Source: Candidatus Xenobia bacterium (GTDB lineage Bacteria; Vulcanimicrobiota; Xenobia; Xenobiales; QWHO01). Taken from it: a stretch of 64,000 bases of DNA. The stretch covers positions 64,001 through 128,000 of the forward strand of contig BTUM01000008.1 of NCBI GenBank assembly GCA_045863235.1, in the 5' to 3' direction. Positions 1 to 64,000 of the stretch are shown piece after piece (the stretch's first letter is position 1; every line of letters begins with the position of its first letter). The notes beneath the pieces are model-generated. The model saw only the letters and a program-made list of their open reading frames with translations, was not told where the DNA came from and did not search any database. The translations under genes were made by a program, and so were the position numbers.

Positions 1-445
1 CCACCACAATCCCGGCGGACTGGCCGGTCTGGGCGTCTGGATTGCCCACTTCTGGCAGCCAACTCCTCAGTTGTGGGCTTCGATGGAAGGTGCCATGCGT
101 TACACGCTGGTGCCGGTGCTCTGCGTCCTCTTCATCTTGCTCAACATCGTGGAAGAGTTCGCCCGCATCATGTCGCTGTCGATTCGACTCTACGGCAACA
201 TTTTTGGCGAGTCCAGCGTGCACCACAACCTGATGGCCACCATGTGGAACTTCTTCAACGTCGCGCTGACCTCGCTGGCTCAGGGCAACCTGGGCGGGCT
301 CGGAATGGGCGTGATGGTGGTGGTGCTGTGGGGTGCGTCCATCTTCGCAACCTGTCTTGGCGGCCTGGCGGGATTCATCCAGGCCATGATTTTTTCGGTT
401 TTGACTCTCAGCTACATCGGCCACGCCGTGGCCGACGAACACTGA
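1..445 (+). CDS. atpB: ATP synthase Fo subunit a (5'-truncated by window edge)
   Basis: Frame open from base 2; SLSIRLYGN with conserved Arg, IQAMIFSVLTLSYI; first gene of atp operon. Confidence 0.95.
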   Translation, partial: HHNPGGLAGLGVWIAHFWQPTPQLWASMEGAMRYTLVPVLCVLFILLNIVEEFARIMSLSIRLYGNIFGESSVHHNLMATMWNFFNVALTSLAQGNLGGLGMGVMVVVLWGASIFATCLGGLAGFIQAMIFSVLTLSYIGHAVADEH

Positions 446-481
446 GGATCAGCAACTTGGGTAACCAGGCATAGGAGGTAC

Positions 482-811
482 ATGGAAATGTTTTTCAAGA
501 TGCGTAAAGCGCTGCCGATGCTGGTAGGCATTCTCCTCAGCATGACGGCCTGCGCCTTCGCTCAAGATGGTGGAGCAGCCCCTTCCCCGCGGTATGCAGC
601 GTTGCTGGCCGCGGGTCTGGCCATCGGGCTGGGAACCATCGGCCCGGGCATCGGCCTTGGCAGCGGTGTGGGGAAAGCGATGGAAGCCATCGGGCGGAAC
701 CCCGAAGCGGCCGGCACCATCCGGAACGTCATGCTGATCGGTCTGGCATTCATCGAGGCCCTCTCGATCTACGCGCTGGTCATCGCCTTCATTCTCCAGG
801 GCGCCCAGTAA
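482..811 (+). CDS. atpE: ATP synthase Fo subunit c with N-terminal signal-peptide-like extension
   Basis: GPGIGLG, RNPEA loop, IEAL carboxylate; GGAGG RBS upstream. Confidence 0.97.
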   Translation: MEMFFKMRKALPMLVGILLSMTACAFAQDGGAAPSPRYAALLAAGLAIGLGTIGPGIGLGSGVGKAMEAIGRNPEAAGTIRNVMLIGLAFIEALSIYALVIAFILQGAQ

Positions 812-830
812 GAAACCTCGCCTGTTCCCA

Positions 831-856
831 CCGGGAGCCTCGTCAGGGGCTCCCGG
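831..856 (+). terminator. GC-rich hairpin after atpE (mRNA-stabilising or partial terminator)
   Basis: CCGGGAGCC (831-839) pairs with GGCTCCCGG (848-856); no U-tract. Confidence 0.5.
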
Positions 857-879
857 CCAGGCGCGCTATTTGAGGAACT

Positions 880-1383
880 ATGGAAACGATCGCTTCGGTT
901 CTGAAGAGTCTGAGTTTTGATCCAGTCTTATTCTGGTTTCAATTCGTCATGTTCTTCGTGTTCCACTACACGCTCAAGGGACTGCTCTACGGACCTTTGA
1001 TGCGGGTGCGTCTGGAACGAGACGGAAAAGTTTCAGGTCGACTGAAGGAGGCCGAGCAAGTGGCGGCAGCCGCCCGGCAACTGAAGAACGACTACGATGA
1101 GGCGATTCGGTCGGCCAGACTGGAGGCCCAGGCCGTCCTGGCCCAGGCCGACCACGAAGGCAAGACCCACAAGGAGGCCCGGGTGGCCGAGGCCCGCGAG
1201 GAAGCTCGCAAAGTGGTCGAGGAGACCCAGCTGAAAGTTGATGCCGAACGACAGGCTGCCCTGGCGAGCCTGCAGGCGGACATCAAGGAATTGTCGACTT
1301 CCATCATCGATCGACTGGTGTCGCCTGCTTTGAAGGGTGCCGACAAGGACAAGCTTTTGAGCAAGATTCGGAGCGCTTCCTGA
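880..1383 (+). CDS. atpF: ATP synthase Fo subunit b/b' (first of two)
   Basis: N-terminal TM helix then LYGPL..ER and long coiled coil; operon position. Confidence 0.9.
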   Translation: METIASVLKSLSFDPVLFWFQFVMFFVFHYTLKGLLYGPLMRVRLERDGKVSGRLKEAEQVAAAARQLKNDYDEAIRSARLEAQAVLAQADHEGKTHKEARVAEAREEARKVVEETQLKVDAERQAALASLQADIKELSTSIIDRLVSPALKGADKDKLLSKIRSAS

Positions 1384-1384
1384 T

Positions 1385-1882
1385 ATGCACGGCGAGAACA
1401 TCTTCAGCTGGATCATCACCCTGATCAACTTCGCCATCCTTTACGTCCTGTTTGACATGATTTTGATCAAACCGATGATTCAGGCCGCTAAGGACCGCGA
1501 GACCCGCGCCAAGAACAATCTGGATGAGGCCGAAAGTCTCTACCAGGATGCTGTGAAGCACAAGGCCGAGTATGAGAAGCTCCTGACCGGGCTATCAGCT
1601 GAAAAAGAGCAGATCGCCAGGCACGCTCAGGAAGAAGCCCAGCGAATCAGGGAATACTTCGAAGAAGAGGCCGTGCGCGAGGCCGACTGGGTGCGGCAGC
1701 GCGCCTCCTCGGAAGCGGAGATCCTTCGTCGTCAGGCGACTCTCGAGCTGCAGGACCTGGCTTCCGAGCAATCGGTGACGCGGGCCAGGCAGTTGCTGGA
1801 AGCCAATCTGGCCGCCGGCGACAAGAAAGCGATCCTGGCCAACTTCGTAGAACGGGTAGGCACCACCAAGCATGCTTCTTGA
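1385..1882 (+). CDS. atpF: ATP synthase Fo subunit b (second of two)
   Basis: INFAILY TM segment, charged coiled coil; overlaps atpH start. Confidence 0.9.
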   Translation: MHGENIFSWIITLINFAILYVLFDMILIKPMIQAAKDRETRAKNNLDEAESLYQDAVKHKAEYEKLLTGLSAEKEQIARHAQEEAQRIREYFEEEAVREADWVRQRASSEAEILRRQATLELQDLASEQSVTRARQLLEANLAAGDKKAILANFVERVGTTKHAS

Positions 1883-2432
1883 AACGGTCGCAAATCGTTA
1901 CGCAGAAGCTCTCTACGGGATGGCCAAGGCCGAGGGCAAGGCCAAGCAACAGCTCAAAGAGCTCGAGCAGGTCAGCGCCGTGATCGCCAACTCGCGGGCC
2001 CTGGGACGCGCCGTCCAGTCGCCAACCATTCCCCCCGCGGTCAAGAGGAACATCCTGCGCGACGTGCTCAAGAAGGAGAAGCTCAGCCCTCGAACGTTGC
2101 ACTTCTTCTACTTGCTCGTGGACAAGAGCCGCGAGCTCTACGTTCGGGCCGTGGTGGACTCGTTCCGCGAGTTCTTGCGGCGTGACGAGGGCGTGGTGAA
2201 GTGTCGCGCCGAGGTGGCCTCGCCTCTGGACGAGGAAATGAAAGCCCGCCTGATCGAGCAGATCGCCAAAGCCACCAAAATGAAGGTGGAGCTGGAGGTT
2301 GTGGAGCGGCCAGAGCTGTTGGCCGGGGCCATTCTCACTGTGGGGGACCGCCTCATCGACGGAAGTTTCAGCAGCCAGTTGACCAATATTCGAAAACGCT
2401 TCGCTCGACTCGAGCGAGCGGTTGTCTACTAA
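1872..2432 (+). CDS. atpH: ATP synthase F1 subunit delta
   Basis: [10 protein letters not shown]-terminus, [14 protein letters not shown]-terminus. Confidence 0.95.
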
Positions 2433-2442
2433 GGAGGATCTC

Positions 2443-3963
<1,521 letters not shown>

Positions 3964-3972
3964 GGAGCTGTC

Positions 3973-4833
3973 ATGGCCAGCGAACGCGATATCAAGCGGC
4001 GCATCAAGTCGTGCCGCAATGTCCAGCAGATCACCAAAGCCATGAAGATGGTGGCAGCGGCCCGCATCAAGAAGGCCGAAAACCGGCTCAAGGCTTCCAA
4101 GCCTTATGCGCTCAAGCTGCAAGAGGTCGTCACCGAGCTCTGCTCGCAGCTCGAGGGGGCACTCCATCCCTTGATGGAAGCTCGACCGGTGGAGAAGGTC
4201 GGGGTGGTCATCGTGACCTCGGACAAAGGCCTCTGCGGCGCCTACAATAACAATCTGCTCAAGCTGGCCTTCAACTACCTCGAGACTACCCTGCGCAGCA
4301 AGACCGTCAAGCTGATGGCGGTGGGCTCCAAGGGCGTCAAGTTCCTGACCCGCCGCCGGCGTGCCATCGCCGTCGAGCGAGTCAAGTGGAACCCCGAATA
4401 CCCCCTGGCCCAGGAGCTGGCCCAGGAGCTGAGCCACTGGTACACCTCCGGCGAGGTCGACCAGGTGCTGTGCTTCTACACCCAGTCCATCAGCGCCATG
4501 AATCAGAAGCCGGTCTTGGAGACCTTGCTGCCGCTCAAGGCCGAGAAGAAGGAGGGGGAGCAGAGCCCCCTCCCCTACGATTTCGAGCCCAGCGCCGAGC
4601 AGTCGCTCGGAATTTTGCTGCCGCGCTACCTCCAGACCCTGATGTTCCGGGTGTTGATGGAGAGCCGGGTGGCCGAGCTGGGCTCGCGGCTCAAATCGAT
4701 GACCAACGCCACCGACAATGCCGATAAGCTGGCTGGTGAGCTGACTTTGTTGTTCTACCGGATCCGGCAAGACAACATCACCAAGGAAATTTTGGAAATC
4801 TCCGGCGGCGCCGAGGCGCTCAAGGCCCGTTAA
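3973..4833 (+). CDS. atpG: ATP synthase F1 subunit gamma
   Basis: ITKAMKMVAAA, DKGLCG, RQDNITKEILEI. Confidence 0.99.
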   Translation: MASERDIKRRIKSCRNVQQITKAMKMVAAARIKKAENRLKASKPYALKLQEVVTELCSQLEGALHPLMEARPVEKVGVVIVTSDKGLCGAYNNNLLKLAFNYLETTLRSKTVKLMAVGSKGVKFLTRRRRAIAVERVKWNPEYPLAQELAQELSHWYTSGEVDQVLCFYTQSISAMNQKPVLETLLPLKAEKKEGEQSPLPYDFEPSAEQSLGILLPRYLQTLMFRVLMESRVAELGSRLKSMTNATDNADKLAGELTLLFYRIRQDNITKEILEISGGAEALKAR

Positions 4834-4849
4834 GTGCTCAGCGGATTAG

Positions 4850-6322
<1,473 letters not shown>

Positions 6323-6325
6323 GTC

Positions 6326-6733
6326 ATGAATACGTTTCACATGGAAATCGTGACCCCCACCGAGGTCAAGTTCGCCGGTCAGCTGCGTCAGGTTGTCGTC
6401 AGCGGGGTGATGGGCCAGATGGGCATTCTGGCCCAGCACGCTCCGCTGCTGGCGATGCTGCAGCCCGGTCCGATGGCCTACACCGATGCCAACGGCAAGG
6501 TCAGTCGGCTGGCTGCCGGGGCGGGCTTCGTGCAGGTCGCCGAGAACAAGGCGGTCTGCCTGGTCGACTTTGCCGAGCGACCGGAGGAGGTCGACCTCGA
6601 CCGTGCTAAAAAGAACCTCGATGAGGTGCAGAAGAAGCTGCAGGACCTGGGAGCGACCTCGGCCGAGCGCGAAGCACTGCGCGACGAGCTGAAGGCAGCT
6701 CGGGCCCGGTTGGAAGTCGCGGGCCACAAGTAA
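6326..6733 (+). CDS. atpC: ATP synthase F1 subunit epsilon
   Basis: IVTP, GILAQHAP, C-terminal helical hairpin. Confidence 0.97.
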   Translation: MNTFHMEIVTPTEVKFAGQLRQVVVSGVMGQMGILAQHAPLLAMLQPGPMAYTDANGKVSRLAAGAGFVQVAENKAVCLVDFAERPEEVDLDRAKKNLDEVQKKLQDLGATSAEREALRDELKAARARLEVAGHK

Positions 6734-6747
6734 AGGAGGCGGATCGT

Positions 6748-8025
6748 TTGGCCAGGCTGGTGGTGCAGGGTGGAAAACCTCTCCAGGGAAGCATCCCGGC
6801 CTGCGGGGCCAAGAATGCCGCCCTGCCGATCATCGCCGCCGCCATTCTGGCGAAGGGCGAAGTGGTGCTCGAGCGCGTACCCGACATCTCCGATGTCTGG
6901 GTGATGTCCGACATCCTTCGGGCCATCGGGGTCAAGGTCGAGTTCGAGGGCAAGGGACGCATGCTGCTCGACTCACGCAACGTCTTCACCACCACCGCAC
7001 CCGACGACCTGGTGCGCAAGATGAATGCCTCTTTCGATGTGGCCGGGCCTCTTCTGGCCTGCTATGGAGAAGCTCGCGTCTCGCTGCCCGGAGGCTGTCG
7101 GCTCGGCCCGCGGCCCGTGGACCTCCATCTGGAAGGCTTCAAGAAGCTGGGGGCCGAGATCCTCAGCGAGGGCGGCTTTGCCCATGTGCGGGTGGCTGGC
7201 CGGCTGCAAGGGGCCCACATCCGCTTTCCCAAGGTCAGCGTGGGTGCCACCAAGAACTGCTTGATGGCGGCCACCATGGCCGAGGGCGTGACGCTGCTCG
7301 AGAACTGCGCCCGCGAGCCCGAGATCGGCGATCTGGCCGACTTCCTGGTCAAGATGGGGGCCCGCATCGAAGGCATCGGAACCTCTCGCCTGCGGGTCCA
7401 CGGGGTCGAGCGCCTGCACGGAGCGAGCCACACGATCGTGGCCGACCGCATCGAGACAGGCACCTACCTGATCGGCGGAGCTGTGACCGGAGGCGATGTC
7501 ACTTTGACCGAGTGCGAGCCCGAGCACGTGGCCGCCCTGCTCGACCACCTGCGCGAGGCAGGCCAGGAGGTCAGCGTGGGCGATCGCTGGGTGCGAGTCC
7601 AGGGAAGACGTCCCATCCGGGCCCTGGATGTCTCGACCGCCCCCTACCCCGGCTTCCCGACCGACCTCCACCCCCAGCTGGTCTCCCTGCTCTGCCTGGC
7701 GGAAGGCACCAGCACGCTGCAGGAAAACATCTTCTCAGGTCGGTTCATGTATGTGATGGAGCTGGTGCGTCTGGGTGCCAAGGTCAAGGCCGAGGATCGC
7801 CACGTCGTCATCAAGGGGGTCAACAAGCTCAGCGGCGCCCCCGTGGACGCCCCCGACATCCGCGCCGGAGGCGGCCTGGTGCTGGCGGCCCTGGTGGCCG
7901 AGGGTGAGACCGTGATTTCGGGCGTGGAGTTTGTCGACCGCGGCTACCAGGACCTCGAGCAGCGCCTGTCGGCACTGGGGGCCGATATCGTACGCGTGCA
8001 GGGCCCCCTGCCTCAGGTCGCCTGA
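6748..8025 (+). CDS. murA: UDP-N-acetylglucosamine 1-carboxyvinyltransferase
   Basis: GAKNAALP, LPGGCRLGPRP with catalytic Cys, PYPGFPTD, DRGY. Confidence 0.98.
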   Translation: MARLVVQGGKPLQGSIPACGAKNAALPIIAAAILAKGEVVLERVPDISDVWVMSDILRAIGVKVEFEGKGRMLLDSRNVFTTTAPDDLVRKMNASFDVAGPLLACYGEARVSLPGGCRLGPRPVDLHLEGFKKLGAEILSEGGFAHVRVAGRLQGAHIRFPKVSVGATKNCLMAATMAEGVTLLENCAREPEIGDLADFLVKMGARIEGIGTSRLRVHGVERLHGASHTIVADRIETGTYLIGGAVTGGDVTLTECEPEHVAALLDHLREAGQEVSVGDRWVRVQGRRPIRALDVSTAPYPGFPTDLHPQLVSLLCLAEGTSTLQENIFSGRFMYVMELVRLGAKVKAEDRHVVIKGVNKLSGAPVDAPDIRAGGGLVLAALVAEGETVISGVEFVDRGYQDLEQRLSALGADIVRVQGPLPQVA

Positions 8026-8031
8026 CCCCTC

Positions 8032-9000
8032 GTGCACCTCGGCGTCGACCTGGGCACGACCTGGGTCAAGGTAGCCACCACCTCCCGCGGGGTCATTCTG
8101 CGCGAGCCCACCCTGGTCGCCGTCGAGCGGAACTCGGGGAAGATCGTCGAGACCGGGGAGAAGGCGGCTCGCTTGCTGCAATCGCAGAGCCCCACGGCGG
8201 GCAGCCTGGTGGCGCTGCGCCCGGTACGCGAGGGAGTGGTCGCCAGCCTGGAAGCTGCCGACGCGCTGCTCCACCACATCTTCAAGCGCGCCAATCGCTA
8301 TCGCGTCTGGCGCCCGACCGTGTCCATCGGCGTTCCGGCCGAAGTCACCAAGGTCGAGCGGAGAGCCGTTGTAGAGGCCGCCCTCAAGGCCGGAGCGCGC
8401 CGCGCTGAGCCTGTTCCCTGTCCCCTGGCGGCCGCCCTGGGAGCCCGCCTCGATCTGAGCGAGCCGGAAGGCCACATGATCGTGGATCTGGGGGGAGGCT
8501 GCACGGATGTGGGCATCCTCTCGATGCAGTCGCTGGTGGTGGCCGGCACCGTGCGCCTGGGCGGCCAGCAACTGGATGAAGCCATCCAGCGCATGCTGCG
8601 CCGGGTCCACAGCGTGATGATCGGCGAAGCCACCGCCGAGCAACTCAAGCTCCAACTGGGCACCGCATTTCCCCAGCCCAGCCAGCGCACCATGGACGTG
8701 AACGGGCAAGACCTGGTGGACGGCCTGCCCCGCACGGTCACGGTGAGTGAATCCGAGGTCCGCGAGGCGCTCGAGCAGCCCCTGGGCGAGATCGTGGCGG
8801 GTCTGCGTCAGGTGCTCGAACGCACCCCTCCCGAGCTCTCGGGAGACGTCTACGAGAGGGGGATCGTGCTCACCGGTGGAGCGGCCCGGTTGGTAGGGCT
8901 GGACACGATGCTGGAGCGGCTCCTGGGCGTCAAGGTGCGGGTGGCCGACCAGCCCGAGGACTGCGTGGCCCTGGGAGCCTGTCGACTGGCCTCGGGATAG
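8032..9000 (+). CDS. mreB: MreB/Mbl-family actin-like protein, divergent
   Basis: GVDLGT, VDLGGGCTD, GEATAEQLK, TPPEL, LTGG; IEEP motif altered. Confidence 0.85.
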   Translation: MHLGVDLGTTWVKVATTSRGVILREPTLVAVERNSGKIVETGEKAARLLQSQSPTAGSLVALRPVREGVVASLEAADALLHHIFKRANRYRVWRPTVSIGVPAEVTKVERRAVVEAALKAGARRAEPVPCPLAAALGARLDLSEPEGHMIVDLGGGCTDVGILSMQSLVVAGTVRLGGQQLDEAIQRMLRRVHSVMIGEATAEQLKLQLGTAFPQPSQRTMDVNGQDLVDGLPRTVTVSESEVREALEQPLGEIVAGLRQVLERTPPELSGDVYERGIVLTGGAARLVGLDTMLERLLGVKVRVADQPEDCVALGACRLASG

Positions 9001-9780
9001 TCAGCCGCCGAGTTGGTCCAGGCGCTGCTGCAGCTGACGGACCTGCTCCTCCAGGGCCTCGGCTCGGAGGCGCTCGGCGTCGGTCCGTTCTCGCTCGGCC
9101 ACAGCCCGCTCTCGCTCGGCATCGGCCCGCTCTCGCTCGGCATCGGCCCGCTCTCGCTCGGCTTCGGCCCGCTCTCGCTCGGCTTCGGCCCGCTCTCGCT
9201 CGGCCATGACAATCGACCTCGCCTCCTCGATCGACAGGTAGGGAGCCCCCGTGGTGAGGTTCACCAGACGCAAGAACTCTCGCTCCACGACGATATCGAG
9301 CCCGAGAAGCTCGCTTCGATAGCTCCCCTGAGTCACCACGGGGACCAATTCCTGGCCTTCCCGGCGGTAGACCCGAAACTGGCCCGGCAAATACTCGCCC
9401 AGCGGGTCGAACAAAAAGTATTCCTGCACGCCCATCTCGGAGTAACGAATCCGCTTGGCGTGTTGATCAGTCTTGCGCGAGGTACGCGAGGTGACCTCGA
9501 AGACCGCCACCGGAGGCCCACCGTCGAGCCAGGTTCGGAAGACGCGTCGTTTCTCGTGGCTGCACCCGAAGGCGACGAAAACGTCCGGTGATACCTTGCG
9601 GTCGCGATTGCCGGGCTGATCATACACGAACATGTTGGAGAAAGCCCAGGCATCGGGCCGCTCGGCGAAGTGGGCCCGCAAAGCTCCCAAAAGGTAGTGA
9701 ATGGCCACCACATGCCAGTCGGACTCGGTCACCGTGTCCTCGTAGTAAGGGTAGAACTCCTCCTGGTCAGGTGCGAGCAT
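9001..9780 (-). CDS. Uma2/DUF820 family endonuclease-like protein with repeat coiled-coil tail
   Basis: ESDWH, PDVFV, FEVTS, GVQEYFLFDP. Confidence 0.9.
   Translation of the reverse strand: MLAPDQEEFYPYYEDTVTESDWHVVAIHYLLGALRAHFAERPDAWAFSNMFVYDQPGNRDRKVSPDVFVAFGCSHEKRRVFRTWLDGGPPVAVFEVTSRTSRKTDQHAKRIRYSEMGVQEYFLFDPLGEYLPGQFRVYRREGQELVPVVTQGSYRSELLGLDIVVEREFLRLVNLTTGAPYLSIEEARSIVMAERERAEAERERAEAERERADAERERADAERERAVAERERTDAERLRAEALEEQVRQLQQRLDQLGG
9081..9206 (-). repeat. Six tandem 21-bp units encoding AERER(A/T)x heptads
   Basis: Unit ~CGGCCCGCTCTCGCTCGGC(TT/AT) repeated on + strand. Confidence 0.9.
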
Positions 9781-9917
9781 GGTTCACCTCTTGATTGGAT
9801 TCGACCAGAGAGGGGGAATATCCCCGAGTGGGTCTGTGAAGCCAAAGGAAGATCCTTTGAGGGAGGGGGCTCGACGCCTCTGGTCAGCCCGAGTGGACAG
9901 CGGTTCTTGAATTACCC

Positions 9918-11564
9918 TCAGATTCCTGCTCCCCCCGGCTGGCGGCTGCTGGCCACCAGAACGAACAGAAAGAGCGCGCAGGCAACCAGCAGGTTCAGCC
10001 AGCGATTCTTGACCAGGATCTCGTCGGCAGCGGCCAGGGCGGTGTCAGCCGGCACCTCGTAGACAAGCAAAAAGCCGTCCACCGGCAGGTTGGCTCCCAC
10101 CACATCCTGACCTGCCTCGTTGACATAGCGGCTGACGGCGGGCAACTCCTCCCGGCCGGGCAGAGTTAGCCGGAAACCCTCTGCCAGCCGATCTTCCAGC
10201 CTGGAGCGAGGAAGGACCCCGGCCAAAAAGCGATTCGGGTCGGGCCTGGCAGCGACCAGCAGGAAATGATCTCCGGGGGGCATCAGCACCTTCCCGCTGG
10301 GAGCGCCCAGCGGAGCGCTCCAGGGTGTGAGCGACTGGAGCACGTTCCCCGAGCTGTCGAGCAGCAACAGGTTCTCGAAACCCTCGACCGCCTCGAGAGG
10401 AGCCTGGCTCTGCGCCAGGCGATTGAGCGCTTCGCGGTAGGGTGAGAGCTCGCGAAGCAGCTCGCTGCGGGCCATCTGGCACACCTGCTGGACGCGGTGC
10501 TTGACCTCCACGGCCAGTAGGGTACGCGTCTTCAGGGTCAGATAAGTGTTCACGAAGAGCGGAAAAAAAGCCAGCAGCAAGAGGCTCAAGGCTACCAGGG
10601 GTCGGGCCAGGAAGCGCTCCAGGCGGTAGCGTCGGGTCCAGGGCCGCCGGCAGAGCAGCGGCTCGCGAGCCTGCCAGCGTTGCAGGTCGTCCACCACCTC
10701 GTGCATCGAGGGGGTGCGCGAGATGGGATCGACCCGAAGGCAGCATTCGAGGATGCAGGCCAGCTCCGGGTCGACCTCCGGGCGAAGCTCGCGCACCGGC
10801 GTAAGAGACCTGGAGGTGAGCAGCTTCTTGTAGAGGTCCAGTTGCTCCAGAGTGTTGGCGCTGGAGCGCAGCGAGGCCTGGTCTTCCTCTGACAACCGCG
10901 GGTAGCGCTCGGTCAAGAGCGCGTAACAAGTCGCCCCGAAGCTGTAGACGTCCCAGGAAACGTCAGGCACCGCCTCGGCTCGCACCTGCTCAGGAGGCAT
11001 GAAGCCGAGGGTTCCAAAGGCCGCGCTCCTCTCGCTCTGGCTGCGCGACTGGCCAAAATCGGACAGGCGAACCCTTTGCTCTTCGTCGAGCAAAACATTG
11101 GACGGCTTCAAGTCACAGTGCAACACGCCCTTGTCGTGCAGGTAGCGAAGGGCGGTGGCCAGCTGCTGGATCCAGCTGACGGCCGTCTTGAGCGGGGGGC
11201 GCAGCTCGTTATCGAGAGAGCGCGCGAGCAGTGGCATGACGTAGAAGGGAGGATCATGCTCCAGGTCGGCATCCAACAAGCTGACCACGAAGGGATGACT
11301 GGCCACCTCGCGCAAACGGGCGACCTCCAGCCTGAGGTAATCAAAATCCAGGCCGGAGCGTCGAAAGAACTTGATCGCCACGTGTTGACCGGTGCGCAGC
11401 TGCACCGCTGCCCACACCTCACCGAACGAGCCTACGCCCAGCCGACACTCCAGCCGATAGCCCGGCGGCGTAGCCGGCGTTTCCCCCGATTCGGTACGGG
11501 CCTGCTCGAGCTGATCGGGAGCCTGAACGACAGTGGCCTCCGGAGGCGGGTCGTCGGGGAGCAT
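9918..11564 (-). CDS. Membrane Hanks-type Ser/Thr kinase with extracytoplasmic (Cache-like) domain
   Basis: GVGSFGEV, VAIK, HCDLKPSN, DFG, PPE; two TM segments flanking a soluble domain. Confidence 0.9.
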   Translation of the reverse strand: MLPDDPPPEATVVQAPDQLEQARTESGETPATPPGYRLECRLGVGSFGEVWAAVQLRTGQHVAIKFFRRSGLDFDYLRLEVARLREVASHPFVVSLLDADLEHDPPFYVMPLLARSLDNELRPPLKTAVSWIQQLATALRYLHDKGVLHCDLKPSNVLLDEEQRVRLSDFGQSRSQSERSAAFGTLGFMPPEQVRAEAVPDVSWDVYSFGATCYALLTERYPRLSEEDQASLRSSANTLEQLDLYKKLLTSRSLTPVRELRPEVDPELACILECCLRVDPISRTPSMHEVVDDLQRWQAREPLLCRRPWTRRYRLERFLARPLVALSLLLLAFFPLFVNTYLTLKTRTLLAVEVKHRVQQVCQMARSELLRELSPYREALNRLAQSQAPLEAVEGFENLLLLDSSGNVLQSLTPWSAPLGAPSGKVLMPPGDHFLLVAARPDPNRFLAGVLPRSRLEDRLAEGFRLTLPGREELPAVSRYVNEAGQDVVGANLPVDGFLLVYEVPADTALAAADEILVKNRWLNLLVACALFLFVLVASSRQPGGAGI

Positions 11565-11622
11565 GCCAGCCGATTCCCCTCCGGCAGGGGGTCGTCCTTT
11601 TCAGACCAGCTTCAGGCTGCTT

Positions 11623-11631
11623 TGCTAACAT
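11623..11631 (+). promoter_or_regulatory. Extended -10 promoter, leaderless arrangement
   Basis: TGcTAACAT ends 6 nt before ATG 11638; no SD. Confidence 0.5.
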
Positions 11632-11637
11632 CTGGTC

Positions 11638-12294
11638 ATGCAGATGGCCAGTATCGGGGTGGCGTCTCATTTGCCGATGACCCGCCCGGGGGCGAGCTAC
11701 TCGCCACCGGAAGGGAAACTCATCCAGGAGACCTTTTCCTCCCTGGAATCCCCCGAAGATCTCCCCCGCGCTCTGGCGGCCCTGAAGTCGCTGGGCCAGA
11801 CCTCAGATGAGCAGTTGAGCAAGCTCGTGCACGTGACCCTTTCGGCCGTGGTGGCGGCGGGCGGCGCCGGTCCGCTGGCTCTGGCTCTCTGCAAGGCAGC
11901 CTTCTCGGCCCTGCAAGAGCCCGGCCTCAAACCCGCCACCCTGGCCGCCCGCCTGGCCGCACCCCTGACCAGGAGCGAGCAGAACCCCGTGATGGAGGCC
12001 ATCGCCCGGGCCGTCACCCCCTTCTACGGCATGGCTCCTGGCACCCAGAAGCTGGTGGATGACGTGCACCTGTTCCTCAGCCCCATCCACGACGGCGCCG
12101 ATGGCAACGACCCGGCGGGGCGGATCAAGTGCGTCCGGGGCAGCCTGGAGAAGCTGAGCGAGCTCGACGACGACCGGTCCTATGCCGGCTACCTCTGCCG
12201 CGAGAGCCGCGACGGTGCCGGTGGTGGCCAGGTCGGCGAGCTGGCCGGCCGGGCCTTCGTAGGCGGGGTACTGGTCCGCCGCCGAGCCAGCTGA
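11638..12294 (+). CDS. Hypothetical helical protein with C-terminal VxE-x6-VGG-xx-VRRR motif
   Basis: 218-aa ORF with host-like codon usage filling the gap between neighbours. Confidence 0.75.
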   Translation: MQMASIGVASHLPMTRPGASYSPPEGKLIQETFSSLESPEDLPRALAALKSLGQTSDEQLSKLVHVTLSAVVAAGGAGPLALALCKAAFSALQEPGLKPATLAARLAAPLTRSEQNPVMEAIARAVTPFYGMAPGTQKLVDDVHLFLSPIHDGADGNDPAGRIKCVRGSLEKLSELDDDRSYAGYLCRESRDGAGGGQVGELAGRAFVGGVLVRRRAS

Positions 12295-12458
12295 CCTGCA
12301 GGAAGAGTTCACCGACGACTCTACCGGAGAACCTGATATGAGCGTACGGCGGATCCTGAGCCGCATTCAATTTTTTTGCCAGAAACCCTGACAAATGCAG
12401 GACTCGCGCCCACTGTAAGGGAAGGGCAACCAGAATTCCTCTGCGGATTCGCCCGATC

Positions 12459-15400
12459 ATGCGTCCTCATGCCGCGCGGCTACGAAGGTTCGTTCTCCGG
12501 GCCCTGACCCTCGGACTGGCTCTGGGAGTCGTGGCCCTGCTGCTGCTTTTCCTCTTCTTCACGCCTTTGGTGCGCATGGCTCTGGGCCCACTGACGCGAG
12601 AACTGGACGGCCGTCTCGTCTTCGACCGGGCCCGGCCTGGTCTGGGCGAGATCGTGCTGGACAACCTGCGAGTCGAGTCCAGGCAAGACGGCCTGGTGCT
12701 GGAGGCCTCCAGCTTGCAGGTCGGCCTGCACCCCCTGGCCTACCTCTCCAGCGGTGACGGGGCCGCCCTGGTAGGCGACATCCGCGTCCACAAGCCGGTG
12801 CTGACCCTGCGCGTCGACTCTGATGGGGTACTCAACCTCAGCCGGCTGTTCCGCCCCCGTCCCCCCGGTCGTCCCTGGCTGGCGCGCTACCGGGGTCGCA
12901 TCCAGGTCACGGACGGCACCAGCTTTTACCGTGATGAGCGGCGTAACCTGTTCGTCTACCAGGCGGGCTTCCAAGGTTTGCTGCAGACGGCCGGGTCGAA
13001 TCCAATGGCAACCCTCGAGCTGACCGTGCAACCGGTCCAGCAGCTGCCGGGAGAGCTCAAGCTGACCGGTTCCCTGGGCCGGGAGGCTCCCGTCCTCGCT
13101 CTGCGCCTCCTCGTGGAGAACCTCGAGCTGAAGCCCTTCTCCGGATACCCGGGCCTGCAGGGCCTGGCCAGCCTTTCCGGGGGCCAGCTCGACGGCGACC
13201 TCCAGGTAGCCGGCCGCGCGAGCAGTTTCGCCGGCCTTCCCAGGGCTCTCTCCTGGTCGGGCAGCCTCCGACTGGCGAGCGGCGCGCTCAGCGCCAATGC
13301 CCTTCCCTGGCCGCTCGAGCAACTGAACGGTCAGGCAACCCTGATGGGCAACGCGTTGCACCTGGAATCCTTCCGGGGGCAAGCCGACGGCACGCCATTC
13401 CAGGTGCGCGGCGACGTTTTCCTACCTCCCCGACTGTGGCTCGATCTGCAAGCCGACTTCCCCAGAATCCAGGCCCACCGTCTGCGTGAGCTGATCCCCC
13501 GGGCTCCGGAGCTGAAAGGCGAAGCCCGACTCGAGCTTTCCCTCGAGGGCTCGAGTCGCAATCCCGAGCTACGAGGCACGGTTCGCTCGGCCCACCTTGG
13601 CAACGGAGAGCAAGAGCTGCACGATCTCGATCTCAGCTTCCGCCTCTCCGAGCGCCTGCTGGAGGTGGAGCAGGCCAGCGCCAGGGCGGCTGGAGGGCAG
13701 CTCTGGGGCAGCGGGTTCGTATTCCTCGATCAGAAGGCCTTGCTGCTCGAGCTGGGCGGCGATCACGCCTCTCTCCAGGAGCTATCCCCTGACCTGAAAG
13801 GCCAGGCCAGCTTCCAGGCCTCGGTGCTGGGAACCCTGGCCGAGCCAATGGTCCAGGGCTCAGCTGAGGTGCTGGCCTTCCAGGGGCTGGGCCAGGTGCT
13901 CGACTCGGCCCACACCAACTTCTTCTTCGGCGCGGATACGCTGCTTTTGCGCTCGGCCACGGTGGCCCGAGGCGGCACCGAGATCCGCCTTCCGGGCGCT
14001 TACCTCGACTTCAAGGACGGCTACCTCGCCGCCGGGGTGGAAGCCGAGCAGGTGGCCTTCCCGCCCCTGACCATTCGGGGGCGCAAGCTGACCGGCAGCC
14101 TGAGCGGCAAGGGAATGCTCTGGGGGCTCTGGAACAAGCCTTCCGAGCTGACTGCTCGAGGGACGCTGCGCGGCTCGAGCCTGGCCATGAGCGGCCACGA
14201 GCTGAGCGACCTGGCCGGCGCCTTCCTCCTGTCCGGCGGGCGGCTCTATTTCCCTCACCTGAACGGACGCATCGAGCAGGGCCAGGTGGAAGTGGCTGGC
14301 AGCTATGGCCTCAAGGGCCAGGACAGTCGCCTGGCCATGCACGGCACCGACCTGCCGGGACGAATCTTGCACGACCTGCTGGCCCTGCCGCTCACCTTCA
14401 CCTCCCCGATCCAGGCCCGGCTCCTCTACGTCGACACCGGGCCGGACTGGTTCGAAGCCGTGGCCGGCAACCATGAGGGCCGGCTGGCCACTGAAGGCGT
14501 GCGGCGTCAGGATGAATCGCTTGAGGCGATGGTCTGGGCCGATCAGGTCGACCTGCGCGTGCTGGGTATGCCGGCCTTCCACCGGGTGGCCGAGGAGTTC
14601 ACCGGACTGGTCGGATTGGAAGGCCCGGCCCGAGCCTTCTCCTTCATCGCCAGCGGCGAGTTGGCGGGCCCCCAACTGGGCCTGACCAGCCCGGTCGAGC
14701 TGAACACCTGGGGAAAGCGCCAGGGCACCGTGCTGAAGCTCGAGCAGGGTTATCTCGCCTGGGATTATCCCCCCACCCGCTCGGTGGCCACCACCGGCGT
14801 GCACGGCCAGGCCTACCCCTTCCCCGGCCCGATCTTCGCCCCCCCGCTGCACAAGGTCAGCCTGGGGGAATTCTCCACCCCCACCTGGGGCCTGCTGAGC
14901 TTGCGCGGCACCATCGACCTGGCTGCCCGCCAGGTGGATCTGCGCTACAAGGCTCAAGACATCGAGCTGGGCTGGCTGGCCTCTCGCCCCTGGCTGGACA
15001 GGCGGCGCACCCTGAACCAGGCTCTGGACCATCACGTGGCTGCCGGCGTGGGCGACGCCACCGGCACGGTACGCGGCTCCTTCGCCATCCCCACGGTCAC
15101 GGGTCAGGTTGATCTACCCTGGATGGCCCTGGAGGGCGGGCAGGTCTACTCGGCCCGCGGGCGACTGAGCGGCAACCGCCGCCAGATGGCCTTCGAGCCC
15201 CTCTGGGTGAGCGCCCACCCCTTCGATTCCCGCCTGGGCCGTGGGCCCGGGGAAGACCTGATGGAGGTGCGCGGGCGGGTGGCCTTCGACTCGAAAGCGC
15301 CCTCCGAGCTCACGTTCAGCACCCGTGGCTTTGATGCGCCCCGGGCGGTGGCTCTCCTGCCCGAGCGATTCTCAACGCCCTTTGGTCGCCTCTACGGACA

Positions 15401-18218
15401 GGTCTCCTTCGATCGGCTGCGCCTGACCGGCCCCCTGTCGCGACCGGCCATGGCCGGTCAGTTGCAGATGCGCCGCGGAGGTCTGCCGCTGCAGGATCGA
15501 ATCTTCCCGCTCGACAGCCTGCTCGTCGACTTCAAGAGCCAGGCAGGCGAGTTCGCCATCTCGCGCCTGGAGCTCGAGTCCGGCCAGTTGCGCATGCTGG
15601 GCAGCGGGAACCGTACCGCCTCGGGCGACTACGTGGCCCAGCTCTACTCGCACGACGTGCCGATGAGCTACTTCCACGGCCTGGGCGCACCCTTCACGGC
15701 CCTGAGCGGCAGCGCCGACCTGACCTTGCGGCTGCAGACCCGGGGCCGGCAGCCGGTCGCCTACCTGGGCCTGGAGTCCGACCAGCTCGCCTGGAGCCCG
15801 TCAGCCCTGACAGGACTGCCGGGCAACTCCATGCTGCTCGACCAGGTGCGTCTGGGCGGCCTGCAGCGCAACGCCGATGGCACCCTCTCCACGGGCTCGG
15901 GCCACGGGATCGAGCTGGCCTGGAGCGGCACCCGCGCCACCCTGGACATTCCACCCGACTCGCTCGGTTTCCAGACGGACGGAGCCAGCTTCACGGCCCA
16001 GGGCTCGGTCAGCTTCCAGCCGCTAAAGCCCGACGACCGGCTCTCCGACTGGTTCAAGTCGCCCGCCGGGCCCGATTTCGGGCCACTGGGCACGGGGCCA
16101 TTCCAGGCCCGCATGGAGAATTTTACCATGAGCCAGCTGGCTGGCCTGCTCGGCCTGACCACCGACCTGGAGGGCCAGCTGAGCGGCACGGTCAGCCTGG
16201 AAGGCCAGTGGTACCGCGACCTGGAGACCCTGGGTGTCAGTCGGCTGCCCCAGTACGGCTTCGAGGTGCGCTCGCTGGAGCTGGCTCGCCAGCTCCAGGA
16301 GAGGCGGCTGGCTCTGAGTCTGGACGGTCCGGCCACCCTGAGCTTCGGGCGCGAGGGACCCAATGCCGTGCTGAGCCTGAGCCCGACCCGCCTCAAGGCC
16401 AACGGCGGGTTCCTGGAGGCGATGGGCCAGCTGGTGCTGGCAGGCAACAAGGACAGCAGCCTGACCGCGACGGTGCGGGACATGCCCCTGGAAGCCCTGG
16501 CCTGGTTGTATCCCACCGCGGCCACGGTGCGGGGCCACGTGGAGCAGCTCGACCTGAAGCTGCAGGGCCTCCTGCCCACGCCCGATCTGGATGTTTCTTT
16601 CCGAGCGGTGCGCGAGAGCGAACTGGTCAAGGGCGTCGAGCTCTCTCTGGCCGGCCAGGTGAGCGGCCGCCCCCAGAGCAACGGCAGCTACCTGGTCGAC
16701 TTCGGCTCGCCTGGGGCCATTCTCACCATCGGCTCCGCCGTGCGAGCGGCCGAGCACCTGACACTGGGAGGCCAGGTCCCCCTGCGCTGGGTGCGCGAAG
16801 CGGCCAACCTGCCGGACCGGCTCAACTGGGCCTGGGACGGGCTGCGCCTGCGTAGCGACGGGGAAATGAGCCTCTCGGCCCACATCGAGGACCAGAACAT
16901 GCAGCTTCTGGACACAATCCTGCCCCAGGTATCCCAGGCCTCGGGCAAGGTGCAGGGGCGACTCGACCTGACCGGCACCCTGGAGCTTCCCAAGGTGCAG
17001 GGAGGGCTGAGCATCGAGAACGCCAGTCTCTCAACCAGCCTGTTCCCCCAGCCGATTACCAACCTGAACGTGCAGACACGATTCGAGCAGATCCGTCCTG
17101 AAGAGGCCGAGGTGGTGGCTGGCGGCGAGAGCTATCAGGGGATGTTCCGCAGCCGCTACTCCATTGACCGCTTCGACGGCCTGATCGGCGGCCATCCGTT
17201 CCAGGTGACCGGCAAGGCCGAGTTGGCCGGCTTCGAGCCCACCTTCCTCAACCTGGGCCTGACCGGCCAGGGTATCCCCCTGCAGCAGGAGCGCTTCCAG
17301 GGCACCGCCGACGTGGCCCTCACCCTGGAGGCCCGCCCCGGCCGGACCCGGGAGAATCCCAACCTGAGTCTCATCCCGGTGGTCACGGGGCAAGTCAACC
17401 TGCCATCCGGCGATCTCACCTTGCAGCTCAGCGATGCCCAGCAGGAGCTGAGCACCTACCGACTGCCCCTGCGCTACGACGTGGACCTGGTTCTGGGGGA
17501 CAACTTCTGGGTGCACGTGGGCGACTCGCGCGTGCGCGCCCAGGGCAACCTGAAGCTGCAGCCCGACTCGGTCACCCGGGCACCCGTGCTCTCGGGACAG
17601 GCCTTTTTGTCTCGGGGCCTGTTGCAGATCCCCTTCTACAACGTGAGCTTCAACATTCGCCAGGGTTGGGCTTACTGGGATCGCAGCCTGATCCCGACGC
17701 TCGAGAACGTGGAAGCGGATACCACCATCGGCGGCTACCAGATCATGGCCCGCATCGACGGCCAGTATCCCAACCTGAAGCTGGACCTGTTCTCCAACCC
17801 GCCCCTGGCCCAGAACCAGCTGCTGCGGATGGTGGCTGTCAGCGGCCTGCCCGGCGGAGGCAGCGAGGTGGGCTCGACCAGCATCCCGATGGACAACTTC
17901 CTGCAGGCCCAGGGGTTGGCGGTGCTCTCGGGATTGATCGCCAGCCCGATCACCCAGCAGATCAGCAAGGTGCTCTTCTTGTCGGAGGTCAGCTTCGACT
18001 ACCAGCTGCCGGCCACGTACGTGGTCAAACTGGCCAAGGCGCTCGACTCCTACGACCGCGTTCTGCTGACGCTGACCCGCATCCTGTACGGCAATGGTCT
18101 TGCCGAGAGTCTCTACGGGCTGGAGTGGCGCTTTCAGCCCAACCTGCTGACCCGGGTGGCCATGGACGACCTGGGGGGGATGCGCTTCTGGTTCCAGGGA
18201 ATCTTCAGCTGGTGGTAG
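12459..18218 (+). CDS. tamB: TamB/AsmA-like (DUF490) large periplasmic beta-taco protein
   Basis: 1919 aa, N-terminal anchor, repetitive Gly-rich beta strands (GSLENP-like), C-terminal L.SNPPL segment and aromatic terminus. Confidence 0.8.
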   Translation: MRPHAARLRRFVLRALTLGLALGVVALLLLFLFFTPLVRMALGPLTRELDGRLVFDRARPGLGEIVLDNLRVESRQDGLVLEASSLQVGLHPLAYLSSGDGAALVGDIRVHKPVLTLRVDSDGVLNLSRLFRPRPPGRPWLARYRGRIQVTDGTSFYRDERRNLFVYQAGFQGLLQTAGSNPMATLELTVQPVQQLPGELKLTGSLGREAPVLALRLLVENLELKPFSGYPGLQGLASLSGGQLDGDLQVAGRASSFAGLPRALSWSGSLRLASGALSANALPWPLEQLNGQATLMGNALHLESFRGQADGTPFQVRGDVFLPPRLWLDLQADFPRIQAHRLRELIPRAPELKGEARLELSLEGSSRNPELRGTVRSAHLGNGEQELHDLDLSFRLSERLLEVEQASARAAGGQLWGSGFVFLDQKALLLELGGDHASLQELSPDLKGQASFQASVLGTLAEPMVQGSAEVLAFQGLGQVLDSAHTNFFFGADTLLLRSATVARGGTEIRLPGAYLDFKDGYLAAGVEAEQVAFPPLTIRGRKLTGSLSGKGMLWGLWNKPSELTARGTLRGSSLAMSGHELSDLAGAFLLSGGRLYFPHLNGRIEQGQVEVAGSYGLKGQDSRLAMHGTDLPGRILHDLLALPLTFTSPIQARLLYVDTGPDWFEAVAGNHEGRLATEGVRRQDESLEAMVWADQVDLRVLGMPAFHRVAEEFTGLVGLEGPARAFSFIASGELAGPQLGLTSPVELNTWGKRQGTVLKLEQGYLAWDYPPTRSVATTGVHGQAYPFPGPIFAPPLHKVSLGEFSTPTWGLLSLRGTIDLAARQVDLRYKAQDIELGWLASRPWLDRRRTLNQALDHHVAAGVGDATGTVRGSFAIPTVTGQVDLPWMALEGGQVYSARGRLSGNRRQMAFEPLWVSAHPFDSRLGRGPGEDLMEVRGRVAFDSKAPSELTFSTRGFDAPRAVALLPERFSTPFGRLYGQVSFDRLRLTGPLSRPAMAGQLQMRRGGLPLQDRIFPLDSLLVDFKSQAGEFAISRLELESGQLRMLGSGNRTASGDYVAQLYSHDVPMSYFHGLGAPFTALSGSADLTLRLQTRGRQPVAYLGLESDQLAWSPSALTGLPGNSMLLDQVRLGGLQRNADGTLSTGSGHGIELAWSGTRATLDIPPDSLGFQTDGASFTAQGSVSFQPLKPDDRLSDWFKSPAGPDFGPLGTGPFQARMENFTMSQLAGLLGLTTDLEGQLSGTVSLEGQWYRDLETLGVSRLPQYGFEVRSLELARQLQERRLALSLDGPATLSFGREGPNAVLSLSPTRLKANGGFLEAMGQLVLAGNKDSSLTATVRDMPLEALAWLYPTAATVRGHVEQLDLKLQGLLPTPDLDVSFRAVRESELVKGVELSLAGQVSGRPQSNGSYLVDFGSPGAILTIGSAVRAAEHLTLGGQVPLRWVREAANLPDRLNWAWDGLRLRSDGEMSLSAHIEDQNMQLLDTILPQVSQASGKVQGRLDLTGTLELPKVQGGLSIENASLSTSLFPQPITNLNVQTRFEQIRPEEAEVVAGGESYQGMFRSRYSIDRFDGLIGGHPFQVTGKAELAGFEPTFLNLGLTGQGIPLQQERFQGTADVALTLEARPGRTRENPNLSLIPVVTGQVNLPSGDLTLQLSDAQQELSTYRLPLRYDVDLVLGDNFWVHVGDSRVRAQGNLKLQPDSVTRAPVLSGQAFLSRGLLQIPFYNVSFNIRQGWAYWDRSLIPTLENVEADTTIGGYQIMARIDGQYPNLKLDLFSNPPLAQNQLLRMVAVSGLPGGGSEVGSTSIPMDNFLQAQGLAVLSGLIASPITQQISKVLFLSEVSFDYQLPATYVVKLAKALDSYDRVLLTLTRILYGNGLAESLYGLEWRFQPNLLTRVAMDDLGGMRFWFQGIFSWW

Positions 18219-18266
18219 GGTTCCAGCCGCGTGCAACCGAACCTTGGCCGTGAGCGGAGGGTGCCC

Positions 18267-19025
18267 ATGATCGAAGGGGGTGCGGCAGAGGTCGAGCGCG
18301 ACCTCGCCGCCGAACGAAGGCAGCTGGCACGGCGCAAGATCAAGGTCAAGAAGATCTTCGCCGCTGAGTTCACGCGCCCCGACGGGGTCAGCAAGAACTG
18401 CTTCGTGCACATCTACGACCTGCACGAAAGCGGCATGCGCATCCACTCCGACTTCTCGCTTCAAGATGGCGAGGTCTTCCCGGTTCGCATGGCTCTGGAC
18501 GAGCCCCTCGAGGTGCAGGTCGAGGTGGTCTGGCAGAAAGAGCTGATCGGCGGCATGCATGTTCTGGGGTTGAAGTTCACCGACCTGACCCGGGAACAGT
18601 CCACCCAGATCCAGCACTTCCTGGACAAGTACTCACCCGAGAACCGGCGCCGCAGCTACCGGCTCGACCGCATCCTCGTGGTGGAGATGGTCCTGGGCTC
18701 GACGCGCCAGAAGTTCGGGGTCTTCACACTGGACCTGTCGGCCTCCGGCATGCGCATCACCCACGAGTTTCCGCTGCCGGAAGACGTGGAGATCCATTTC
18801 CGCATCCTGCTCGAGTATGATCAGGATCCCATCGAGGTAACCGCCCGGGTGCAATGGCAGAAGGAGAATGCCTTCGGGCAGTTCTTGATCGGGGTCGAGT
18901 TCATCGAGATCGGCAGCGAGGCACGCCTGCGGGTCGAGCGCTTCATCGATCGGGCCATGGCCGGCGAGCTCGGCCAGGCCACCATCAACACCCTGGAGAA
19001 CTTCAGCGGGGACGGGCCGGCTTGA
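18267..19025 (+). CDS. Tandem PilZ-domain protein (c-di-GMP receptor)
   Basis: RQLAR + DLHESG and RRSYR + DLSASG; GGAGG before ATG 18267. Confidence 0.88.
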   Translation: MIEGGAAEVERDLAAERRQLARRKIKVKKIFAAEFTRPDGVSKNCFVHIYDLHESGMRIHSDFSLQDGEVFPVRMALDEPLEVQVEVVWQKELIGGMHVLGLKFTDLTREQSTQIQHFLDKYSPENRRRSYRLDRILVVEMVLGSTRQKFGVFTLDLSASGMRITHEFPLPEDVEIHFRILLEYDQDPIEVTARVQWQKENAFGQFLIGVEFIEIGSEARLRVERFIDRAMAGELGQATINTLENFSGDGPA

Positions 19026-20940
19026 TCGCTTCCACCTGAGCGAGCAAACGCGAGAGCTCGTCCTCGGCCGCCAGCGCGCCGTAGCGGGCCCGGCAATAAG
19101 CCTCCAGGAACTGGCGAGCCGGCTGGCTCAGCTCCGGGTGCTCCAGCTGAGCTGCCCATTCGAGTAAGGTCCAATGCTCGGGCCGCTCGAGCTGGTGCTG
19201 GCGCAGCCGGCGCTCGAAGCGCTCGAGAAGCTCACCCAGCCTGCCCTCGGCGCGCTCGCGACCCCGACGCCTCTTGCCCCCCCTCTGCCATCTCAGCCGC
19301 AGGCCGTAGTAGAGGGTCACCAACAGCACCAGGGCAGCCAGCGTGATGGGATGGCTGATGAAGGCCAGCAGGGAGCGGAGCATCTCGGCCGGACTGAGCC
19401 GGAAGAAGTTGCGCGCCTGCATGAACAAGAACATCGCCAGGTCGCCCACCTGCGAGAACCAGCGCCGCCACCAGGAGCGCTGAGGAATGCGTGCCTCGGG
19501 TGGGGTGGGGTCGTAGGTCACCCAGCCCGAGCCCTCCAGGAACACCTCTACCCAGGCGTGAGCGTGCTGGGCCCGGACCGCGTAAAAGCCGCCCAGGTCA
19601 TTGAAGTCGGTCGGGTCCACGATGAAGCCCACCACGTAGCGTGCGGGGACCTTCTGGGTTCGCAGCATCATGACCATGGCCGTGGCAAAGAACTCGCAGT
19701 GGGCCGGGGGGCGCTTTTCCAGGAACTGCTCCAGGGCCGAGCTGCCCTTCTGGAACGGGTAGCCGAAGCCATACTGGAAGTTGTCCTGCAGATAGGCCTC
19801 GATGGCGGCTGCTTTGGCCAGCGGGGTAGGCGCCGAGGCGGTCAGCTCGGCCCCCAGGCGGGCCACTACCGGGGGGAGATCGGGGGGAACCTCGAGGTAG
19901 TAGGGCGGGACCTTGCTGTCCACCGGAGGAGTTCCTCCGCGACCCAGCCAGAACCGGCCGGGAAAGCCCGGCGCGCCCTTGAAGTGGAGACCCGTGGAGG
20001 CAGTGCGCTCGATGCTCTCGAGCTCGGCAGCCAGCAACCAGGCATCGCGCGTCGAGAGCAGTTGCCCGCCGGCCGCGGTCAAGAACTCGACGCGGTCGAC
20101 CAGATCCAGACTGCGAGGGGGGGCCAGCAAGAAAGTATTCTGGCCTTCCAGCCGCTGGCTGGCCCGGGGCAGGGCCCTGGACTCGCCGGGCGGACTGTCC
20201 CACACTTCCCCCCTGGTGAACAGGCCGTAGGAGCGGGCCACCAGGTAGTTGGAGGGCGCCTGCGAGAACAGGCGCAGCACCAGTTGATCCTGCCCGGAGC
20301 TCCGCTGCATGCCGTCCAGCGGGCTACGGGTGGCGAATTGCATGGATACCGGAGTGGTGCTGAAGAGGTTGAGCAGCGTTCCCAGCCGCGTCTCGGAGAA
20401 ACGGGCCGCAAGGGCGATCACCACTGCAACCCCGATGACCGGCACGAAGGCCAGGACGGTTCCCAGCCAGTTCTTGCGGGGCACGGGGGGGCCGAGCTGA
20501 CGTAAGTAGAGGGCCAAGAAGACGGCCTCCAGCAGGCACAGGACCCCATAGGCGATCTCTCCGTCGGCCCGCATGCCGCAGGCGATCAGGAGCGTGATCG
20601 AGCCGCCCGCCAGGATCAGCTTGCCGTTGAAATCATGCCTGCGCACAATCAAGAGCAGGAGGTAGGCAGCCACGATGGTGGCCACCCGGAAGCTGCCGGG
20701 TCCCACGAACGAGCTGTTCATCGGGGTGACGTTGGGCGGGTAAAGCAACACCACCATCGCCGGAAAGGCCAGCGGCAGCAAGGCCCGCTGGGGGATGGCC
20801 AGCTGGCCGTGAAACCAGCAGGCGATCAGGGCCAAGGCGCACAGCAACACGATCAGGGGGTCGGCTCCGCCGACCGAGTAGAGGGCCGCGTAGGACACCA
20901 GCACGGCCAGCAAACCCGTATGAGGCAGGCGCTCTCTCAC
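19003..20940 (-). CDS. Membrane transglutaminase-like protein (TgpA-type)
   Basis: Multi-TM N-terminus; HCEFFATA, HAHAWVEV, YDPTP (Cys-His-Asp triad). Confidence 0.9.
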   Translation of the reverse strand: MRERLPHTGLLAVLVSYAALYSVGGADPLIVLLCALALIACWFHGQLAIPQRALLPLAFPAMVVLLYPPNVTPMNSSFVGPGSFRVATIVAAYLLLLIVRRHDFNGKLILAGGSITLLIACGMRADGEIAYGVLCLLEAVFLALYLRQLGPPVPRKNWLGTVLAFVPVIGVAVVIALAARFSETRLGTLLNLFSTTPVSMQFATRSPLDGMQRSSGQDQLVLRLFSQAPSNYLVARSYGLFTRGEVWDSPPGESRALPRASQRLEGQNTFLLAPPRSLDLVDRVEFLTAAGGQLLSTRDAWLLAAELESIERTASTGLHFKGAPGFPGRFWLGRGGTPPVDSKVPPYYLEVPPDLPPVVARLGAELTASAPTPLAKAAAIEAYLQDNFQYGFGYPFQKGSSALEQFLEKRPPAHCEFFATAMVMMLRTQKVPARYVVGFIVDPTDFNDLGGFYAVRAQHAHAWVEVFLEGSGWVTYDPTPPEARIPQRSWWRRWFSQVGDLAMFLFMQARNFFRLSPAEMLRSLLAFISHPITLAALVLLVTLYYGLRLRWQRGGKRRRGRERAEGRLGELLERFERRLRQHQLERPEHWTLLEWAAQLEHPELSQPARQFLEAYCRARYGALAAEDELSRLLAQVEAIKPARPR

Positions 20941-22202
20941 AGCGACTCCACACCCCGCTCCACATCCTCGGGGGTGAGCACCGTGATGTCACCGGCCAGG
21001 TCCAAGCCCGCGCTGGGATCGGTCGAAGCGGGGGCCGAGCGTACCAGCAGCACTTTGACCTCCGAGCCGCGGTCGCGGATGACCCGCACCATGCGCTCGC
21101 GCCGCTCGTCCCAATCGAGCAGGACCACCACGGTGGTGGTGATGTTCTCCAGATACTCGAGCATGACTGGCTCGATCTTCTCGAAGGGCGGCTCATGGCA
21201 GGGCTCGATGCAGGAGAGGATGTCCATCACATTCTCGAGATAGGCCAGGCTGCGGCCGGCCTGAAAGTGGTAGATCTCCGGTCCGGCCGCGAACAGGTCG
21301 ATGACATACTCTTCGCGGGCGAGCCGGTCGGCCACCGCCGCCGAAAGGGAGACGGCCGCCTCGAAGGCGCGCCGGTCCACCTTCCCCTTCCTGCGAGGAG
21401 GCGGCAGGAAGGTATCCAGCAGAAGTGCGATGCGGCAGAAGTACTCCTCCTGGAACTCCTTCACCACGGGCTTTCCGGTGCGAGCCCAGGAACGCCAGTG
21501 GATGGAGCGCAGTGGATCCCCCTCGCGAAACTCTCGGGTGGACAAGAACTCGGTGGAATCGCCCAGGAAGGAGGTGAGCGCGATCCCACCGGGTTGGTAC
21601 TTGCGCCCCACCGGGATGTCCAGCGACAAGATAGGCTGGAAGTTCGGATACACCAGCAGGGTGTGGGGCTCGAGGTGGTAGACCAGATCGCGCCACAGAC
21701 CCCACGGGAAGGTGGTCTCCTGGCGCAAGCCCTTGAGCACGTAAGCTCCCCGCTGGTCGAAGGAGAGGTCGAGGTGGGTTCTGAGTTGCTCGCCTGGCTC
21801 CAGGCGCGGGATTTGCAGCCCCCATTCGGGCTGGTGGTCCAGCGGAACCGGGGGATAGGCCACCCGCAGGGCCAGGTCGAGCCCGGGACGGCGGGAGAGA
21901 TTCTCGACCAGCAGGCCCACCCGCAGGGGATGACCGCAAGTGGCCCGGTCGGGCCAGGAGGGGCGCACCTTCAGCCTGACGCGGGCCAGTCGGGCCAGCA
22001 CTACCGAGACGAAGAGCAATCCGAAGAGAATGCAGATGACGAAGTAGATCTTGATGACGAAGGAATACCCCCCGGTGCCGTTGGCCAGCAGCATCATCCA
22101 GAAGACCACGCGGCCAGTGGGGGTCAGGCGGTCGCGCAACAGATGGCGCATCCACCGGATGATGAAGCTCTCTCCCAGGTGGATCTTGGGAGGCTCGGCC
22201 AC
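20937..22202 (-). CDS. DUF58 domain protein (MoxR-associated)
   Basis: REFREGDPLRSIHWRSWAR..VVKEF; GTG at 22202 overlaps moxR stop. Confidence 0.9.
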   Translation of the reverse strand: MAEPPKIHLGESFIIRWMRHLLRDRLTPTGRVVFWMMLLANGTGGYSFVIKIYFVICILFGLLFVSVVLARLARVRLKVRPSWPDRATCGHPLRVGLLVENLSRRPGLDLALRVAYPPVPLDHQPEWGLQIPRLEPGEQLRTHLDLSFDQRGAYVLKGLRQETTFPWGLWRDLVYHLEPHTLLVYPNFQPILSLDIPVGRKYQPGGIALTSFLGDSTEFLSTREFREGDPLRSIHWRSWARTGKPVVKEFQEEYFCRIALLLDTFLPPPRRKGKVDRRAFEAAVSLSAAVADRLAREEYVIDLFAAGPEIYHFQAGRSLAYLENVMDILSCIEPCHEPPFEKIEPVMLEYLENITTTVVVLLDWDERRERMVRVIRDRGSEVKVLLVRSAPASTDPSAGLDLAGDITVLTPEDVERGVESL

Positions 22203-23137
22203 TAGGTCGGCACTTTGACCTGCTCGAGCAGGTCGGTCACGATGCTTTCCTTGGAGGTTCCGCCGTACTTGGACTTGGTGTCCAGGCAGAGCCGGTGGGC
22301 CAGCACCGGGGCGGCCAGTCGCTTGACGTCGTCGGGCAGCACGTAGTCGCGCCCGACGCACAGGGCCAGGGCCTGGGAGACCCGGTAGAGAGCGATGGCT
22401 CCGCGCGGGCTGGAGCCGAGCTTGAGGCGCGGCTCGAGGCGGCTGGCCTGCACCAGGGCCAGGATGTACTGGGCCACGGGTCGCTCCACGCGCACTTTGC
22501 GCACCTCTTCTTGAGCTGCGACCACCTCGGAAAGCTCGGCTACCGGCTCGAGGCTCTCGAGGGGATGGCGGGTGCGCTGGCCTTCGAGCATCTCCAACTC
22601 GTGATCAGGAGCGGGGTAGCCGAGCTCGAGCTTGACCGAGAAGCGATCCAGCTGGGCCTCGGGCAGGGGATAGGTGCCGTGGAACTCGACCGGATTCTGA
22701 GTGGCCAGCACCAGGAACGGGTCGGGGAGGCGATAACAGTTGCCCTCGATGGTCACCTGGCGCTCGGACATGGCCTCCAGCAGGCTAGACTGCGTACGCG
22801 GCGAGGCGCGGTTGATCTCGTCGGCCAGCAGGATGTTGGTGAAGACCGGCCCCCGGCGAAAGTCGAACGAGCCCTCGCGAGGGTTATAGATGGACGAGCC
22901 CACGATGTCGGTGGGCAGGAGATCGGGCGTGAACTGCACCCGCTTGAAGTCACCCTGGACGGTCTGAGCCAGGGCCTTGGCCAGGGTGGTCTTGCCCACC
23001 CCGGGCACGTCCTCCATCAGGATGTTGCCCCCGGCCAGGAGAGCGACCACAAGCAGGTGCAGCGATTCTGACTTGCCCCGAATCACCTTCTCGAGGTTGG
23101 CATGGATGCGGTCGTGAAGCGCTTGAGCCTGGCCCAT
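22202..23137 (-). CDS. moxR: MoxR-family AAA+ ATPase
   Basis: EDVPGVGKT, QFTPDLLP, DEINRA, YPLPEAQLDRF. Confidence 0.95.
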   Translation of the reverse strand: MGQAQALHDRIHANLEKVIRGKSESLHLLVVALLAGGNILMEDVPGVGKTTLAKALAQTVQGDFKRVQFTPDLLPTDIVGSSIYNPREGSFDFRRGPVFTNILLADEINRASPRTQSSLLEAMSERQVTIEGNCYRLPDPFLVLATQNPVEFHGTYPLPEAQLDRFSVKLELGYPAPDHELEMLEGQRTRHPLESLEPVAELSEVVAAQEEVRKVRVERPVAQYILALVQASRLEPRLKLGSSPRGAIALYRVSQALALCVGRDYVLPDDVKRLAAPVLAHRLCLDTKSKYGGTSKESIVTDLLEQVKVPT

Positions 23138-23161
23138 GGAGGGCAAGGCATTCGAACCTGG

Positions 23162-24271
23162 TCAGCGTCCGCCCTGCAGCGCTCCGGTCAGGTCAGCCAC
23201 CAGGTTGGGGTAGTTGGCCTTCACAAAGCCCTGCAGGTCGTCCTTCAAGCCAGGCAGCTCCGTCTCGAGGGCCGAAAGGGCGTCCTGGCGTAGCTCGGGG
23301 TAGTGGCTCTCCAGGCTTTCCAGAGCCCGGCTGAGCAGGCGAGGGTGCTTCTCTTCCAGGGTGCGGGCCACCACCGAGGGCAGCTCGGGGAACTCGGCCA
23401 GCACCGCCTGACGGAAGCTCTGGCGAGCCTGGCGCCGGGCCGTGCGCACCGTGGCGGGCAACTCGGGGTAGTCCTGCTCGATCAGGCCCAGCACCGCCTC
23501 GGCGCTGGTGCCCGGGGGACGGCTCTCGAGTGCTTTGAGCACGTCCAGGGCGGCCGAGCGCAGCTCGGTCTTATGGCGCGCGTGCAGCTCGCGGGCCGCC
23601 CGGGCAAGAAAGCCCGGGTGGTTCTCAGCCAGCCACAGCAGGGGGCGCTCGCCGCGCCGACGAGCCCGCATCAGCTCCCCCACCAGTCCGGGCTGCTCGC
23701 GATCAGCCAGCTCGGACAGGTCGCCCAGCAAGCGCAGGGCCAGCCCCGGGTGCTTCTCGCGCAGGGTCTGCCAGGCCAGGCCCCTGGGACTGTCGGCCCG
23801 GTTGCGACCAAGCAGTTGCAAGAAGGCGGTGCGGAAACCAGGATGGCGCGTCTCCACAGCCTCGGCTACGGCCAGCCTGGGTCGGTGCTGCTGACGCAGC
23901 CGGGCCATACGGGCGGGAAAGTCGGGATAGCGGGCCAACACGGCTTCCTGCACGTCCAGGAAGGCCTGGGCCGGCTCGTCGCCCAGGTCCTCGAGCAGGT
24001 GGCGGGCAATTGCGAAAGGGAGCCCCGGATATTTCTGGCGCAAGCTCAGCAGAGCCCGGGCTCCCCGCACCTCGTAGTTGGGATAGCGCTCATCGAGGTG
24101 AGCTGCGATGGCTTCGGGCACGTTCGCGTAACGCTCGTGCAGCAGCTCGCGGGCGGCCAGGCGACGGGTGGGGGTGGAGTTCTTGAGAGCCTCCCTGAGC
24201 TCTTCAGTCTGAGCGGCCGCGCCGCCCGCCATGAGGGCGACCAGGGAGAGTGCCAGAATCGGCTTTCGCAT
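23162..24271 (-). CDS. Exported helical protein with 15-aa x(Y/H)Px(L/F) repeats
   Basis: GGAGGA RBS; signal peptide MRKPILALSLVALMAGGAAA; repeats visible in translation. Confidence 0.8.
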   Translation of the reverse strand: MRKPILALSLVALMAGGAAAQTEELREALKNSTPTRRLAARELLHERYANVPEAIAAHLDERYPNYEVRGARALLSLRQKYPGLPFAIARHLLEDLGDEPAQAFLDVQEAVLARYPDFPARMARLRQQHRPRLAVAEAVETRHPGFRTAFLQLLGRNRADSPRGLAWQTLREKHPGLALRLLGDLSELADREQPGLVGELMRARRRGERPLLWLAENHPGFLARAARELHARHKTELRSAALDVLKALESRPPGTSAEAVLGLIEQDYPELPATVRTARRQARQSFRQAVLAEFPELPSVVARTLEEKHPRLLSRALESLESHYPELRQDALSALETELPGLKDDLQGFVKANYPNLVADLTGALQGGR

Positions 24272-24317
24272 CGTGTTCCTCCGAGGATGAAGATGACTCG
24301 AGTCTAGCCGGTAGAGG

Positions 24318-25703
24318 TCAGCAAACCTGAGAGGTTTCCAAAGAAACTGTAAAGACAGCCCGAGTGCCCTGACCGGGCGAGGCGCCCAGCTCCAGCTCGC
24401 CTCCGTGAGCCCGGGCCAGGCGCCTGGCGATGGGCAGGCCCAGTCCCCGGGTGGCGCTCGGGTCGAAGCCGCAACCGTCGTCAGAAACCGACACCTCCAG
24501 GCGCTGGCCGATCGGTTGCAGGCGCAGGCAGACGCTGGTGCCGGCTCCGGCGTGATAGACGGCATTCTCAAGCAAGATCTGCAGGAGCTCGCGCAGGCGA
24601 ACCGGATCGCCCACCACCCGGACGCTCTGGTCGGTCCCCTCCAACCGCAGGCTGACCTGGCGGGACTCGGCCGCCGGCGCCAGGGTGTCCACCACCAGCC
24701 CCAGCGGCTCGCGCAGGTCGAAGGCGACTTTCTGCAGATGAGGCTCGCTGGACTCCCAGCGCGAGAGGTCCACCAACCGCTGCAAGGTCTGAGAGACGTA
24801 GAGCACCTCGCGGGAGATCTTCTCCAACTCGTCCCCCTGGGCCATGCCCTCTTGCAGGGCTTCGGTCCAGCCCAATACGGCCGCAAGCGGGGTGCGCAGG
24901 TTGTGGGAGACGTCGGCCAGGAACTGACGCTGGTTCTGCTCGAGCCGCTCGACCCGACGTTTTTCCTCGGACAGGTGACGCACAGTTTCCTGAAGCCGTG
25001 AAGCCATCTCGTTGAAGCTCTTGCCCAGCTCTGCCAGCTCGCCCGAGCCTGTCACCTCCACCCGGCGCGATAGCTCGAGATCGCCCAGGTCCCGGGTGGC
25101 CGCGGCCAGCTTCTGCACCGGTCCGGAGATGGAGGAGCTGAGCCAGAGACCGGCCGCGAAGGCCACCAGCGCCCCGGCCAGACCCGAGAGAACCACCCCG
25201 CGCAAGAGCTGAGAGCGGGCGTCGGCCGGCAGCCGCTCGTGGGGAGGCAGAGGACGCATCCGCACCTTGAGGGCGCCTCCCTCCCCCACTGTCAGCTCCT
25301 GATCGGCCGGAAAGCGCATGACCAGACCGAACACCGGCCTGGGACCGCCGGCTCCGGGAGGAGGGGCCACGGCCACCCGCTGGTCGAGCGGGGGACCGGG
25401 CTGCAGGCGAGCGGGAGGCTGGGGACGGAGCGCTCGGGGGCCCTGGCCGGGCACCTCCAGGATGAGGTCCACACCCGGGGGGAGCGGCATCGACTCGGCC
25501 TCCTCCACGACCGCCTCCCAGCCTCCGGAGGAATAGGCCCGATCCAGCCGGGCCTGCCACTGGCCCTTCCAGTGGGAGATCGCCTCGTCGCGGAAGTGGT
25601 TAGCGGCGGGGATGGTCAACAGCGCGTGGGCCACCGCCAGGGTCACCAGGAACAGACCGATGACCATCAGGTAGGAGAGGGCCAGACGAAGCCTCAGGCG
25701 CAC
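24318..25703 (-). CDS. HAMP sensor histidine kinase
   Basis: Two TMs, HAMP, DVSHNLRTPL H-box, ENAVYH, DDGCG, GLGL. Confidence 0.93.
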   Translation of the reverse strand: MRLRLRLALSYLMVIGLFLVTLAVAHALLTIPAANHFRDEAISHWKGQWQARLDRAYSSGGWEAVVEEAESMPLPPGVDLILEVPGQGPRALRPQPPARLQPGPPLDQRVAVAPPPGAGGPRPVFGLVMRFPADQELTVGEGGALKVRMRPLPPHERLPADARSQLLRGVVLSGLAGALVAFAAGLWLSSSISGPVQKLAAATRDLGDLELSRRVEVTGSGELAELGKSFNEMASRLQETVRHLSEEKRRVERLEQNQRQFLADVSHNLRTPLAAVLGWTEALQEGMAQGDELEKISREVLYVSQTLQRLVDLSRWESSEPHLQKVAFDLREPLGLVVDTLAPAAESRQVSLRLEGTDQSVRVVGDPVRLRELLQILLENAVYHAGAGTSVCLRLQPIGQRLEVSVSDDGCGFDPSATRGLGLPIARRLARAHGGELELGASPGQGTRAVFTVSLETSQVC

Positions 25704-26387
25704 CTAAACCTCGTAGCGGTAGCCCACGCCCCAGATAGAGCGAATGGGCCCGGCCCAGCCCGGCTTGCGCAGCTTGTCGCGCAGGTTGCTGATATGAACG
25801 TCCACCCGGCGCGTGTCGCCGGTATACTCCGGGCCCCAGACCCGGTCGAGCAACTCGTCGCGCGTGAAATTCTTGCCCGGCGCCCCGGACAGGACCCGCA
25901 ACAGGTCATATTCGCGGGGAGTGAGCTCGAGCGGCTCGTCGTCGAGGAAGGCGCGGCGGGACTCCTCGTCGACGCGCACCGGACCCGAAGGGCGGGTGCC
26001 CACTGCCGCTGCGGCCGGCAAACGGGCCCGGCGCAGCAGAGCCTTCACCCGGGCCAGCAGCTCGCGCGAGGAGAAGGGCTTGGTCAGGTAGTCGTCGGCC
26101 CCCAGCTCCAGCCCGGCCACCCGGTCGGCCTCCTCGCCTCTGGCGGTCAGGATGAGAATGGGAACATGGCTGGTCTTGCGCACCTCGCGGGTGACCTCCA
26201 GCCCGTCCGGTCCCGGAATCATGAGGTCTTGAATGAGCAGGTCGACGGGGCTCTTCACCAGCTTGAGCGCCTCGTGGCCGTCGCGGGCCAGCACCACCTC
26301 GAAGCCGTCGCGCTCGAGAAAGCGCCGCAGGATGTCGCGGATCTCCTCTTCGTCGTCCACCACCAGAATGCGCCCACGGTTGCTCAT
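25704..26387 (-). CDS. OmpR-family response regulator
   Basis: VVDDE, DLMIP, GADDYLTKPF, VDVHISNLR, WGVGYR. Confidence 0.95.
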   Translation of the reverse strand: MSNRGRILVVDDEEEIRDILRRFLERDGFEVVLARDGHEALKLVKSPVDLLIQDLMIPGPDGLEVTREVRKTSHVPILILTARGEEADRVAGLELGADDYLTKPFSSRELLARVKALLRRARLPAAAAVGTRPSGPVRVDEESRRAFLDDEPLELTPREYDLLRVLSGAPGKNFTRDELLDRVWGPEYTGDTRRVDVHISNLRDKLRKPGWAGPIRSIWGVGYRYEV

Positions 26388-26686
26388 CGCTGGAAAGTTC
26401 TCGTCGACCAACCCCCGATCCCTGGCGGAATGGGCTTGTACTTTCTTTACAAACTTTGGATTCTTCTTGAGCCAGGCAGCAGGACGACCTGACCGTGGCA
26501 GCGCTGGTCTTTCACGGTCCGGTTTCCCTGGCCCGAAACTCGGAGAAAATTTCAAAATCGAACAACCTGTTCGAAAGGAGCCCCGCAGTACTTGAAGAAT
26601 TTTTATCAAGACCTGCCTGATCCATGAGCTGCAAGCCTCGAGCTTGCGACTGTAGGAATCTCCTTCAAGAAAGGTGGAAGCCGCTG

Positions 26687-27967
26687 ATGCCGTCGCCTTC
26701 CAATAGTCTGTATCCCGCCCGGATCTTCGTCGTCGGAATGGGTGGAGCCGGGTGCAACCTGGTCAACCGTCTGGCCGAGAACCCTCCCGCCGGGGTCAAC
26801 CTGGTGCTGGCCAACACCGACGCCCAGGCCCTGCACTCCTCACGTCGCGGCCCCACCATGCTGCATCTGGGAGAAGGCTCCACCAAAGGCCTGGGGGCCG
26901 GAGCCAACCACGAGCTGGGCCGGCTGGCTGCCGAGAACTCGGTGGGCAAGATGCGCGAGCTCTTCCAGGGAGGAGACCTGGTCTTCTTGACGGCCGGGAT
27001 GGGCGGCGGAACCGGCACCGGCTCTGCTCCCGTGGCGGCCCGCGAAGCTCGCAAGGCGGGGGCGCTTGTAGTGGCCGTCGTCACCACCCCCTTCGAGTTC
27101 GAGGGCACTCGCCGCAATCGAATCGCCGAGGCGGGCATCGCCGCCCTGGAAGCCGAGGTGGATACCCTGCTGGTGCTGCCGAACCAGAAGCTGCTCTCCA
27201 TCGGAGCCGGTGTTTGCCCCCTGCACGAGAGCTTCGGTATCGTGGATCAGGTGCTCTGCGACGCGGTGCGCGGGATGACCGAGCTGGTCACGACCCCCGG
27301 CGTCATCAACCTCGACTTTGCCGACGTGCGGGCCGTGCTCCAGAACGGCGGACGCGGATTGTTTGGAATGGCCACGGCGCCCACCGCCACGGCGGCTGTC
27401 GAGCAAGCCCTCAAGAATCCGCTGGTGGGGGGCTCGCCGGACGGCTCGGCCGGAGCACTGCTGAACATCACCGCAGGTCCCGACCTGTCCATTCAAGACT
27501 ATTCCAGAGCCTGCGCCATGCTGCAAGAAGCTGCTTCGCCTCGAGCCCTCATCCTGTGCGGCCTGGTGCAAGACCCGTCCATGCAGGGCCGGGTCCGAGC
27601 CACGGTGGTGGCCACCCAGGTTCAGGCCAACGCCGAGGTGGTCGGGCAGCCCGGCTTCCTGGCTGGAGCCACCGAGTTCGAGTTCCAGTTGCAGCAGCCT
27701 GAGTTGCTGCCGGTTGGTGCAACGGCCGCGGCGGCTCCCTCGCCCGAGGTCGGGTTGACCGAGCGTCGCCTGCGCCCCGGGCTGGTGGAGAAGGGGTTTG
27801 CCTTCAACGAGCGTTCCATCGAACGACTGGAGCGCAAGCCCACCGCTGATCCCCGCCCCGTGGCCGAAGACAAGCGACGCAACGGTTGGATGGACCTGCC
27901 GGCCATCTGGCGACGGGCCCGCCGCACACCCAACTCGGCCAGCGACGAGAAGGCGGCCGAAGCCTGA
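26687..27967 (+). CDS. ftsZ: Cell division protein FtsZ
   Basis: GMGGGTGTG signature, NTDAQAL, INLDFAD T7 loop, C-terminal MDLPAIWRR peptide. Confidence 0.93.
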   Translation: MPSPSNSLYPARIFVVGMGGAGCNLVNRLAENPPAGVNLVLANTDAQALHSSRRGPTMLHLGEGSTKGLGAGANHELGRLAAENSVGKMRELFQGGDLVFLTAGMGGGTGTGSAPVAAREARKAGALVVAVVTTPFEFEGTRRNRIAEAGIAALEAEVDTLLVLPNQKLLSIGAGVCPLHESFGIVDQVLCDAVRGMTELVTTPGVINLDFADVRAVLQNGGRGLFGMATAPTATAAVEQALKNPLVGGSPDGSAGALLNITAGPDLSIQDYSRACAMLQEAASPRALILCGLVQDPSMQGRVRATVVATQVQANAEVVGQPGFLAGATEFEFQLQQPELLPVGATAAAAPSPEVGLTERRLRPGLVEKGFAFNERSIERLERKPTADPRPVAEDKRRNGWMDLPAIWRRARRTPNSASDEKAAEA

Positions 27968-27993
27968 CGGTTTCAAGGGAGGGTTCCGCCCGG

Positions 27994-28025
27994 GGCCAGG
28001 CTCACATTTGAGCCTGGCCTTCTTG
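27994..28025 (+). terminator. Probable intrinsic terminator after ftsZ
   Basis: GGCCAGGCTCA-CATT-TGAGCCTGGCC 11-bp stem followed by TTCTT. Confidence 0.7.
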
Positions 28026-28080
28026 CTGAAAGAGTATCCAGGGCGCGGGCGGCGAAGATCTCAAGATGCCGCTCACCGTG

Positions 28081-28110
28081 TTGAGAGCCATCCCTGGTGA
28101 ATGCTATAAT
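28081..28110 (+). promoter_or_regulatory. Sigma70-type promoter for the TPR-HD-GYP gene
   Basis: TTGAGA-18 nt-TATAAT with extended TG (TGcTATAAT). Confidence 0.7.
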
Positions 28111-28119
28111 GGTTAGGTC

Positions 28120-30399
28120 TTGAAAAGCGAGTTCTTCATAGCCCGTCTCGAGCGGGCCCTGGTGGAGCGCCCCAACGACCCCTCGCTTCACTACGAATTC
28201 GGGCATTACTTTTTCAAGCAGGGCGAGTGGGTCCGCGCCCAACGATCGCTGGAGAAGGCGGCCACGCTCGATCCGCGCATGACCCGGGCCAGCTTCGAGC
28301 TGGGCATCTGTTACACGCGCCTGCGCAATTACGAATCGGCCATCCGCGAGTGGGAGAAGATGACCGACCACGACCAGGACTTGAACCTGGACGACATCGA
28401 CTACTCGCGCGGTCAAGACATCGCCGGGGCCCTGCAAGAGTGGGATCGCTATCGGGCGTCGGCACCCGACGACATCTTCAAGTTTTACTATCTGGGAATC
28501 GCGGCCCTGGTGCTTGGCCGGCCCCAGCAGGCTATGAGCGACTTCGACAAGGTGGTGGCCTTCAACCAGAATTTCAATCGGGTCCGCTACTATCGCGGCC
28601 GGGCGCAGCACCGGTTGGGCAAGTTCATGGAGGCGGGCCAGGAGTTCATGGCCCAACTCGAGTCGCGCCCTCGAGACTTCAACTCGCTCTACTTCGCCGG
28701 GGCCTGTCTGGTGGAGCTCGGGCGCACCCCCCAGGCCCTGCAGGCCTTCAACCGGGCCCTGCAAGAGCGACCGGTCTACGTCAAGCTGCATGTCAAAATG
28801 GGCACCGCCTACGCCAACATGATGCAATTCGACCAGGCCACCGAGTGCTTTCGCAAGGCCCTGAACGTACAGCCCAACCTGTTCCAGGCCCACTTCGAGC
28901 TGGCCCGTTGCCTGGAGAAGCAGTATCTCATGGACGAGGCGGTGGAGGCCTACGAGAAAGCCCTCGAGATCCGCCCCACTTACAAGGAAGCCGCTCTGAG
29001 CCTGGGCTTCTTGCTCAAGAACCTGGGCAAGCACGTGCAGGCTCTGCAGTATCTCAAGCGGGTCATCGAGCTCGACCCGAATGAAGCCGAGGCCTACTAC
29101 CTGGCCGGGGTGATCTTGAGCGCCCTGAACCGCTATGCCGAAGCCGTGCCCCAGTATCAGAAGGCGCTCCGCATCCAGCCTCGCCACTCCTACGCCCACT
29201 ATGCGCTGGGCAAGGCACTTCTCAAGTGCGATCAGGTGGACGAAGCCATCGAGGCCTTCCGCCAGGCGCTCGAGCAGAACGAACGCGACAGCCAGTCGCG
29301 CACTGCTCTCGGCATGGCCTACTTCCAGAAAGGGCAACATGCCCTGGCCCGGCGTCAGTTCGAGAAGGTGGTCGAGGCCAATCCGCGCGACGCCGAGGCC
29401 CAGTACTTCCTCGGGGTGGTGCACTTCAAGCAGCACGCTTACGACCTGGCCATCGAGGCCTACCAGAACGCGGCCAACCTGCATCCCAACAGCGCGCTGC
29501 GCTACTTTACCCAGGGCGCCTTCCACTCTTACAACCGGCAATACGATCACGCCATCGAGGAATACAAGAAGGCGACCGAGCTCCGGCCCGACACCGAGGC
29601 CGACCTGCAGCTCTTCGCCGTGCTCCAGCTGCAGGCCACCGTGGGCTTGAACCTGGCCCAGCAGGGCCGCGAGCTGCAGAAATTTGCCCTGGCTCAGGAA
29701 GAGGTGTTCATCCGCTTCGTGCAGGCCATCTCCTCCGCCCTGGACGCCAAAGACCCCTATACCCGCTTCCACTCCAAGCAGGTCGCCTACATTGGCACCC
29801 GCCTGGCACAGCAGCTCGGGCTCCCCGACGACAAGCTCAAGGAGATCATGATCGGGGGCTGGCTGCACGACATCGGCAAAATCGGCATTCGTGACGAGGT
29901 CTTGAATAAGGCCGGCAAGCTCACCGACGAGGAGCGCAAGCTGATCCAACGGCATCCCGAGATCGGGGCCGAGATCCTCCGCCAGGTGTTCCCGGAAGAG
30001 GTTGAGGGCAAGGAGGTCATCTACCGGATCCCCTGGGACGTCATCCCCATGGTGCTGCATCACCACGAAAAATGGGATGGCACAGGCTATCCGCATGGCC
30101 TGGCCGGGGAAGACATCCCATACACCGCTCAGATCATCGGGGTGGCCGACTTCTACGACGCACTCACCACGAACCGACCTTACCGCAAGGCGCTGGCTCC
30201 CGGCGTGGCCATGAACGAGATGCGCCAGCTGGTGGGGAAATTCTTCAGCCCCGTGCTCATCGACGCCTTCGAGACCATTCTCGACGAACTGGTGCTGGCC
30301 ATGCCCCCGCCCGTCGAGCTCGACGCCGCAGGTGTGCCCAAACTCGGCGACGATGCTTGGGATGGCCTCACCCAGTCGTGGAATTTCGTTCTTAAATAA
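28120..30399 (+). CDS. Multi-TPR protein with C-terminal HD-GYP phosphodiesterase
   Basis: Many TPR units; DAKDPYT..HS, LHDIGK, HHEKWDGTGYPHGL, RPYR. Confidence 0.93.
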   Translation: MKSEFFIARLERALVERPNDPSLHYEFGHYFFKQGEWVRAQRSLEKAATLDPRMTRASFELGICYTRLRNYESAIREWEKMTDHDQDLNLDDIDYSRGQDIAGALQEWDRYRASAPDDIFKFYYLGIAALVLGRPQQAMSDFDKVVAFNQNFNRVRYYRGRAQHRLGKFMEAGQEFMAQLESRPRDFNSLYFAGACLVELGRTPQALQAFNRALQERPVYVKLHVKMGTAYANMMQFDQATECFRKALNVQPNLFQAHFELARCLEKQYLMDEAVEAYEKALEIRPTYKEAALSLGFLLKNLGKHVQALQYLKRVIELDPNEAEAYYLAGVILSALNRYAEAVPQYQKALRIQPRHSYAHYALGKALLKCDQVDEAIEAFRQALEQNERDSQSRTALGMAYFQKGQHALARRQFEKVVEANPRDAEAQYFLGVVHFKQHAYDLAIEAYQNAANLHPNSALRYFTQGAFHSYNRQYDHAIEEYKKATELRPDTEADLQLFAVLQLQATVGLNLAQQGRELQKFALAQEEVFIRFVQAISSALDAKDPYTRFHSKQVAYIGTRLAQQLGLPDDKLKEIMIGGWLHDIGKIGIRDEVLNKAGKLTDEERKLIQRHPEIGAEILRQVFPEEVEGKEVIYRIPWDVIPMVLHHHEKWDGTGYPHGLAGEDIPYTAQIIGVADFYDALTTNRPYRKALAPGVAMNEMRQLVGKFFSPVLIDAFETILDELVLAMPPPVELDAAGVPKLGDDAWDGLTQSWNFVLK

Positions 30400-30530
30400 A
30401 AGTTTATCGCCCCTACGCGGTGAACAGGCCCGTCCCTGCGGGGCAGGAACCCGGAGTGTCTCCGGGGAACTTAGGATTTTCACCGCTTTTGGAATAAATT
30501 TCAAGTCAGAACGCTTTGTTTGGGGTGATT

Positions 30531-32279
30531 GTGGTGTCCAATCGATCCGCTAAAATCCTGGCCCTTTTGTTGTGGTGCCTGACTTCACAGGCCTTTGGCC
30601 AGACTATCTACGACCGGATGATTTTTCAAAATCAGGAGCTGACCCCGGCCATATCCCAGCAAGGTCCTCGGGCCCTGGTCAACCTGCAAGACCCCATGGT
30701 GCGCCGCCTGGTCGACCTCTCCTCGGCCCGGCTGCACTGGTCCACCACCGGTCAGACGCTATTCGTCTATGCACCGGGGCGCGAGAGCTTCTGGACCTTT
30801 AACTCGCCCACTGTCACGGTCAACGGACAAGAGATCACGGCACCCGGGCGTATGTTCGGCGACCAGGTCACCACCATGATCGAGCCCGCCGCCCTGATCT
30901 ACGCGCTCTGCTTGCGCGCCGTGCCATCCACTGCGGGTGGCCCCACCCAGCTCCTGCCCATGCTGCAGTCAGTCTCGATCTCCAAGGAAGCCTACCCGAC
31001 CGTGACCATCCGGGCTTCGGCGCCACTCACTTACACCGTCGAGAAGCCGGAAGCCGGACTGGTGGTGCTCAAGTTCAGCGACCTGATCTGGGCCGGCGAG
31101 GGCCGCAACTTTTCCCAGGGAAGCCTGAAGGCCGAAGTGATCGGGGGCAGTCTCCCCGGAGAGCCGCTGGAAGTGCGCTTGCAGCTTCCCCCCGCGTGGG
31201 ACGGGCAACTCAAGCCGGGCACCTTCAAGAACGAGCTGGCCATCACCACGGTCCCCAGCTCCCAGTTGGTGGGAGCCGGTCCTCCGGTAGGCCTGCAGCG
31301 CATCGACTACCGACGGGTGGACGGGGACGATCTGGTCATTTTCTACGCTGAGGATCCGGTTCGCTTCAGCTGGGAGTTCGACCCCACCAGCCGCGTGCTG
31401 ATCATGGAGTTCCCCGGTGTCACGATGGACGCTCCCCCGAATCCCCTGGAGGCTCCCGGCGCACCCCTGTCGGCCGGACGCTTCGAGCAACTCGACGCGG
31501 ACGGCATCCCGGTGCTGCGCTTCACCGGCCAGGTAGCCCCCGGCTATGCCTATGAGTTCTTCGAGATCGAGAACGCGCGCGGGTCGCTGGTGCTGCGACT
31601 GGCACCCGAAACCAGCCTGACACGGCTGGAAAACAAAGGAACTGCCGCGACCCGGGGCTACGTGGCCGCGGGTGGCCGCGGGGTGGTGGTCATCGACGCC
31701 GGTCATGGCGGCGGCGACCCGGGCTGCTACAGCCGCCACCACGGGGTCTACGAGAAGGACATCACCCTGGACATCGCCCGCCGGCTCAAGACCGTGCTCG
31801 AGCGTCAGGGCTGGAAAGTGCTGATGACCCGCGAGACCGACCGAGACGTGACCTACGCCGGCTCGCCCGACAAGATGGAGCTGCAGGCTCGCTGCGATGT
31901 GGCCAACGACGTGGGTGCGGACCTCTTCATCAGCATCCACTGCAATGCCAGCGCCAGTGGCCAGGGGAACGGCACCTCCATCCACTGGTACAAAGAAGAA
32001 GACTACGAATTCGCTCGCAACCTCGAGCCCATGCTGGGCGAGGCCATCGGGGTGGGCAACCAGGGGCTGCGACGCGACTCGTTCTACGTGCTGCGCCACA
32101 CCAGCATGCCGGCCGTGCTGGTGGAGACCGCCTACTTGAGTCATCCACACGATTCCTCGCGGCTGGTCCAGCCGCAGGTGCGTCAGTTGATCGCCGAGCG
32201 TCTGGCCGGAGGACTGGTGCAGTTCATGAGCGGTCGCTACGCTCGGGCCGGCAATTACCGCCAGCAGCCGATGCGCTGA
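30531..32279 (+). CDS. N-acetylmuramoyl-L-alanine amidase (Amidase_3) with N-terminal beta domains
   Basis: Signal peptide; IDAGHGGGDPG, EKDITL, SIHCNA, VLVETAY; start codon approximate. Confidence 0.9.
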   Translation: MVSNRSAKILALLLWCLTSQAFGQTIYDRMIFQNQELTPAISQQGPRALVNLQDPMVRRLVDLSSARLHWSTTGQTLFVYAPGRESFWTFNSPTVTVNGQEITAPGRMFGDQVTTMIEPAALIYALCLRAVPSTAGGPTQLLPMLQSVSISKEAYPTVTIRASAPLTYTVEKPEAGLVVLKFSDLIWAGEGRNFSQGSLKAEVIGGSLPGEPLEVRLQLPPAWDGQLKPGTFKNELAITTVPSSQLVGAGPPVGLQRIDYRRVDGDDLVIFYAEDPVRFSWEFDPTSRVLIMEFPGVTMDAPPNPLEAPGAPLSAGRFEQLDADGIPVLRFTGQVAPGYAYEFFEIENARGSLVLRLAPETSLTRLENKGTAATRGYVAAGGRGVVVIDAGHGGGDPGCYSRHHGVYEKDITLDIARRLKTVLERQGWKVLMTRETDRDVTYAGSPDKMELQARCDVANDVGADLFISIHCNASASGQGNGTSIHWYKEEDYEFARNLEPMLGEAIGVGNQGLRRDSFYVLRHTSMPAVLVETAYLSHPHDSSRLVQPQVRQLIAERLAGGLVQFMSGRYARAGNYRQQPMR

Positions 32280-32395
32280 AGGCTGGCGATGTTACCACGA
32301 TGTAACCGGATGGACACGCCCTAGACGGGAAAAACCCGGTGCGGTATAGGAAGGCAAGACAGAGAAGACAAGACGTTGTTGAGGAGGATATCGAG

Positions 32396-33022
32396 ATGGG
32401 TGGTGTAGGACGCGCCATTGGACGAGTCGTCGGGGGAGTGGCCCGGGCCGTAGGCGGAGTGGTCAAAGGGGTCGTCAACATCGCGACCGCCCCCCTCAAA
32501 CTGGTTGGCAACATTGCCAAAGGCATCCTGGGCAACCCAATGCTGGCTGGATTGCTTGGTACCGTCGGTGGCGGCCTGCTCGGCTTCGCCCTGGGCGGAC
32601 CCATCGGGGCGATGCTGGGTGCAGGCCTGGGCGGACAGCTCGGCTCGGGCGCCAGCATGATGTTCATGCAGCATCAGGCCGCTCAGCAGCAGCAGGCCTT
32701 CATGCAGCAGATGATGATGCAGAACAATCAGCAGTTCGGCATGACCAACGCGATGATGCCCCAGTTCGGGATGCCGATGACCCAGATGCCCATGCTGCCC
32801 GGCCAGTACGGCCCTCCGTACGGGATGCCTCAAATGGGGATGCCGATGGGGATGCCGGGCCAGATGGACCCGCAGATGATCTTCATGATGGGGTTCATGA
32901 TGGGCCAGATGTCCGCCCAGCAGGGCCAGCAGCACTGTTGCGGGCAGCCCCCTCAGTGCCCGCCGCCTCGCCCGCCGATCCCGCCCTGTCACTGCCACGG
33001 GCCCCGTCAGTTCCTCTGCTGA
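32396..33022 (+). CDS. Low-complexity glycine-zipper / Met-Gln-Pro-rich protein with Cys-His tail
   Basis: GAGGAGG RBS, strong host codon bias, 208 aa. Confidence 0.85.
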   Translation: MGGVGRAIGRVVGGVARAVGGVVKGVVNIATAPLKLVGNIAKGILGNPMLAGLLGTVGGGLLGFALGGPIGAMLGAGLGGQLGSGASMMFMQHQAAQQQQAFMQQMMMQNNQQFGMTNAMMPQFGMPMTQMPMLPGQYGPPYGMPQMGMPMGMPGQMDPQMIFMMGFMMGQMSAQQGQQHCCGQPPQCPPPRPPIPPCHCHGPRQFLC

Positions 33023-33083
33023 GGGAAACCGGTCGTCAGGTCGCGAAATGGACGGGCAAGCCCCGTCCTTTTTGTCTGTACGG

Positions 33084-33908
33084 ATGGATTACAGCGACTA
33101 CGCCGCCATTTACGACGCCGAGTATGCTGGCTACGACGATGACGTAGCCTTCTATCTCGAGTGGGCCCAAAAGGCCCATCCCCCGGCTCTCGAGCTGGGC
33201 TGTGGGACCGGGCGCATCTTGCTGCCCCTGGCCGACAATGGGGTCGAGATGTGGGGCCTGGACAGTTGCTCGGCCATGCTCGAGCGAGCCCGGGCCAAGC
33301 TGAGCTCCCGACCGCTCGAAACCCGCCAGCGGGTGACCCTGGTCGAGCAGGACATGACCTCCTTCCGGCTCAACCGCAAGTTCGGGCTCATCTACCTGCC
33401 GTTCCGCGAGTTCATGCACCTGACCCGGGTGGACCAGCAGCTTGCATGTCTGCACGCCATCAGGCGGCACCTGCGCAGCGATGGACGCCTGCTGATCAAC
33501 GTCTACGACGTGGACCTGGTCACCCTGGTGCACAGCCGCCAGGCGGCCGACCCGGTGCTCTACCGCCAGCCTGGAGGGGATTACTTGGATGAGCAAGGCC
33601 GCCAGGTGTTGCTCAGTTCGGCCTCGCGCTACGATCCCGAGCAGCAGTGCCTGTTCGAGGAGCGCTTCTACGAAACCATCGGCCCCGGAGGCCAGATCCT
33701 GGAACGGCGCTTCGTGCGCCTCAGCCAGCGATGGTTCTTCCGCTGGGAGATGGTTCACCTGCTCTCTCGCAGTGGCTTCAAGGTGGAGCAGTTGCTGGGG
33801 GGCTACTTCGGCGAGCGCTACAGCGGGCTGGGCCAGGAGATGATCTTCGTGGCCCGCCTGCGCCCCCGCCGGAACTGGAGCAGCGTCGGCTCGACGGTGC
33901 GTTCTTAA
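33084..33908 (+). CDS. Class I SAM-dependent methyltransferase
   Basis: YD..Y..DDVAFY, LELGCGTGR, GLDSCSAML, QDM. Confidence 0.9.
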   Translation: MDYSDYAAIYDAEYAGYDDDVAFYLEWAQKAHPPALELGCGTGRILLPLADNGVEMWGLDSCSAMLERARAKLSSRPLETRQRVTLVEQDMTSFRLNRKFGLIYLPFREFMHLTRVDQQLACLHAIRRHLRSDGRLLINVYDVDLVTLVHSRQAADPVLYRQPGGDYLDEQGRQVLLSSASRYDPEQQCLFEERFYETIGPGGQILERRFVRLSQRWFFRWEMVHLLSRSGFKVEQLLGGYFGERYSGLGQEMIFVARLRPRRNWSSVGSTVRS

Positions 33909-33934
33909 AGTCCGGGGCGAGCCGGTCTTGCACT

Positions 33935-34444
33935 TTAGCTTCGCGCCGCCAACTGAGCCAGATGAAACAGCACCAGCAGGCTGTCCACGCTGCGCGCGGC
34001 ATCCTCCGGGCCAAAGCTGCCCACCTCCCAGGTCTTGCTCACTTCCAGGCCCGAACGACCGCCGGTCAACTCGATGAAGGGCTCCAGGCCAGCGATCGCC
34101 GGCAGGGAGTCGCTGGTGAAGAGGGGGAAGGTGGGCGGGTGCAGTTGCACCAGATAGTTTTCGTCGAACTGGGCAAAGCCCGTCTTGACCTCGCGCGATT
34201 GGCCCACCTCATCCAGAATGCGGGTGACGGTGCTTTCGGGCGAGAGGCTGAGCTGGAACGGCTGGGGCACGGGCACCCGCAAGATGGCCTTGCCGCCCAC
34301 GTCCAGATCAAACTGCACAGGCACGCCGTCGAACGAGCACTCCATCGAGACGCCTGGAGCCTCGGTGGCCCGCGATTTGATGTTCTGGTAGCCTCTCTGC
34401 TGCAGGGCCTCCTGCAGTTGAATTGCGAACTCCTCGGTTTTCAT
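33935..34444 (-). CDS. Hypothetical protein
   Basis: ATG 34444 overlaps upstream hydrolase stop, GGAGG RBS; TGFAQFDENY segment. Confidence 0.7.
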   Translation of the reverse strand: MKTEEFAIQLQEALQQRGYQNIKSRATEAPGVSMECSFDGVPVQFDLDVGGKAILRVPVPQPFQLSLSPESTVTRILDEVGQSREVKTGFAQFDENYLVQLHPPTFPLFTSDSLPAIAGLEPFIELTGGRSGLEVSKTWEVGSFGPEDAARSVDSLLVLFHLAQLAARS

Positions 34445-35211
34445 GCGGCCTCCCAGCGGCTGATGACATCCAGGTCTTCCGGGGTCAGGTCTTCTCGACC
34501 CTGCAGACAATTCATCCAGAATCGACGGGTCAAGCGGGCGATGGAAGGCAGCCAGCGCTCGAGCCGCATCCCCAGCCCGGCGAACGTAAGGTGCTCGGCC
34601 TCCTCGAAAACGGCCAGATAGCGAGGTCTAGCCCGCAGTCTGGGAAAAATCTCCAAACGCTGCTCGTAGGTCCTGGTGGCGGTGAGCGAGTGGTCACGGG
34701 TACCGGTGAGCATGAGGGTGGGCGCCTGGAGAGCCACCAAGGCCTCATCGCTGAGGCTGCCCGGGAAGGGGGGAGACATGAGCAGCAGGCCCTCACAGCC
34801 CTCCTGAGCAGCCAGGGCGGCCACCGTGGCCGACCCATAGGAGTGCCCGGCCAATCCGACCGGCGCCCCGGCCAGCTCGGGGTGAAGCGCCAGCAGTTGA
34901 CCCCGAGCAAAGCGTAGATCCTCCACCCGATGACGGAACTCCTGGTGGTCTTGCTCCACCAGATGTTCGATCCGGGCGGCAAAGTCGCGCCCCACCTCGG
35001 ACTTGAGTCGGGCCAGAGCCTCGTGGTTGCTGCCGACGTGCTCCACCACGGCCACCGCCATCCCCTGCTCGGCCCAGTCCCGGGCCAGGTAGGCATAGCC
35101 GTTGCACGCGCCGCCATAGCCGGGAGAGAACAGCACCAGCGGGCCGCGTGCGGGATAGAGGCAGACGGGCACCTTGCGTCCCCGGGCCTGGTCGTGGAGA
35201 TCGAGTGTCAA
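34441..35211 (-). CDS. Alpha/beta hydrolase (PAF-AH/chlorophyllase-like)
   Basis: LFSPGYGG, GHSYG nucleophile elbow, TGTRD, AEHLTF. Confidence 0.85.
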   Translation of the reverse strand: MTLDLHDQARGRKVPVCLYPARGPLVLFSPGYGGACNGYAYLARDWAEQGMAVAVVEHVGSNHEALARLKSEVGRDFAARIEHLVEQDHQEFRHRVEDLRFARGQLLALHPELAGAPVGLAGHSYGSATVAALAAQEGCEGLLLMSPPFPGSLSDEALVALQAPTLMLTGTRDHSLTATRTYEQRLEIFPRLRARPRYLAVFEEAEHLTFAGLGMRLERWLPSIARLTRRFWMNCLQGREDLTPEDLDVISRWEAA

Positions 35212-35305
35212 AGCCAGGTCGCGCTCTTTCGTGGCCCGGTCGCGAGGACCCTACCGGACGGGGCCGAAGGCCAAGCCTTCAGCAACCGAAACAGAGGAGG
35301 TCGCC

Positions 35306-35575
35306 ATGGCCAAGCGTGCCGAGCCCGAAGAACACGAATACGAGGAAGACAGCGAGGAAGCTTTCAAAAAGGCCGACCGGGCTCTTCAGAAGTACCTCAA
35401 GTCGCTCGAAAAGGGCGATGCCGACAAGCCGGTGAGCGTGCGCCAATTCGCCCAGGGGATGTCCCTGCTCTACAAGGCCCAGAGCGCCACCATGCTGCTG
35501 GTTCTCGACGAGATGGCCAGCATGCTGCAAGATTTCCTGGAAAGTCTGCACGACGAGCCGGACGAAGAGGACTGA
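35306..35575 (+). CDS. Small acidic hypothetical protein
   Basis: GAGGAGG RBS before ATG 35306; 89 aa, helical, acidic ends. Confidence 0.7.
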   Translation: MAKRAEPEEHEYEEDSEEAFKKADRALQKYLKSLEKGDADKPVSVRQFAQGMSLLYKAQSATMLLVLDEMASMLQDFLESLHDEPDEED

Positions 35576-35578
35576 CCC

Positions 35579-36316
35579 TCAGCGCTTGAGGTTGCTCTCG
35601 AAGAAGGACCAGATGGCCGCCCAGGCCGCCTGGGCCTGAGTCTTGTCGTAGCCGGCCTGGTTGTTGGGGTTCATGAAGGCGTGACCCACTTTGGGGAAGA
35701 CCACAATTTTGTGCTGCTTACCCGCCTCGCTGAGGGCCTTCTCGAAAGCCTTCACAGTATCCAGGGGAATGCCCCGGTCGGTCTCGCCAAAGATGCCCAG
35801 AACAGGCCCTTGCAGGCTCTTCACCCCATCGGCACGCGTCTTGACCTGACCGTAGGCCACCACCGTGGCCTGCAGGGGCTTGTGCAGAGCCAGCTCCAGG
35901 GCGTACCCGCCGCCCATGCACCAGCCGATGCAACCGATCCGGTCCTTCCTGACGTCCTTGCGACCCTTGAGATAAGCCAGCACGGCCTCCAGGTCGGACA
36001 GGGCGCGATCGGCCGGCAAACCGCGCGAGAGCTCGTGGGCCAGGTCGCGATCACCGGTCACCTTGCCCCGATACAGGTCGACGGCCAGGGCCACGTAACC
36101 CTTGCGAGCACACGCGTCGGCCTGCTCCCTGGTCCAGTCGTTGAGACCCCACCATTCGTGAATCAGGATCACGGCCGGAAAGGGCCCCTTGCCCGTGGGC
36201 AGAGCCAGGTAGCCGCTCACCGTTTCGTCGCCCGCTTTGAACTGCACCATCTCGCCGCCGGGGGCGGCCAGCGCCAGCCCGGTCAAGAACAAAAGGCAGA
36301 TTGCCCATCTCGTCAT
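35579..36316 (-). CDS. Dienelactone hydrolase family protein with signal peptide
   Basis: IHEWWGLN, GWCMGG, GHAFMN. Confidence 0.92.
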   Translation of the reverse strand: MTRWAICLLFLTGLALAAPGGEMVQFKAGDETVSGYLALPTGKGPFPAVILIHEWWGLNDWTREQADACARKGYVALAVDLYRGKVTGDRDLAHELSRGLPADRALSDLEAVLAYLKGRKDVRKDRIGCIGWCMGGGYALELALHKPLQATVVAYGQVKTRADGVKSLQGPVLGIFGETDRGIPLDTVKAFEKALSEAGKQHKIVVFPKVGHAFMNPNNQAGYDKTQAQAAWAAIWSFFESNLKR

Positions 36317-36317
36317 G

Positions 36318-37220
36318 TCAAGTCCTCCGCATTCTCTGCTCCAGCTCCTCCAGGGTGCGGGGCCAATCCTGGCGTAACAGACGCGACAGAGATCGGTCGG
36401 CCAGCAGCTTGCCCTGAGTCTGGCAGGTTGGGCAGTAGTTGGTCTCGTTCTCGGCGTAGCGAATGCGCTGCACCGGCGTGCCGCAATCGGGGCAGGGCAA
36501 CCGGTAGCGACCGTGCACTGCCATGTCCTCACGAAACGCGGTCACCTTCTCGGGGAACCCCTCCTTCGCCTCGCGCCGCAGCTTCTCCACCCATTCGCTC
36601 AGGGTGGCCCGGGTGGCCTGATAGAGCCGCTCCACCTCCTCGGCGGTCAGCTTCTGAGTGAGCTTCACCGGCGACAGCCGGGCCCGATGCAGAATCTCGT
36701 CGGAGTAAGCGTTGCCGATGCCCGAGAAGAGGTGGGGGTCGGTAAGGCTGCGCTTGAGAGTGTGGTTCTCACGCTGCAGCGTGGCCCGGAAGGCGGCAAG
36801 GTTCGCCTCCAGCACCTCCAGGCCGCCCGGATCGAACGCTGCCAGCTGCTCTCGGCCGCGCACCAGGTGCAGGGAAGCGCGCCTCCTGGTGCCAGCCTCG
36901 GTCAGGTAGAGGAGCCCGGTGGAGAAGGTGAAGATGGCCATCGGCCTGAGGGCCGGACCCTTCTGGCTGGCCTGTCGCCAGCGCAGGCGGCCTGCGATCA
37001 TGAGGTGCAACACGCTGAACAGCTCGCCCTCGAACTCAAAGACCAGGCGCTTTCCCAGACGGGCGAAACCCACCACTCTGCGCCCGATCAACTCGGACAC
37101 GGGCGGCTCCACGCTGCGCAGCAGAAAGGGGCTGCCCAGTTCGAGATTCTCCAGCACCGCGCCACCGATTCGCTCTTCGAGTGCCTCCAGGTAGACGACC
37201 ACGTCGGGTAGCTCCGGCAT
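36318..37220 (-). CDS. Fpg/Nei family DNA glycosylase
   Basis: MPELPDV N-terminus, HLMIAG, GIGNAYSDE H2TH, CPDC/CPTC zinc finger. Confidence 0.93.
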   Translation of the reverse strand: MPELPDVVVYLEALEERIGGAVLENLELGSPFLLRSVEPPVSELIGRRVVGFARLGKRLVFEFEGELFSVLHLMIAGRLRWRQASQKGPALRPMAIFTFSTGLLYLTEAGTRRRASLHLVRGREQLAAFDPGGLEVLEANLAAFRATLQRENHTLKRSLTDPHLFSGIGNAYSDEILHRARLSPVKLTQKLTAEEVERLYQATRATLSEWVEKLRREAKEGFPEKVTAFREDMAVHGRYRLPCPDCGTPVQRIRYAENETNYCPTCQTQGKLLADRSLSRLLRQDWPRTLEELEQRMRRT

Positions 37221-37296
37221 TTCACTGGCTTGCGATTCGGCTCGCCCGGTTCCTCCTCGGAGTAACTCGAGGCCTGGACGCCGAATCTACCCTCCA

Positions 37297-39312
37297 GTGC
37301 AGATCCCGCCCACCGGATTGACCTTTTCCCCGGCGCTGCGGCCCCAGGTCGCTGCCGACGCTCAGGCTCCTGTGCAGGCAGCGGCCGAACAGCGGCCGGC
37401 CCGTCTGCCAACGGTGGCCGAGCTGAGGCAATGGGCCATGTGCGAGCCGGAGCGTGCCCAGAGCGAGCTGCTCGGCCTCCTGAAAGGGCGAGCCGAAGGT
37501 CTGGCGCGCCTGCGAGCCGTGCTGACGGCGGCCAAAGGCGATGAGCCTTTGAAACGTTTGCTCGAGCCGCACCGGCAGCAGATCTGGAGCACGGGCAACA
37601 TGGCCTTCAATCTCAAGCTGCTGGAGGAGAAGCACCTGCCCGACACCGGTTTCGCGCAGCGCGAGTTGTGGCCCCGGGTGGGCGAGAGCTCGGAAGCGAC
37701 CCGAGCCCTGCAGACCTTGTGGGAAGTGGCAGGCCCTTACGACCGTAATCAAAGGTTGGCTCCTCTGCTGACCCTGGAGCGACCGATCGGCCAGGAAATG
37801 GGCACCCTGCTGGAACAGCAGTTCACCCGTTGGAGTCGGCCGGGAGCCGAGTTGCGTGCTCACCTGCAGGCCCGGGTGGAGCAGTCGCTGACCCGGCTGG
37901 CCGAGCACCCCCTGGGCCAGGCGCTGCCCGACCCCGAGCTGGAGGCCCATCGCCAGCAACTGCAAGCGCTGACGCCATTCGTGGAGGACAAGCAGCTGGC
38001 CCGGCGCTTGCTGGAGCGGGTGATGGCCGATCCCAGCTTGGCGCTCTTTAGCGAAGCCGGCAAGGCTTCGGGACTTGCCAGCCTTGTCTACCAGCGGATC
38101 TTTCCCGACCCGGAAATCAGCCAGGCTCTGCTCTCTGAGCTTGGCAGCGAGCTGAAGTCGGCCGGAAGCCTGGCCGGGCTCTCCGAGCGGGGTCTACGGG
38201 TGTTCGGTGTGCTGGTGGCCCAGGCCGACGACCGGTCCGTGATGGGCCCGCTGGGGGCCGTTCTGGAAGACGAATTCCGCCGGCCTCACAGCGACCCGAA
38301 TCAGGCCGAGCTGCTGACCCGCCTGCTGGTTCTGAATGCCAGTGCCTGCTCCAGCGCCTTGCAGGGCAACTGGCGCATGGAAGAGAGCTTTCCACGCTTG
38401 CGCCAGATGGTGGAGCTGCTGGTGGAGTCCAAGTGGGCCCACGCCGACCGCCAGTGGCACCACCTCGAGAACGGCTGGGCGGGGGGGCTGACCGAGCAGT
38501 TGGAGAAGCACCTCTGGCACGGAATCTATGGCCAGGATCCGGTGCCCACCGTGGCCCCCGTTCAGGACGGGTCCCTCAGCCTGAGCGTCAAGGCGGGCCG
38601 CCAGCACGTGGCCGAAATGCTGGACCAGTTTGCCGCCGGACCCGAGAATCCCAAGGCCGGGGCGGCCATCCAGATCCTCGAGCATCTGGCCCAGCGCGAT
38701 CAGATCCTGGCCGATCACCTCCTGGCCGACAGCAAGACCCTGCTGCGAGACTGGAACTCCGTGCCCGTCGAAGGGGTGCGCTACGCTGTCGCGCGCCTGC
38801 GTAACCGCCTGCTCGAGCGCAACCTGAAGCTGCCGGCCGCCGAGCGCGAGGCAAAGCGCGAGGAGACGCTGCAGATCGCCGCCAGCATGGGACGCGACGG
38901 CGTGCCCCTGGTGACCGCACTGCAGACCTACTACCCGGCCGTGACCCCGGTGGCCACCCGGCTGCTCGATCCGCAGGCGGTGCTGGCCCTGTATCAGGAG
39001 GTGCAGTCACACGGGCCCAACCTCAATCAGCGCTTCGAGTGGGTGGATCGCCTGCTGACCCTGGTACAGGCTCAGGGCTCGGAGCACGTCTTGGAGGATA
39101 CCCTGAAGGGCTATCGGCGGCTGGAAGAGCTGCTGGCCAGCGGCCAGAGCCTGACTCAGGCCATGCAGGTGGTCGCTCTGGAGATCCTCGACCTCAATGG
39201 CCTGCTCGGCGGGCAGCCGAACGCCGGCCGAGCGCCCACCATGATTCGGGAGGATTCCACCTCCACGACTTTCGGAGGCAGCCGGCTCAAGAAACGACGG
39301 GTCAGCGACTGA
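37297..39312 (+). CDS. Hypothetical helical protein with C-terminal IxE-x6-FGG-xx-LKKR motif
   Basis: 671-aa ORF, host codon usage, no recognisable domain. Confidence 0.8.
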   Translation: MQIPPTGLTFSPALRPQVAADAQAPVQAAAEQRPARLPTVAELRQWAMCEPERAQSELLGLLKGRAEGLARLRAVLTAAKGDEPLKRLLEPHRQQIWSTGNMAFNLKLLEEKHLPDTGFAQRELWPRVGESSEATRALQTLWEVAGPYDRNQRLAPLLTLERPIGQEMGTLLEQQFTRWSRPGAELRAHLQARVEQSLTRLAEHPLGQALPDPELEAHRQQLQALTPFVEDKQLARRLLERVMADPSLALFSEAGKASGLASLVYQRIFPDPEISQALLSELGSELKSAGSLAGLSERGLRVFGVLVAQADDRSVMGPLGAVLEDEFRRPHSDPNQAELLTRLLVLNASACSSALQGNWRMEESFPRLRQMVELLVESKWAHADRQWHHLENGWAGGLTEQLEKHLWHGIYGQDPVPTVAPVQDGSLSLSVKAGRQHVAEMLDQFAAGPENPKAGAAIQILEHLAQRDQILADHLLADSKTLLRDWNSVPVEGVRYAVARLRNRLLERNLKLPAAEREAKREETLQIAASMGRDGVPLVTALQTYYPAVTPVATRLLDPQAVLALYQEVQSHGPNLNQRFEWVDRLLTLVQAQGSEHVLEDTLKGYRRLEELLASGQSLTQAMQVVALEILDLNGLLGGQPNAGRAPTMIREDSTSTTFGGSRLKKRRVSD

Positions 39313-41407
39313 ACTGCCGTTCGAGCTCCTCGGCCCGGGGGACGGCGGGATCGCCTGGCTCCCAGCCAAACCAGAGATAGACCACAGCTGGCAGAGTGAC
39401 TCTGCAGTAGTAGCGCAACCGCTGGGTGGCCACCGGCCGGCCGTTCTCTGACCAGACCCAGCCGGCGAAGGGCTGGGTACGACCCTTATGCATCTCGTAG
39501 CGAAAGCGAGTCGGAAAAACCGGATGGATGCGGGCCTGCAGGCGGCGCCCCCGGAGCAGGCAACCCATGTCGCCTCGCATCATCACGTCGATGTGAGGGG
39601 CGAGCAGCAAGACCTCCTCGAGTTGCACTTCCCCCTCGCCCTCCAGGCTGTCGCGCACGGCCAGGCGCTTCTTCTCGGGCTGGAACAAGAGCTCACGACG
39701 CAGACGGAAGGGTCGCTCGGAGCCCATCCAGACGTCGCGGCCGCCGGCCATGGAGAGGCCTTCGCGGCGCTGCTCCACGGCCAGGCGATGTCCCTCCCCG
39801 CTGAGCTGCAGGGGCTCGAGCTCTCCGGCCACGCGCGGGGCTGAGTGGCAGGAAAGGGAGGCGAAGGCCTGAGCCACCGAGCCTGGAGCTGCCGGCCCTC
39901 CCGGCTCGACCAGGACGGGCTCGCCCTCCAGGGTCAGGACCAGGCTGAGCAGATCGTCGTGGGCAAGGGGGGGCGGGAACCTGGACTCGGGGGGTGCCTC
40001 CAGCGGCAAGCCCCGCAGCAGGCACCAGCTCGAGCGCGACTCCCAGCCGTCGCGCACGGTCACCAGCCCGGCCTCGGGATAATATCCTCCCACCGGGGGC
40101 AGAGCGGTATCGCTCAACGAGTCATAGCGCGACTGGGCCGAGGGGCCGAACCACCAGAGCATCTCCATCGGCATCTCCCCCGCCAGTCGCGCCAGCGCCC
40201 CGTGCCCCAGGGCCAGAGCCCCGAAAGCGAGCAAGCGCTGGGTGTGCTCGGAGGGGCCACAACAGCGGCCCAACAGGCCCGGACCCTGGCCACGTCCGAT
40301 CTCGGGCACGAGCGCGTTGGGCGGGCGCAGATGGCAGAGGGCCTCCAGAGCCTCCTGGGCCCGAGCTGCCAGGACATCACCGGTGTGCATCTGGTTCAGG
40401 CGGTGCAGAGCTGCTGGCAGCAACAGCCACTCGCAAGCCTGGCGCTGGGCTGCCGCGGAACCGCTCTTGTGCAGTCCGTCCTGGCCCAACTCGTTCTGGA
40501 CACAGATCGGGAAAGCCGCCGATGACTGGCGCAGCCACTTCTTGCTGAGCACCAGCTCGGGCAGGGTCAGGGCCAGCACCTGCAGCGCCGAGGCCGTGCA
40601 GAGGCGGGGGTGCTCGTGCAAGCTGCGCGACAGAGCCAGACCGTGTAACAGCAGCGTGCGCAGTACACGGCCCAGCACATCGGCCGTCAACTGGGCCGAC
40701 TTGAGGAAGTAGTGCATGGCCAGCAGCCAGTTCAGGGTGCGGTGGGCCACCATCTCGGGGTCCATCCAGTTGACCCCGAAGAGAGGCGGATTGCGCTCGC
40801 TCCAGTCCACCATCTGCACGATGAACTCGCTGGCGAAGCGCTCATGGCCGGTCAGCCAGTAAGCCCGCCCCATGTCCACGAAGTGACCGTGACGGTTGAA
40901 TTCCCAGGTCACCTGGATGGCCGCCTCGGGACTCGTCCCCGCCAGCTGCTCCTCGAGGTCCTCCAGCGAGCCGTACATCCACGAGCCGCCCTTGAAGTCG
41001 GAGAACCAGTCGATGGCTCCCTGAAAGCTCTGCTCCTCCACCCCCAGAGGGCCAAAGGTGTGGTGCAGCGCCCGCTCGACCTCGCTCAGAAGCCGGTTGG
41101 CCTCTTCGCGCCGCTCGGCCAGAGCCGGCCGCAGCATATCGCACTCGGTGAAGTGCAAGAAGAATAGCGGACGGATCCGGTCGTGGAAGTGCTCGAGCAG
41201 GTGCTCGGAAGCCTCATGCAGGCGCTGGGCCCGGGCAGCGGCCCGAGCTTCCTCCAGCGCCGCGGTGAGCGGACTGAGCTGAAAGTAGAGGTCAGGCTCC
41301 TCGAGCGTGAGCGGAAGGCGCTCGTGCACATGCTCTGAGAGCCGCGCCTCCAGGTCTTCCTGGTGGCCCAGCAGAGTCTTGACGCGCTTCTTCAGACCCT
41401 TGAACAA
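39302..41407 (-). CDS. Heparinase II/III-like (alginate lyase fold) protein
   Basis: WEFNRH, AYWLTG, NPP..GVNW, HDDLLS, EPG, HS; start (TTG 41407) uncertain. Confidence 0.8.
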   Translation of the reverse strand: MFKGLKKRVKTLLGHQEDLEARLSEHVHERLPLTLEEPDLYFQLSPLTAALEEARAAARAQRLHEASEHLLEHFHDRIRPLFFLHFTECDMLRPALAERREEANRLLSEVERALHHTFGPLGVEEQSFQGAIDWFSDFKGGSWMYGSLEDLEEQLAGTSPEAAIQVTWEFNRHGHFVDMGRAYWLTGHERFASEFIVQMVDWSERNPPLFGVNWMDPEMVAHRTLNWLLAMHYFLKSAQLTADVLGRVLRTLLLHGLALSRSLHEHPRLCTASALQVLALTLPELVLSKKWLRQSSAAFPICVQNELGQDGLHKSGSAAAQRQACEWLLLPAALHRLNQMHTGDVLAARAQEALEALCHLRPPNALVPEIGRGQGPGLLGRCCGPSEHTQRLLAFGALALGHGALARLAGEMPMEMLWWFGPSAQSRYDSLSDTALPPVGGYYPEAGLVTVRDGWESRSSWCLLRGLPLEAPPESRFPPPLAHDDLLSLVLTLEGEPVLVEPGGPAAPGSVAQAFASLSCHSAPRVAGELEPLQLSGEGHRLAVEQRREGLSMAGGRDVWMGSERPFRLRRELLFQPEKKRLAVRDSLEGEGEVQLEEVLLLAPHIDVMMRGDMGCLLRGRRLQARIHPVFPTRFRYEMHKGRTQPFAGWVWSENGRPVATQRLRYYCRVTLPAVVYLWFGWEPGDPAVPRAEELERQFSR

Positions 41408-41414
41408 ACCGCCT

Positions 41415-42527
41415 TCAGACGGCGCCCACGGGCGCGCCAAAGAACTGATGGACCACTTTGGAGACGGTGGCCGTCTGGTCCTCGGTCAACTCGGGGAACA
41501 TGGGGAGAGAAAGCACTTCGTGCTGGGCCTTCTCGCTTTCGGGCAGGCTTCCCGCCGGAATCTGCAGATCGGCGAAAAGGGGCTGCTGGTGCAGGCAGAC
41601 GGGATAGTAAACCACGCTGCCTACGCCGTGGTCATTGAGGTAGGCCTGCAGCTCCTTGCGCCGGGCGGTGCGAACCGTGTACTGATGATAGACGTGGTAC
41701 GCGCCCGGGGTCGCCTGAGGCACCGTCACCACGTCGCTCAAGAGCTTGTGGTAGCGCTCGGCCACCTGGCGACGGCAGGTGTTCCACTGATCGAGATACT
41801 TCAGCTTGACACGCAGGGCGGCGGCCTGGATCTCGTCCAGGCGGCTGTTGGTGCCCAGAATTTCGTGGTGATACTTCTTGGCGCTGCCGTGGCCGCGCAG
41901 CTTGCGCACCTTCTCGGCCAGCTCGGGGCGGTTGCTCAGCACCATTCCGCCGTCCCCGATCCCGCCCAGGTTCTTGGACGGGAAGAACGAGAAGCAACCG
42001 AAGTCGCCGATGGTCCCCACTTTGCGGCCGTTGTAAGTGCAGCCGGCGGCCTGGGCGCAATCTTCGATGACGGCGAGCTTGTGGCGCGAGGCCAGGGCCA
42101 TCAGCTCGTCCATCGGAGCGGCATTGCCGTAGAGGTGGACCACCACGAGGGCCCGCGTGCGGGGGGTGATGGCCCGCTCCACGCTGGCCGGGTCGAGGCA
42201 GTAAGTCACCGGGTCGATGTCGGCAAAGACCGGCCTGGCTCCCGCCAGTGCCACCGCTCCGGCCGTGGCCATGAAGGTGAACGAGGGACAGATCACCTCG
42301 TCGCCAGGGGCGATGTCGAGGGCCCGCACCGCCAGGTGCAGGGCGTCGGTGCCGTTGGCCACGCCGATGCCGTGAGCGGCCTGGTTGTATGCTGCAAACT
42401 CGTTCTCGAAGGCCTGGACCTCGGGGCCCAGAATGTAGTGGGTGCCACGCAGTGCGCGCAGGACGGCCTCTTCCAGCTCCTGGCCGATATTCTTGTACTG
42501 GCTGGCCAGCTCTAAGATCGGGATCAT
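41415..42527 (-). CDS. DegT/DnrJ/EryC1/StrS nucleotide-sugar aminotransferase
   Basis: NGTDAL, VHLYG, EDCAQA, SFFPSKNLG, NSRLDEIQAA. Confidence 0.95.
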   Translation of the reverse strand: MIPILELASQYKNIGQELEEAVLRALRGTHYILGPEVQAFENEFAAYNQAAHGIGVANGTDALHLAVRALDIAPGDEVICPSFTFMATAGAVALAGARPVFADIDPVTYCLDPASVERAITPRTRALVVVHLYGNAAPMDELMALASRHKLAVIEDCAQAAGCTYNGRKVGTIGDFGCFSFFPSKNLGGIGDGGMVLSNRPELAEKVRKLRGHGSAKKYHHEILGTNSRLDEIQAAALRVKLKYLDQWNTCRRQVAERYHKLLSDVVTVPQATPGAYHVYHQYTVRTARRKELQAYLNDHGVGSVVYYPVCLHQQPLFADLQIPAGSLPESEKAQHEVLSLPMFPELTEDQTATVSKVVHQFFGAPVGAV

Positions 42528-43591
42528 ACGGTCTCCTTTGCTCTTTTGCTCGGGACGGCTTCGTGGGCGAGGACGTCCAGAATTCGTTCGGCCGTGAGGC
42601 CGTCTCCATAAAGCTCGGGGTGGGCGGCCGGGGGACGGGTTGTTAGCCCCGCCAGGATGCGGGCCCGGTCGTGCCCCACCAGCGTGTTCCAGCCGGCGGC
42701 CACCGTCTCCACCCACTCGGTCTCTTCGCGCAAGGTCAGGCAGGGGGTCTTGAGCAGATAGGCTTCCTTCTGCAGCCCTCCCGAGTCGGTCAGCACCAGG
42801 CTGGCCCGCTCGAGCCAGGCCAGAATCTGGCGGTGGCCGGCAGGCGGCAACAGACGCACGGGCCCGTCCTCGAGCAGCCGGTCCAAGCCGGTCTGGCGCA
42901 GGATCTGCAGGGTGCGAGGGTGACAGGGGAAGAGCACCGGCTGGCCGTGCTCGCGCAACACCGTCAAAATGACTTCCAGGCCCTCAGGAGTCATCTCGGC
43001 CCGGTGCATGGTCAGCAGCAGGTAGGGGCCTTCGGGGGCCGGCTCGGCGGGCGGGCCGGCCAGAGTGCGGCGCAGGGAGTCCACCATGATGTCGCCCACC
43101 AGGTGCACGCCGCCGGTGATGTTCTCCCGGGCCAGGTTGTCCACCGCAGTCTGGCAGGAGGCGAAATTCCAGCGGGCCAGATGGTCGGTCAGCACCCGAT
43201 TCACCTCTTCCGGAACGCGCATGTCGAAGCAGCGCATCCCCGCCTCGACGTGGGCCACCGGTATGTGCAGCTTGGCGGCCGCGAGAGCCCCCGCCAGGGT
43301 GCTGTTGGTGTCGCCGAAAACCAGCAGCACGTCGGGCGACTCGGCGAGCAGGATCTCCTCCACGCGCTCCAACATGCGCCCGGTCTGGGCTCCGTGGGGA
43401 GCCGAGCCCACCCCCAGGTGGTGCTGAGGGCGAGGCAGCCGCAGCTCGTGGAAGAACTGGTCGGACATCCCCTCATCGTAGTGCTGGCCGGTATGCACCA
43501 GCACGCTTTCAAATCGGCCTGCCATGGGCTCGATCAGAGGGGCCAGCTTGATAAACTGGGGGCGGGCCCCCACCACGGTAACGATCTTCAC
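42524..43591 (-). CDS. wecB: UDP-N-acetylglucosamine 2-epimerase (non-hydrolysing)
   Basis: GARPQFIK, HTGQHYD, GDTNSTL, HVEAG, TDSGGLQKEA. Confidence 0.95.
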   Translation of the reverse strand: MKIVTVVGARPQFIKLAPLIEPMAGRFESVLVHTGQHYDEGMSDQFFHELRLPRPQHHLGVGSAPHGAQTGRMLERVEEILLAESPDVLLVFGDTNSTLAGALAAAKLHIPVAHVEAGMRCFDMRVPEEVNRVLTDHLARWNFASCQTAVDNLARENITGGVHLVGDIMVDSLRRTLAGPPAEPAPEGPYLLLTMHRAEMTPEGLEVILTVLREHGQPVLFPCHPRTLQILRQTGLDRLLEDGPVRLLPPAGHRQILAWLERASLVLTDSGGLQKEAYLLKTPCLTLREETEWVETVAAGWNTLVGHDRARILAGLTTRPPAAHPELYGDGLTAERILDVLAHEAVPSKRAKETV

Positions 43592-45354
43592 GCTCCCCGC
43601 CTTTCTGGCAACAGCACGGGCGGCCTCAATTGCGATTCGTAGATGCGCGAGTAGAAACCACCCCGCTCGAGCAGGGTGGCGTGCTCACCCTCTTCCACCA
43701 CCTGACCGCCCTCGAGCACCAGAATGCGGTGGGCATGGCGGATGGTGTTGAGACGATGGGCGATGACCAGGCAGGTGCGCCCGCGCATGGCGCGCTCGAT
43801 GGCCTCGGTGATCTGGGCCTCCGACTCGGAGTCGATGGAGGAGGTGAACTCGTCTAAAATAAGCACTTTCGGGTCGCGCAGCATGGCTCGGGCGATGGCG
43901 ATCCGCTGGCGCTGGCCGCCACTCAAGCGGGCGCCGCGCTCGCCCACCTGGGTGGCATAGCCGTCCGGCAAGCGGGTGATGAAATCGTGGGCGTTGGCCA
44001 GCCGCGCCGCTTGCTCGAGCTGCTCGGGGGTAGCCACGAACCCGCAGGCGATGTTCTCGGCGATGGTCCCGGTAAACAGGGAAGACTCCTGGATCACCAC
44101 CCCGACCTGCCGGCGGAGGCTGGAGGCCGTCACCTGGCGGATGTCGTGCCCGTCCACCCGCACCACTCCGGCGGTGGGGTCGTAGAAACGGGGGATCAAG
44201 TTGACCAGGCTGGTCTTGCCCGCCCCGTTCGGGCCCACGATGGCCACCACTTCACCGGGCGCGATGGTGAGCGTCAGATCGCTCAAGATCGGCTTACCCG
44301 GCTGGTACTCGAAGCCCACGCCCTCCAGGCGAATCTCGCCCCGGATCGGAGGCAGCTCGCGGGCGTCGGGCGCGTCGGCGATATCAGGTGCCTCGTCGAG
44401 CACCTCGAAGAGCCGCTTACCGGCAGCGGTGGCGACCTGGAACCGGGCATAGCTGTCGGCCAGCTTGTTGATGGGATTGGAGGTCATGATCATCAGCATC
44501 CAGTACTGGATAACGGCCGTGAACGTGACCGTGCCCTGCAGAATGCGCAGAGCGCCGAACCAGATGATGGCCACGATGGCCAGTGCGCACAGGATGTCGG
44601 TGAGGGGCAACTGGAACGAGGAGATCTGGATCAACTTGAGCTGAGCTGCGAAGTTCTCTTCGTTCTTGCGCTCGAAACGCTCAATCTCAAGATTCTCCCG
44701 GGTGTAAGCCTTGACGACCTTGATGTTGCCCAGGCTTTCGTGCAGGATGGCGATGAGGTCGGCCAGCCTGACCTGGATGCGTTCGGTCACAGTGTTGATT
44801 CTCTGCCCGATACGCGAGATGGTGATCCCCAGCAGAGGGCTCAGAGTCAAAACCATCAGCGTCATCTGCCAGTCGAAGTAAACCATCAGGCTGAATGCCC
44901 CGGCCACCATCAACAGGTTCTTACCGAAGTCAGCCAGCAACGGATACACGCTGGTGCTGGTCTGAATGTCATTGGAGAGGCGGGAGATGAGGTCACCCTG
45001 GTTGTTGCGGTCGAAATAGGGGACGCTCATGCGCTGGAGATGGCGGAAAATCGCGTTGCGAAAGTCGCGCACGGCCAGTTGACCGGCCATGTCCACCAGG
45101 TAGCGCATCAAGTAGCCCACCACGCCGCCAGCCAGCATCACAAGCATGAATCCGCCGCAAATGAGGTTCAGCTCGATCAGCGGGTCGCGGCCCTGGTAAT
45201 TGAAGTTCTCCTCGGTCATCAGCCCGAACAACCTTCCGACGAAAAGGGGCTGGACCAGTTGCGTGACAGTACCCAGGCAGGTCATGATCAAACCGCCCAG
45301 GACATACTTCCAGTAGGGTCGCAGATAGCCCAGAATGCGGCCTAGAATCCGCAT
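43588..45354 (-). CDS. MsbA-like ABC transporter (fused TMD-NBD)
   Basis: Six-TM domain, GPNGAGKT, LSGGQRQRIAIAR, ILDE, AHRL. Confidence 0.92.
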   Translation of the reverse strand: MRILGRILGYLRPYWKYVLGGLIMTCLGTVTQLVQPLFVGRLFGLMTEENFNYQGRDPLIELNLICGGFMLVMLAGGVVGYLMRYLVDMAGQLAVRDFRNAIFRHLQRMSVPYFDRNNQGDLISRLSNDIQTSTSVYPLLADFGKNLLMVAGAFSLMVYFDWQMTLMVLTLSPLLGITISRIGQRINTVTERIQVRLADLIAILHESLGNIKVVKAYTRENLEIERFERKNEENFAAQLKLIQISSFQLPLTDILCALAIVAIIWFGALRILQGTVTFTAVIQYWMLMIMTSNPINKLADSYARFQVATAAGKRLFEVLDEAPDIADAPDARELPPIRGEIRLEGVGFEYQPGKPILSDLTLTIAPGEVVAIVGPNGAGKTSLVNLIPRFYDPTAGVVRVDGHDIRQVTASSLRRQVGVVIQESSLFTGTIAENIACGFVATPEQLEQAARLANAHDFITRLPDGYATQVGERGARLSGGQRQRIAIARAMLRDPKVLILDEFTSSIDSESEAQITEAIERAMRGRTCLVIAHRLNTIRHAHRILVLEGGQVVEEGEHATLLERGGFYSRIYESQLRPPVLLPERRGA

Positions 45355-45376
45355 GGATTGAACCGCGCCCACCTGC

Positions 45377-45850
45377 TTACCCCAGCGGCTCGAGCAAGAA
45401 GATCTTTTGCCCGGACTCGACCACGGCGGCGTTCTCGACGAGGATGCCGGCAACGCGACCGGGCATCTCAGCGGTGATCTCGTTCATCAGCTTCATGGCT
45501 TCAATGATGCAGAGAGTCTGGCCCACGCTCACATGGTCGCCCACCTGCACGAAGGGCGGAGCCCCCGGGTTGGGGGAGCGATAGAAAACACCCGCCAGAG
45601 GCGAGACCACTGGTCTCAAGTTCTCGTTGGCAGGCTCGGGAGCGGCCGTAGCAGGCCGGACCGGAGAGCGTCTGGCCGCCACCGCCAGCGGCGTCTGGAC
45701 GGGGACCGCTACCGGTTGAGCCTCCCCCGTATCCACGATCAGGTGGATACGCGCGTTCTCGTTGCGATAATCGATCTCGGCCAGACCTTCTTCCCGGGCC
45801 ACCCGAGCCAGAGCCCGGGCTAATTCGAGATGTTCCTTCAATCCGCTCAC
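45377..45850 (-). CDS. accB: Acetyl-CoA carboxylase biotin carboxyl carrier protein
   Basis: SPLAGVFYRSP, IEAMKLMNEI biotinylation motif. Confidence 0.95.
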   Translation of the reverse strand: MSGLKEHLELARALARVAREEGLAEIDYRNENARIHLIVDTGEAQPVAVPVQTPLAVAARRSPVRPATAAPEPANENLRPVVSPLAGVFYRSPNPGAPPFVQVGDHVSVGQTLCIIEAMKLMNEITAEMPGRVAGILVENAAVVESGQKIFLLEPLG

Positions 45851-45924
45851 CTCTCGCTGAGGAGCGAGTATCCCACCTGCTCCCAGGCATGACGATCTGC
45901 GACCCCCGCCACAACAGTCGCCTC

Positions 45925-45953
45925 AACATGCCAAAATCCAGCGAGAATGTCAA
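45925..45953 (-). promoter_or_regulatory. Sigma70-type promoter for accB operon
   Basis: Minus strand TTGACA-17 nt-CATGTT with extended TG. Confidence 0.5.
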
Positions 45954-46043
45954 GAAAATCCGGGGTCCGCGGAGGAGCCCTACGCCCCGCCAGGGACCGC
46001 CCGCCTGCACCTGTCTGGAGTAGAGGGCCTCTCGAAGACGCTG

Positions 46044-48269
46044 TTACGAACGTCGGGAAGACGAGGAAGAGCGCCGGCGACGTCCTCCTCCGCTGCTCGA
46101 GGAGGCGGAACGTTGCCCGCCGCCACCCGAGCCACCCGAGCCACCTGAGCCGCTCGAGCGGCGGCGCCGACGAGAGCTGTCCGAATCGCCATCCGAAGCC
46201 CGGTAGCGCGAAGCAGCGGCCCGACTCGACTCGAGCAAAGCCAGCTTGGAATCGACCGGGGCTGGCTCATCGTCGTCGTCTCGAGTCCGACGGCCACGCG
46301 GCTCGTCATAGTAGTCCTCGTCGTGATAACGAGGGGCTGGCTCGCTGCGGCGGTAATCGTCCTCGTAAGAGGGTGGCGCGCTCCTGCTACCGCTCCGGCT
46401 CCCGCTCCCACCCCCGCTTGTGCTGGCGCTACTGCGACCGCGCCGCCCGCGGCCCGAGCTTTCGTAGGCTCCGGTTTCCACGCTCGATTCGCGCGCAGAG
46501 CGGTACCGGTCGTCGCGTCCTCGACCCGAGCGAGGGGCCTCCTCGCGACTGTACTCCTCCCGCTCGCGATAAGCGGGCGGCTCGTCACGATAATCCTCTC
46601 GCTCATAGCGGGGCGAATAGTCTTCTCGCTCGTAGTCGTCATAGTAGCGGCGAGTCGAGCTCTCCTCGTATCGATCGTCGGGCGGGTAAGCAGCCGCTCG
46701 CTCGGAAGTCGAGGTGCGGCTCTCTGCTTCGGAATCACGCCGACTGCGACGGCGCCGACGCGAGCGACTGGAAGTGCGCTCCTCTTCGGGCTCGTGAGTC
46801 GAGACGTGGCGGGTCTCGACCGGAGGAGCATCGTCCTCCTGACCTCGCCGACGGCGACGGCGGCGCTTGGAGCGCCCGTCCCCCCGCTCGGAAGCGGTCG
46901 CAGGCTCTTGCTGCTGGTCGTAGTGCACCTCGAGGTCTGACTCCACGTTGAAGTGGCGCCCGCGCAGAGCTCCGTTTCGCCGGGTGCCGCCACGCCCAGA
47001 GCGGCTCTCCTTCTCTCGTGGAGCGCGCTCGGCCGGAGCCACCGCGCCTCCCATGCCGAGTCGACTGGCCAGCCGGTGGGCCAGTTCGCTCAGGTTGTAG
47101 CGATCCTTGTGGTCGCTGTGACGGTCGTGAACCTGGGCCACGCCCCGGATAGCGTCCTTCTCGCTCAACAGAACGAGGAAACGAGGAGCCTCGGGAGCTT
47201 CCTCTCCGCCCAGCGCCATTTCAGCGTAAATCCCAGCCTCGCGCAGCACATTCAGAACCGGCATCAGAAGACGGGTGGCTTCCTCGCCTTCCGGCTGCAG
47301 GTAAACCGATGGAGAGGGCCGCGTGAACTCGCCGGGCACAGCTTCCAGAATCGCTTCCAGTTGGAGGGCAAAGCCGACGGCCGGGGTATCCGGTCCACCC
47401 AGGGTCTCCACCAGGCCATCATAACGACCACCGGTGCCCAGCACCGATTCGCCGTGTCGAACCTGGAAGATTGTGCGGTTGTAATACTCCAGGTCGCGCA
47501 CCACGCGCGGATTCAGGTCGTGAGGAATCTTCATCTCGGCCAGATAGGCCTTGAGCTGACTGAAATGCTGCTTACAGGCCGGGCAGAGCAGGCCGAACAT
47601 GGTGGGGGCCACCTGCCCGAGCTCAGCGCAACTCTTCTCGTTGCAACCCAGCGTCCAGAGCGGATGAGTCTTGTGCTTGCGCTTGCAAGTTCCACAAAGC
47701 TCGTTGGAATGGGACGAGAAGTACTCCTTGAGAACCTCATGGTAAGCCGGGCGACACTTGTCGCATCCCAACGAGTTGAGCTCGAAGACCACGTCGCTCA
47801 AGCCGATGCGCTTGAGGAACGCCCAGGCCAGGGCGATCACCTCGGCATCCTGGGCCGGGTGGGGCGAACCCAGAGCTTCGACCCCGAACTGGTGGCTCTG
47901 TCGGCTGCCTTCCTCGGTCTCCCGGCCGATCAGGAAGACGGGGGCCAGGTAGTAGAACTTGCTGACGCCCTGGTTCTTCTCGTTGAGGTTGTTCTCATAG
48001 TAAGCGCGTACCACCGAAGCGGTGACATCGGCTCGCAAGGCCAGCTTCTGGCCAAACTTGTCGTGGAAGGTCCAGAGCTCGCGCTCGACGAGCCCGGCCA
48101 GGACTCCCATCCCCCTCACGAAAAGCTCCGCCTTTTCGAACAGAGGGGTTCGAATCTCGAGATAACCGTATTGCTGACTGAGTAACCGGGCCTGACTCTC
48201 GATCAGTTGCCAGCGGGATGTCTCTTCCGGTAGTAGATCACGGGTGCCACGCACCGCTCGGACAGACAT
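46044..48269 (-). CDS. Histidyl-tRNA synthetase paralog, probably inactive, with long Arg/Ser/acidic disordered tail
   Basis: RGTRDLLP, EIRTPLFE, Cys-rich insertion, VRDLEYY, GGRYDGL, PAVGFA; motif 2/3 Args missing. Confidence 0.9.
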   Translation of the reverse strand: MSVRAVRGTRDLLPEETSRWQLIESQARLLSQQYGYLEIRTPLFEKAELFVRGMGVLAGLVERELWTFHDKFGQKLALRADVTASVVRAYYENNLNEKNQGVSKFYYLAPVFLIGRETEEGSRQSHQFGVEALGSPHPAQDAEVIALAWAFLKRIGLSDVVFELNSLGCDKCRPAYHEVLKEYFSSHSNELCGTCKRKHKTHPLWTLGCNEKSCAELGQVAPTMFGLLCPACKQHFSQLKAYLAEMKIPHDLNPRVVRDLEYYNRTIFQVRHGESVLGTGGRYDGLVETLGGPDTPAVGFALQLEAILEAVPGEFTRPSPSVYLQPEGEEATRLLMPVLNVLREAGIYAEMALGGEEAPEAPRFLVLLSEKDAIRGVAQVHDRHSDHKDRYNLSELAHRLASRLGMGGAVAPAERAPREKESRSGRGGTRRNGALRGRHFNVESDLEVHYDQQQEPATASERGDGRSKRRRRRRRGQEDDAPPVETRHVSTHEPEEERTSSRSRRRRRSRRDSEAESRTSTSERAAAYPPDDRYEESSTRRYYDDYEREDYSPRYEREDYRDEPPAYREREEYSREEAPRSGRGRDDRYRSARESSVETGAYESSGRGRRGRSSASTSGGGSGSRSGSRSAPPSYEDDYRRSEPAPRYHDEDYYDEPRGRRTRDDDDEPAPVDSKLALLESSRAAASRYRASDGDSDSSRRRRRSSGSGGSGGSGGGGQRSASSSSGGGRRRRSSSSSRRS

Positions 48270-48309
48270 GATTCACAAACCTCCGCGGATGAGGGACCGG
48301 GCGCATGGC

Positions 48310-48338
48310 TTGCGCGCCGACGAAGTCCCTTCGATAAT
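48310..48338 (+). promoter_or_regulatory. Sigma70-type promoter pointing into ORF-free structured region
   Basis: TTGCGC-17 nt-GATAAT. Confidence 0.45.
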
Positions 48339-48344
48339 GGTGGG

Positions 48345-48643
48345 CGCCGGCCGTGCCACTCGGGGAGGATGCTCGCGATCGTCTCAGTGTCTGCGACCTT
48401 TCGTCTCGCAGAAAGGATGGCGCGACAAAGGCCGGTGAACGTGGTTCCACGATACCTGACGTTTCACTATTCAGTTTGCGCCGAATCGGCTCTCTCTTTG
48501 TCGCCATCGGTTGCTCGCGTCGGAGCATTCCCCTTCGGTATCAGGGCATCGGACCCTGGGGATGTCGGGGTAGGTTAACCCGGCGGCCTGGAGGGGAAAG
48601 TGGCCTGCTTTCCACGCTGTCATCGCAACGGCTACCCGACATT
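48345..48643 (+). ncRNA. Candidate structured ncRNA (6S-like rod ~48353-48541 plus a second domain 48561-48643)
   Basis: Nested complementarity GGATGCTC/GAGCATTC, GATGGCG..ACAAAG/CTTTGTCGCCATC, TCTGCGA/TCGCAGA; G-U pairs favour + strand; upstream promoter. Confidence 0.45.
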
Positions 48644-48692
48644 GAGTTGTTTCGGGGAAGAAGCCAAGTTTCCTCTCCGGCCAGGAATGGCC

Positions 48693-50000
48693 TCAGGAAA
48701 CGACCTCTTCGATCAATGGCCGCGGGCTGGTTGGGGTGGCTGCAATCGAGATAGCTTCGCCGATCAGAGCCCGAGAGGTCTGGAGTTGGGAACGGTCGTT
48801 GACGTGGAACGTCAGCAAAGGCTCTCCGGCTTCGACCCGATCGCCCAGGCGTTTGTGGAGGACAAGTCCGACGGCGTGATCGATGGGGTCGTCCTTGCGC
48901 AGTCGACCTGCCCCCAGCACCATCGCCGCGCGGCCCAGGGTCTCTGCCTGCAGACTTGCCACAAAGCCCGACTCAGGGGCCGGATAGTCCTCCAGGTGAG
49001 ACGCGGTGGGCAAGAGTCCCGGGTCGTCCACCACCCGAGCGTCCCCTCCCTGGGCACTGATGAGTTCACGCAACTTCTCGGCGGCCGCGCCGGACTGTAT
49101 CAATCGGCCAGCCTCGGCGCGCGCAGCCGAAAGGTCCGACTGCAAACCGGCCATTTCCAGCAGATGAGCGGCCAACTCGCGGGCCACCTGAGCCAGCGCC
49201 GAATCTGCCCGCTGACCCTGGAGAATCTCAATGGCCTCACGAAACTCGAGCGCGTTGCCGATGTGCGTTCCCAAGGGTTGCTCCATATCCGACAGGGCGG
49301 CGCGAACCTTGCGACCCAGGCGCTTGCCAATGGCCACCATCGAGCGAGCCAGGCGACGGGCGTCTTCCAGATTCTTCATGAACGCCCCGTGACCAAACTT
49401 GACGTCCAGCAGGATCGCATCGGCGCCACAGGCGAGCTTCTTGCTCATGATCGAGCTGGCGATCAGGGGGATGGAATCCACCGTGGCGGTCACATCGCGC
49501 AGGGCGTACATCTTGCCATCGGCCGGCACCAGGCTCCCGGTCTGGCTGATGACGGCCACACCGATGCGGCGCACCTGCTCGAGAAACTCCTCGGCTGACA
49601 GGTTGACGCGCAGCCCGGGCACAGACTCCATTTTGTCCAGCGTGCCTCCGGTGTGGCCCAGACCCCGCCCCGACATCTTGGCCACCCGGGCCCCTGCGGC
49701 GGCAGCCAGTGGTGCTAGAACCAGCGTGGTCGTATCCCCCACCCCTCCGGTGGAGTGCTTGTCGACCTTGACGCCGGGGATACTGGAAAGGTCGACCGTG
49801 TCCCCCGATGCCACCATCGCCTCGGTGAGCCAGCCAGTCTCCTCGTCGGTCATGCCCCGAAGAAAGACTGCCATCATCCAGGCCGACATCTGGTAGCTCT
49901 CCATGCGGCCAGCCACGAACTCGCTGATCAAGAAGCGGATTTCCTCGGCGCTGTGGGCCTCTCCGTCGCGCTTGCGTCGGATCAGGTCGTAGACCCTCAT
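48693..50000 (-). CDS. pdp: Pyrimidine-nucleoside phosphorylase
   Basis: DKHSTGGVGD, KMSGRGLGHTGGTLDK, SSIMSKK. Confidence 0.96.
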   Translation of the reverse strand: MRVYDLIRRKRDGEAHSAEEIRFLISEFVAGRMESYQMSAWMMAVFLRGMTDEETGWLTEAMVASGDTVDLSSIPGVKVDKHSTGGVGDTTTLVLAPLAAAAGARVAKMSGRGLGHTGGTLDKMESVPGLRVNLSAEEFLEQVRRIGVAVISQTGSLVPADGKMYALRDVTATVDSIPLIASSIMSKKLACGADAILLDVKFGHGAFMKNLEDARRLARSMVAIGKRLGRKVRAALSDMEQPLGTHIGNALEFREAIEILQGQRADSALAQVARELAAHLLEMAGLQSDLSAARAEAGRLIQSGAAAEKLRELISAQGGDARVVDDPGLLPTASHLEDYPAPESGFVASLQAETLGRAAMVLGAGRLRKDDPIDHAVGLVLHKRLGDRVEAGEPLLTFHVNDRSQLQTSRALIGEAISIAATPTSPRPLIEEVVS

Positions 50001-50836
50001 CGGGCCGGCACGCCCGGCATGGCCTTGACGACTCCCCGAACCAGGTTGATGAACCGGGGCCCGGCCTCGGCAGCGGTAGCCAGCACGTCCTCATGAGTAT
50101 CTTCCGAGGGACCTCGATGCAAAACATTGGTCACACAGGAGATTCCCAGGACCCGCATCCCCTGGTGCCGTGCCACGATCACCTCGGGCACGGTAGACAT
50201 TCCGATGGTGTCGGCTCCGATCATCCCAAAAAAGTGAATTTCGGCCGGGGTCTCGAAACTCGGGCCGGCCAATCCCAGATACACTCCGTCTTTGATGCGG
50301 AACCCCTGACTGGAAGCCACCTTGTGAGCCAACTCTCGCAACTCCAGATCGTAAGCGCGCGACATGGGAGGAAAGCGCGGTCCCAGCCGCTCGTCATTCG
50401 GCCCTCGCAAAGGGTTGGCCCCCATCAAGTTGATGTGATCGGTGAGCAGCATCAGGTCACCGGGCACCAGATCGGAACGCACGCCCCCGCTGGCATTGGT
50501 GACGATCAACGTATGGGCGCCCAGCGCGCCCAGCAAGCGCACCCCAAAGGTGACCTCCTGCAGGCCATAGCCTTCGTAATAGTGCACCCGCCCCCGCATG
50601 ACGGCCACTGGAGTGTCTTCCAACTGGCCCAACACCAGTTCACCCTGATGCCCGACCACGGTGGAACGGGGCAGACAAGGAATCTCTTCGTAGGGGATCC
50701 GCTGCGCGCTGGCCACGTCATCAGCCAGCTTCCCCAGGCCAGAGCCAAGAATCAGGGCGACTTCGGGCTTGAAGTCCCCCACGCGTTTGCGAACCTGCTC
50801 CACAGCTGCCTGAATCTTATCGTAGTCGTCGACCAA
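49997..50836 (-). CDS. punA: Purine-nucleoside phosphorylase (trimeric type)
   Basis: ILGSGLG, GRVHYYEG, GPSFETPAE, GMSTVPE; TTG start after AAAGGA. Confidence 0.93.
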   Translation of the reverse strand: MVDDYDKIQAAVEQVRKRVGDFKPEVALILGSGLGKLADDVASAQRIPYEEIPCLPRSTVVGHQGELVLGQLEDTPVAVMRGRVHYYEGYGLQEVTFGVRLLGALGAHTLIVTNASGGVRSDLVPGDLMLLTDHINLMGANPLRGPNDERLGPRFPPMSRAYDLELRELAHKVASSQGFRIKDGVYLGLAGPSFETPAEIHFFGMIGADTIGMSTVPEVIVARHQGMRVLGISCVTNVLHRGPSEDTHEDVLATAAEAGPRFINLVRGVVKAMPGVPAR

Positions 50837-51041
50837 GAAATCGTGTCGTCCTTTCCATTCTCGTTCCCAGGCTCTGCGCTGCCAACCGTGCAAAGGCCGG
50901 CGCCTGATGAGCCCCGTTTTCCGCCTCGGCCCTCTTTACCTGTTGGAGCAAATCGTCTATCATGATCTTGCTCACGGCGGGGGACGTGTTTCCAACACTC
51001 CTAGAGGTTTTTCCCTTCTTCCCCGCCGCGGGCGCTTTTCT

Positions 51042-51518
51042 TTACTCGGCCTGCTCGAGGGTAGGGCGGAATTTTTCGAGCACCTTGAGCTCTTCCGCGA
51101 AGCGACTGACATCCTTGAATTCCTTGTAAACCGAAGCGAAGCGCACATAGGCAACCTCATCCAGGTCGCGCAGGGTGTTCATGACCATCTCCCCGATCTC
51201 CTGACCCGAGATCTCGGATTCACCCCGATAACGCAGGGTCTGCTCGATCTGATTGACGGCCTGCTCCATCTGCTCGAAGCTGACGGGGCGCTTTTGACAG
51301 GCTCGCAGGACTCCGTTCAAAACCTTGCTGCGGTCGAACTTCTCCCGGCGGCGATCCTTCTTGACCACCATCAGCAGAGTTTCCTCGAAGCGCTCGTAAG
51401 TCGTAAATCGCCGCCCGCAAGCCTCGCACTCGCGACGGCGACGAATGGACTGATCGTCCTCGGTCACCCGCGAATCGACAACTTTGGTTTGCAGGTGCTC
51501 ACAATACGGACAACGCAG
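51042..51518 (-). CDS. nrdR: Transcriptional repressor NrdR (apparent CTG start)
   Basis: xRCPYC..VVDSR, IRRRRECEAC, ATP cone, VAYVRFASVY. Confidence 0.95.
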   Translation of the reverse strand: MRCPYCEHLQTKVVDSRVTEDDQSIRRRRECEACGRRFTTYERFEETLLMVVKKDRRREKFDRSKVLNGVLRACQKRPVSFEQMEQAVNQIEQTLRYRGESEISGQEIGEMVMNTLRDLDEVAYVRFASVYKEFKDVSRFAEELKVLEKFRPTLEQAE

Positions 51519-51519
51519 G

Positions 51520-52773
51520 TCAGAACACCTCGCTCAGCCAGCGACCGACCCGGGTCAACATGACCTTGACCTTGGACGGGCCACCCTCATCCTCGAGAGA
51601 ATCCGCGCTGCGCACGGCTCGCCGGACAGCGGCGTGCAAAATCAGGCCCACGGCTGAGGAATAAATGGGCGAAGCCAGCGAGTCCATCAAGCCCGGGGGA
51701 TAGCAGGGCGTCGCGATGCGGGCCGGAAGGCTCAACTCGCGGTGAGCCAGATGAGCGATCCCCGGCAACTGGGCCGTGCCCCCGGTAATGACCAGGTTGG
51801 TGACGACCAAACCCATTCGCTCAGCCAGCTGGATCTGCTTGCCCACCCAGTCGAAGACATCCAGCAGACGAGCCTCGAGCACTTCGGCCAGTTGGATGCG
51901 GGAGACGGGAACCTTCTGATCTCCGGCCAGGCTCAAGGCCTCCAGCATCTCGTCGTCACCCTCGTGATAGTCGGGCGAAGCGACCCCACGCTCGAGCTTG
52001 AGCCGCTCAGCCTCGGCCGGGGGAATCCGGAAGAAACGGGCAAGATCGTGGGTCAGGAAGTCGCCCGCCACCGGAAGCACCCCCGAATGGCCGATCTCTC
52101 CGTCACAGTAAACGGCCAGGTCGACCGTACCGGCCCCGATATCGATCATTGCCGTGCCCAGCTTGCGCTCTTCCTCGGTCATCACGGCCAGGGCCGAAGC
52201 GATGGAAGAGGCCACCATACCGTCATTCTCGACCTCCAGGCCAGCTTTCTGGACGCACTTGCGCATATTCTGCAAGAAGGCCGAGGCGGCAGCCACCACA
52301 TGGGTGTTCACCTCCAACCGAATACCAGATAGGCCAACCGGATTGCGGATGCCGCTCTGGCCATCGACCGTAAAGCCACGAGGCACGATGTGAAGAATCT
52401 CGCGGTCCGAAGGAATGCCCACCATGCGTGCGGCATCGATCACGCGCCGCACGTCGGAACTGGTCACCTCGCCCTCGGGGCTGGAAATCGCCCACACGCC
52501 CTGAGCGGGCAAAGAGCGCAGATACTCACTGGAGAGACTCAGGTAGACCGGACCGACAGGATAACCGGCCTGCTTCTCAGCATCGCCCACGGCCTCTTCA
52601 ATCGAGCGAACCGTTTCTTCGGGGTCGACCAGGGCGCCTTTGCGCAGACCAAGGCAGGGGCTGACTCCGTGCGAAACGACCTCCAGCTCGCCACCGGCAT
52701 CGAGCTCTGCGATCACGCAAGCCACTTTGCTCGTGCCGATGTCGACGGCGGTAAGAACTTCCATCCTGGGCAT
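51520..52773 (-). CDS. ftsA: Cell division protein FtsA
   Basis: DIGTSKV, GLRKG, SHS2 insert (NPVGLSGIRLE), DIGAGT, C-terminal amphipathic RWLSEVF. Confidence 0.96.
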   Translation of the reverse strand: MPRMEVLTAVDIGTSKVACVIAELDAGGELEVVSHGVSPCLGLRKGALVDPEETVRSIEEAVGDAEKQAGYPVGPVYLSLSSEYLRSLPAQGVWAISSPEGEVTSSDVRRVIDAARMVGIPSDREILHIVPRGFTVDGQSGIRNPVGLSGIRLEVNTHVVAAASAFLQNMRKCVQKAGLEVENDGMVASSIASALAVMTEEERKLGTAMIDIGAGTVDLAVYCDGEIGHSGVLPVAGDFLTHDLARFFRIPPAEAERLKLERGVASPDYHEGDDEMLEALSLAGDQKVPVSRIQLAEVLEARLLDVFDWVGKQIQLAERMGLVVTNLVITGGTAQLPGIAHLAHRELSLPARIATPCYPPGLMDSLASPIYSSAVGLILHAAVRRAVRSADSLEDEGGPSKVKVMLTRVGRWLSEVF

Positions 52774-52944
52774 ACTTGCACCCCTCAAAGGGTAGTCTCT
52801 GGTGTAGCTGGCAAGCTCGCTGCACGCTTACTTGCGGTGTTGGCCTAATTGGTTCGGGCCGGCTCTTGAATTTCCTTCCAGGCCAGAAGAAAAAGCCCGA
52901 CGATCCGCGCTCTGGGTTTCTTGGAGCGGGCCCGCGACTCCTCG

Positions 52945-52973
52945 TTGACAGCGACCGGGGCTTGTGCTAGCAT
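52945..52973 (+). promoter_or_regulatory. Strong sigma70-type promoter of rplU operon
   Basis: TTGACA-17 nt-TAGCAT with extended TG. Confidence 0.8.
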
Positions 52974-53013
52974 ACCCCGGCTGTATTTTATCGTGCGGCG
53001 CAGAAGCCAATTC

Positions 53014-53097
53014 AGCGACGACAGGAGCGGTCGACGGAGTTAGCGGCGACAGGAGCGGTCGACGGAATTAGCGACGACGGGAGCGGCCGACAGAATT
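53014..53097 (+). repeat. Three tandem 28-bp repeats in rplU 5' leader
   Basis: AGCGACGACAGGAGCGGTCGACGGAGTT / AGCGGCGACAGGAGCGGTCGACGGAATT / AGCGACGACGGGAGCGGCCGACAGAATT. Confidence 0.9.
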
Positions 53098-53135
53098 TGG
53101 CAAGCTTCCATAGTTCAGGCGGAGGAATCAAGACA

Positions 53136-53447
53136 ATGTATGCCGTGGTGGAGACCGGAGGAAAGCAGTATCGAGTGACGGCCGGTCAGACCGTGCGAGT
53201 CGAGAAGTTGCTCGGAGAGCCGGGCTCCTCGATTTCGCTGGAGAAGGTTCTGTCGGGTGGCGTCGGAAGCGATACCAGGGTGGGTGATCCCTACCTGGCC
53301 GGCGCTCGCGTCGAGGCCGAGATTCTCGCTCACGACAAGGGCCGTAAGGTGATCGTCTTCAAATACAAGAAGCGCAAGCGCTATCGCGTCAAGAACGGCC
53401 ATCGCCAGCCCTACACAGCGCTGCGCATCAAGTCCATCAACCTGTAA
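53136..53447 (+). CDS. rplU: 50S ribosomal protein L21
   Basis: MYAVVETGGKQYRV, GHRQPYT. Confidence 0.98.
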   Translation: MYAVVETGGKQYRVTAGQTVRVEKLLGEPGSSISLEKVLSGGVGSDTRVGDPYLAGARVEAEILAHDKGRKVIVFKYKKRKRYRVKNGHRQPYTALRIKSINL

Positions 53448-53813
53448 TTGATTCGCGTCAGCCTGCGGCGCGACGCCTCGGGCCGGGTGCAGGAGCTGGC
53501 CTGTCGTGGCCACGCTCGTTTCTCACAGCCGGGCCAGGATCTGGTCTGCGCAGGTGTTTCGGCCGTTCTGGGCGCCCTGGGATTGGGGCTGACCGAGGTG
53601 GCCCGATTGCCGGTTTCCCTGCAAGCCGGTGACGGGCTGTTTGTCGTCCGGCGTCCGGCCCGCTGGCACGACTCGGCCTGGGACCTTCTGCTGGAAACCA
53701 CGGTCCGGGCCCTGCAAGACCTCGAGCGGCACTACCCGGGCTTCGTGCGCCTGCGACGACTCAAGCCTCGCGGGATTCGCGCCACTGACGTGGAAGACCA
53801 GCCCACAGACTGA
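53448..53813 (+). CDS. prp: Ribosomal-processing cysteine protease Prp (YsxB)
   Basis: GHA...GQDLVCAGVS His/Cys dyad; directly after rplU. Confidence 0.88.
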   Translation: MIRVSLRRDASGRVQELACRGHARFSQPGQDLVCAGVSAVLGALGLGLTEVARLPVSLQAGDGLFVVRRPARWHDSAWDLLLETTVRALQDLERHYPGFVRLRRLKPRGIRATDVEDQPTD

Positions 53814-53827
53814 ATCTGGAGGACGCC

Positions 53828-54055
53828 ATGGAAGCTCTTGATCGCAGCGAAGTTGAGGTTCTCGATCTCGACGACGAAGGCGGGCCCGACCCATTCTCTC
53901 CCGAGCGCCTGATCGGCGTGGCCGTCTTGGGCGCAGTCAGCTCGCTGCTGCTGTACTATCTCTTCAACCAGCTCGACCCCGAGCGTCGCGACTCGATCAA
54001 AGAAGGCATCATGGCCAGTCTCAAGAGCCAGGTGCGCCGCTGGGGCGAGGCTTGA
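53828..54055 (+). CDS. Small membrane hypothetical protein
   Basis: GGAGG RBS, one TM segment, 75 aa. Confidence 0.7.
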   Translation: MEALDRSEVEVLDLDDEGGPDPFSPERLIGVAVLGAVSSLLLYYLFNQLDPERRDSIKEGIMASLKSQVRRWGEA

Positions 54056-54104
54056 GCTGATCGACACGGTCCCCGACCCCACTCCCTCCTTTCGCCGCAG
54101 TTTC

Positions 54105-54599
54105 GTGGTTCTACTTGCCCTGGGCTGGCTGCTGGCCGATCAAGGCAGCAAGTGGCTCGTCCAGAGCCACTTGAAGCTGCACGAAAGCCAGACGACCCCG
54201 GGCGACTGGCTGCTCTGGACCCACGTGCACAACCGGGGAGGGGCATTCGGCCTGTTTCCCGGGGCCAGCTTGCTCTTTCTCGGCACCGGGGTCGGCGTCA
54301 TCGCGGTCTTGCTGTGGACCTTACCGCGCACCCGCAGCCTCGACTGGGCCAGCGCAGTCGCTTACGGGCTGATCATGGGCGGCGCGCTGGGCAATCTGCT
54401 GGATCGGCTCCGCCTCGGCTACGTGGTCGACTTCATCGACCTCAATTTTCGACCTCTGGTCACATGGCCTGTCTTCAACGTGGCCGACATCGGCATCTCG
54501 ACTGGAATCGGGCTGTTGATCCTCACTTCCATCTGGCCGTCGCGTAGCCCGCGTCCGGCTCCAGAGAGTAGCTCCACGCATACTGAAAGCTCAGAGTGA
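54105..54599 (+). CDS. lspA: Lipoprotein signal peptidase II
   Basis: DQGSK, NRGGAFG, GALGNLLDR, VVDFI, FNVAD; start uncertain. Confidence 0.95.
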   Translation: MVLLALGWLLADQGSKWLVQSHLKLHESQTTPGDWLLWTHVHNRGGAFGLFPGASLLFLGTGVGVIAVLLWTLPRTRSLDWASAVAYGLIMGGALGNLLDRLRLGYVVDFIDLNFRPLVTWPVFNVADIGISTGIGLLILTSIWPSRSPRPAPESSSTHTESSE

Positions 54600-54915
54600 T
54601 CTCACTTTCGCCCATCGAAAGGCGTTTCTCTTGTCCGGCCGTAACCAGGGTCAACCCTTCGGGGGTGATGCGCAAAACCCGAGTGCCTTCGAAGAAATCG
54701 CCCACATGCAGGATGCGGCTCTTCCCTCCGTAGCAGACGATGGCGGTGCAAGCACCATCTGACTCGAGCACCCCGGTCAGATTGAGATCGAGCCGACCCT
54801 GAGCGGGAGTTCGCGGCCGAACCGGCACGAACGGGTCCCGCAGGTTGTGGGTCTGAGCCAGCGAGGGACTGGCCAGGGTTGTGCACAGCAAGAGCCCAAG
54901 GCAAGCAAATCTCAC
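54523..54915 (-). CDS. PilP/GspC-like exported protein
   Basis: Signal peptide, RDPF motif, LTGVL..AIV..VGD beta domain; 3' end overlaps lspA. Confidence 0.6.
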   Translation of the reverse strand: MRFACLGLLLCTTLASPSLAQTHNLRDPFVPVRPRTPAQGRLDLNLTGVLESDGACTAIVCYGGKSRILHVGDFFEGTRVLRITPEGLTLVTAGQEKRLSMGESEITLSFQYAWSYSLEPDAGYATARWK

Positions 54916-54967
54916 GAAACCCCCATCTGACGGCAAGATGACCATACGGTCGCAAACCGGGGCAACC

Positions 54968-56233
54968 TTATTTCTTCCGCCGCCGAATTCGAGTGCGGTG
55001 ACCCAGCAGCCGAATCAAGTGCTCGCGGCCCCCCTCACCAAAGCCATCGAAGACCAACCCGCAGCCTTCTCCAACCCGTGACCAGACCACGTGGCCCACC
55101 GCCCGCACGGGCGGGTCGAAGCCCATAGTGACCTCCAGGCTGTCCCCCACCCGCAGGTCTACGTCAGGAATGGCCATTCCCCCGGCGGAGACTTCGGCGA
55201 TGCGGTGCAGGACCTGGCCTGTAGGCGAGCCCAGCGACACTCCGACGGTCAGCCCCAGGCGCGGGAAGTTGCGCCGTTCCTCTCCCAGGAACTCGGACTG
55301 AAGACTGACCCGGTTTCGCCCCGCCGATTTGGCACGATAGAGGGCTTCGTCAGCCCTTGCGAGCAGCCAGTTGATCACCTCTTCGTCGCCCGGGGAGTGA
55401 CCCCAATCATCGTTGCTCGGGCGAGACTGATACCAGGACACCCCGATGCTCACGGTGACTTTTTCCTGCCGGCACTCTCGCTCCACCGCCCGACGCAGCT
55501 TTTCGGCAACCTGGGCGGCACCATTGGGGCTGGTGGAAGGCAAGATGACCACGAACTCCTCTCCCCCAAATCGAGCCACGACGTCGCCCTTTCGGGTCAT
55601 CGAGTAGATCAGCGAGGCGACGTCGCGCAGGATTCGATCGCCTTCAAGATGGCCCAAACGGTCATTGACGGCCTTGAAGTGGTCCACGTCCAGCATCAGG
55701 CAAGCCAGAACCGGGGGACCTGGGCGAGAGAAACGCGACACGTGCTGACGCATCGACTCGAACAAATAGCGACGCGAAAAGACTCCAGTCAGCTCGTCGC
55801 GCACCATGCGATCACGCAGGGCGATATGGCTGCGATAAATGGTCAACTGGGCCCCGATGCGTGCTGTGAGCAGCGCCGGCGAGCAAGGCTCGACCACGAA
55901 ATCGTTGGCGCCGGCCTCCAATCCCTGAATCAAAGCCTCCTCGGACAGAGGTCGGGGACTGTAGAAGATGGTCGGAACGTGAACCAGGCTTTCATCCTGG
56001 CGCAACTTTCGACAGGCATCCGGTCCCAGTTGGCTGCTGAGCACGAAGAGCAGGGGGAACCAGGTCTGCGCCAGGCTCAAAGCTCGAGCGACGGTGGGCG
56101 CCCCCTCGACCTCAAAGCCCATGGCGACCAGCTGGCCTTTCAGGGGATCCAACCCCGGGCCAACCAGCAGCAGACGAGCGGGATGCTCGACCAGCATTGA
56201 TACCACACTGGGCTTGGCGGTAGCGTTCTTCAC
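54968..56233 (-). CDS. Pseudo-receiver + GGDEF diguanylate cyclase + PilZ
   Basis: DELTG, DVDHFKAVND, RKGD I-site, RFGGEEF, then RRNFPR..EVSAGG. Confidence 0.9.
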   Translation of the reverse strand: MKNATAKPSVVSMLVEHPARLLLVGPGLDPLKGQLVAMGFEVEGAPTVARALSLAQTWFPLLFVLSSQLGPDACRKLRQDESLVHVPTIFYSPRPLSEEALIQGLEAGANDFVVEPCSPALLTARIGAQLTIYRSHIALRDRMVRDELTGVFSRRYLFESMRQHVSRFSRPGPPVLACLMLDVDHFKAVNDRLGHLEGDRILRDVASLIYSMTRKGDVVARFGGEEFVVILPSTSPNGAAQVAEKLRRAVERECRQEKVTVSIGVSWYQSRPSNDDWGHSPGDEEVINWLLARADEALYRAKSAGRNRVSLQSEFLGEERRNFPRLGLTVGVSLGSPTGQVLHRIAEVSAGGMAIPDVDLRVGDSLEVTMGFDPPVRAVGHVVWSRVGEGCGLVFDGFGEGGREHLIRLLGHRTRIRRRKK

Positions 56234-56316
56234 ACTGCTTGATTCTGGCCCCGGTGAGGGGGAGTCCTCTTCAGCCCGGAGAGGGTCTCCGCCCGAGCCC
56301 GCGAAGCCGCTCGTTG

Positions 56317-57333
56317 GTGTTCTGGACCAAGAAACCTCGTATCGGCCTCGACCTGGGCAGCTATGCCCTCAAATGCTGTGTTCTCGACAGCAAAAGACAG
56401 TCGTGCTCGATCTGGAGTGAGGTGCTGTTGCCGAACCGCGAGTCCAGGGAGGACCGGCTCGAGGGCGAGGAGTTGCAGAGCCGGGTGCAGGCCATCTTGA
56501 AGGTTTGCGAGCAGCGCAGCAGTCACTGGTCGCGCCATGTCAACCTGTCGCTCGAGGACCCGGGCTGCGTGGGAGGCTACCTCGCGCTTCCGCCCCTGGC
56601 CCCGCAGGAGCTTCAAACTGCCATTCCGTCCGCCATCGCCAAGCAGATCCCCTACCCGCTCTCCGAGGTGGAGCTCTTCAACATGCGAGTGCCGGTCTTG
56701 AAGGGCAAAGGCGGCACGGGGATCTTCTTCGTGGCGGTTCCGCGAGGGCCCATGCAGGCGAGAGTCGCACTGCTCACCTCCCTGGGTCTGGAGGTCAAGT
56801 CAGCCGAGCCGGCCCTGCTGGCCCTGATCCGGGCTCTGGTGCGCAACCACGGCGACCTGACCGAGCCTATGGCGGTTGTGGTAGCCGGCCACTCGCTCAC
56901 CAGCGTATTCGTGCTGCTGCAGGGCGTGCCTTACTTCGCGCGCGATTTCCGGCTGGGCGGCGCCGACTTCACCTACGCCTTCCAGATGGCCGTGCAGGTC
57001 AGTTGGCAACGGGCTGAGGAGCTCAAACACAAAAGTGATCTGCGCCAGGAACGCAGCTATCATCTCGAGCCCTTCCTGGTGCGGTGGATGGACGAAGTCA
57101 AACGCTCGCTTGACCAGGCCCGGAAACAGGACGAGGCGCTCGCAGTCGGCCGCCTGCTGCTGACCGGTGGAACGGCCGCATTTATGGGCCTCGAAAGCCG
57201 CCTGCAGGAGCACCTGGGGCTGCCCGTCAGCACGGACGCCTGGAATCGCGTGCGGCACAGCTCGATTGCGGCTGAGGTCGATGACTCGCTGGTTCATTAC
57301 GATCTGGCGCTCGGACTGGCTCTGCACGAATGA
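56317..57333 (+). CDS. pilM: Type IV pilus assembly protein PilM
   Basis: IGLDLGS..LK, IPYPLSE, GGADFT, LTGG; precedes pilB/pilC. Confidence 0.8.
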   Translation: MFWTKKPRIGLDLGSYALKCCVLDSKRQSCSIWSEVLLPNRESREDRLEGEELQSRVQAILKVCEQRSSHWSRHVNLSLEDPGCVGGYLALPPLAPQELQTAIPSAIAKQIPYPLSEVELFNMRVPVLKGKGGTGIFFVAVPRGPMQARVALLTSLGLEVKSAEPALLALIRALVRNHGDLTEPMAVVVAGHSLTSVFVLLQGVPYFARDFRLGGADFTYAFQMAVQVSWQRAEELKHKSDLRQERSYHLEPFLVRWMDEVKRSLDQARKQDEALAVGRLLLTGGTAAFMGLESRLQEHLGLPVSTDAWNRVRHSSIAAEVDDSLVHYDLALGLALHE

Positions 57334-58973
57334 GCGACTGGCTGGAGTGCCTGGATTCGGTCCCTACCGAAGCTCTCGAGGAGGCGCGCCGCTCGGGCAC
57401 CCCCTACCGCTGCCTGCTCGATGCAGGCCTGGCCACGGTCGGGCAGCTCCAGGTGGCCCGCTCGCGCTACTACAAGGTTCCCTCCCTGGAGCTAAGCCGC
57501 TACGTGCCCCATCCCGATTCGGTGGGCCTGCTGAGCGAGGAGCAGGCTCGCAAGCTGAAGGTTCTCCCTCTCTTCCAGGTCAAGGACCACCTCTACCTGG
57601 CCATTTCCGATCCGGAAGACCTGCGCACCCAGGATTTCGTAGCCAAACTGACGGGCATGGTGGTAGAGCCGGTGCTGGTCCTGCCCGAGGAGCTCGAGCA
57701 GGCCCTCAATCGCTGGTTGCTGACCGCCGACCGCGCCGGTCAGTTCATTCAGGAGATCGCTTCTGCCGCCCAGCCCCGCGCGGTGGACGGCAGCACCGAG
57801 GCGGGCCTGCTCGAGGACCGCGAAGCGCCCATCATCAAGCTGGTCGACCACATGCTCAGCCAGGCCATCCGCCTGGGGGCCAGCGACGTGCACCTGGAGG
57901 CCTTCGAAACCCGCACCCTCTTGCGCTATCGCATCGACGGCGTGCTGCACGAGTACCCTTCGCCCCCCAAGAGCATCTACGCCGGGGTCGTCTCGCGCAT
58001 CAAGATCACGTCCGGCCTGGACATCTCCGAGCGCCGTCTGCCCCAGGACGGGCGCAGTTCGCTGGTCGTGGACGGGCGCAAGTACGACCTGCGCGTCTCG
58101 GTCATCCCCAACCTGCACGGCGAGGGGGTGGTGATCCGCATCCTCAACCCCTACGCCCTCAAGCTCGACCTGGAGGCGCTGGGTTTCTCCCGGCAGTTGC
58201 TGGAGCGCTACGAGCGCCTCATCTCCAAGCCCTACGGCATCGTGCTGGTAACCGGGCCCACCGGCTCGGGCAAGTCCACCACCCTCTACTCCACCCTCAA
58301 GCGCGTCACCACGCTGGAGAAGAAGGTCATCACCCTGGAAGACCCCGTCGAGTACCAGCTCGAGGGCGTGACCCAGATCCAGATCCAGCCGGAGATCGGT
58401 TACACCTTCGCTTCCGGGCTCAAGGCCATCTTGCGCCACGACCCCGACATCGTGCTGGTGGGCGAGATGCGCGACCTGGAGTCGTCTGAGATCGCCATTC
58501 GAGCCGCCCTGACCGGCCACCAGCTGTACTCCACCCTGCATACCAACAATGCTCCCCAGGCCATCACGCGCCTGGTCGACATGGGGGTGGCTCCCTACCA
58601 GGTCATGGCCTCGCTCAACGGAGTGCTGGCCCAGCGCCTGGTTCGGCGGCTGTGCGACCGCTGTAAGGTGGTGGACGAGCGCCCCTGCACGCACGAGGGG
58701 CTGGAAGTCTCACCCGGAGCCACCCTGTATCGCCCCGGCGGCTGCACCGAATGCCATCAACTCGGCTACAAAGGTCGGGTGGCCGTGTACGAGCTGCTCG
58801 AGCTGACCCCCTCCATTCGGGCCATGGACGTGGCCCGGATCACGCCCGAGGCCATCGTGGCTCTGGCCCGTCAGGACAACAGCTTCCTCTCCATGGCTCG
58901 AAATGCCGGCGAGAAGCTGGAGCAGGGAATTACCAGTTTGGAAGAAGCTCTCACCATCGTGATGGAGGACTGA
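57330..58973 (+). CDS. pilB: PilB/GspE assembly ATPase
   Basis: ASDVHLE, RLPQDGR, GPTGSGKSTT, EDPVE, GEMRD, CxxC pairs. Confidence 0.93.
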   Translation: MSDWLECLDSVPTEALEEARRSGTPYRCLLDAGLATVGQLQVARSRYYKVPSLELSRYVPHPDSVGLLSEEQARKLKVLPLFQVKDHLYLAISDPEDLRTQDFVAKLTGMVVEPVLVLPEELEQALNRWLLTADRAGQFIQEIASAAQPRAVDGSTEAGLLEDREAPIIKLVDHMLSQAIRLGASDVHLEAFETRTLLRYRIDGVLHEYPSPPKSIYAGVVSRIKITSGLDISERRLPQDGRSSLVVDGRKYDLRVSVIPNLHGEGVVIRILNPYALKLDLEALGFSRQLLERYERLISKPYGIVLVTGPTGSGKSTTLYSTLKRVTTLEKKVITLEDPVEYQLEGVTQIQIQPEIGYTFASGLKAILRHDPDIVLVGEMRDLESSEIAIRAALTGHQLYSTLHTNNAPQAITRLVDMGVAPYQVMASLNGVLAQRLVRRLCDRCKVVDERPCTHEGLEVSPGATLYRPGGCTECHQLGYKGRVAVYELLELTPSIRAMDVARITPEAIVALARQDNSFLSMARNAGEKLEQGITSLEEALTIVMED

Positions 58974-60184
58974 TGCCCCGCTTTCGCTATGCAGCTGTCG
59001 ACAAGGAAGGCCAGGTGCACAAAGGCACTCTGGAGGCGTCCGATCAAGGCGCCGCCCTGAACACTCTGTCCTCTCACTATGAGATGGTCACCACCCTCAA
59101 GGAGGCCGGGGCGGGGGGGCTGGCGATGATGGTGCGCCGGTTTCTGGGTCAGCGGGTCAAGACCGAGGACCTGCTCGGCTTCACCCAGGAGCTGGCAGCC
59201 GTGGTGGGAGCGGGCGTGACCCTGAAGGCGGGACTCGATCTCCTCTCGGAGGACACTCACAACCCCAAGTTGCAGCAGATCGTGGAGAAGGTTTCCCGCC
59301 ACGTAGAAGGGGGCGGCACCCTCTCCGAGGCCATGCGCGAGCATCCGGAAGCCTTTCCGCGCTACTACTCCAGCCTGGTGGCCGCGGGGGAAACCTCGGG
59401 CACGCTGGCCGTGGTGCTCGACCGCCTGGCCCACCAGATCGAGAACTCGGAGATTCTGGCCGCCAAGGTTCGGGGCGCATTCTATTACCCCGGGATCATC
59501 CTGGCCTTTTCGGCCCTGCTCAGCTTCGTCATCATGACGGTGGGCATGCCCATGCTGGAGGGAATCTACAGCTCACTGGGTGGCACCTTGCCATGGCCTA
59601 CCCGTTTCATGATCTCGATCAGCCATCTCCTGGGTAAGACCTGGTTCCTGTGGGCCCTGGTCGTCCCGGGCGGAATCTGGTTCATCGTAAAAACCCTCAA
59701 CACCGACAAGGGCAGCCTGTGGTTCGACCGCTGGAAGCTCAGCCTGCCTGTGCTGGGAGAGCTCTTCAGGCACCTGGCTATCGCCCGTTTTGCTCGCAAC
59801 TTCTCCACCGTGTTCTCGGCCGGCCTGGGCATGATCGACTCGCTGGAGCTGATCTCCACCACCACTGGCAGTCGCGTCCTCGAGCAAGCTGTCAAGGAGG
59901 CCATCGAGCCGATCACCCAGGGCCAGGGCCTGTCGCAGTGTCTGCGTGCCTCGGGTTTCTTCACCCCGCTCACGCTCGGCCTCTTGCGCTCGGGTGAGGC
60001 CACCGGGACCATGGACGTCATGCTGACCAAGATCGCTGACTTTTATGAGACCCGGGTCGAGCTTGCCCTCAAGGCACTGAGCTCGCTGGTGGAGCCGATC
60101 CTGATGATCTTCGTGGGCATCGCGCTGGGCGGGCTCATCGTGTGCATGGGGCTGCCCTTCCTGAACCTCTCGGCGGCTTTCTAG
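58973..60184 (+). CDS. pilC: PilC/GspF inner-membrane platform protein
   Basis: Two T2SSF repeats (AGETSG, SGEATG), YP and EP motifs; overlapping TGA/ATG junction with pilB. Confidence 0.93.
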   Translation: MPRFRYAAVDKEGQVHKGTLEASDQGAALNTLSSHYEMVTTLKEAGAGGLAMMVRRFLGQRVKTEDLLGFTQELAAVVGAGVTLKAGLDLLSEDTHNPKLQQIVEKVSRHVEGGGTLSEAMREHPEAFPRYYSSLVAAGETSGTLAVVLDRLAHQIENSEILAAKVRGAFYYPGIILAFSALLSFVIMTVGMPMLEGIYSSLGGTLPWPTRFMISISHLLGKTWFLWALVVPGGIWFIVKTLNTDKGSLWFDRWKLSLPVLGELFRHLAIARFARNFSTVFSAGLGMIDSLELISTTTGSRVLEQAVKEAIEPITQGQGLSQCLRASGFFTPLTLGLLRSGEATGTMDVMLTKIADFYETRVELALKALSSLVEPILMIFVGIALGGLIVCMGLPFLNLSAAF

Positions 60185-60188
60185 CCCG

Positions 60189-60584
60189 ATGAAGCGCATC
60201 TACGTCACCGAGGATTCGCCCACCCAGGCCCTGCGGGTGGGCAAGATCCTCCAGCTCATTCCCGATTGCCAGGTGCGTTTCTTCAACGATGGCCTGGCGG
60301 CTTACCAGGAGGTGCTGCTCAACCCGCCCGACCTGCTGCTGCTCGATCTGATCCTGCCCAGCCTCCATGGCTTGGCGGTGGCCCGTCTGCTCAAGTACCA
60401 CGAGGACTACCAGCACATCCCCATCCTGATCTTCAGCTCCATCACCGAGCAGAGTCTGGCCGACTCGGTGGGGGTTTCGGGGGCCAACTCTTTCCTGCGA
60501 AAGCCTTTCGAGGCCGAAGACTTGCTCTACGAAGTACGCCGTCTGCTCGAGCTGCCCCAGGAGGCCGCCTCTCAGGGGAGCTGA
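60189..60584 (+). CDS. Single-domain response regulator
   Basis: TEDS, LLDLILP, KPF. Confidence 0.9.
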   Translation: MKRIYVTEDSPTQALRVGKILQLIPDCQVRFFNDGLAAYQEVLLNPPDLLLLDLILPSLHGLAVARLLKYHEDYQHIPILIFSSITEQSLADSVGVSGANSFLRKPFEAEDLLYEVRRLLELPQEAASQGS

Positions 60585-61103
60585 TCAGCGCACGGCAACG
60601 GCCAGTTGCAGCAGCTTGGAGCTGGCTTTCAGCCCGGCGGCGTCGAGGGCCTTGGAGTTGATCGCGAAGCGAACCCGGTTGCGCTCGGTCACGAGGCCGA
60701 TGGCGCCGCCCTTTTCGGTGAAGCCGGGAATGTCGCTGATGGTCAGCACGGAGAGGCCCTTCAGCCCCGTCACGATGGCCTCCACCTTGGCAGCCTCGGT
60801 CTCGGCCACGAACACGGCGGCACAGCTCCGGGCATCGCCCACGCTCTTGAGGGGCACGACGGAGACCTTCTTCCCTCGAACCGTCTTGGCTTCCAGAGCC
60901 TTCAGCTCGCCGCTGATGGCGTGCTCGCCGAGCACCCCGACGACCACGGTCTCTTTCTCGCTGGGCCACTCCACGAACTTGAGGAAGTTGAGCACGAAAG
61001 CGCTCTTGATCTGATACTCGCGCGGCTGCGCCACGGCAGGCACCAGCAACAGCGCCAACAGAACCAGGGCGGGCAGACGACGGCTCAGAAGGTCCAATTC
61101 CAC
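60585..61103 (-). CDS. YfiR/DUF4154 family periplasmic protein
   Basis: EYQIKSAFVLNFLKFVEWP, VRFAIN, SSKLLQLA. Confidence 0.9.
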   Translation of the reverse strand: MELDLLSRRLPALVLLALLLVPAVAQPREYQIKSAFVLNFLKFVEWPSEKETVVVGVLGEHAISGELKALEAKTVRGKKVSVVPLKSVGDARSCAAVFVAETEAAKVEAIVTGLKGLSVLTISDIPGFTEKGGAIGLVTERNRVRFAINSKALDAAGLKASSKLLQLAVAVR

Positions 61104-62152
61104 GCTCCACTCAACATCCAGCGTGTCCGTAACTGGGGTCCTGAGAGATTCTGGTAAATGGGCACGCCTCCTTCCACCGAGAAGCGATGACCATGGCCCT
61201 CGTCATCGACTCCCAGAGCGAAGTTCACGCCCAGCAATGCGTCCAGCCGGGTGCCGGCCTGCAAGGTGGGATCGGAGTTCGGGTTGGCGGCCGGATTGAG
61301 CTCCGGGTCCCGGCCCCGAACGTTTCCCCAGGTCGAGCCGCGCAGACGCACAGAGGGACTGAACGAATCGCTGACCCGGGGAGAGACCCAGCCGGTCACG
61401 GACAAATTGTCCGGGGGAGACCATCCGCGCGAGTTGCGGTAGGGATGAACCAGCCCGCGCACCTGGCAGCCCCAGTTCATGCTGTCGGTGTTCCCCAGGT
61501 AGGTCACGGCCCCGATCAGGTCGACCGTGCCCGAGCCGAGTTGCATGGGATACTCCAGTAGCTGGTTGGGATTGGTGGGCGTTGGGTAGCGCACGTCGAT
61601 CTGGCCGGTGGGAAAGCTCAGCCCGCCTTCGACCTGGATGCGATGCGGATAGTCGTCGAAGAGCGGAGTGATGGCCGTGAGGCTGATGTCTCCCAGTCCA
61701 TCCGAGTAGGTGGTGAAGGACTGCCCGGCGCGGTTGAGGTGGGGCATCGACATGCTGGTGTAGGGGATCATCAGGTTCAAGGTCACGTCGTCGGTGACGC
61801 CGTACATGACCATCAGCATCGTCATGTCCATCTGCATGGAGGTGTGGATGGTAGGGAACTGGCCCAGAACCTGGGCGTTGCTGACCGAGGTGGTGCCCAC
61901 CAGGTTGCCGTCTTGCTCGAGGTGCATCTGGGACAGGCCCACCATCCAGTCGCCCTCCCAGTGCCAGTGGGCGCCAGGAACAGTGACCTGGACCACGTCC
62001 AGCATCATCAGCTGCTCCAGGTCGAGGTCCAGCAGGTCGTCCGACCCCTGGGCGTTCTGACTTCCCTTGCCGCAGGTGGCGCAACCCTGCTGGGCCGCAC
62101 CAGGCACAGAGAGAAGCAGCAAACCGAGCAAGAAAGCGACGATGCCTTTCAC
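61085..62152 (-). CDS. Outer-membrane beta-barrel, Met/His-rich (phenol-MetA/SphA-like)
   Basis: Signal peptide, GLGDI, FPTG, YPMQLGSGTVD, C-terminal WNWTF. Confidence 0.7.
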   Translation of the reverse strand: MKGIVAFLLGLLLLSVPGAAQQGCATCGKGSQNAQGSDDLLDLDLEQLMMLDVVQVTVPGAHWHWEGDWMVGLSQMHLEQDGNLVGTTSVSNAQVLGQFPTIHTSMQMDMTMLMVMYGVTDDVTLNLMIPYTSMSMPHLNRAGQSFTTYSDGLGDISLTAITPLFDDYPHRIQVEGGLSFPTGQIDVRYPTPTNPNQLLEYPMQLGSGTVDLIGAVTYLGNTDSMNWGCQVRGLVHPYRNSRGWSPPDNLSVTGWVSPRVSDSFSPSVRLRGSTWGNVRGRDPELNPAANPNSDPTLQAGTRLDALLGVNFALGVDDEGHGHRFSVEGGVPIYQNLSGPQLRTRWMLSGAWNWTF

Positions 62153-62256
62153 AGCGAGCCGCGATTCTGCCGCTCGAGGACAGGTTCCTGCCGTCCGGAA
62201 GGTCAACGCCAGGGGTGAGAGAATCTCAGCCGACTTTCTCGCGAGGAGGAGCCGAG

Positions 62257-63885
62257 GTGTCTGAAATCTGGCAACGAGCCACCGACTTTGCCTGTCAGGA
62301 GCTGGGCTGGGGCCGGGCCCTGGTGGTGGACGTGGTGCGCTCAGCCACCGGAGCGACCCTGCAACCGGTTCACGCGGTCGGACTCGACCCGGCCGCGGCC
62401 TGGCAAGACGAATCGGTCAACGACCTCATCGACGAGGCCTTCTCGGCCAAAGCCTTGCATCGCGCCGAAGGCTGCTGGTGCTTGCCGGTGCTCGATCACC
62501 GCGGTCGGGTAGCCCTGCTGCTGTACGCTGACCAGCCGGCCACCCCCCCGCCACCCGATCTTTCGGCCCGCCTGCTGGCCGGGGCCAGCGAGTTAAGCCT
62601 GGCGATCGGCCAGGTGGGCCCGAGCGAGGGCCAGGCACTGGGCCCGGGAGCCCAGGTGGCAGGACGCTACGTGGTGGATCAGCAGCTGCTCTCATGCCGC
62701 TTCTCCACCCTCTACAGGGCACACGACCGGGCCACCGGCAGCTCGCTGGTGCTGCGCCACCTGGAAGACCCGGACAAGAGCCGCGAGGCGCGGCTGCAGA
62801 CTCTGCGCGAGGGGCGCACGCTGCACCGCCTGCGCCACCGCAACCTGCCCCGCGTCCTGGACGTGGTCGAGGACCAGGGCCACATCTACGTTGTGCTCGA
62901 GGACGTCACCGGTATGACCTTACAGGCCACGGTGGAGAAAGAGGGCCCCCTGCAGCCCGAGCTGATCCGCCGCTATCTCAAGCAGTTCCTGTCGGTGCTG
63001 GACTACTTGCACGGCCAGACGCCCCCCATCGTGCACCGCGACCTTCGTCCCGAGACGGTTCTGGTCAGCCGACACGGGGTGCTCAAAGTGGCCGAGTTCG
63101 GACTGGCCAAGCTGGGCCAGGAAAGCCAGGGCGGAGCTCGCACCGCCTTCAAAGCCCACGGGCATCCACGCTATGCCGCCCCGGAGCAGCTGCTGGGCGA
63201 TACCAGCCATCCCCGCAACGACCTCTACGCGGTGGGGGCCATGCTCTACTTCCTGGCCACCGGCACCGCCCCGCCCGAGGCGATGAAGCGCTTCAGTTCC
63301 AACAGCCCTCTGCCTTCGCCCGGGCCTGAGTTTCCGGCCGACCTGGCCGCGACCATCGACAAGCTGACCACGGCCGACTCCAAAGCGCGCCCGCAGTCAG
63401 TGACCGAGGTGCTGCAGTGGCTATCGGCCGGGCCGACCCTGCCGGCCGCCGCGGTGGAGGAGATCTCCGTGCCGGAGAGCCTGGCCGCTTTGCCCGAGCA
63501 GCCCGCCCCGGCGGTGCCCCGCAAGCCGTCCATGTGGCAACTCCTCTTCGGCAAGAAGAAGGCTGCCGGGCCATCGGCCCAGGCCCGGGTGCCCCGGGTC
63601 GACCTGGCCAGGATGGACTTCGAGCGCGAGGTGGGGCGACTGTTGCCGGAAACCGTCTCGCGCGCCATCGGCGGCGTGGCGGTGCGGCGCATCGGAGCCT
63701 CGGAGATCACCGTGGCCGTCAAGGACCCCTCCGACCCGCAGATCTACGACGCCATCAGCTGCGGAACCCGGGGCCTTTATACGCCCACCGTGGTGGCGGC
63801 CGACCCCGAGCTGATCGACCGGGCCCAGGAGTTCATCTATCGCAGCGAGTTCGGCAGCTGGGTGCGCTTCTTGCAGCCCGCTTAA
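62257..63885 (+). CDS. GAF-like + Ser/Thr pseudokinase + PilB-N (T2SSE_N/MshEN-type) domain
   Basis: LRHRNLP, HRDLRPET, EFG, APE, DLYAVG; C-terminal ITVAVKDPSD domain resembles PilB N-domain. Confidence 0.8.
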   Translation: MSEIWQRATDFACQELGWGRALVVDVVRSATGATLQPVHAVGLDPAAAWQDESVNDLIDEAFSAKALHRAEGCWCLPVLDHRGRVALLLYADQPATPPPPDLSARLLAGASELSLAIGQVGPSEGQALGPGAQVAGRYVVDQQLLSCRFSTLYRAHDRATGSSLVLRHLEDPDKSREARLQTLREGRTLHRLRHRNLPRVLDVVEDQGHIYVVLEDVTGMTLQATVEKEGPLQPELIRRYLKQFLSVLDYLHGQTPPIVHRDLRPETVLVSRHGVLKVAEFGLAKLGQESQGGARTAFKAHGHPRYAAPEQLLGDTSHPRNDLYAVGAMLYFLATGTAPPEAMKRFSSNSPLPSPGPEFPADLAATIDKLTTADSKARPQSVTEVLQWLSAGPTLPAAAVEEISVPESLAALPEQPAPAVPRKPSMWQLLFGKKKAAGPSAQARVPRVDLARMDFEREVGRLLPETVSRAIGGVAVRRIGASEITVAVKDPSDPQIYDAISCGTRGLYTPTVVAADPELIDRAQEFIYRSEFGSWVRFLQPA

Positions 63886-63887
63886 AG

Positions 63888-64000
63888 TTAGCGGTAAAGA
63901 CGCGCCAACTTGCCCGAGTCGATCAGCCCGCTGAGGGCGTCGATGGTCTCGGGGTGATGGCGGGAGATGCGCTCGGCATAGAAGGCGCGCGTGTTCTCCT
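63888..64000 (-). CDS. 3' end of a CDS running off the window
   Basis: Minus frame ENTRAFYAERISRHHPETIDALSGLIDSGKLARLYR* with host codon usage. Confidence 0.6.
   Translation of the reverse strand, partial: ENTRAFYAERISRHHPETIDALSGLIDSGKLARLYR

Follow-up and report, generated by a model that had tools for sequence, protein, structure and literature searches.

A probable histidyl-tRNA synthetase pseudoenzyme with a long disordered tail at the ancestral hisS locus of Candidatus Xenobia bacteria

Why would a bacterium that has an intact histidyl-tRNA synthetase (HisRS) on another contig conserve a HisRS-like gene that has lost its ATP site? The question is raised by an open reading frame in a 64,000-nucleotide stretch of a Candidatus Xenobia bacterium contig (hereafter the window), located on the reverse strand at 46044..48269 and encoding a protein of 741 aa plus stop (P0001), here called pseudo-HisRS; its features given below lie on the same strand. 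The coding sequence begins with an ATG at 48269, 10 nt downstream of a Shine-Dalgarno GGAGG (48280..48284), and a GGAGG/GAGG-type site was seen by eye before the start in most of 12 relatives. The corresponding frames are 741 and 743 aa long in the related genomes G002 and G003, and longer (795 aa) in G004. A preliminary description had placed the gene at 47050-48269, which captures the first ~406 residues, but the frame continues into a disordered tail of 336 residues (residues 406-741, 46047..47054).

An Rfam search of the whole window returned no family at gathering score, with three chance-level matches in 45800-48800 (E 1.8-3.9), and no T-box or leader RNA was found upstream of pseudo-HisRS. 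The upstream spacers of the 12 relatives, compared by eye with no alignment or folding, are unalike except for the ribosome-binding site. Given this lack of a conserved RNA leader or T-box, nothing ties pseudo-HisRS expression to histidine supply. In RNA libraries of two studies, contigs span most of the frame, tail included; one run has a short gap inside the tail, and in the other no listed piece covers ~400 bases at the 5' end. These contigs are no proof of transcription, as DNA carry-over is possible; the gene is also present on DNA-library contigs, and the DNA and RNA libraries together come from several studies.

The first 405 residues (47055..48269) form a HisRS-like core with class II catalytic, helical insertion and anticodon-binding-like domains, as indicated by PF13393 (151 bits, the sole Pfam family found in the 741 aa), TIGR00442 (298 bits, cut-off 286.75, matching only model positions 2-361 of 406), an AF2 model (pLDDT 95.0, pTM 0.89) and Foldseek, which aligned the model with the histidine-bound HisRS 4e51_A (TM 0.88) and with 1adj_A (0.84). 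Across the bacterial-type HisS structures 4e51, 1adj/4rdx, 1kmm and 1qe0, the likeness extends over the whole length of the fold (TM 0.77-0.88). Pseudo-HisRS was aligned with the E. coli (Ec) HisRS chain 1kmm using HMMER, and the numbering is identical across motif 2. This alignment confirmed both the residue numbers given in the preliminary description and its claim that R113, E115, R121, F125 and R311, established ATP-binding residues of HisRS, are lost. The degenerate motif 2 (FLIGRETEEGSRQSHQ, residues 112-127, 47889..47936) carries R113 to L, E115 to G, R121 to G and F125 to S while retaining R116, R123 and Q127, and the degenerate motif 3 (GFALQLEA, residues 299-306, 47352..47375) carries G308 to Q and R311 to A.

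The same losses define a family of tailed proteins, for which we found no description in the literature. We compared 63 tailed homologues with 57 canonical HisRS relatives, with pocket and ATP-site tallies made on 77 family representatives and tails compared in 76. R113, E115, F125, G308 and R311 are each retained in 0/63 tailed proteins, whereas canonical relatives have arginine at R113, R121 and R311 (57/57), an acidic residue at E115 (56/57), phenylalanine or histidine at F125 (57/57) and G308 (57/57). The substitutions are conserved in relatives, with dead motifs in all 63 tailed homologues and in none of the 57 canonical proteins; the exception is R121, which is glycine here but still arginine in 22/63 relatives. 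All 77 representatives retain at most one of the five ATP residues. The tailed proteins are monophyletic inside bacterial-type HisS (SH-aLRT 100) in a quick maximum-likelihood tree of 79 rows, and pseudo-HisRS shares 38-46% identity with canonical relatives. Conservation is order-wide: the gene was found in 38/41 related genomes and all ten genera, its open frames ranging from 559 to 1090 aa. All 36 listed full-length relatives have an intact frame, the three fragmentary matches lie at contig ends, and the core is under strong purifying selection (dN/dS 0.034; tail 0.15 against G002 and 0.11 against G003). The family has also fixed new specific residues, namely W66, W205, D259, E261 and G115. 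Sister lineages have followed three routes to a dead enzyme, through loss of the ATP site, of R259, or of both.

In contrast to the ATP site, the histidine-binding motifs T85, Q127, E131, R259, Y263/264 and GGRYD are all present, and LRADVT, HQFGVE, RDLEYY and GGRYDG can all be read in pseudo-HisRS. In the histidine alpha-amino contact loop LRADVT (residues 78-83, 48021..48038), T85 is retained and Ec E83 is replaced by D; this loop has D in 62/63 and T in 62/63 tailed proteins. Intact type-2 HisRSs also carry D (10/10), so this substitution is compatible with histidine binding. The HisA loop VRDLEYY (residues 257-263, 47481..47501) retains Ec R259, Y263 and Y264, kept in 59/63, 62/63 and 62/63 of the family, and the second histidine motif GGRYD (residues 280-284, 47418..47432) is retained with G, G, R and D in 63 and Y in 59 of the 63. 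In most of the family the ten pocket residues are 94-100% conserved, and at least nine of them occur in 68/77 members, which bears out the earlier view that histidine-contacting elements persist. However, 7/77 representatives, proteins of ~850-1000 aa from small-genome genera, keep five or fewer, so histidine binding cannot be the common function of the whole family. In addition, the HisA loop carries D259 and E261 in 62/63 tailed proteins each, against G and D in 57/57 canonical ones (Ec G260 and D262); the changes G260 to D and D262 to E remodel this loop, and the ligand is not necessarily histidine.

Regions that contact tRNA in HisRS are altered too. The insertion domain (residues 169-232, 47574..47765) contains eight cysteines, and changes at its tRNA 3'-end contacts replace R205 with W and K210 with N. 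Position 205 is W in 63/63 tailed but R in 57/57 canonical proteins, and K210 is found in 0/63 against 57/57. The Cys-rich insertion pointed out previously is present but not special: C192, C195, C209 and C214 occur in all 63 tailed proteins, and the first three also in 57/57 canonical relatives, with C214 in 50/57. Net charge over motif-2 loop residues 113-122 is -1 in the tailed family against +2 in canonical enzymes. The anticodon-binding-like domain (residues 320-405, 47055..47312) keeps its alpha/beta fold according to DSSP of the model, but its second helix (RSLKxQxKxA) is deleted in this genus, with 8 residues missing, and degenerate in the family. The proposed shortening of this domain therefore applies to this genus, whereas family-wide the stretch is near-normal in length (median 27 vs 30 residues) and degenerate in sequence. 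PF03129, the HGTP anticodon-binding domain, was not detected in pseudo-HisRS at E<=0.01 and is listed for 2/63 tailed proteins (P0049, P0052) against 56/57 canonical ones.

A second, intact hisS was predicted in the preliminary description and was found on another contig of the genome (G000:C59). It scores 344.8 bits, is intact at 16/16 checked active-site positions and is of the Nostoc/eukaryote-like type (type 2), the nearest solved structure being 3net (316 bits); TIGR00442 matches twice in 30/31 genomes of the class. The genome has a single tRNA-His gene, with encoded G-1 and C73; an apparent adjacency of the type-2 hisS to this gene, suggested by similar coordinate numbers, was rejected because the contigs differ (C59 vs C13).

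The locus itself indicates which of the two genes is the older resident. Directly downstream of pseudo-HisRS lies accB (BCCP; 45377..45850, reverse strand; TIGR00531 122 bits, cut-off 115.2), which served as a synteny anchor and holds this position in 8/12 order-level genomes. In other classes, accB adjoins the canonical hisS in 5/7 genomes and ABC or hepII genes do so in the remaining two; accB, hepII-like or ABC genes thus lie directly downstream of pseudo-HisRS and of other-class canonical hisS alike. Type-2 hisS loci share these immediate neighbours in 0/5 cases, two having a weak partial ABC-like match ~3 and 6 kb away. Since pseudo-HisRS occupies the canonical hisS position of the sister classes (hisS-accB), it is a retired ancestral gene and not a duplicate; the term paralog used previously does not apply, the gene being orthologous by position to the ancestral housekeeping hisS.

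The tail is rich in R, S, D, E and Y. Its last 332 residues comprise 23% R+K, 20% D+E, 18% S, 10% G, 6% Y and 4% hydrophobic residues, with Arg runs and Tyr/acidic blocks. Gaps relative to G002 and G003 are all whole codons, and strain variants of 9 nt and 6 nt are in-frame. An ESM Atlas search with the tail alone gave no fold or family match (best feature score 0.77, best TM 0.19, below a useful level). One of only two hydrophobic clusters, islet 1 (RRNGALRGRHFNVESDLEVHY, residues 430-450, 46920..46982), shows few or no differences among P0001 and P0003-P0006, although core identity falls as low as 73%. Islet 2 (PAPVDSKLALLESSRAAASRYR, residues 669-690, 46200..46265) is a candidate short linear docking motif conserved in five genus-level proteins. 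An Arg run, KRRRRRRRG (residues 468-476, 46842..46868), is followed by further runs at 46737-46763 and 46149-46175, and the C-terminus (GGGRRRRSSSSSRRS, 46047..46091) is Arg/Ser-rich. Runs of at least four R occur in 41/76 family tails, poly-R leading into acidic residues in most of the printed tails, and a run of at least three R within the last 40 residues in 36/76 (a count of flags). Similar R/D/E-rich disordered regions occur in two proteins of the same genome, PNPase (frame of 973 aa) and Rho (frame of 772 aa), which counts in favour of the reading proposed below. However, the composition of such charged disordered tails is not specific, and these two are among ten other frames picked by a filter of our own making.

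Based on residue conservation, from which every functional statement on pseudo-HisRS is derived, we propose that the original bacterial-type hisS was retired to become a pseudoenzyme and now acts as a histidine-responsive scaffold or regulator rather than an enzyme, a reading we regard as plausible although just short of probable. In this scenario, the class ancestor would have acquired the second, intact Nostoc/eukaryote-like HisRS, which would now charge tRNA-His. The old gene stayed at the ancestral hisS-accB locus, lost the class II ATP site (the motif 2 and motif 3 arginines, E115 and F125) and most tRNA acceptor-end contacts, and acquired its long disordered tail, in which Arg, Ser, Tyr and acidic residues abound. 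The product would be a HisRS-fold homodimer with a preserved pocket in which free histidine or a closely similar ligand could still be bound, and with two polyampholyte tails whose arginine runs and short conserved hydrophobic islets could tether RNA, a protein partner or both. The family-wide loss of the ATP-site residues makes pseudo-HisRS almost certainly non-aminoacylating, as suspected previously. Histidine binding by the preserved pocket is an even call, and tethering of RNA or a partner by the arginine-rich tail is conceivable but somewhat doubtful. That histidine occupancy of the dead dimer would switch tail self-association, RNA capture or partner docking is a speculative and quite unlikely extension.

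Known HisRS-fold systems provide points of comparison. Pseudo-HisRS resembles bacterial-type HisS (TIGR00442) in its histidine motifs, the insertion-domain Cys cluster and the locus beside accB, but differs in the absence of the motif 2/3 arginines, E115, F125 and G308, in the acidic motif-2 loop, R205W, the loss of K210 and the degenerate anticodon-domain helix, in the added 336-aa disordered tail, and in that another HisRS does the housekeeping. HisZ, the regulatory subunit of short-form ATP phosphoribosyltransferase that mediates histidine inhibition of HisG (PMC9437257), likewise derives from HisRS and lacks aminoacylation, as pseudo-HisRS probably does, and 2/6 HisZ proteins of this phylum also have L at the R113 position. 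However, pseudo-HisRS scores 153 against a TIGR00443 cut-off of 271.65 and belongs to a separate clade, HisZ and type-2 HisRS being split from bacterial-type HisS and the tailed family with support of 100 in the quick tree. True HisZ genes of the phylum adjoin hisG and their products lack a charged tail, whereas hisG (PF01634, TIGR00070), hisB (IGPD) and hisD (histidinol dehydrogenase) were not found in the 97.6%-complete genome studied here, where controls matched 14/14. A HisZ identity was consequently rejected, in agreement with the preliminary description, which considered the protein not to be a typical HisZ. Within the order, hisG occurs in only 4/29 genomes, never on the pseudo-HisRS contig, and those four still keep the pseudoenzyme; many other-class genomes also lack hisG, so histidine auxotrophy is not specific to pseudo-HisRS carriers.

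Among the alternatives, a ligand-independent scaffold fares best, although we consider it unlikely. Here the dimeric core would present two tails that dock on, for example, the cell division machinery or an RNA-degradation body, the pocket being kept for folding. This would account for the seven members that dispense with the pocket while retaining core and tail, and for clade-specific tail islets: in place of islet 2, other clades have KAFIPALxLGG and GLNWSI motifs, and a VDSKLALLESS islet also occurs, with the GLNWSI-type pattern [LIV][NDS]W[ST][LI] found in 47/76 tails, 6-38 residues from the C-terminus. Furthermore, ftsA lies two to three genes upstream of pseudo-HisRS and is syntenic in 12/12 order-level genomes, and KAFIPALxLGG loosely resembles, by eye only, the C-terminal peptides LEPAIFRR and DLPAIWRR of the genome's FtsZ proteins. 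That likeness is weak, however, and the islet is absent from this genus. A complex prediction, run without controls, for FtsA (51520-52788, residues 9-422) with tail residues 655-704 scored 0.00 against a mark of 0.34, which speaks neither for nor against binding. A degenerate DNA pattern for LNWSI gave 1-12 hits per genome in five related genomes, similar to a reversed control (4-7), and the pseudo-HisRS genes themselves accounted for four of these; the pattern was too loose, and nothing in the five genomes points to use of the motif by other proteins. Moreover, the conservation of the ten pocket residues in most members exceeds the usual demand of folding.

In the eukaryotic kinase GCN2, a catalytically inactive HisRS homologue serves as the sensing module and has a C-terminal region beside it (PMC4335047). 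In a similar way, pseudo-HisRS could instead sense or sequester uncharged tRNA(His), the dead core docking tRNA-His and the Arg-rich tail adding unspecific RNA affinity. We consider this rather unlikely. Residues Tt R7, R115 and R122 contact G-1 in the T. thermophilus (Tt) complex, according to PMC4357726, and their counterparts are largely kept: R7 in 58/63, K/R116 in 62/63 and R123 in 62/63, with all three basic in 65/77 members. The predicted anticodon-domain fold, the Arg runs of the tail and a single tRNA-His with encoded G-1 and C73 also agree with this reading. On the other hand, the same text reports Tt E114 as essential and in contact with A76, Tt R204 and K209 as holding the C72-C75 phosphates, and Tt R197 as a third 3'-end residue of the insertion domain. 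With R197, R204 and K209 placed at positions 198, 205 and 210, and Tt G72 likewise placed, from ungapped coordinate ranges and spacing, all 63 tailed proteins have replaced two of the three insertion-domain residues (R205 and K210) along with most contacts of the motif-2 loop. Glycine takes the place of E115 (Tt E114) in 62/63, Q118 is missing from 63/63, F or H occupies the position matching the G-1 pocket glycine (Tt G72) in 61/63, and the motif-2 loop has become acidic. The anticodon-domain basic helix is deleted or degenerate with PF03129 undetected, and no kinase, other output domain or further Pfam domain accompanies the core. Sequence kinship to GCN2 is remote, and its chain 8t7t was not among the PDB matches of pseudo-HisRS. 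These observations weaken the GCN2-like tRNA sensor put forward in the preliminary description, although for tRNA binding as such the residue evidence is mixed, with G-1 basic residues kept and 3'-end contacts lost.

An improbable third alternative is that pseudo-HisRS is a HisZ-like allosteric subunit of another enzyme tuned by histidine, most plausibly the upstream nucleoside phosphorylases (pdp, punA). The pdp gene lies directly upstream in 12/12 order-level genomes, with PNP upstream of pdp in 10/12, and neither gene is near the canonical hisS of seven other-class genomes (7/7) or near two class-level variants. HisZ offers a precedent of a dead HisRS regulating a phosphoribosyl-type transferase (PMC9437257), and Pdp weakly matches a TrpD phosphoribosyltransferase model (47 bits, below cut-off). 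However, a neighbourhood shared by related genomes does not count as independent evidence, the gene and pdp lie 219-520 nt apart at most loci (~1.2 kb in G004), usually with a separate ribosome-binding site in the spacer, and the tail is left unexplained.

It is very improbable that pseudo-HisRS is a still-active, unusual isoform, such as a stress or backup enzyme with non-canonical ATP binding. It does pass the NCBI hisS cut-off, sources name it histidine--tRNA ligase, and R259 and the histidine pocket are retained, but all 63 tailed proteins have replacements at both class-defining arginines and at E115, F125 and G308, and the tRNA 3'-end contacts are lost too. No class II synthetase missing both arginines is known to us to be active. 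A decaying pseudogene or assembly artefact without function, which catalytic residue loss alone would fit, has a negligible probability and is rejected by the intact frames of relatives and the low dN/dS, as well as by the new invariant residues and the recovery of the gene from DNA- and RNA-library contigs of several studies.

The retirement of this gene has consequences for annotation and for the study of pseudoenzymes. Because pseudo-HisRS exceeds the TIGR00442 cut-off, the histidine--tRNA ligase label leads automatic annotation to over-count HisRS across an order and obscures the identity of the enzyme that in fact charges tRNA-His. Biologically, the gene is a clear example from nature of a housekeeping synthetase whose role was taken over at another locus and which was retained for a different use, and the three killing routes of the sister lineages make it a good system for pseudoenzyme origins. 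Were the preserved pocket to have retained histidine binding, the HisRS fold would have been reused independently as a sensor for a third time, after HisZ and GCN2, and for the first time in bacteria in combination with a long disordered tail. Should histidine occupancy indeed switch the behaviour of the tails, the quite unlikely extension named above, histidine supply would be coupled to RNA metabolism or translation in a histidine auxotroph without a kinase, giving a condensate-type prokaryotic equivalent of the logic of GCN2 or HisZ with a sensor made from a retired synthetase.

The HisRS-like gene, pseudo-HisRS, is a single open reading frame of 741 amino acids at 46044..48269 on the reverse strand, with an ATG start codon preceded by GGAGG. 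The preliminary description had placed it at 47050-48269, an interval that captures the HisRS part (residues 1 to about 406) and leaves the tail uncovered. The protein matches Pfam family PF13393 at 151 bits and the NCBIfam hisS model TIGR00442 (cut-off 286.75) at 298 bits, and public sources label members of its family 'histidine--tRNA ligase'. The best solved relatives of the core (residues 1-405) are bacterial HisRS (1qe0, 4e-67; 1kmm, 3e-62), and an AlphaFold2 model of the core based on an 82-sequence alignment (mean pLDDT 95.0, pTM 0.89) superposes on entire bacterial HisRS chains (4e51_A, TM 0.88; 1adj_A, TM 0.84).

Aligned by HMMER to E. coli HisRS (1kmm), the protein keeps the E. coli numbering throughout motif 2, which bears out the residue numbers given earlier for the ATP-binding positions: R113 is replaced by L, E115 by G, R121 by G, F125 by S and, in motif 3, R311 by A. 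These five residues are established as the class II ATP site. The best 120 matches of a search of 5.8 billion proteins comprise 63 long proteins with a tail (558-1135 aa) and 57 canonical bacterial-type HisS (415-452 aa). R113, G308 and R311 are kept in 57/57 canonical and 0/63 long proteins, as is an aromatic residue or His at position 125; position 115 is acidic in 56/57 versus 0/63, and R121 is kept in 57/57 versus 22/63. At the histidine pocket, the long proteins retain T85 (62/63), Q127 (61/63), E131 (62/63), R259 (59/63), Y263 and Y264 (62/63 each) and the GGRYD positions (59-63/63). The reported loss of ATP-binding residues next to a preserved histidine pocket is therefore confirmed, as a family trait rather than noise.

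ATP binding by the tailed family is very unlikely to judge by its sequences, because at most one of the five ATP-site residues is left in all 77 family representatives. At least nine of ten pocket residues are kept in 68/77 members, and the pocket is mostly destroyed (five or fewer of ten) in 7/77, a subclade of proteins of about 850-1000 aa. E83 is Asp in 62/63 long proteins, as it is in 10/10 intact enzymes of a second, Nostoc/eukaryote-like type (type 2). Residues that are invariant in this family alone (W66, G115, W205, D259, E261 and others) reveal that a new surface, surrounding what was the active site, is under positive constraint.

The tailed family is also unlikely to dock the acceptor end of tRNA in the canonical way. 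The motif-2 loop has changed from an RPQAGR type (median net charge +2) in canonical proteins to a KEGEE type (-1), and Q118 is lost in 63/63 long proteins. Two otherwise invariant residues of the insertion domain have gone as well: R205 is replaced by W in 63/63, and K210 is kept in 0/63. Mapped by spacing, these two are probably the counterparts of R204 and K209 in T. thermophilus, which form salt bridges to tRNA C72-C75 according to excerpts of PMC4357726; in the same excerpts, the T. thermophilus residues matching E115 and R121 contact A76 and C74 of the tRNA too. Three basic residues at positions with a G-1 contact role in these excerpts are kept, all three being basic in 65/77. The Cys-rich insertion domain noted in the preliminary description is indeed present, although it is inherited and shared with canonical relatives rather than special to pseudo-HisRS: four of its Cys never vary among the long proteins, and canonical proteins share three of these without exception and the fourth in 50/57. 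The shortening of the anticodon-binding domain (8 residues, with the RSLKxQxKxA helix gone) is most marked in the pseudo-HisRS genus; in the rest of the family the segment has a near-normal length and a degenerate sequence.

The source assembly (8.36 Mb, 166 contigs, 97.6% complete) contains the second, intact hisS that had been predicted, a type-2 ORF of 434 aa (contig C59, 344.8 bits) whose motif 2 (WRGERPAQGRFREFYQ) and motif 3 (GISIGVSR) are intact, as are all 16 active-site positions examined. Among solved structures, 3net (316 bits) comes closest to this enzyme, ahead of 6nhi and, next, human cytosolic HisRS. In 30/31 genomes of the class the hisS model finds two proteins: the derived one and, at about 320-400 bits, a type-2 enzyme. 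The source genome has a single tRNA-His gene, with G at position -1 and C73.

Searches for HisG (PF01634, TIGR00070), imidazoleglycerol-phosphate dehydratase and histidinol dehydrogenase found none in the source genome, and each matched 14/14 control genomes; hisG, hisB (IGPD) and hisD were thus not found in an assembly that is 97.6% complete. The source organism looks, from its gene content, like a histidine auxotroph. Across the order, hisG is missing from 25/29 genomes and present in 4/29, always on another contig than pseudo-HisRS, and those members of the lineage that have large genomes seem commonly to be histidine auxotrophs. No HisG was found in the source genome, so a HisZ role for pseudo-HisRS is excluded there; the protein also falls below the cut-off of the HisZ model TIGR00443 (153 versus 271.65 bits) and is separated from HisZ by the tree, in agreement with the earlier view that it is not a typical HisZ. 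True HisZ of other classes adjoin hisG. Four of six HisZ sampled from the phylum, each adjoining hisG, still have the Arg of both motif 2 and motif 3 (loci L024, L025, L028 and L021 of genomes G049, G062, G076 and G071, respectively), and two from family f12 do not.

A quick ML tree was built from 79 rows sampled from larger sets: 30 tailed proteins, 31 canonical ones of bacterial type, 10 of type 2, 6 HisZ and 2 class-level variants; a further 34 tailed and 35 canonical proteins were left out. In this tree the tailed family forms one clade (support 100) within bacterial-type HisS, and a branch of support 100 parts these two together from HisZ and type 2. Pseudo-HisRS had been described as a paralog, an origin that gene order contradicts. 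At order level, 12/12 genomes share the order ftsA, punA (PNP; in 10/12), pdp (nucleoside phosphorylase) and pseudo-HisRS, which is followed by accB in 8/12, with ABC, DegT and heparinase-II/III-like genes often next. Canonical hisS in seven genomes of other classes is directly followed by accB in 5/7 and, in the two that are left, by the ABC or the heparinase-like gene, whereas 0/5 type-2 hisS loci have any of accB, ABC or heparinase-like genes as an immediate neighbour. By position, therefore, the dead gene is the ortholog of the ancestral housekeeping hisS, which the type-2 enzyme has replaced.

Downstream of accB, a block at 39302-45453 on the reverse strand comprises heparinase-II/III-like, DegT-type aminotransferase, UDP-GlcNAc 2-epimerase-like and ABC exporter genes, these names being read from translations and those of accB, pdp and PNP checked against a family library. 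The block is syntenic in many relatives without the epimerase-like gene, which recurs only in genome G004. Beyond it, a 671-aa ORF (37297-39312, forward strand) lies opposite to its neighbours. The 423-nt spacer between pdp and pseudo-HisRS (48270-48692; about 220-520 nt in relatives) had no Rfam match and is possibly an unrecognised leader or promoter region. The window also encodes an FtsZ homologue (26711-27637, forward strand; 90711-91637 of source contig C8; 447-aa ORF) that scores 319 bits against a TIGR00065 cut-off of 295 and has the C-terminal peptide DLPAIWRRARR; the main FtsZ, on contig C2, scores 433 bits and has the C-terminus LEPAIFRRTKGNN.

With the core as query, one strong match was found in 38/41 related genomes, covering 10/10 genera and four families, with open frames of 559-1090 aa; the three genomes lacking a match are 90, 78 and 72% complete. 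Relative to two close relatives, dN/dS is 0.034 in the core and 0.15 and 0.11 in the tail, and all gaps are whole codons. RNA-library contigs of two studies span most of the ORF, tail included, which is compatible with expression without proving it. Public runs also show two strain variants within the Gly/Ser/Arg part of the tail, both of which keep the frame: 9 nt are inserted behind 46146 in two RNA-library runs, and 6 nt are deleted at 46398 in one run.

The tail (residues 406-741) is of low complexity (23% R+K, 20% D+E, 18% S, 10% G, 6% Y, 4% hydrophobic) and gave neither a family nor a fold match. Its hydrophobic residues cluster in two islets, at 430-450 (RRNGALRGRHFNVESDLEVHY) and 669-690 (PAPVDSKLALLESSRAAASRYR), both conserved down to an ortholog of 73% identity while the rest drifts. 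Other clades have a KAFIPALxLGG islet; a GLNWSI-type motif lies 6-38 residues from the C-terminus in 47/76 tails, runs of at least four Arg occur in 41/76, and many tails end in RRRxxRRR. Our own composition filter found tail-like regions in ten other ORFs of the source genome, among them PNPase, with a frame of 973 aa, and Rho, with one of 772 aa, a likeness that hints weakly at an RNA-related role for the tail. The PNPase (contig C62, 44415-46487, reverse strand) carries a C-terminal extension of ~280 aa rich in R/D/E/P, and Rho (contig C2, 171497-173710, reverse strand) an R/E/G-rich insertion of ~330 aa behind its N-terminal domain.

Sister lineages show other ways of disabling the enzyme. 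The proteins of genome G040 and P0152, P0195 and P0137 combine a charged tail with intact Arg in motifs 2 and 3, but R259 has given way to N, Y or H. The G040 form, from a class-level relative (locus L017 on contig C402, a 668-aa ORF from locus position 1548, forward strand), in which the histidine motif RGLDYY (HisA loop) reads NALGIY, is a differently disabled one. The proteins of genome G091 and P0216 are tail-less and degenerate at motif 2, the HisA loop and motif 3. That of G091 (locus L020 on contig C381), a full-length HisRS-like ORF of 441 aa, reads AWFERRPHARYVQDVL, ACDPGYY and GFSARLSA at these sites, and it coexists with an intact type-2 HisRS. Three families of the phylum have the type-2 enzyme only.

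HisZ and GCN2 are known non-enzymes derived from HisRS. On the reading that we consider most likely, pseudo-HisRS would be a non-catalytic HisRS-fold dimer still binding histidine or a close analogue. Its two tails, polyampholyte and rich in Arg, would hold RNA and/or a partner by means of their short docking motifs and their Arg. That it is not an enzyme is highly probable on sequence grounds, the case for histidine binding is evenly balanced, and tethering of RNA or a partner by the tail is somewhat less likely than not. The whole chain in its looser form falls just short of an even chance, and its operation as a histidine-switched scaffold is improbable. No description of the tailed family was found in a full-text literature search, supplements aside, and excerpts of a 2022 review name only HisZ under HisRS paralogs (PMC9437257). 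The tailed family joins the known class of synthetase-derived pseudoenzymes.

Follow-up and report, generated by a model that had tools for sequence, protein, structure and literature searches.

The ORF at 46044..48269 on the minus strand encodes a degenerate HisRS (741 aa and a stop, here named P0001) in which a complete HisRS fold over residues 8-415 is followed in frame by a tail of 331 aa. Such a tailed and, judged by its residues, dead HisRS copy has been kept beside the normal enzyme throughout a class of uncultured Eremiobacterota. On balance, and with restrained confidence, we take P0001 to be a non-catalytic descendant of a HisRS of bacterial type that acts as an RNA-binding scaffold or condensate client. 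The analyzed stretch, here referred to as the window, comprises 64,000 nucleotides of Candidatus Xenobia bacterium DNA.

The whole ORF was assigned as a pseudo-HisRS with a disordered tail from the reading frame and the TIGR00442 profile. Residues 411-741 (46047..47039, stop at 46044-46046) are an in-frame continuation of the HisRS-like domain. The DNA of the tail also has long ORFs in three further frames, which arise from its high GC content and low complexity. Relative to the 741-aa frame, substitutions between close genomes fall mostly on third codon positions (75/109, 134/188 and 136/191), and the gap runs among three close genomes were 3 or 6 nt long in 12 of 12 cases. The dN/dS values ranged from 0.10 to 0.26 in the tail and from 0.03 to 0.13 in the core. 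The junction of domain and tail was bridged by contigs of three further runs (X2, X3 and X5); contigs from RNA libraries are no proof of transcription. X2 and X3 contigs share a 9-nt in-frame insertion after position 46146. Parts of the gene had no contig cover in X4 and X5.

Conservation in relatives and purifying selection in the 741-aa frame show the tail to be more than a chance extension, and on this pattern it is probably translated. The preliminary description, made from the letters of the window and their reading frames, had presented the tail as real, in frame and disordered, and on all of this it is upheld by the dN/dS values, by the indels in multiples of three and by low AF2 pLDDT. 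It had also pointed to the junction as the place to look for an error, and there the three further runs agree with it. Homologs ending near residue 410 would have spoken for a lost stop codon; instead, charged tails were present in 70/70 related protein clusters, ranging in length from 148 to 719 aa with a charged fraction of 0.33-0.58.

The tail (residues 411-741) was delimited by AF2 pLDDT, composition, dN/dS and indels. It contains R73, S59, E37, G33, D28, A25, P19 and Y19, and I, L, V, M, F and W together account for only 3.6% of its residues. The AF2 pLDDT is below 50 for residues 424-741; the tail is thus predicted to be disordered, low AF2 confidence being a hint and not proof. The charged fraction is 0.43 at a net charge per residue of +0.03. 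Charge segregation amounted to 0.099 compared to a shuffle mean of 0.054 (sd 0.009) and lay above all 2000 shuffles, so that the blocky charge noted at the outset is real. A likeness to SR proteins had been noted as well. This is true of the composition; the 26 RS and SR dipeptides equal the shuffle mean of 26.1 (1086/2000 shuffles reach 26), hence there is no RS-repeat signal beyond composition, and no RRM accompanies it. An RS-repeat signature was therefore rejected.

In total, four poly-Arg runs and two short conserved islands are found in the tail, and all strings quoted in the preliminary description are present. Island 1, RRNGALRGRHFNVESDLEVHYD (residues 430-451, 46917..46982, minus strand as are all features below), is invariant at nearly every position in the five closest homologs, whose overall identity goes down to 63%, and is confined to the P0001 subclade (5/70 tails). 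Two poly-Arg runs, recognized by composition and homolog alignment, are SKRRRRRRRG (residues 467-476, 46842..46871), which is followed by an acidic stretch, and SRSRRRRRSRR (residues 501-511, 46737..46769). A Tyr/acidic/Arg block (residues 528-654, 46308..46688) holds 17/19 tail tyrosines and includes YEREDYSPRYEREDY (546-560) and YEDDY (635-639); DEDYYD lies at 650-655. Island 2, PVDSKLALLESSRAAASRYR (residues 671-690, 46200..46259), is invariant in the five closest homologs and contains the sole helix predicted for the tail (674-689; AF2, low confidence). By sequence and composition, the remaining part (residues 700-741, 46047..46172) consists of poly-Arg run 3, a Gly/Ser linker and the terminal RRRRSSSSSRRS (730-741). 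In the AF2 model neither island is docked onto the core, both having a pLDDT below 50.

The core is HisRS-like throughout. The NCBIfam model hisS (TIGR00442) scored 298 bits against a cut-off of 286.75 and was covered from position 2 to 361 of 406. The Pfam scan of the 741 aa detected tRNA-synt_His (PF13393, residues 8-307) only, with no RRM and no kinase or pseudokinase domain, and HGTP_anticodon (PF03129) was not detected either. AF2 pLDDT was high over residues 8-415 and mostly above 85 in residues 1-318. Foldseek returned bacterial HisRS structures with a TMt of 0.80-0.83 to full-length HisRS (0.83 for 4e51_A) over approximately 420 columns. Pfam, AF2 and Foldseek thereby delimit a class-II catalytic core with insertion domain at residues 1-318 (47316..48269). 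Within the insertion domain, residues 169-232 (47574..47765) are rich in Cys, with four CxxC/CxxxxC pairs in the sequence; C192, C195, C209 and C214 are invariant across the 70 tailed proteins, and the four pairs are probable zinc sites. An alpha/beta fold resembling the anticodon-binding domain follows at residues 320-405 (47055..47312; AF2, Foldseek and group consensus comparison), with secondary structure at 322-403 and high pLDDT. In comparison with the group consensus, the conserved SLKxQxKxA helix is missing from it, as are the GExE and eQ motifs. The motif-1 proline of the dimer interface was kept in 68/70 tailed proteins.

For the comparison of catalytic residues, 70 tailed proteins were set against 50 HisRS of normal length, with positions assigned by alignment to 1kmm (E. 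coli numbering). Motif 2 (residues 106-134, 47868..47954) is degenerate. P0001 carries Leu113 at the invariant class-II arginine (E. coli R113), which was found in 0/70 tailed proteins (L, M, S or A instead) and in 50/50 normal HisRS. Motif 3, which this alignment places at GFAxGLER (R311) and not at GGRYD, is degenerate as well (residues 297-306, AVGFALQLEA, 47352..47381): P0001 reads QLEA, with Ala306 for the invariant arginine of GxGxER and Gln303 in place of glycine, and the arginine was again kept in 0/70 tailed proteins versus 50/50 normal HisRS. Furthermore, E83 is replaced by D or N and G260 by D or E in 70/70 tailed proteins, both being D in P0001. Gly115 of P0001 aligns with T. thermophilus Glu114, which is absolutely essential for aminoacylation according to the available part of PMC4357726, the source also for the roles of motif-2 residues in HisRS. 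The enzyme part is read as dead because both class-II ATP-binding arginines are absent in 70/70 tailed proteins; judged from these residues, catalysis by P0001 is very unlikely.

The histidine pocket is better preserved in part of the family. T83, Q127, E131, R258, Y262, Y263 and R282, which we take from HisRS structures to be the residues lining this pocket, are kept in the P0001 subclade. In the HisA (RGLDYY) and GGRYD motifs of P0001 this concerns R258, Y262, Y263 and R282. Eight family members (P0063-70) are without Q127, E131, R258 and Y262, so that histidine sensing cannot be the function of the whole family. The preliminary description had spoken of a His/tRNA sensing domain. This understates a pseudo-enzyme without both class-II ATP-binding arginines, and the pocket residues that would fit such a role are kept in the P0001 subclade and lost in P0063-70.

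Positions expected to contact tRNA are likewise retained in part. In T. thermophilus HisRS the pair Arg115/Arg122 clamps the 5' end (G-1) of tRNA-His, as described in the accessible text of PMC4357726. The positions aligned with this pair are kept in P0001; among the tailed proteins the first is K or R in 69/70 and the second R in 62/70. The median net charge of the motif-2 loop is 0 in tailed proteins versus +3 in real HisRS, and this far less basic loop could weaken acceptor-end binding. The GUG anticodon is decoded in T. thermophilus by Glu386-388 and Gln404 (PMC4357726, same part). The corresponding GxxE and eQ positions are not conserved in the tailed proteins, though the C-terminal fold is present. 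With the conserved helix and the decoding residues gone from the anticodon-binding domain, specific binding of tRNA-His is doubtful.

Within the genus, 3 further genomes have the same architecture, and it was found in 31 more among those listed in the order. Tail sequence and length vary widely between subclades. A run of at least six R/K was present in 34/70 tails, which rules out poly-Arg with Gly and acidic residues as a universal tail motif, and a Tyr content of at least 4% was restricted to P0001-5 and P0063-70. The islands also differ by subclade (KAxxPxxxLG 40/70, LNWS 44/70, RPVEVRR 18/70, P0001 type 5/70), and partners or roles may therefore differ too. Tailed proteins of a sister family (G102, G108 and G040) kept the motif-2 and motif-3 arginines, and in a class-level relative (G090) the HisRS is degenerate and untailed.

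A second HisRS is located on contig 59 (C59:24014-25258). It belongs to another type, covers the full hisS model with 344.8 bits and has intact motifs. Because this better-scoring HisRS exists elsewhere in the genome, P0001 is a HisRS paralog, as the preliminary description had stated, and the contig-59 enzyme most likely does the charging of tRNA-His. Its type was present in 38/39 other genomes of the order. In the phylum sample, lineages carried one HisRS type or the other and both occurred only in the class of P0001, where the bacterial-type copy is the degenerate one. Database labels of relatives read histidine--tRNA ligase or HisZ, two of them ATP phosphoribosyltransferase regulatory subunit. 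These labels are probably wrong and would mislead metabolic reconstructions.

Upstream of the paralog lie genes, identified by Pfam, for a pyrimidine-nucleoside phosphorylase (48693-50000), a PNP_UDP_1 phosphorylase (49997-50893), NrdR (51042-51467) and FtsA (51520-52788), together 48693..52788. Their order and strand were the same in 5/5 relatives examined, which is context only. Downstream, a biotin-carrier-like gene (AccB-like, 157 aa, 45377..45850, Pfam Biotin_lipoyl) adjoins the paralog in 3/5 relatives. An Rfam search found no T-box or other riboswitch in the 423-nt upstream spacer, and the sole Rfam row (45356-45400, E 0.016) is at chance level, far below the gathering score. Promoter and terminator scans gave counts near those of shuffles. 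The other top Arg/acidic disordered extensions of the genome are on Rho, PNPase and an SpoU rRNA methylase. The only RNase E/G homolog is a 569-aa frame without a long scaffold domain. The genome contains 93 Pkinase matches, 91 of them over the cut-off, which says nothing about this tail and gives no evidence for the phosphoregulation by Hanks kinases suggested in the preliminary description.

By analogy, P0001 is likely a non-catalytic tRNA/RNA-binding or scaffold protein, an RNA function being proposed from composition, analogy and genomic company. The core may still dock RNA, probably acceptor ends resembling those of tRNA, and would no longer be specific for tRNA-His. The Arg-rich tail could add non-specific RNA affinity and multivalency, a dimer of HisRS type would present two tails, and the conserved islands may recruit partners. 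Core and tail together would then form the RNA-binding scaffold or condensate client proposed here.

The tail could instead be mainly a hub for proteins, a scaffold of degradosome type whose islands and poly-Arg runs would engage PNPase or other enzymes and for which RNA binding would be secondary. We consider this unlikely, even though several observations are in agreement with it. Two islands are invariant inside an otherwise fast-evolving sequence, other subclades have islands of their own, and the sole RNase E/G homolog offers no such scaffold. PNPase of this genome carries a charged tail itself. Cyanobacterial RNase E binds PNPase via the nonapeptide RRRRRRSSA, as given in the available portion of PMC3964918, and the tail of P0001 contains several poly-Arg runs followed by Ser. 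However, this likeness is compositional, and long poly-Arg runs are found in fewer than half of the tails.

A bolder proposal is that bacteria of the Xenobia class independently built a counterpart of the Gcn2 sensor module, that is a dead HisRS clamping tRNA together with a condensing or associating tail. Though dead as an enzyme, the HisRS would keep its grip on the acceptor end of uncharged tRNAs. In amino-acid shortage, the multivalent Arg/Tyr/acidic tail would bring about RNA-dependent condensation or association with ribosome or degradosome, and the very large set of Ser/Thr kinases might tune the module. If true, RNA metabolism would be coupled to tRNA charging status, in a lineage for which neither hisG nor hisD was found. 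We regard this as rather improbable.

It is very doubtful that the core is structural or moonlighting and the tail largely tolerated low-complexity sequence without specific function. The wide variation of tail sequence, length and islands between subclades and the untailed degenerate HisRS of G090 would suit such a view. The low dN/dS of the tail, its frame-preserving indels, a composition kept in 70/70 and islands invariant among the closest homologs argue against it.

Little probability is also left for a histidine-sensing regulator like HisZ, in which the pseudo-active site binds histidine and controls a partner enzyme and the tail is accessory. HisZ uses its own pseudo-active site in this way (PMC4335047, as far as available), the pocket is retained in the P0001 subclade, and two relatives bear the label of the regulatory subunit mentioned above. 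However, the hisZ model TIGR00443 reached only 153 bits against a cut-off of 271.65, and neither hisG (TIGR00070) nor hisD (TIGR00069) turned up in the draft genome, which is 97.6% complete and whose gaps are not proof of absence. A hisF-like match was below its cut-off as well (232.5 vs 294.55 bits). The failure to find hisG and hisD makes a HisZ role unlikely, and together with the hisZ score this led us to reject it as the main reading; the loss of pocket residues in P0063-70 points in the same direction.

That P0001 is a still-active, specialized second HisRS, whose tail assists in tRNA binding as appended domains do in eukaryotic synthetases, is hardly probable. The hisS score just above the cut-off, the HisA arginine and GGRYD motif, and the arginines of the tailed sister family are consistent with activity, but both invariant class-II arginines are missing in 70/70 tailed proteins, Gly stands at the essential Glu114 equivalent, conservation is lacking at the positions that decode the anticodon, and the genome contains another, complete HisRS. 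Finally, there is virtually no chance that a frameshift, the loss of a stop codon or a chimeric assembly fused non-coding DNA to hisS, as the three other open frames could at first suggest, in view of an architecture that recurs in related genomes and across 70 protein clusters drawn from several sources, the bridged junction, the frame-keeping indels, and codon-position and dN/dS patterns in agreement with the 741-aa frame.

Pseudo-enzymes derived from synthetases, such as HisZ and the HisRS domain of Gcn2, are classic cases of enzyme repurposing, and a few bacterial RNA enzymes are known to carry long disordered tails that bind RNA. Our literature search found no described tailed bacterial HisRS paralog and no paper on a tailed HisRS family. 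The initial statement that no bacterial synthetase family with such an architecture is known therefore stands as far as this search goes, and no prior description was found of a bacterial synthetase paralog joining a pseudo-enzyme with a disordered tail. The family also offers a natural series (f4 tailed with intact arginines, f1-f3 tailed and dead, f5 untailed and degenerate), which could show how a housekeeping enzyme is freed for a new role after the other HisRS type takes charging over. The tail itself is a compact test case of whether blocky Arg/Tyr/acidic sequences form condensates in bacteria.

Compared with bacterial HisRS (TIGR00442; 4e51, 1qe0, 1kmm, 4rdx/1adj), P0001 is 30-33% identical to the solved structures and likewise has a catalytic core, a Cys-bearing insertion domain and a C-terminal alpha/beta domain. 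The motif-1 proline, the HisA arginine and GGRYD are retained. In contrast, the motif-2 and motif-3 arginines, E83, G260 and the equivalent of T. thermophilus Glu114 are missing, the anticodon-binding domain is without its conserved helix and decoding residues, and P0001 adds the disordered tail and coexists with another intact HisRS. HisZ is not known to have the anticodon-binding domain. P0001 keeps its C-terminal domain, adds the tail and, unlike HisZ, scores far below the hisZ cut-off in a genome where hisG and hisD were not found. HisZ is a HisRS paralog whose pseudo-active site no longer catalyzes (available parts of PMC4335047 and PMC7373986), and P0001 resembles it in this, judged by its residues.

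The tail resembles eukaryotic SR proteins in being rich in Arg and Ser and in offering numerous potential phosphosites, but it is also rich in Tyr and acidic residues and near-neutral, with RS/SR not enriched and no RRM. The insertion regions of bacterial Rho in Bacteroides and mycobacteria are biased, Arg-rich disorder on an RNA-handling protein as well (PMC11347177 and 10.1101/2025.08.28.672908, accessible sections). There the host protein and the position are different, and phase separation of the P0001 tail is putative. Rho of the P0001 genome has an Arg-rich disordered extension of its own.

The proposed scaffold or condensate function is likened to the C-terminal half of RNase E, the scaffold of degradosome and BR-bodies, or to the pairing of HisRS-like and C-terminal domains in Gcn2. 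Long disorder, segregated charge, Arg-rich segments and short conserved islands amid fast-evolving sequence are shared with RNase E (PMC11964227, PMC10412687 and PMC3964918, in the parts available). The tail of P0001, a putative RNA binder, is attached to a dead synthetase and not to a ribonuclease, and the RNase E/G homolog of the same genome is without such a region. The HisRS domain of Gcn2 is without adenylate-forming elements yet mimics both tRNA-binding domains, according to the accessible text of PMC11363354 and PMC4335047. P0001 shares with it a HisRS fold without these elements and without the anticodon-decoding side chains, and in Gcn2 the C-terminal region after the HisRS-like domain mediates further contacts to nucleic acid and ribosome (PMC11363354, same text). 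P0001 differs from Gcn2 in having no kinase or pseudokinase domain, in a C-terminal part that is a long disordered polyampholyte and not a folded dimerisation domain, and in its origin, which is bacterial and independent.

The tailed HisRS paralog is encoded by a single ORF (window positions 46044..48269, minus strand) of 741 aa. The sole Pfam match in this protein was tRNA-synt_His at residues 8–307, and the NCBIfam hisS model scored 298 bits (cut-off 286.75) but covered only positions 2–361 of 406. In an AlphaFold2 model, computed with 70 homologs as input, residues 8–415 were confident. Residues 424–741 had a pLDDT below 50 and contained a lone helix (674–689) of low confidence. The folded part matched the full-length bacterial HisRS 4e51_A, 4rdx_A and 1adj_A in Foldseek (TMt 0.80–0.83, ~420 columns). 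Based on these results the protein comprises a complete HisRS fold, with catalytic core, insertion domain and C-terminal alpha/beta domain, followed by approximately 330 residues predicted to be disordered. The insertion domain (47574–47765, minus strand) carries eight cysteines in four CxxC/CxxxxC pairs. Four of these cysteines are invariant across the tailed family, and the cysteines are likely to make up two zinc sites.

Among 5.8 billion proteins searched, 70 clusters shared the core (P0001–P0070, 558–1135 aa, that of the query included), and a charged tail was present in all 70. Matches from P0071 onwards were ordinary HisRS of 415–452 aa with the Pfam anticodon domain. The 70 tails were 148–719 aa long (median 233.5), with a charged fraction of 0.33–0.58, a net charge per residue of -0.04 to +0.15 and a hydrophobic fraction of 0.04–0.17; the homologs thus do carry tails of similar composition. 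Selection was assessed against three congeneric genomes (G106, G104 and G054). Nei-Gojobori dN/dS was 0.10–0.26 for the tail and 0.03–0.13 for the core, and differences at codon positions 1/2/3 amounted to 20/14/75, 35/19/134 and 34/21/136. When the three closest tails were aligned as nucleotides, all 12 gap runs were 3 or 6 nt long.

The stretch was also found in public sequencing runs, namely the RNA libraries X2 and X3 of two studies and the further DNA runs X4 and X5. Contigs of three runs crossed from core to tail near 47040 with no differences: X3 record 11 (46665–47729), X2 record 4 (46783–47101) and X5 record 23 (46798–47169), whereby the RNA-library contigs are no proof of transcription. 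Contigs of X2 and X3 carried a frame-preserving insertion of 9 nt in the Gly/Ser linker at 46146, which looks like strain-level variation in tail length. The preliminary description had considered that homologs might end near residue 410 and that the tail might stem from a lost stop codon or an assembly error; the 70 tails, the dN/dS values, the in-frame gaps and the junction contigs rule this out. Other frames of the tail DNA, on both strands, contain three further long ORFs of 334, 337 and 205 aa (45947–46993). The GC content of this DNA at codon positions 1/2/3 was 0.71/0.66/0.69, and the three ORFs were rejected as genes and regarded as by-products of composition.

All poly-Arg and Tyr/acidic strings initially quoted for the tail were found in the sequence. 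Its 331 residues include R73, S59, E37, G33, D28, A25, P19 and Y19, and I/L/V/M/F/W together account for 3.6%. The charged fraction was 0.43 and the net charge per residue +0.03. The blocky charge proposed earlier was confirmed, since charge segregation exceeded that of all 2000 shuffles. The proposed likeness to SR proteins did not hold in the sense of an RS-repeat domain: with 26 RS+SR dipeptides the tail has as many as its shuffles (mean 26.1). We therefore class it as a polyampholyte with blocky charge, not as an RS-repeat domain.

Among the five closest homologs (to 63% identity) the islands RRNGALRGRHFNVESDLEVHYD (residues 430–451) and PVDSKLALLESSRAAASRYR (671–690) were invariant within variable sequence, and the poly-Arg runs were conserved likewise. 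Other subclades carried other islands, such as KAxxPxxxLG (40/70), LNWS (44/70) and RPVEVRR (18/70). Tyr-rich blocks were restricted to the subclade of the query and a Bruticola-like subclade of ~1000-aa proteins. Since islands and Tyr blocks are specific to subclades, the conserved property of the tails is their composition, and the islands resemble short linear motifs particular to each lineage.

For the catalytic core, residues 1–440 of the 70 tailed proteins were aligned with 50 normal HisRS, with numbering taken from E. coli HisRS (1kmm) through a HMMER alignment. The arginines of motif 2 and motif 3 are invariant ATP-binding residues of class II synthetases. Both were present in all 50 normal HisRS. 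In the tailed proteins the motif-2 position (R113) was occupied by L (53), M (8), S (5) or A (4), and the motif-3 position (R311) by A (20), E (17), P (11), M (8), T (7), S (5), N (1) or I (1). The motif-3 glycine G308, E83 and G260 were likewise found in 50 of 50 normal HisRS; no tailed protein had a glycine at 308, E83 was replaced by D (64) or N (6) and G260 by D (69) or E (1). Kept were the GGRYD arginine (70/70), Y264 (69/70), the motif-1 proline (68/70), T85 and E131 (62/70 each), Q127 (61/70) and the HisA arginine R259 (59/70).

The accessible parts of a T. thermophilus study (PMC4357726) describe motif-2 Glu114 as absolutely essential for aminoacylation; Gly115 of the query aligns with it. 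In the same parts, Arg115 and Arg122 clamp the acceptor stem and hold the G-1 phosphate. At the clamp-aligned positions of the tailed family, 116 was K/R in 69/70 and 123 was R in 62/70. The motif-2 loop was far less basic, with a median net charge of 0 versus +3 in normal HisRS. In the C-terminal domain, the SLKxQxKxA helix and the GxxE and eQ motifs are conserved in normal HisRS but not in the tailed group, and the query has a deletion at the expected place of the helix. As far as the accessible text covers it, Glu386-388 (GxxE) of T. thermophilus read G34 and Gln404 (eQ) reads U35 (PMC4357726). With these motif and decoding residues lost and the clamp positions kept, the core resembles, as judged from the alignment, a HisRS no longer able to make histidyl-adenylate or to read the anticodon, and it may have retained holding of the acceptor end.

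The hisS model has a second match in the source genome (8.36 Mb in 166 contigs, 97.6% complete), located on contig 59, with 344.8 bits over the full model (2–404). This HisRS of 434 aa has a canonical motif 2 (WRGERPAQGRFREFYQ), HisA (VRGLDYY), GGRYE and the anticodon domain, and most likely it carries out the charging of tRNA-His. The tRNA-His gene is single, with anticodon GUG, an encoded G-1 and C73. An alternative is a HisZ-type role of the tailed protein in histidine synthesis. The hisZ model matched it with 153 bits (cut-off 271.65), hisG and hisD were not found in the 97.6% complete genome, and a hisF-like match (C6:115604-116296) stayed below its cut-off. These results make a HisZ-type role unlikely; the organism may depend on histidine from outside, i.e. 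may be a histidine auxotroph.

To compare the two HisRS types, 300 further genomes of the phylum were searched both with the core of the tailed protein and with the contig-59 HisRS. Within the order of the window (f1–f3, 39 genomes) 36 carried a bacterial-type homolog and 38 the contig-59 type, both together occurring in 35. Open frames of 559–1090 aa were listed for 34 of the 36 bacterial-type matches; the remaining two were a contig-end fragment (G078) and a match without listed place (G084). The remaining families of this class (f4 and f5, four genomes) had the bacterial-type homolog in 4/4 and the contig-59 type in 3/4. The 257 genomes outside the class include ten flagged as unpublished (G212, G263, G177, G237, G247, G230, G275, G245, G232 and G127), which bear on these rest-of-phylum tallies only. 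Here 245 had a bacterial-type homolog, with listed frames mostly of ~424–440 aa, and seven the contig-59 type. All seven were among those without a bacterial-type match, so none of the 257 had both types and co-occurrence was confined to the class. The two types are thus distributed almost either/or in the sampled phylum.

The f4 proteins (G102, G108 and G040) have R/E/D-rich tails with a common island G-x-RF-x-EWA-x-TY. They kept the motif-2 and motif-3 arginines, and their HisA arginine is changed to His or Asn. The f5 protein (G090:C381:3679-7746), which is of bacterial type and sits in a 441-aa frame, lacks a tail; with its degenerate motif 2, HisA and motif 3 it would represent an untailed pseudo-HisRS. 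In a quick maximum-likelihood tree (58 rows, midpoint root only) the 17 sampled tailed proteins were split off together with an SH-aLRT of 99, and a group of tailed proteins and the f4 pair separated from all others with 92. On the simplest reading, a second HisRS type in the class ancestor would have freed the bacterial-type copy, which gained a tail and then lost catalytic residues stepwise. The source names of the relatives are Eremiobacterota, Vulcanimicrobiota and Candidatus Bruticola, the latter being classified in class Candidatus Xenobia.

The paralog lies in a same-strand run of FtsA, NrdR, a PNP-family phosphorylase, a pyrimidine-nucleoside phosphorylase, the paralog itself and a biotin-carrier-like gene. 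The order of the four upstream genes was kept in all five relatives examined, and the biotin-carrier-like gene adjoined the paralog in three of them. This may be the ancestral hisS position, without evident functional link. The spacer of 423 nt between the pyrimidine-nucleoside phosphorylase gene and the paralog (48270–48692) matched no Rfam family, T-box included, and gave no promoter-like site that was convincing.

In a six-frame scan of the whole genome for Arg/acidic low-complexity stretches the paralog ranked third. The other leading ORFs, identified by Pfam, were Rho (C2:171467-173782, minus strand; 772-aa frame with ~340 R/E/G-rich, GREHEGRDRG-like repeat residues between Rho_N and the RNA-binding domain), PNPase (C62:43626-46544, minus strand; 973-aa frame with a C-terminal RD/RE/PRE-repeat tail of ~260 aa after the S1 domain) and a SpoU-family rRNA methyltransferase (C103:8432-10021, minus strand; 530 aa, N-terminal R/G/E-rich extension of ~280 aa). 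Also among the leading ORFs were two proteins with charged repeat regions, one with an HD domain (HD_5; C35:58738-61422) and one of the DUF3300 family (C4:35116-37530), and a 684-aa ORF without Pfam family, reaching the contig end (C26:83415-85466), which had a long R/E-rich coiled-coil-like charged region. With Rho, PNPase and the methylase among them, such tails thus sit mostly on RNA-handling proteins in this organism. The only RNase E/G homolog has a frame of 569 aa and lacks a long scaffold region. The Pkinase family had 93 matches in the genome (91 over cut-off), a very large Hanks-type complement for a bacterium.

The protein has an apparently dead HisRS fold, in which the clamp positions are kept, and a tail that is under selection, translated, charge-segregated, Arg-rich and predicted to be disordered; the genome also encodes an intact alternative HisRS. 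We consider it very probable that the protein is a pseudo-enzyme, that it is conserved and that its disordered tail is genuine. The core, which like HisRS is probably dimeric, would dock RNA ends without charging them, the tail would supply non-specific RNA affinity and multivalency, and the islands would recruit partner molecules. Taken together, these parts would make the whole protein an RNA-binding scaffold or condensate client; we lean slightly towards this scaffold mechanism.

In full-text searches, which covered main texts and few papers of subscription journals, nothing relevant turned up on a bacterial HisRS paralog with a tail. For the tail, the closest precedents in the portions of the literature accessible are the scaffold of RNase E and the insertions of Rho. 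Functionally, the nearest precedent is Gcn2, whose HisRS domain, according to the accessible parts of two reports, mimics both tRNA-binding domains, lacks elements needed to form the adenylate and to aminoacylate, and works together with the C-terminal domain (PMC11363354, PMC4335047).

What the first reader, a model, noticed from the sequence alone, without database searches (positions are those of the whole stretch)
48310..48541. Promoter-driven rod-shaped RNA head-to-head with the pseudo-HisRS gene
Seen: the 420-bp pdp/hisS-like gap has no credible ORF. TTGCGC-17-GATAAT precedes nested stems GTGCC/GGTAT, GGGGA.GGATGCTC/GAGCATTCCCC, GATGGCG..ACAAAG/CTTTGTCGCCATC, GTGAACGT/ACGTTTCAC and a side hairpin TCTGCGA/TCGCAGA. 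G-U pairs favour the + strand. The ends loosely recall 6S RNA (GGATGCTCGC ... GCGTCGGAGCAT), but the central bubble asymmetry is atypical. Inference: a divergent 6S or a new ncRNA, and a candidate partner for the adjacent RNA-binding pseudo-synthetase.
Basis: partly seen in the sequence, partly recalled or inferred. Interest (0 to 1): 0.7.

Follow-up and report, generated by a model that had tools for sequence, protein, structure and literature searches.

The report
Structured leader of a pseudo-synthetase mRNA
The folded RNA is probably not a separate 6S-like RNA but the long, conserved front end of the messenger for a neighbouring catalytically dead tRNA-synthetase copy, where it may act as a switch that hides or exposes that gene's ribosome-binding site.

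Summary
The stems are real, but the reading as a plus-strand 6S-like RNA is not supported. There is no Rfam hit, and the genome's 6S lies on another contig. The proposed -35 box is lost in relatives. Folding scores and G-U exchanges lean to the minus strand. One metatranscriptome contig runs from the hisS-like coding region through the gap to 48624; another study's contig stops at 48625 (contigs give no strand). About 370 nt (48270-48641) are as conserved as coding DNA within the genus and stay beside the hisS paralog where another gene replaces pdp upstream. Best reading: a structured 5' leader of the pseudo-HisRS mRNA. One strand has two alternative partners, and one fold buries the Shine-Dalgarno sequence. 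The trigger is unknown; autoregulation by the Arg-rich pseudo-enzyme is my first guess. The sequence family is confined to one genus, covariation there is not significant, and no promoter was found. T-box, 6S and HisZ readings fail their tests.

The parts
48270..48642 (-). Conserved structured 5' leader of the pseudo-HisRS gene (whole element)
   Evidence: Aligns to G004 in one block with the hisS-like CDS up to 48641 at 74%; RNA contig 46180-48624; folds
48356..48542 (-).
   Evidence: z -2.78 here and -2.32 in G004, similar architecture; 170 of 172 cells paired in 4 sequences
48523..48527 (-). Switch strand UGCUC with two possible partners (local 48512-48516, distant 48370-48374)
   Evidence: Invariant in 4 of 4; distant pairing; local pairing
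48509..48519 (-). First copy of an 11-nt direct repeat (local partner of the switch strand)
   Evidence: 3 matches in the window against 0.19 expected, pattern chosen after seeing it; 10 of 11 columns invariant
48367..48377 (-). Second copy of the repeat: 3' strand of the rod's closing helix, running into the anti-SD
48364..48368 (-). Anti-Shine-Dalgarno CCUCC
   Evidence: Invariant in 4 of 4; pairs with the SD in 35 of 36 cells of a 9-bp helix, no two-sided change
48390..48412 (-). Side hairpin; its loop reads CGAAAG (GNRA-type) on the minus strand
   Evidence: Loop letters invariant in 4 of 4
48433..48487 (-). Distal junction with two hairpins; sequence largely replaced in G004, hairpins kept in another register
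48542..48558 (-). Small 6-bp hairpin upstream of the rod
   Evidence: 30 of 30 cells paired, one U-G/C-G exchange
48562..48642 (-). Upstream domain: long-range helix enclosing two hairpins; RNA contigs of two studies end inside it (48624, 48625)
48293..48329 (-). Hairpin between the rod and the ribosome-binding site
   Evidence: 19 of 20 cells paired
48334..48342 (-). Conserved single-stranded stretch. Role unresolved.
48280..48284 (-). Shine-Dalgarno GGAGG of the pseudo-HisRS gene
   Evidence: sequence; invariant in 4 of 4
46044..48269 (-). Pseudo-HisRS (hisS*), 741 aa: HisRS body lacking the motif-2 and motif-3 arginines, plus about 320 aa of Arg/Ser/Asp/Glu-rich low-complexity tail
48693..50000 (-). 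pdp (pyrimidine-nucleoside phosphorylase), upstream neighbour; not part of the element
   Evidence: in G004 a 261-aa ORF lies between pdp and the leader

Best explanation
The gap is the roughly 355-370 nt structured 5' leader of the pseudo-HisRS (hisS*) mRNA, transcribed on the minus strand, and it controls expression of that gene after transcription. Shown: conservation, foldability, linkage to hisS*, and RNA contigs that join it to the coding region. Inferred from folding only: two folds of similar energy. In one, the strand at 48523-48527 closes the long rod and holds the anti-SD, leaving the SD more open. In the other, it pairs with the nearby repeat copy, and the freed anti-SD strand pairs with the SD and can reach over the start codon. 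Guessed: the trigger. Most likely the hisS* protein binds its own leader and represses itself (a probably dimeric HisRS body, two copies of an 11-nt motif, an Arg-rich tail), as RNase E does on the rne leader. I put about 0.6 on 'cis leader of hisS*' and about 0.3 on 'autoregulated switch' within the whole.
For: Conservation: the gap aligns with G004 at the level of coding DNA (74% block with the CDS to 48641; other coding blocks 73-82%), while the 324-nt ftsA-rplU gap does not align at the syntenic place. Linkage: single copy, beside hisS* in 4 of 4 genomes where it was found; kept in G004, where another ORF replaces pdp as the upstream neighbour. Strand: z -2.78 minus against -1.30 plus here, -2.32 against -1.99 in G004. 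RNAalifold recovers the rod on minus and not on plus. G-U/Watson-Crick exchanges on minus at 7 + 7 + 4 pairs. RNA: X13 has one contig 46180-48624; X2's contig stops at 48625; in X9 the gap bins have summed contig depth 32-67 against 8 on most of the CDS. Switch: the anti-SD pairs with the SD in the MFE of the 3' fragment in 4 of 4 genus sequences; both folds appear as MFE depending on the ends given. Parallel: genus g4 (another family) has an unrelated nested structure at the same place and strand, 16 of 78 pairs with two-sided change, 0 of 500 shuffles as high.
Against: Covariation in the genus is not significant: 1 two-sided change in each (119 and 204 of 500 shuffles reach it) and none; only 4-5 sequences, of which one is really divergent. 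The minus-strand structures were drawn by hand after seeing the alignments and omit the variable distal hairpin, whereas the plus-strand test used the untrimmed MFE (22 of 241 cells broken, but also 7 one-sided and 3 two-sided changes), so the strand comparison is not like for like. The whole leader folds no better than shuffles here (z -0.39, -1.39) or in L044 (z 0.83), and the SD-pairing fragments have z between -0.96 and 0.68; CCUCC/GGAGG pairing comes easily in GC-rich RNA. Contigs show neither strand nor level; X9's contig runs on to 48696; DNA carry-over was not excluded. No conserved promoter was found on either strand. The element is not detectable outside the genus, and some relatives have gaps of only about 130 nt. 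The g4 structure was derived from the alignment it was counted on. No binding was tested.
Confidence: 0.6

Rival explanations
1. The leader is a histidine-sensing translational attenuator. A ribosome on an upstream ORF that overlaps the hisS* start stalls at tandem His codons (48334-48342) when charged tRNA-His is scarce, and so keeps the anti-SD away from the SD.
For: At least two adjacent His codons in the same frame relative to hisS* in 4 of 4 sequences. An ORF with an ATG in that frame exists in the window, L044 and G004 (96, 76 and 46 aa). The codons sit between anti-SD and SD. No HisG was found in 5 of 5 genus genomes, so histidine supply may vary. His leader peptides are predicted before hisS paralogs in bacilli (PMC2965389, passages).
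Against: The start codon is at a different place in each lineage, and the region upstream carries 1-nt indels in L044, G004 and the X9/X13 contigs. The His codons vary non-synonymously (His to Tyr, His to Gln), not synonymously. A His-His pair in some frame of 370 nt is not rare (my estimate about 1 in 3). The scan found no terminator in the gap.
Confidence: 0.12
2. An independent plus-strand small RNA, antisense to the hisS* leader, made from the GATRAT -10 box; not a 6S.
For: The plus strand also folds into the rod; GATRAT is kept in all 7 sequences; short RNA contigs lie mainly within the gap in X2, X8 and X9, with higher summed depth in X9; the outermost stem in this genome pairs better on plus.
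Against: The -35 is not conserved; no terminator-like site after the rod; conservation extends 100 nt past the rod on one side and to the hisS* SD on the other; G-U exchanges lean to minus; one contig is continuous with the CDS at flat depth.
Confidence: 0.13
3. A stability or processing element without switching: a folded leader that protects the hisS* mRNA or marks a cleavage site that uncouples it from upstream genes.
For: Two contigs end at 48624/48625, in the loop of a conserved hairpin, inside a helix that needs sequence up to 48642, which would fit a cut in a longer transcript.
Against: It does not explain the invariant unpaired strand, the repeated 11-mer or the invariant anti-SD.
Confidence: 0.1
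4. No RNA function: slowly evolving, GC-rich intergenic DNA (promoter or protein-binding sites) whose folds are chance.
For: Whole-region z-scores near 0 in several sequences; no significant covariation in the genus.
Against: 370 nt conserved like coding DNA; nearly all changes in helices keep pairing; a distal junction with replaced sequence still folds into two hairpins; the stretch is in RNA-library contigs of all 4 runs laid.
Confidence: 0.05

Closest known systems
E. coli rne 5' UTR (RNase E autoregulation)
   Same: A long, branched 5' leader before a gene for an RNA-binding protein with a long low-complexity C-terminal half. There, structure rather than loop sequence is conserved and the protein binds its own leader (PMC13692253, abstract; PMC3997798, passages).
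   Different: No sequence likeness claimed. hisS* has no nuclease domain, so control would have to be by hiding the SD or recruiting another enzyme. Binding is not shown here.
E. coli thrS operator (ThrRS translational autorepression; recalled, not read here)
   Same: A structured leader before a class II synthetase gene, with two similar motifs that a dimer could bind.
   Different: No conserved GUG anticodon-like loop in this genus' leader (by eye); the protein is catalytically degenerate and a second, intact HisRS is encoded elsewhere.
hisS T-box and His leader-peptide attenuators of bacilli (PMC2965389, passages)
   Same: Regulatory leaders before hisS-family genes, where sensing systems switch between lineages.
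   Different: No RF00230 match in this genome; the UGGN-like motifs are not conserved; no terminator; no conserved leader-peptide start.
6S RNA (RF00013)
   Same: About 190 nt, rod-like with a central opening.
   Different: No model match; the opening has a hairpin on one side and a short strand on the other; the genome's 6S is at G000:C34.
HisZ and the HisRS-like domain of GCN2 (for the neighbouring protein)
   Same: HisRS fold that has lost catalytic residues.
   Different: Scores 153 bits against the HisZ cut-off of 271.65; no HisG found in the genus; no kinase domain; keeps the C-terminal domain region and adds a long Arg-rich tail.

Membership tests
6S RNA (RF00013) | Covariance-model match to RF00013 | tested here: not met
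   No match at E <= 10 in 48200-48750 or in the G004 homolog; the own-genome search finds only C34:8852-9026, 35.5 bits, itself below the 46.4 cut-off
6S RNA (RF00013) | Distribution across the phylum like a housekeeping RNA | tested here: not met
   Model R1 finds it in 4 of 5 genomes of one genus only, whereas RF00013 finds one 6S each in 47 of 61 genomes
6S RNA (RF00013) | Binds sigma-70 RNA polymerase and templates pRNA | not testable with these tools
   needs pull-down or in vitro transcription
T-box riboswitch (RF00230) | Covariance-model match | tested here: not met
   0 matches at E <= 10 in G000; 4 of 61 genomes at E <= 0.1, none over the cut-off, none in this genus
T-box riboswitch (RF00230) | Conserved UGGN bulge in an antiterminator or antisequestrator | tested here: not met
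   The two UGGN-like stretches in G000 are changed in G004, or in G002, L044 and G004
T-box riboswitch (RF00230) | Stem I apex with AG bulge and T-loop | tested here: inconclusive
   A purine-rich strand before a hairpin with a GGC..AAA loop recalls it (recalled consensus); a pattern made afterwards hits leaders in 6 loci of 5 lineages' genomes but also 14 other loci or places
His leader-peptide attenuator | Short uORF with a conserved start and a run of His codons | tested here: not met
   2-3 His codons kept, but starts differ and upstream frames shift
His leader-peptide attenuator | Intrinsic terminator before the gene | tested here: not met
   the only terminator-like site in 47900-48900 lies inside the CDS
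RNase P, SRP and other Rfam families | Model match; gene not already present elsewhere | tested here: not met
   0 gathering-level hits in the window; RNase P and SRP found on other contigs; no tRNA or tmRNA in the window
Autoregulatory cis-acting 5' leader | Lies on the same transcript as the gene, upstream, single copy, linked to the gene | tested here: met
   strand inferred, not read directly
Autoregulatory cis-acting 5' leader | Structure supported by covariation | tested here: inconclusive
   pairs kept but two-sided changes not above shuffles in the genus; above shuffles for the unrelated g4 leader
Autoregulatory cis-acting 5' leader | Gene product binds the leader and lowers its own synthesis | not testable with these tools
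   needs EMSA and reporter assays
HisZ (neighbouring protein) | Score over the TIGR00443 cut-off and a short HisG partner in the genome | tested here: not met
Active HisRS (neighbouring protein) | Motif-2 and motif-3 arginines | tested here: not met
   both replaced in 13 of 13 hisS* sequences aligned (13 of the 37 order genomes with a match); present in the second HisRS L039 and in solved HisRS chains; TIGR00442 score still passes its cut-off

The most novel reading that the evidence does not exclude
The leader is the RNA half of a new bacterial histidine or tRNA-His sensing circuit. A catalytically dead HisRS dimer, kept across a whole order beside a working HisRS, senses histidine or uncharged tRNA-His (as GCN2's HisRS-like domain does in eukaryotes), binds the twin motifs of its own leader and flips the SD-hiding switch; its long Arg-rich tail would let it act on other RNAs too. 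Each genus would have evolved its own leader for the same job.
Probability: 0.15. Interest if true: 0.8.

Novelty: new member of a known kind. Interest (0 to 1): 0.45.

Why it matters
It adds an RNA leader that is in no Rfam family, and it gives a first testable handle on an order-wide HisRS pseudo-enzyme that annotation pipelines would call histidine--tRNA ligase (it passes the TIGR00442 cut-off). If the protein binds this leader, its first RNA target and its ligand could be read out with a simple reporter. The RNA alone is genus-restricted and of moderate interest; the neighbouring protein is the more surprising part. Five paper searches touching it (listings and abstracts only, in a library lacking most subscription journals) showed no description of this paralog or leader.

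Tried and rejected
6S, T-box, RNase P, SRP, tRNA, tmRNA: no match. Repeat or mobile element: single copy by BLAST and by covariance model. Small protein: ORFs not conserved in start or frame. Order-wide RNA family: model R1 gives at best 12.3 bits in 21 loci (20 hisS* loci of other genera and the 6S locus) and 18 bits or less in 3 of the 56 genomes outside the genus. Gaps of other genera do not align with this one; the g2 gaps give no consensus structure; Rfam gives only chance-level hits in 16 hisS* loci. A shared T-loop-like motif across genera was tempting, but the pattern was made afterwards and hits as often outside leaders. A minus-strand promoter candidate (48667-48662, 17 nt, 48644-48639) matches only 6 of 12 and is not kept in G004; sigma-54, sigma-28 and ECF spacings did not fit by eye. 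Bin 48721-48880 has no cover in any of the 4 runs laid; a hole in contigs proves nothing and is not used as evidence. One search had a structure string shifted by one column and was redone. The scan's earlier findings held nothing on this. Script-based work (genome-wide conservation controls, constrained folding energies, a tree of the two HisRS types) could not be done because the script machine was unavailable.

Full report
1. Observation. The gap between pdp (48693-50000, minus) and the HisRS-like gene (46044-48269, minus) is 423 bp. On the plus strand it folds no better than shuffles: z 0.02, -0.02 and -1.30 for three choices of ends. The minus strand gives -0.97 for the wide cut and -2.78 for the tight cut 48356-48542; I chose the tight ends after seeing the fold. 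The promoter matches 8 of 12 letters and is not reported by the scan. Rfam gives nothing at gathering level in the window and only chance hits in the gap or in its G004 homolog.

2. Not 6S. RF00013 finds one candidate in this genome, on contig C34 (35.5 bits, E 4.7e-5, full length, below the 46.4 cut-off), and one each in 47 of 61 genomes. RNase P and SRP RNA lie on other contigs. No T-box model match exists in this genome.

3. Organism and neighbour. One of three genome records holding a 22-nt exact match is titled Vulcanimicrobiota; the other two carry a Burkholderiales label from their submitters. I take the phylum to be Vulcanimicrobiota (Eremiobacterota); that choice is my inference. The neighbour, hisS*, has a HisRS body that passes the TIGR00442 cut-off, but the motif-2 and motif-3 arginines of solved HisRS chains are replaced in 13 of 13 aligned order members (13 of the 37 order genomes with a match). 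A second HisRS with intact motifs is in this genome, and a match to it is found in 39 of 40 order genomes, two with a stop inside the match. HisG was not found in any of the 5 genus genomes (11 of 61 overall), so hisS* is not HisZ. A long low-complexity tail rich in Arg runs is present in the window and in all 5 relatives read in full (two further fetched stretches were not read).

4. Conservation. BLAST finds the gap in G002 and G003 (95%) and G004 (71% over 325 nt), plus two trivial hits of 25 nt or less, among 61 genomes. G001, the fifth genus member (90% complete), has neither the gap nor hisS*. Three metagenome loci add one new variant, L044. Against G004, the CDS and the gap form one block at 74% that ends at 48641; other coding blocks are 73-82%, and the 324-nt ftsA-rplU gap does not align at the syntenic place. 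This is a single control gap. In G004 a 261-aa ORF lies between pdp and the element, so the element follows hisS*, not pdp. A covariance model of the rod finds one copy in each of 4 genus genomes (179-231 bits; 3 are training sequences) and nothing credible elsewhere.

5. Strand and structure. G004 folds into a similar architecture although the distal part is largely replaced (z -2.32 minus, -1.99 plus). RNAalifold returns the rod as consensus on minus but a different fold on plus. For hand-drawn minus-strand helices, 170 of 172 cells pair in the rod, 131 of 134 in the upstream domain and 54 of 56 at the 3' end; 7, 7 and 4 pairs exchange between Watson-Crick and G-U, which would be A-C mismatches on plus. 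Two-sided changes are few (1, 1, 0) and not above shuffles. The plus-strand MFE has 22 of 241 cells broken, 7 one-sided and 3 two-sided changes; it was not trimmed as the minus structures were, so the comparison is biased towards minus. The -35 box is changed or lost in L044 and G004; GATRAT is kept in all 7 sequences. I read the sum as a lean to minus, not proof.

6. Expression. 20 of 23 runs listed hold part of 48100-48900, 14 of them on record as RNA. I laid 4 runs from 4 studies, all as contigs. X13 has one contig from 46180 to 48624 (a relative, about 90% alike); X2 has contigs 47987-48330 and 48320-48625 (identical to the window); X8 has 48257-48490; X9 has 46635-48290 and 48487-48696, with summed depth 32-67 in the gap bins against 8 on most of the CDS. 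Two studies stopping at 48624/48625 is a weak hint of an RNA end, and X9 goes past it. Contigs give no strand or level, and DNA carry-over is not excluded. Nothing suggests the very high abundance typical of 6S (recalled), though contig depth is a poor measure.

7. Mechanism. The strand UGCUC (48523-48527) can pair with either copy of an 11-nt direct repeat: 48509-48519 nearby or 48367-48377 at the far side of the rod (3 matches in the window against 0.19 expected, pattern chosen afterwards). The far copy runs into an invariant CCUCC, complementary to the SD GGAGG at 48280-48284. With the rod closed the anti-SD is held. In other cuts the MFE is the local hairpin with the SD paired, in G000 and G002 reaching over the start codon (G004, but rod closed; L044 has the SD paired with the switch strand in neither fold and a different fold). 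The 3' fragment alone pairs anti-SD with SD in 4 of 4 genus sequences. This would explain why the 'unpaired' side of the bubble is nearly invariant. It rests on folding predictions with z near 0 in GC-rich RNA and is inferred, not shown. The trigger is a guess. Autoregulation is my first choice by analogy with the rne leader, which RNase E binds (PMC13692253, abstract; PMC3997798, passages), and with thrS (recalled). His-dependent ribosome stalling is second: 2-3 tandem His codons lie between anti-SD and SD, and His leader peptides are predicted before hisS paralogs in bacilli (PMC2965389, passages), but starts and frames are not conserved here.

8. Other genera. pdp precedes hisS* in most relatives inspected, with gaps from about 130 to about 600 nt by eye. 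The g4 gap holds a nested structure on the same strand: 16 of 78 pairs with two-sided change, 0 of 500 shuffles as high, though the structure came from the same alignment (plus strand 11 of 62). Its invariant helix also has a 3' strand complementary to the SD, paired with it in the 3'-fragment MFE of 2 of 4. Three single gaps from family f3 fold at z -2.2 to -2.5 on the hisS* strand (plus strand not tested). The g2 gaps show no common structure. Structured leaders are thus common before hisS* but not homologous by any test I could run.

9. Literature. Searches (listings with abstract starts) showed no paper on this paralog or leader; two searches served the comparison. I read passages of PMC3997798 and PMC2965389 and the abstract of PMC13692253; no supplements were opened. 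Motif tables in supplements of comparative RNA screens could hold it.

10. Verdict. A real, genus-restricted, conserved and probably structured RNA element, most likely the 5' leader of the pseudo-HisRS mRNA (0.6), with a plausible but unproven SD-hiding switch. Not 6S, not T-box. New member of a known kind; interest 0.45, much of it owed to the neighbouring protein.

Noticed in passing
window 46044-48269 (-): Order-wide HisRS pseudo-enzyme (match in 37 of 40 order genomes) with a 200-600 aa Arg-rich low-complexity tail, kept beside a second, intact HisRS; not HisZ. Probably more interesting than the RNA.
   Followed up: partly
L029, L031-L034 (genus g3), about 330 nt upstream of hisS*: A short hairpin with a 7-nt YUGUGGU loop, like a tRNA-His anticodon arm, in 5 of 5 sequences and in G022; not seen in G010, G020 or G028. 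Possible tRNA mimic in that genus' leader.
   Followed up: no
L018, L020, L021, L023, L024, L027 (genus g4), pdp-hisS* gap: A separate conserved nested RNA structure of about 330 nt with two-sided changes above shuffles; no credible Rfam match in the four of them scanned.
   Followed up: partly
window 53010-53090: Short tandem-repeat element (about 28-nt unit, three copies) upstream of rplU; 38 matches in G000 and 28 in G004. REP-like.
   Followed up: partly
L001 1501-1675 (-), G000:C34:8852-9026: The genome's 6S RNA candidate, full length but below Rfam's gathering score; many relatives in the order also score below it.
   Followed up: partly
G004:C98:23911-25191 and G015:C294:2091-3407: The match to the second (intact-type) HisRS has a stop inside in these two genomes: assembly error, end of the ORF or frameshift not examined.
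   Followed up: no
L048-L050 (G024, G026, G028): Near-threshold T-box matches (81-86 bits) in three small genomes of family f3, while the rest of the order has none.
   Followed up: no
whole genome G000 and genus: No HisG found in 5 of 5 genus genomes and 0 of 19 in family f3: probable histidine auxotrophy in 5-9 Mb genomes.
   Followed up: no
L065 7966-8751 (+): A 261-aa ORF with a signal-peptide-like start is inserted between pdp and the leader in G004; family not searched.
   Followed up: no
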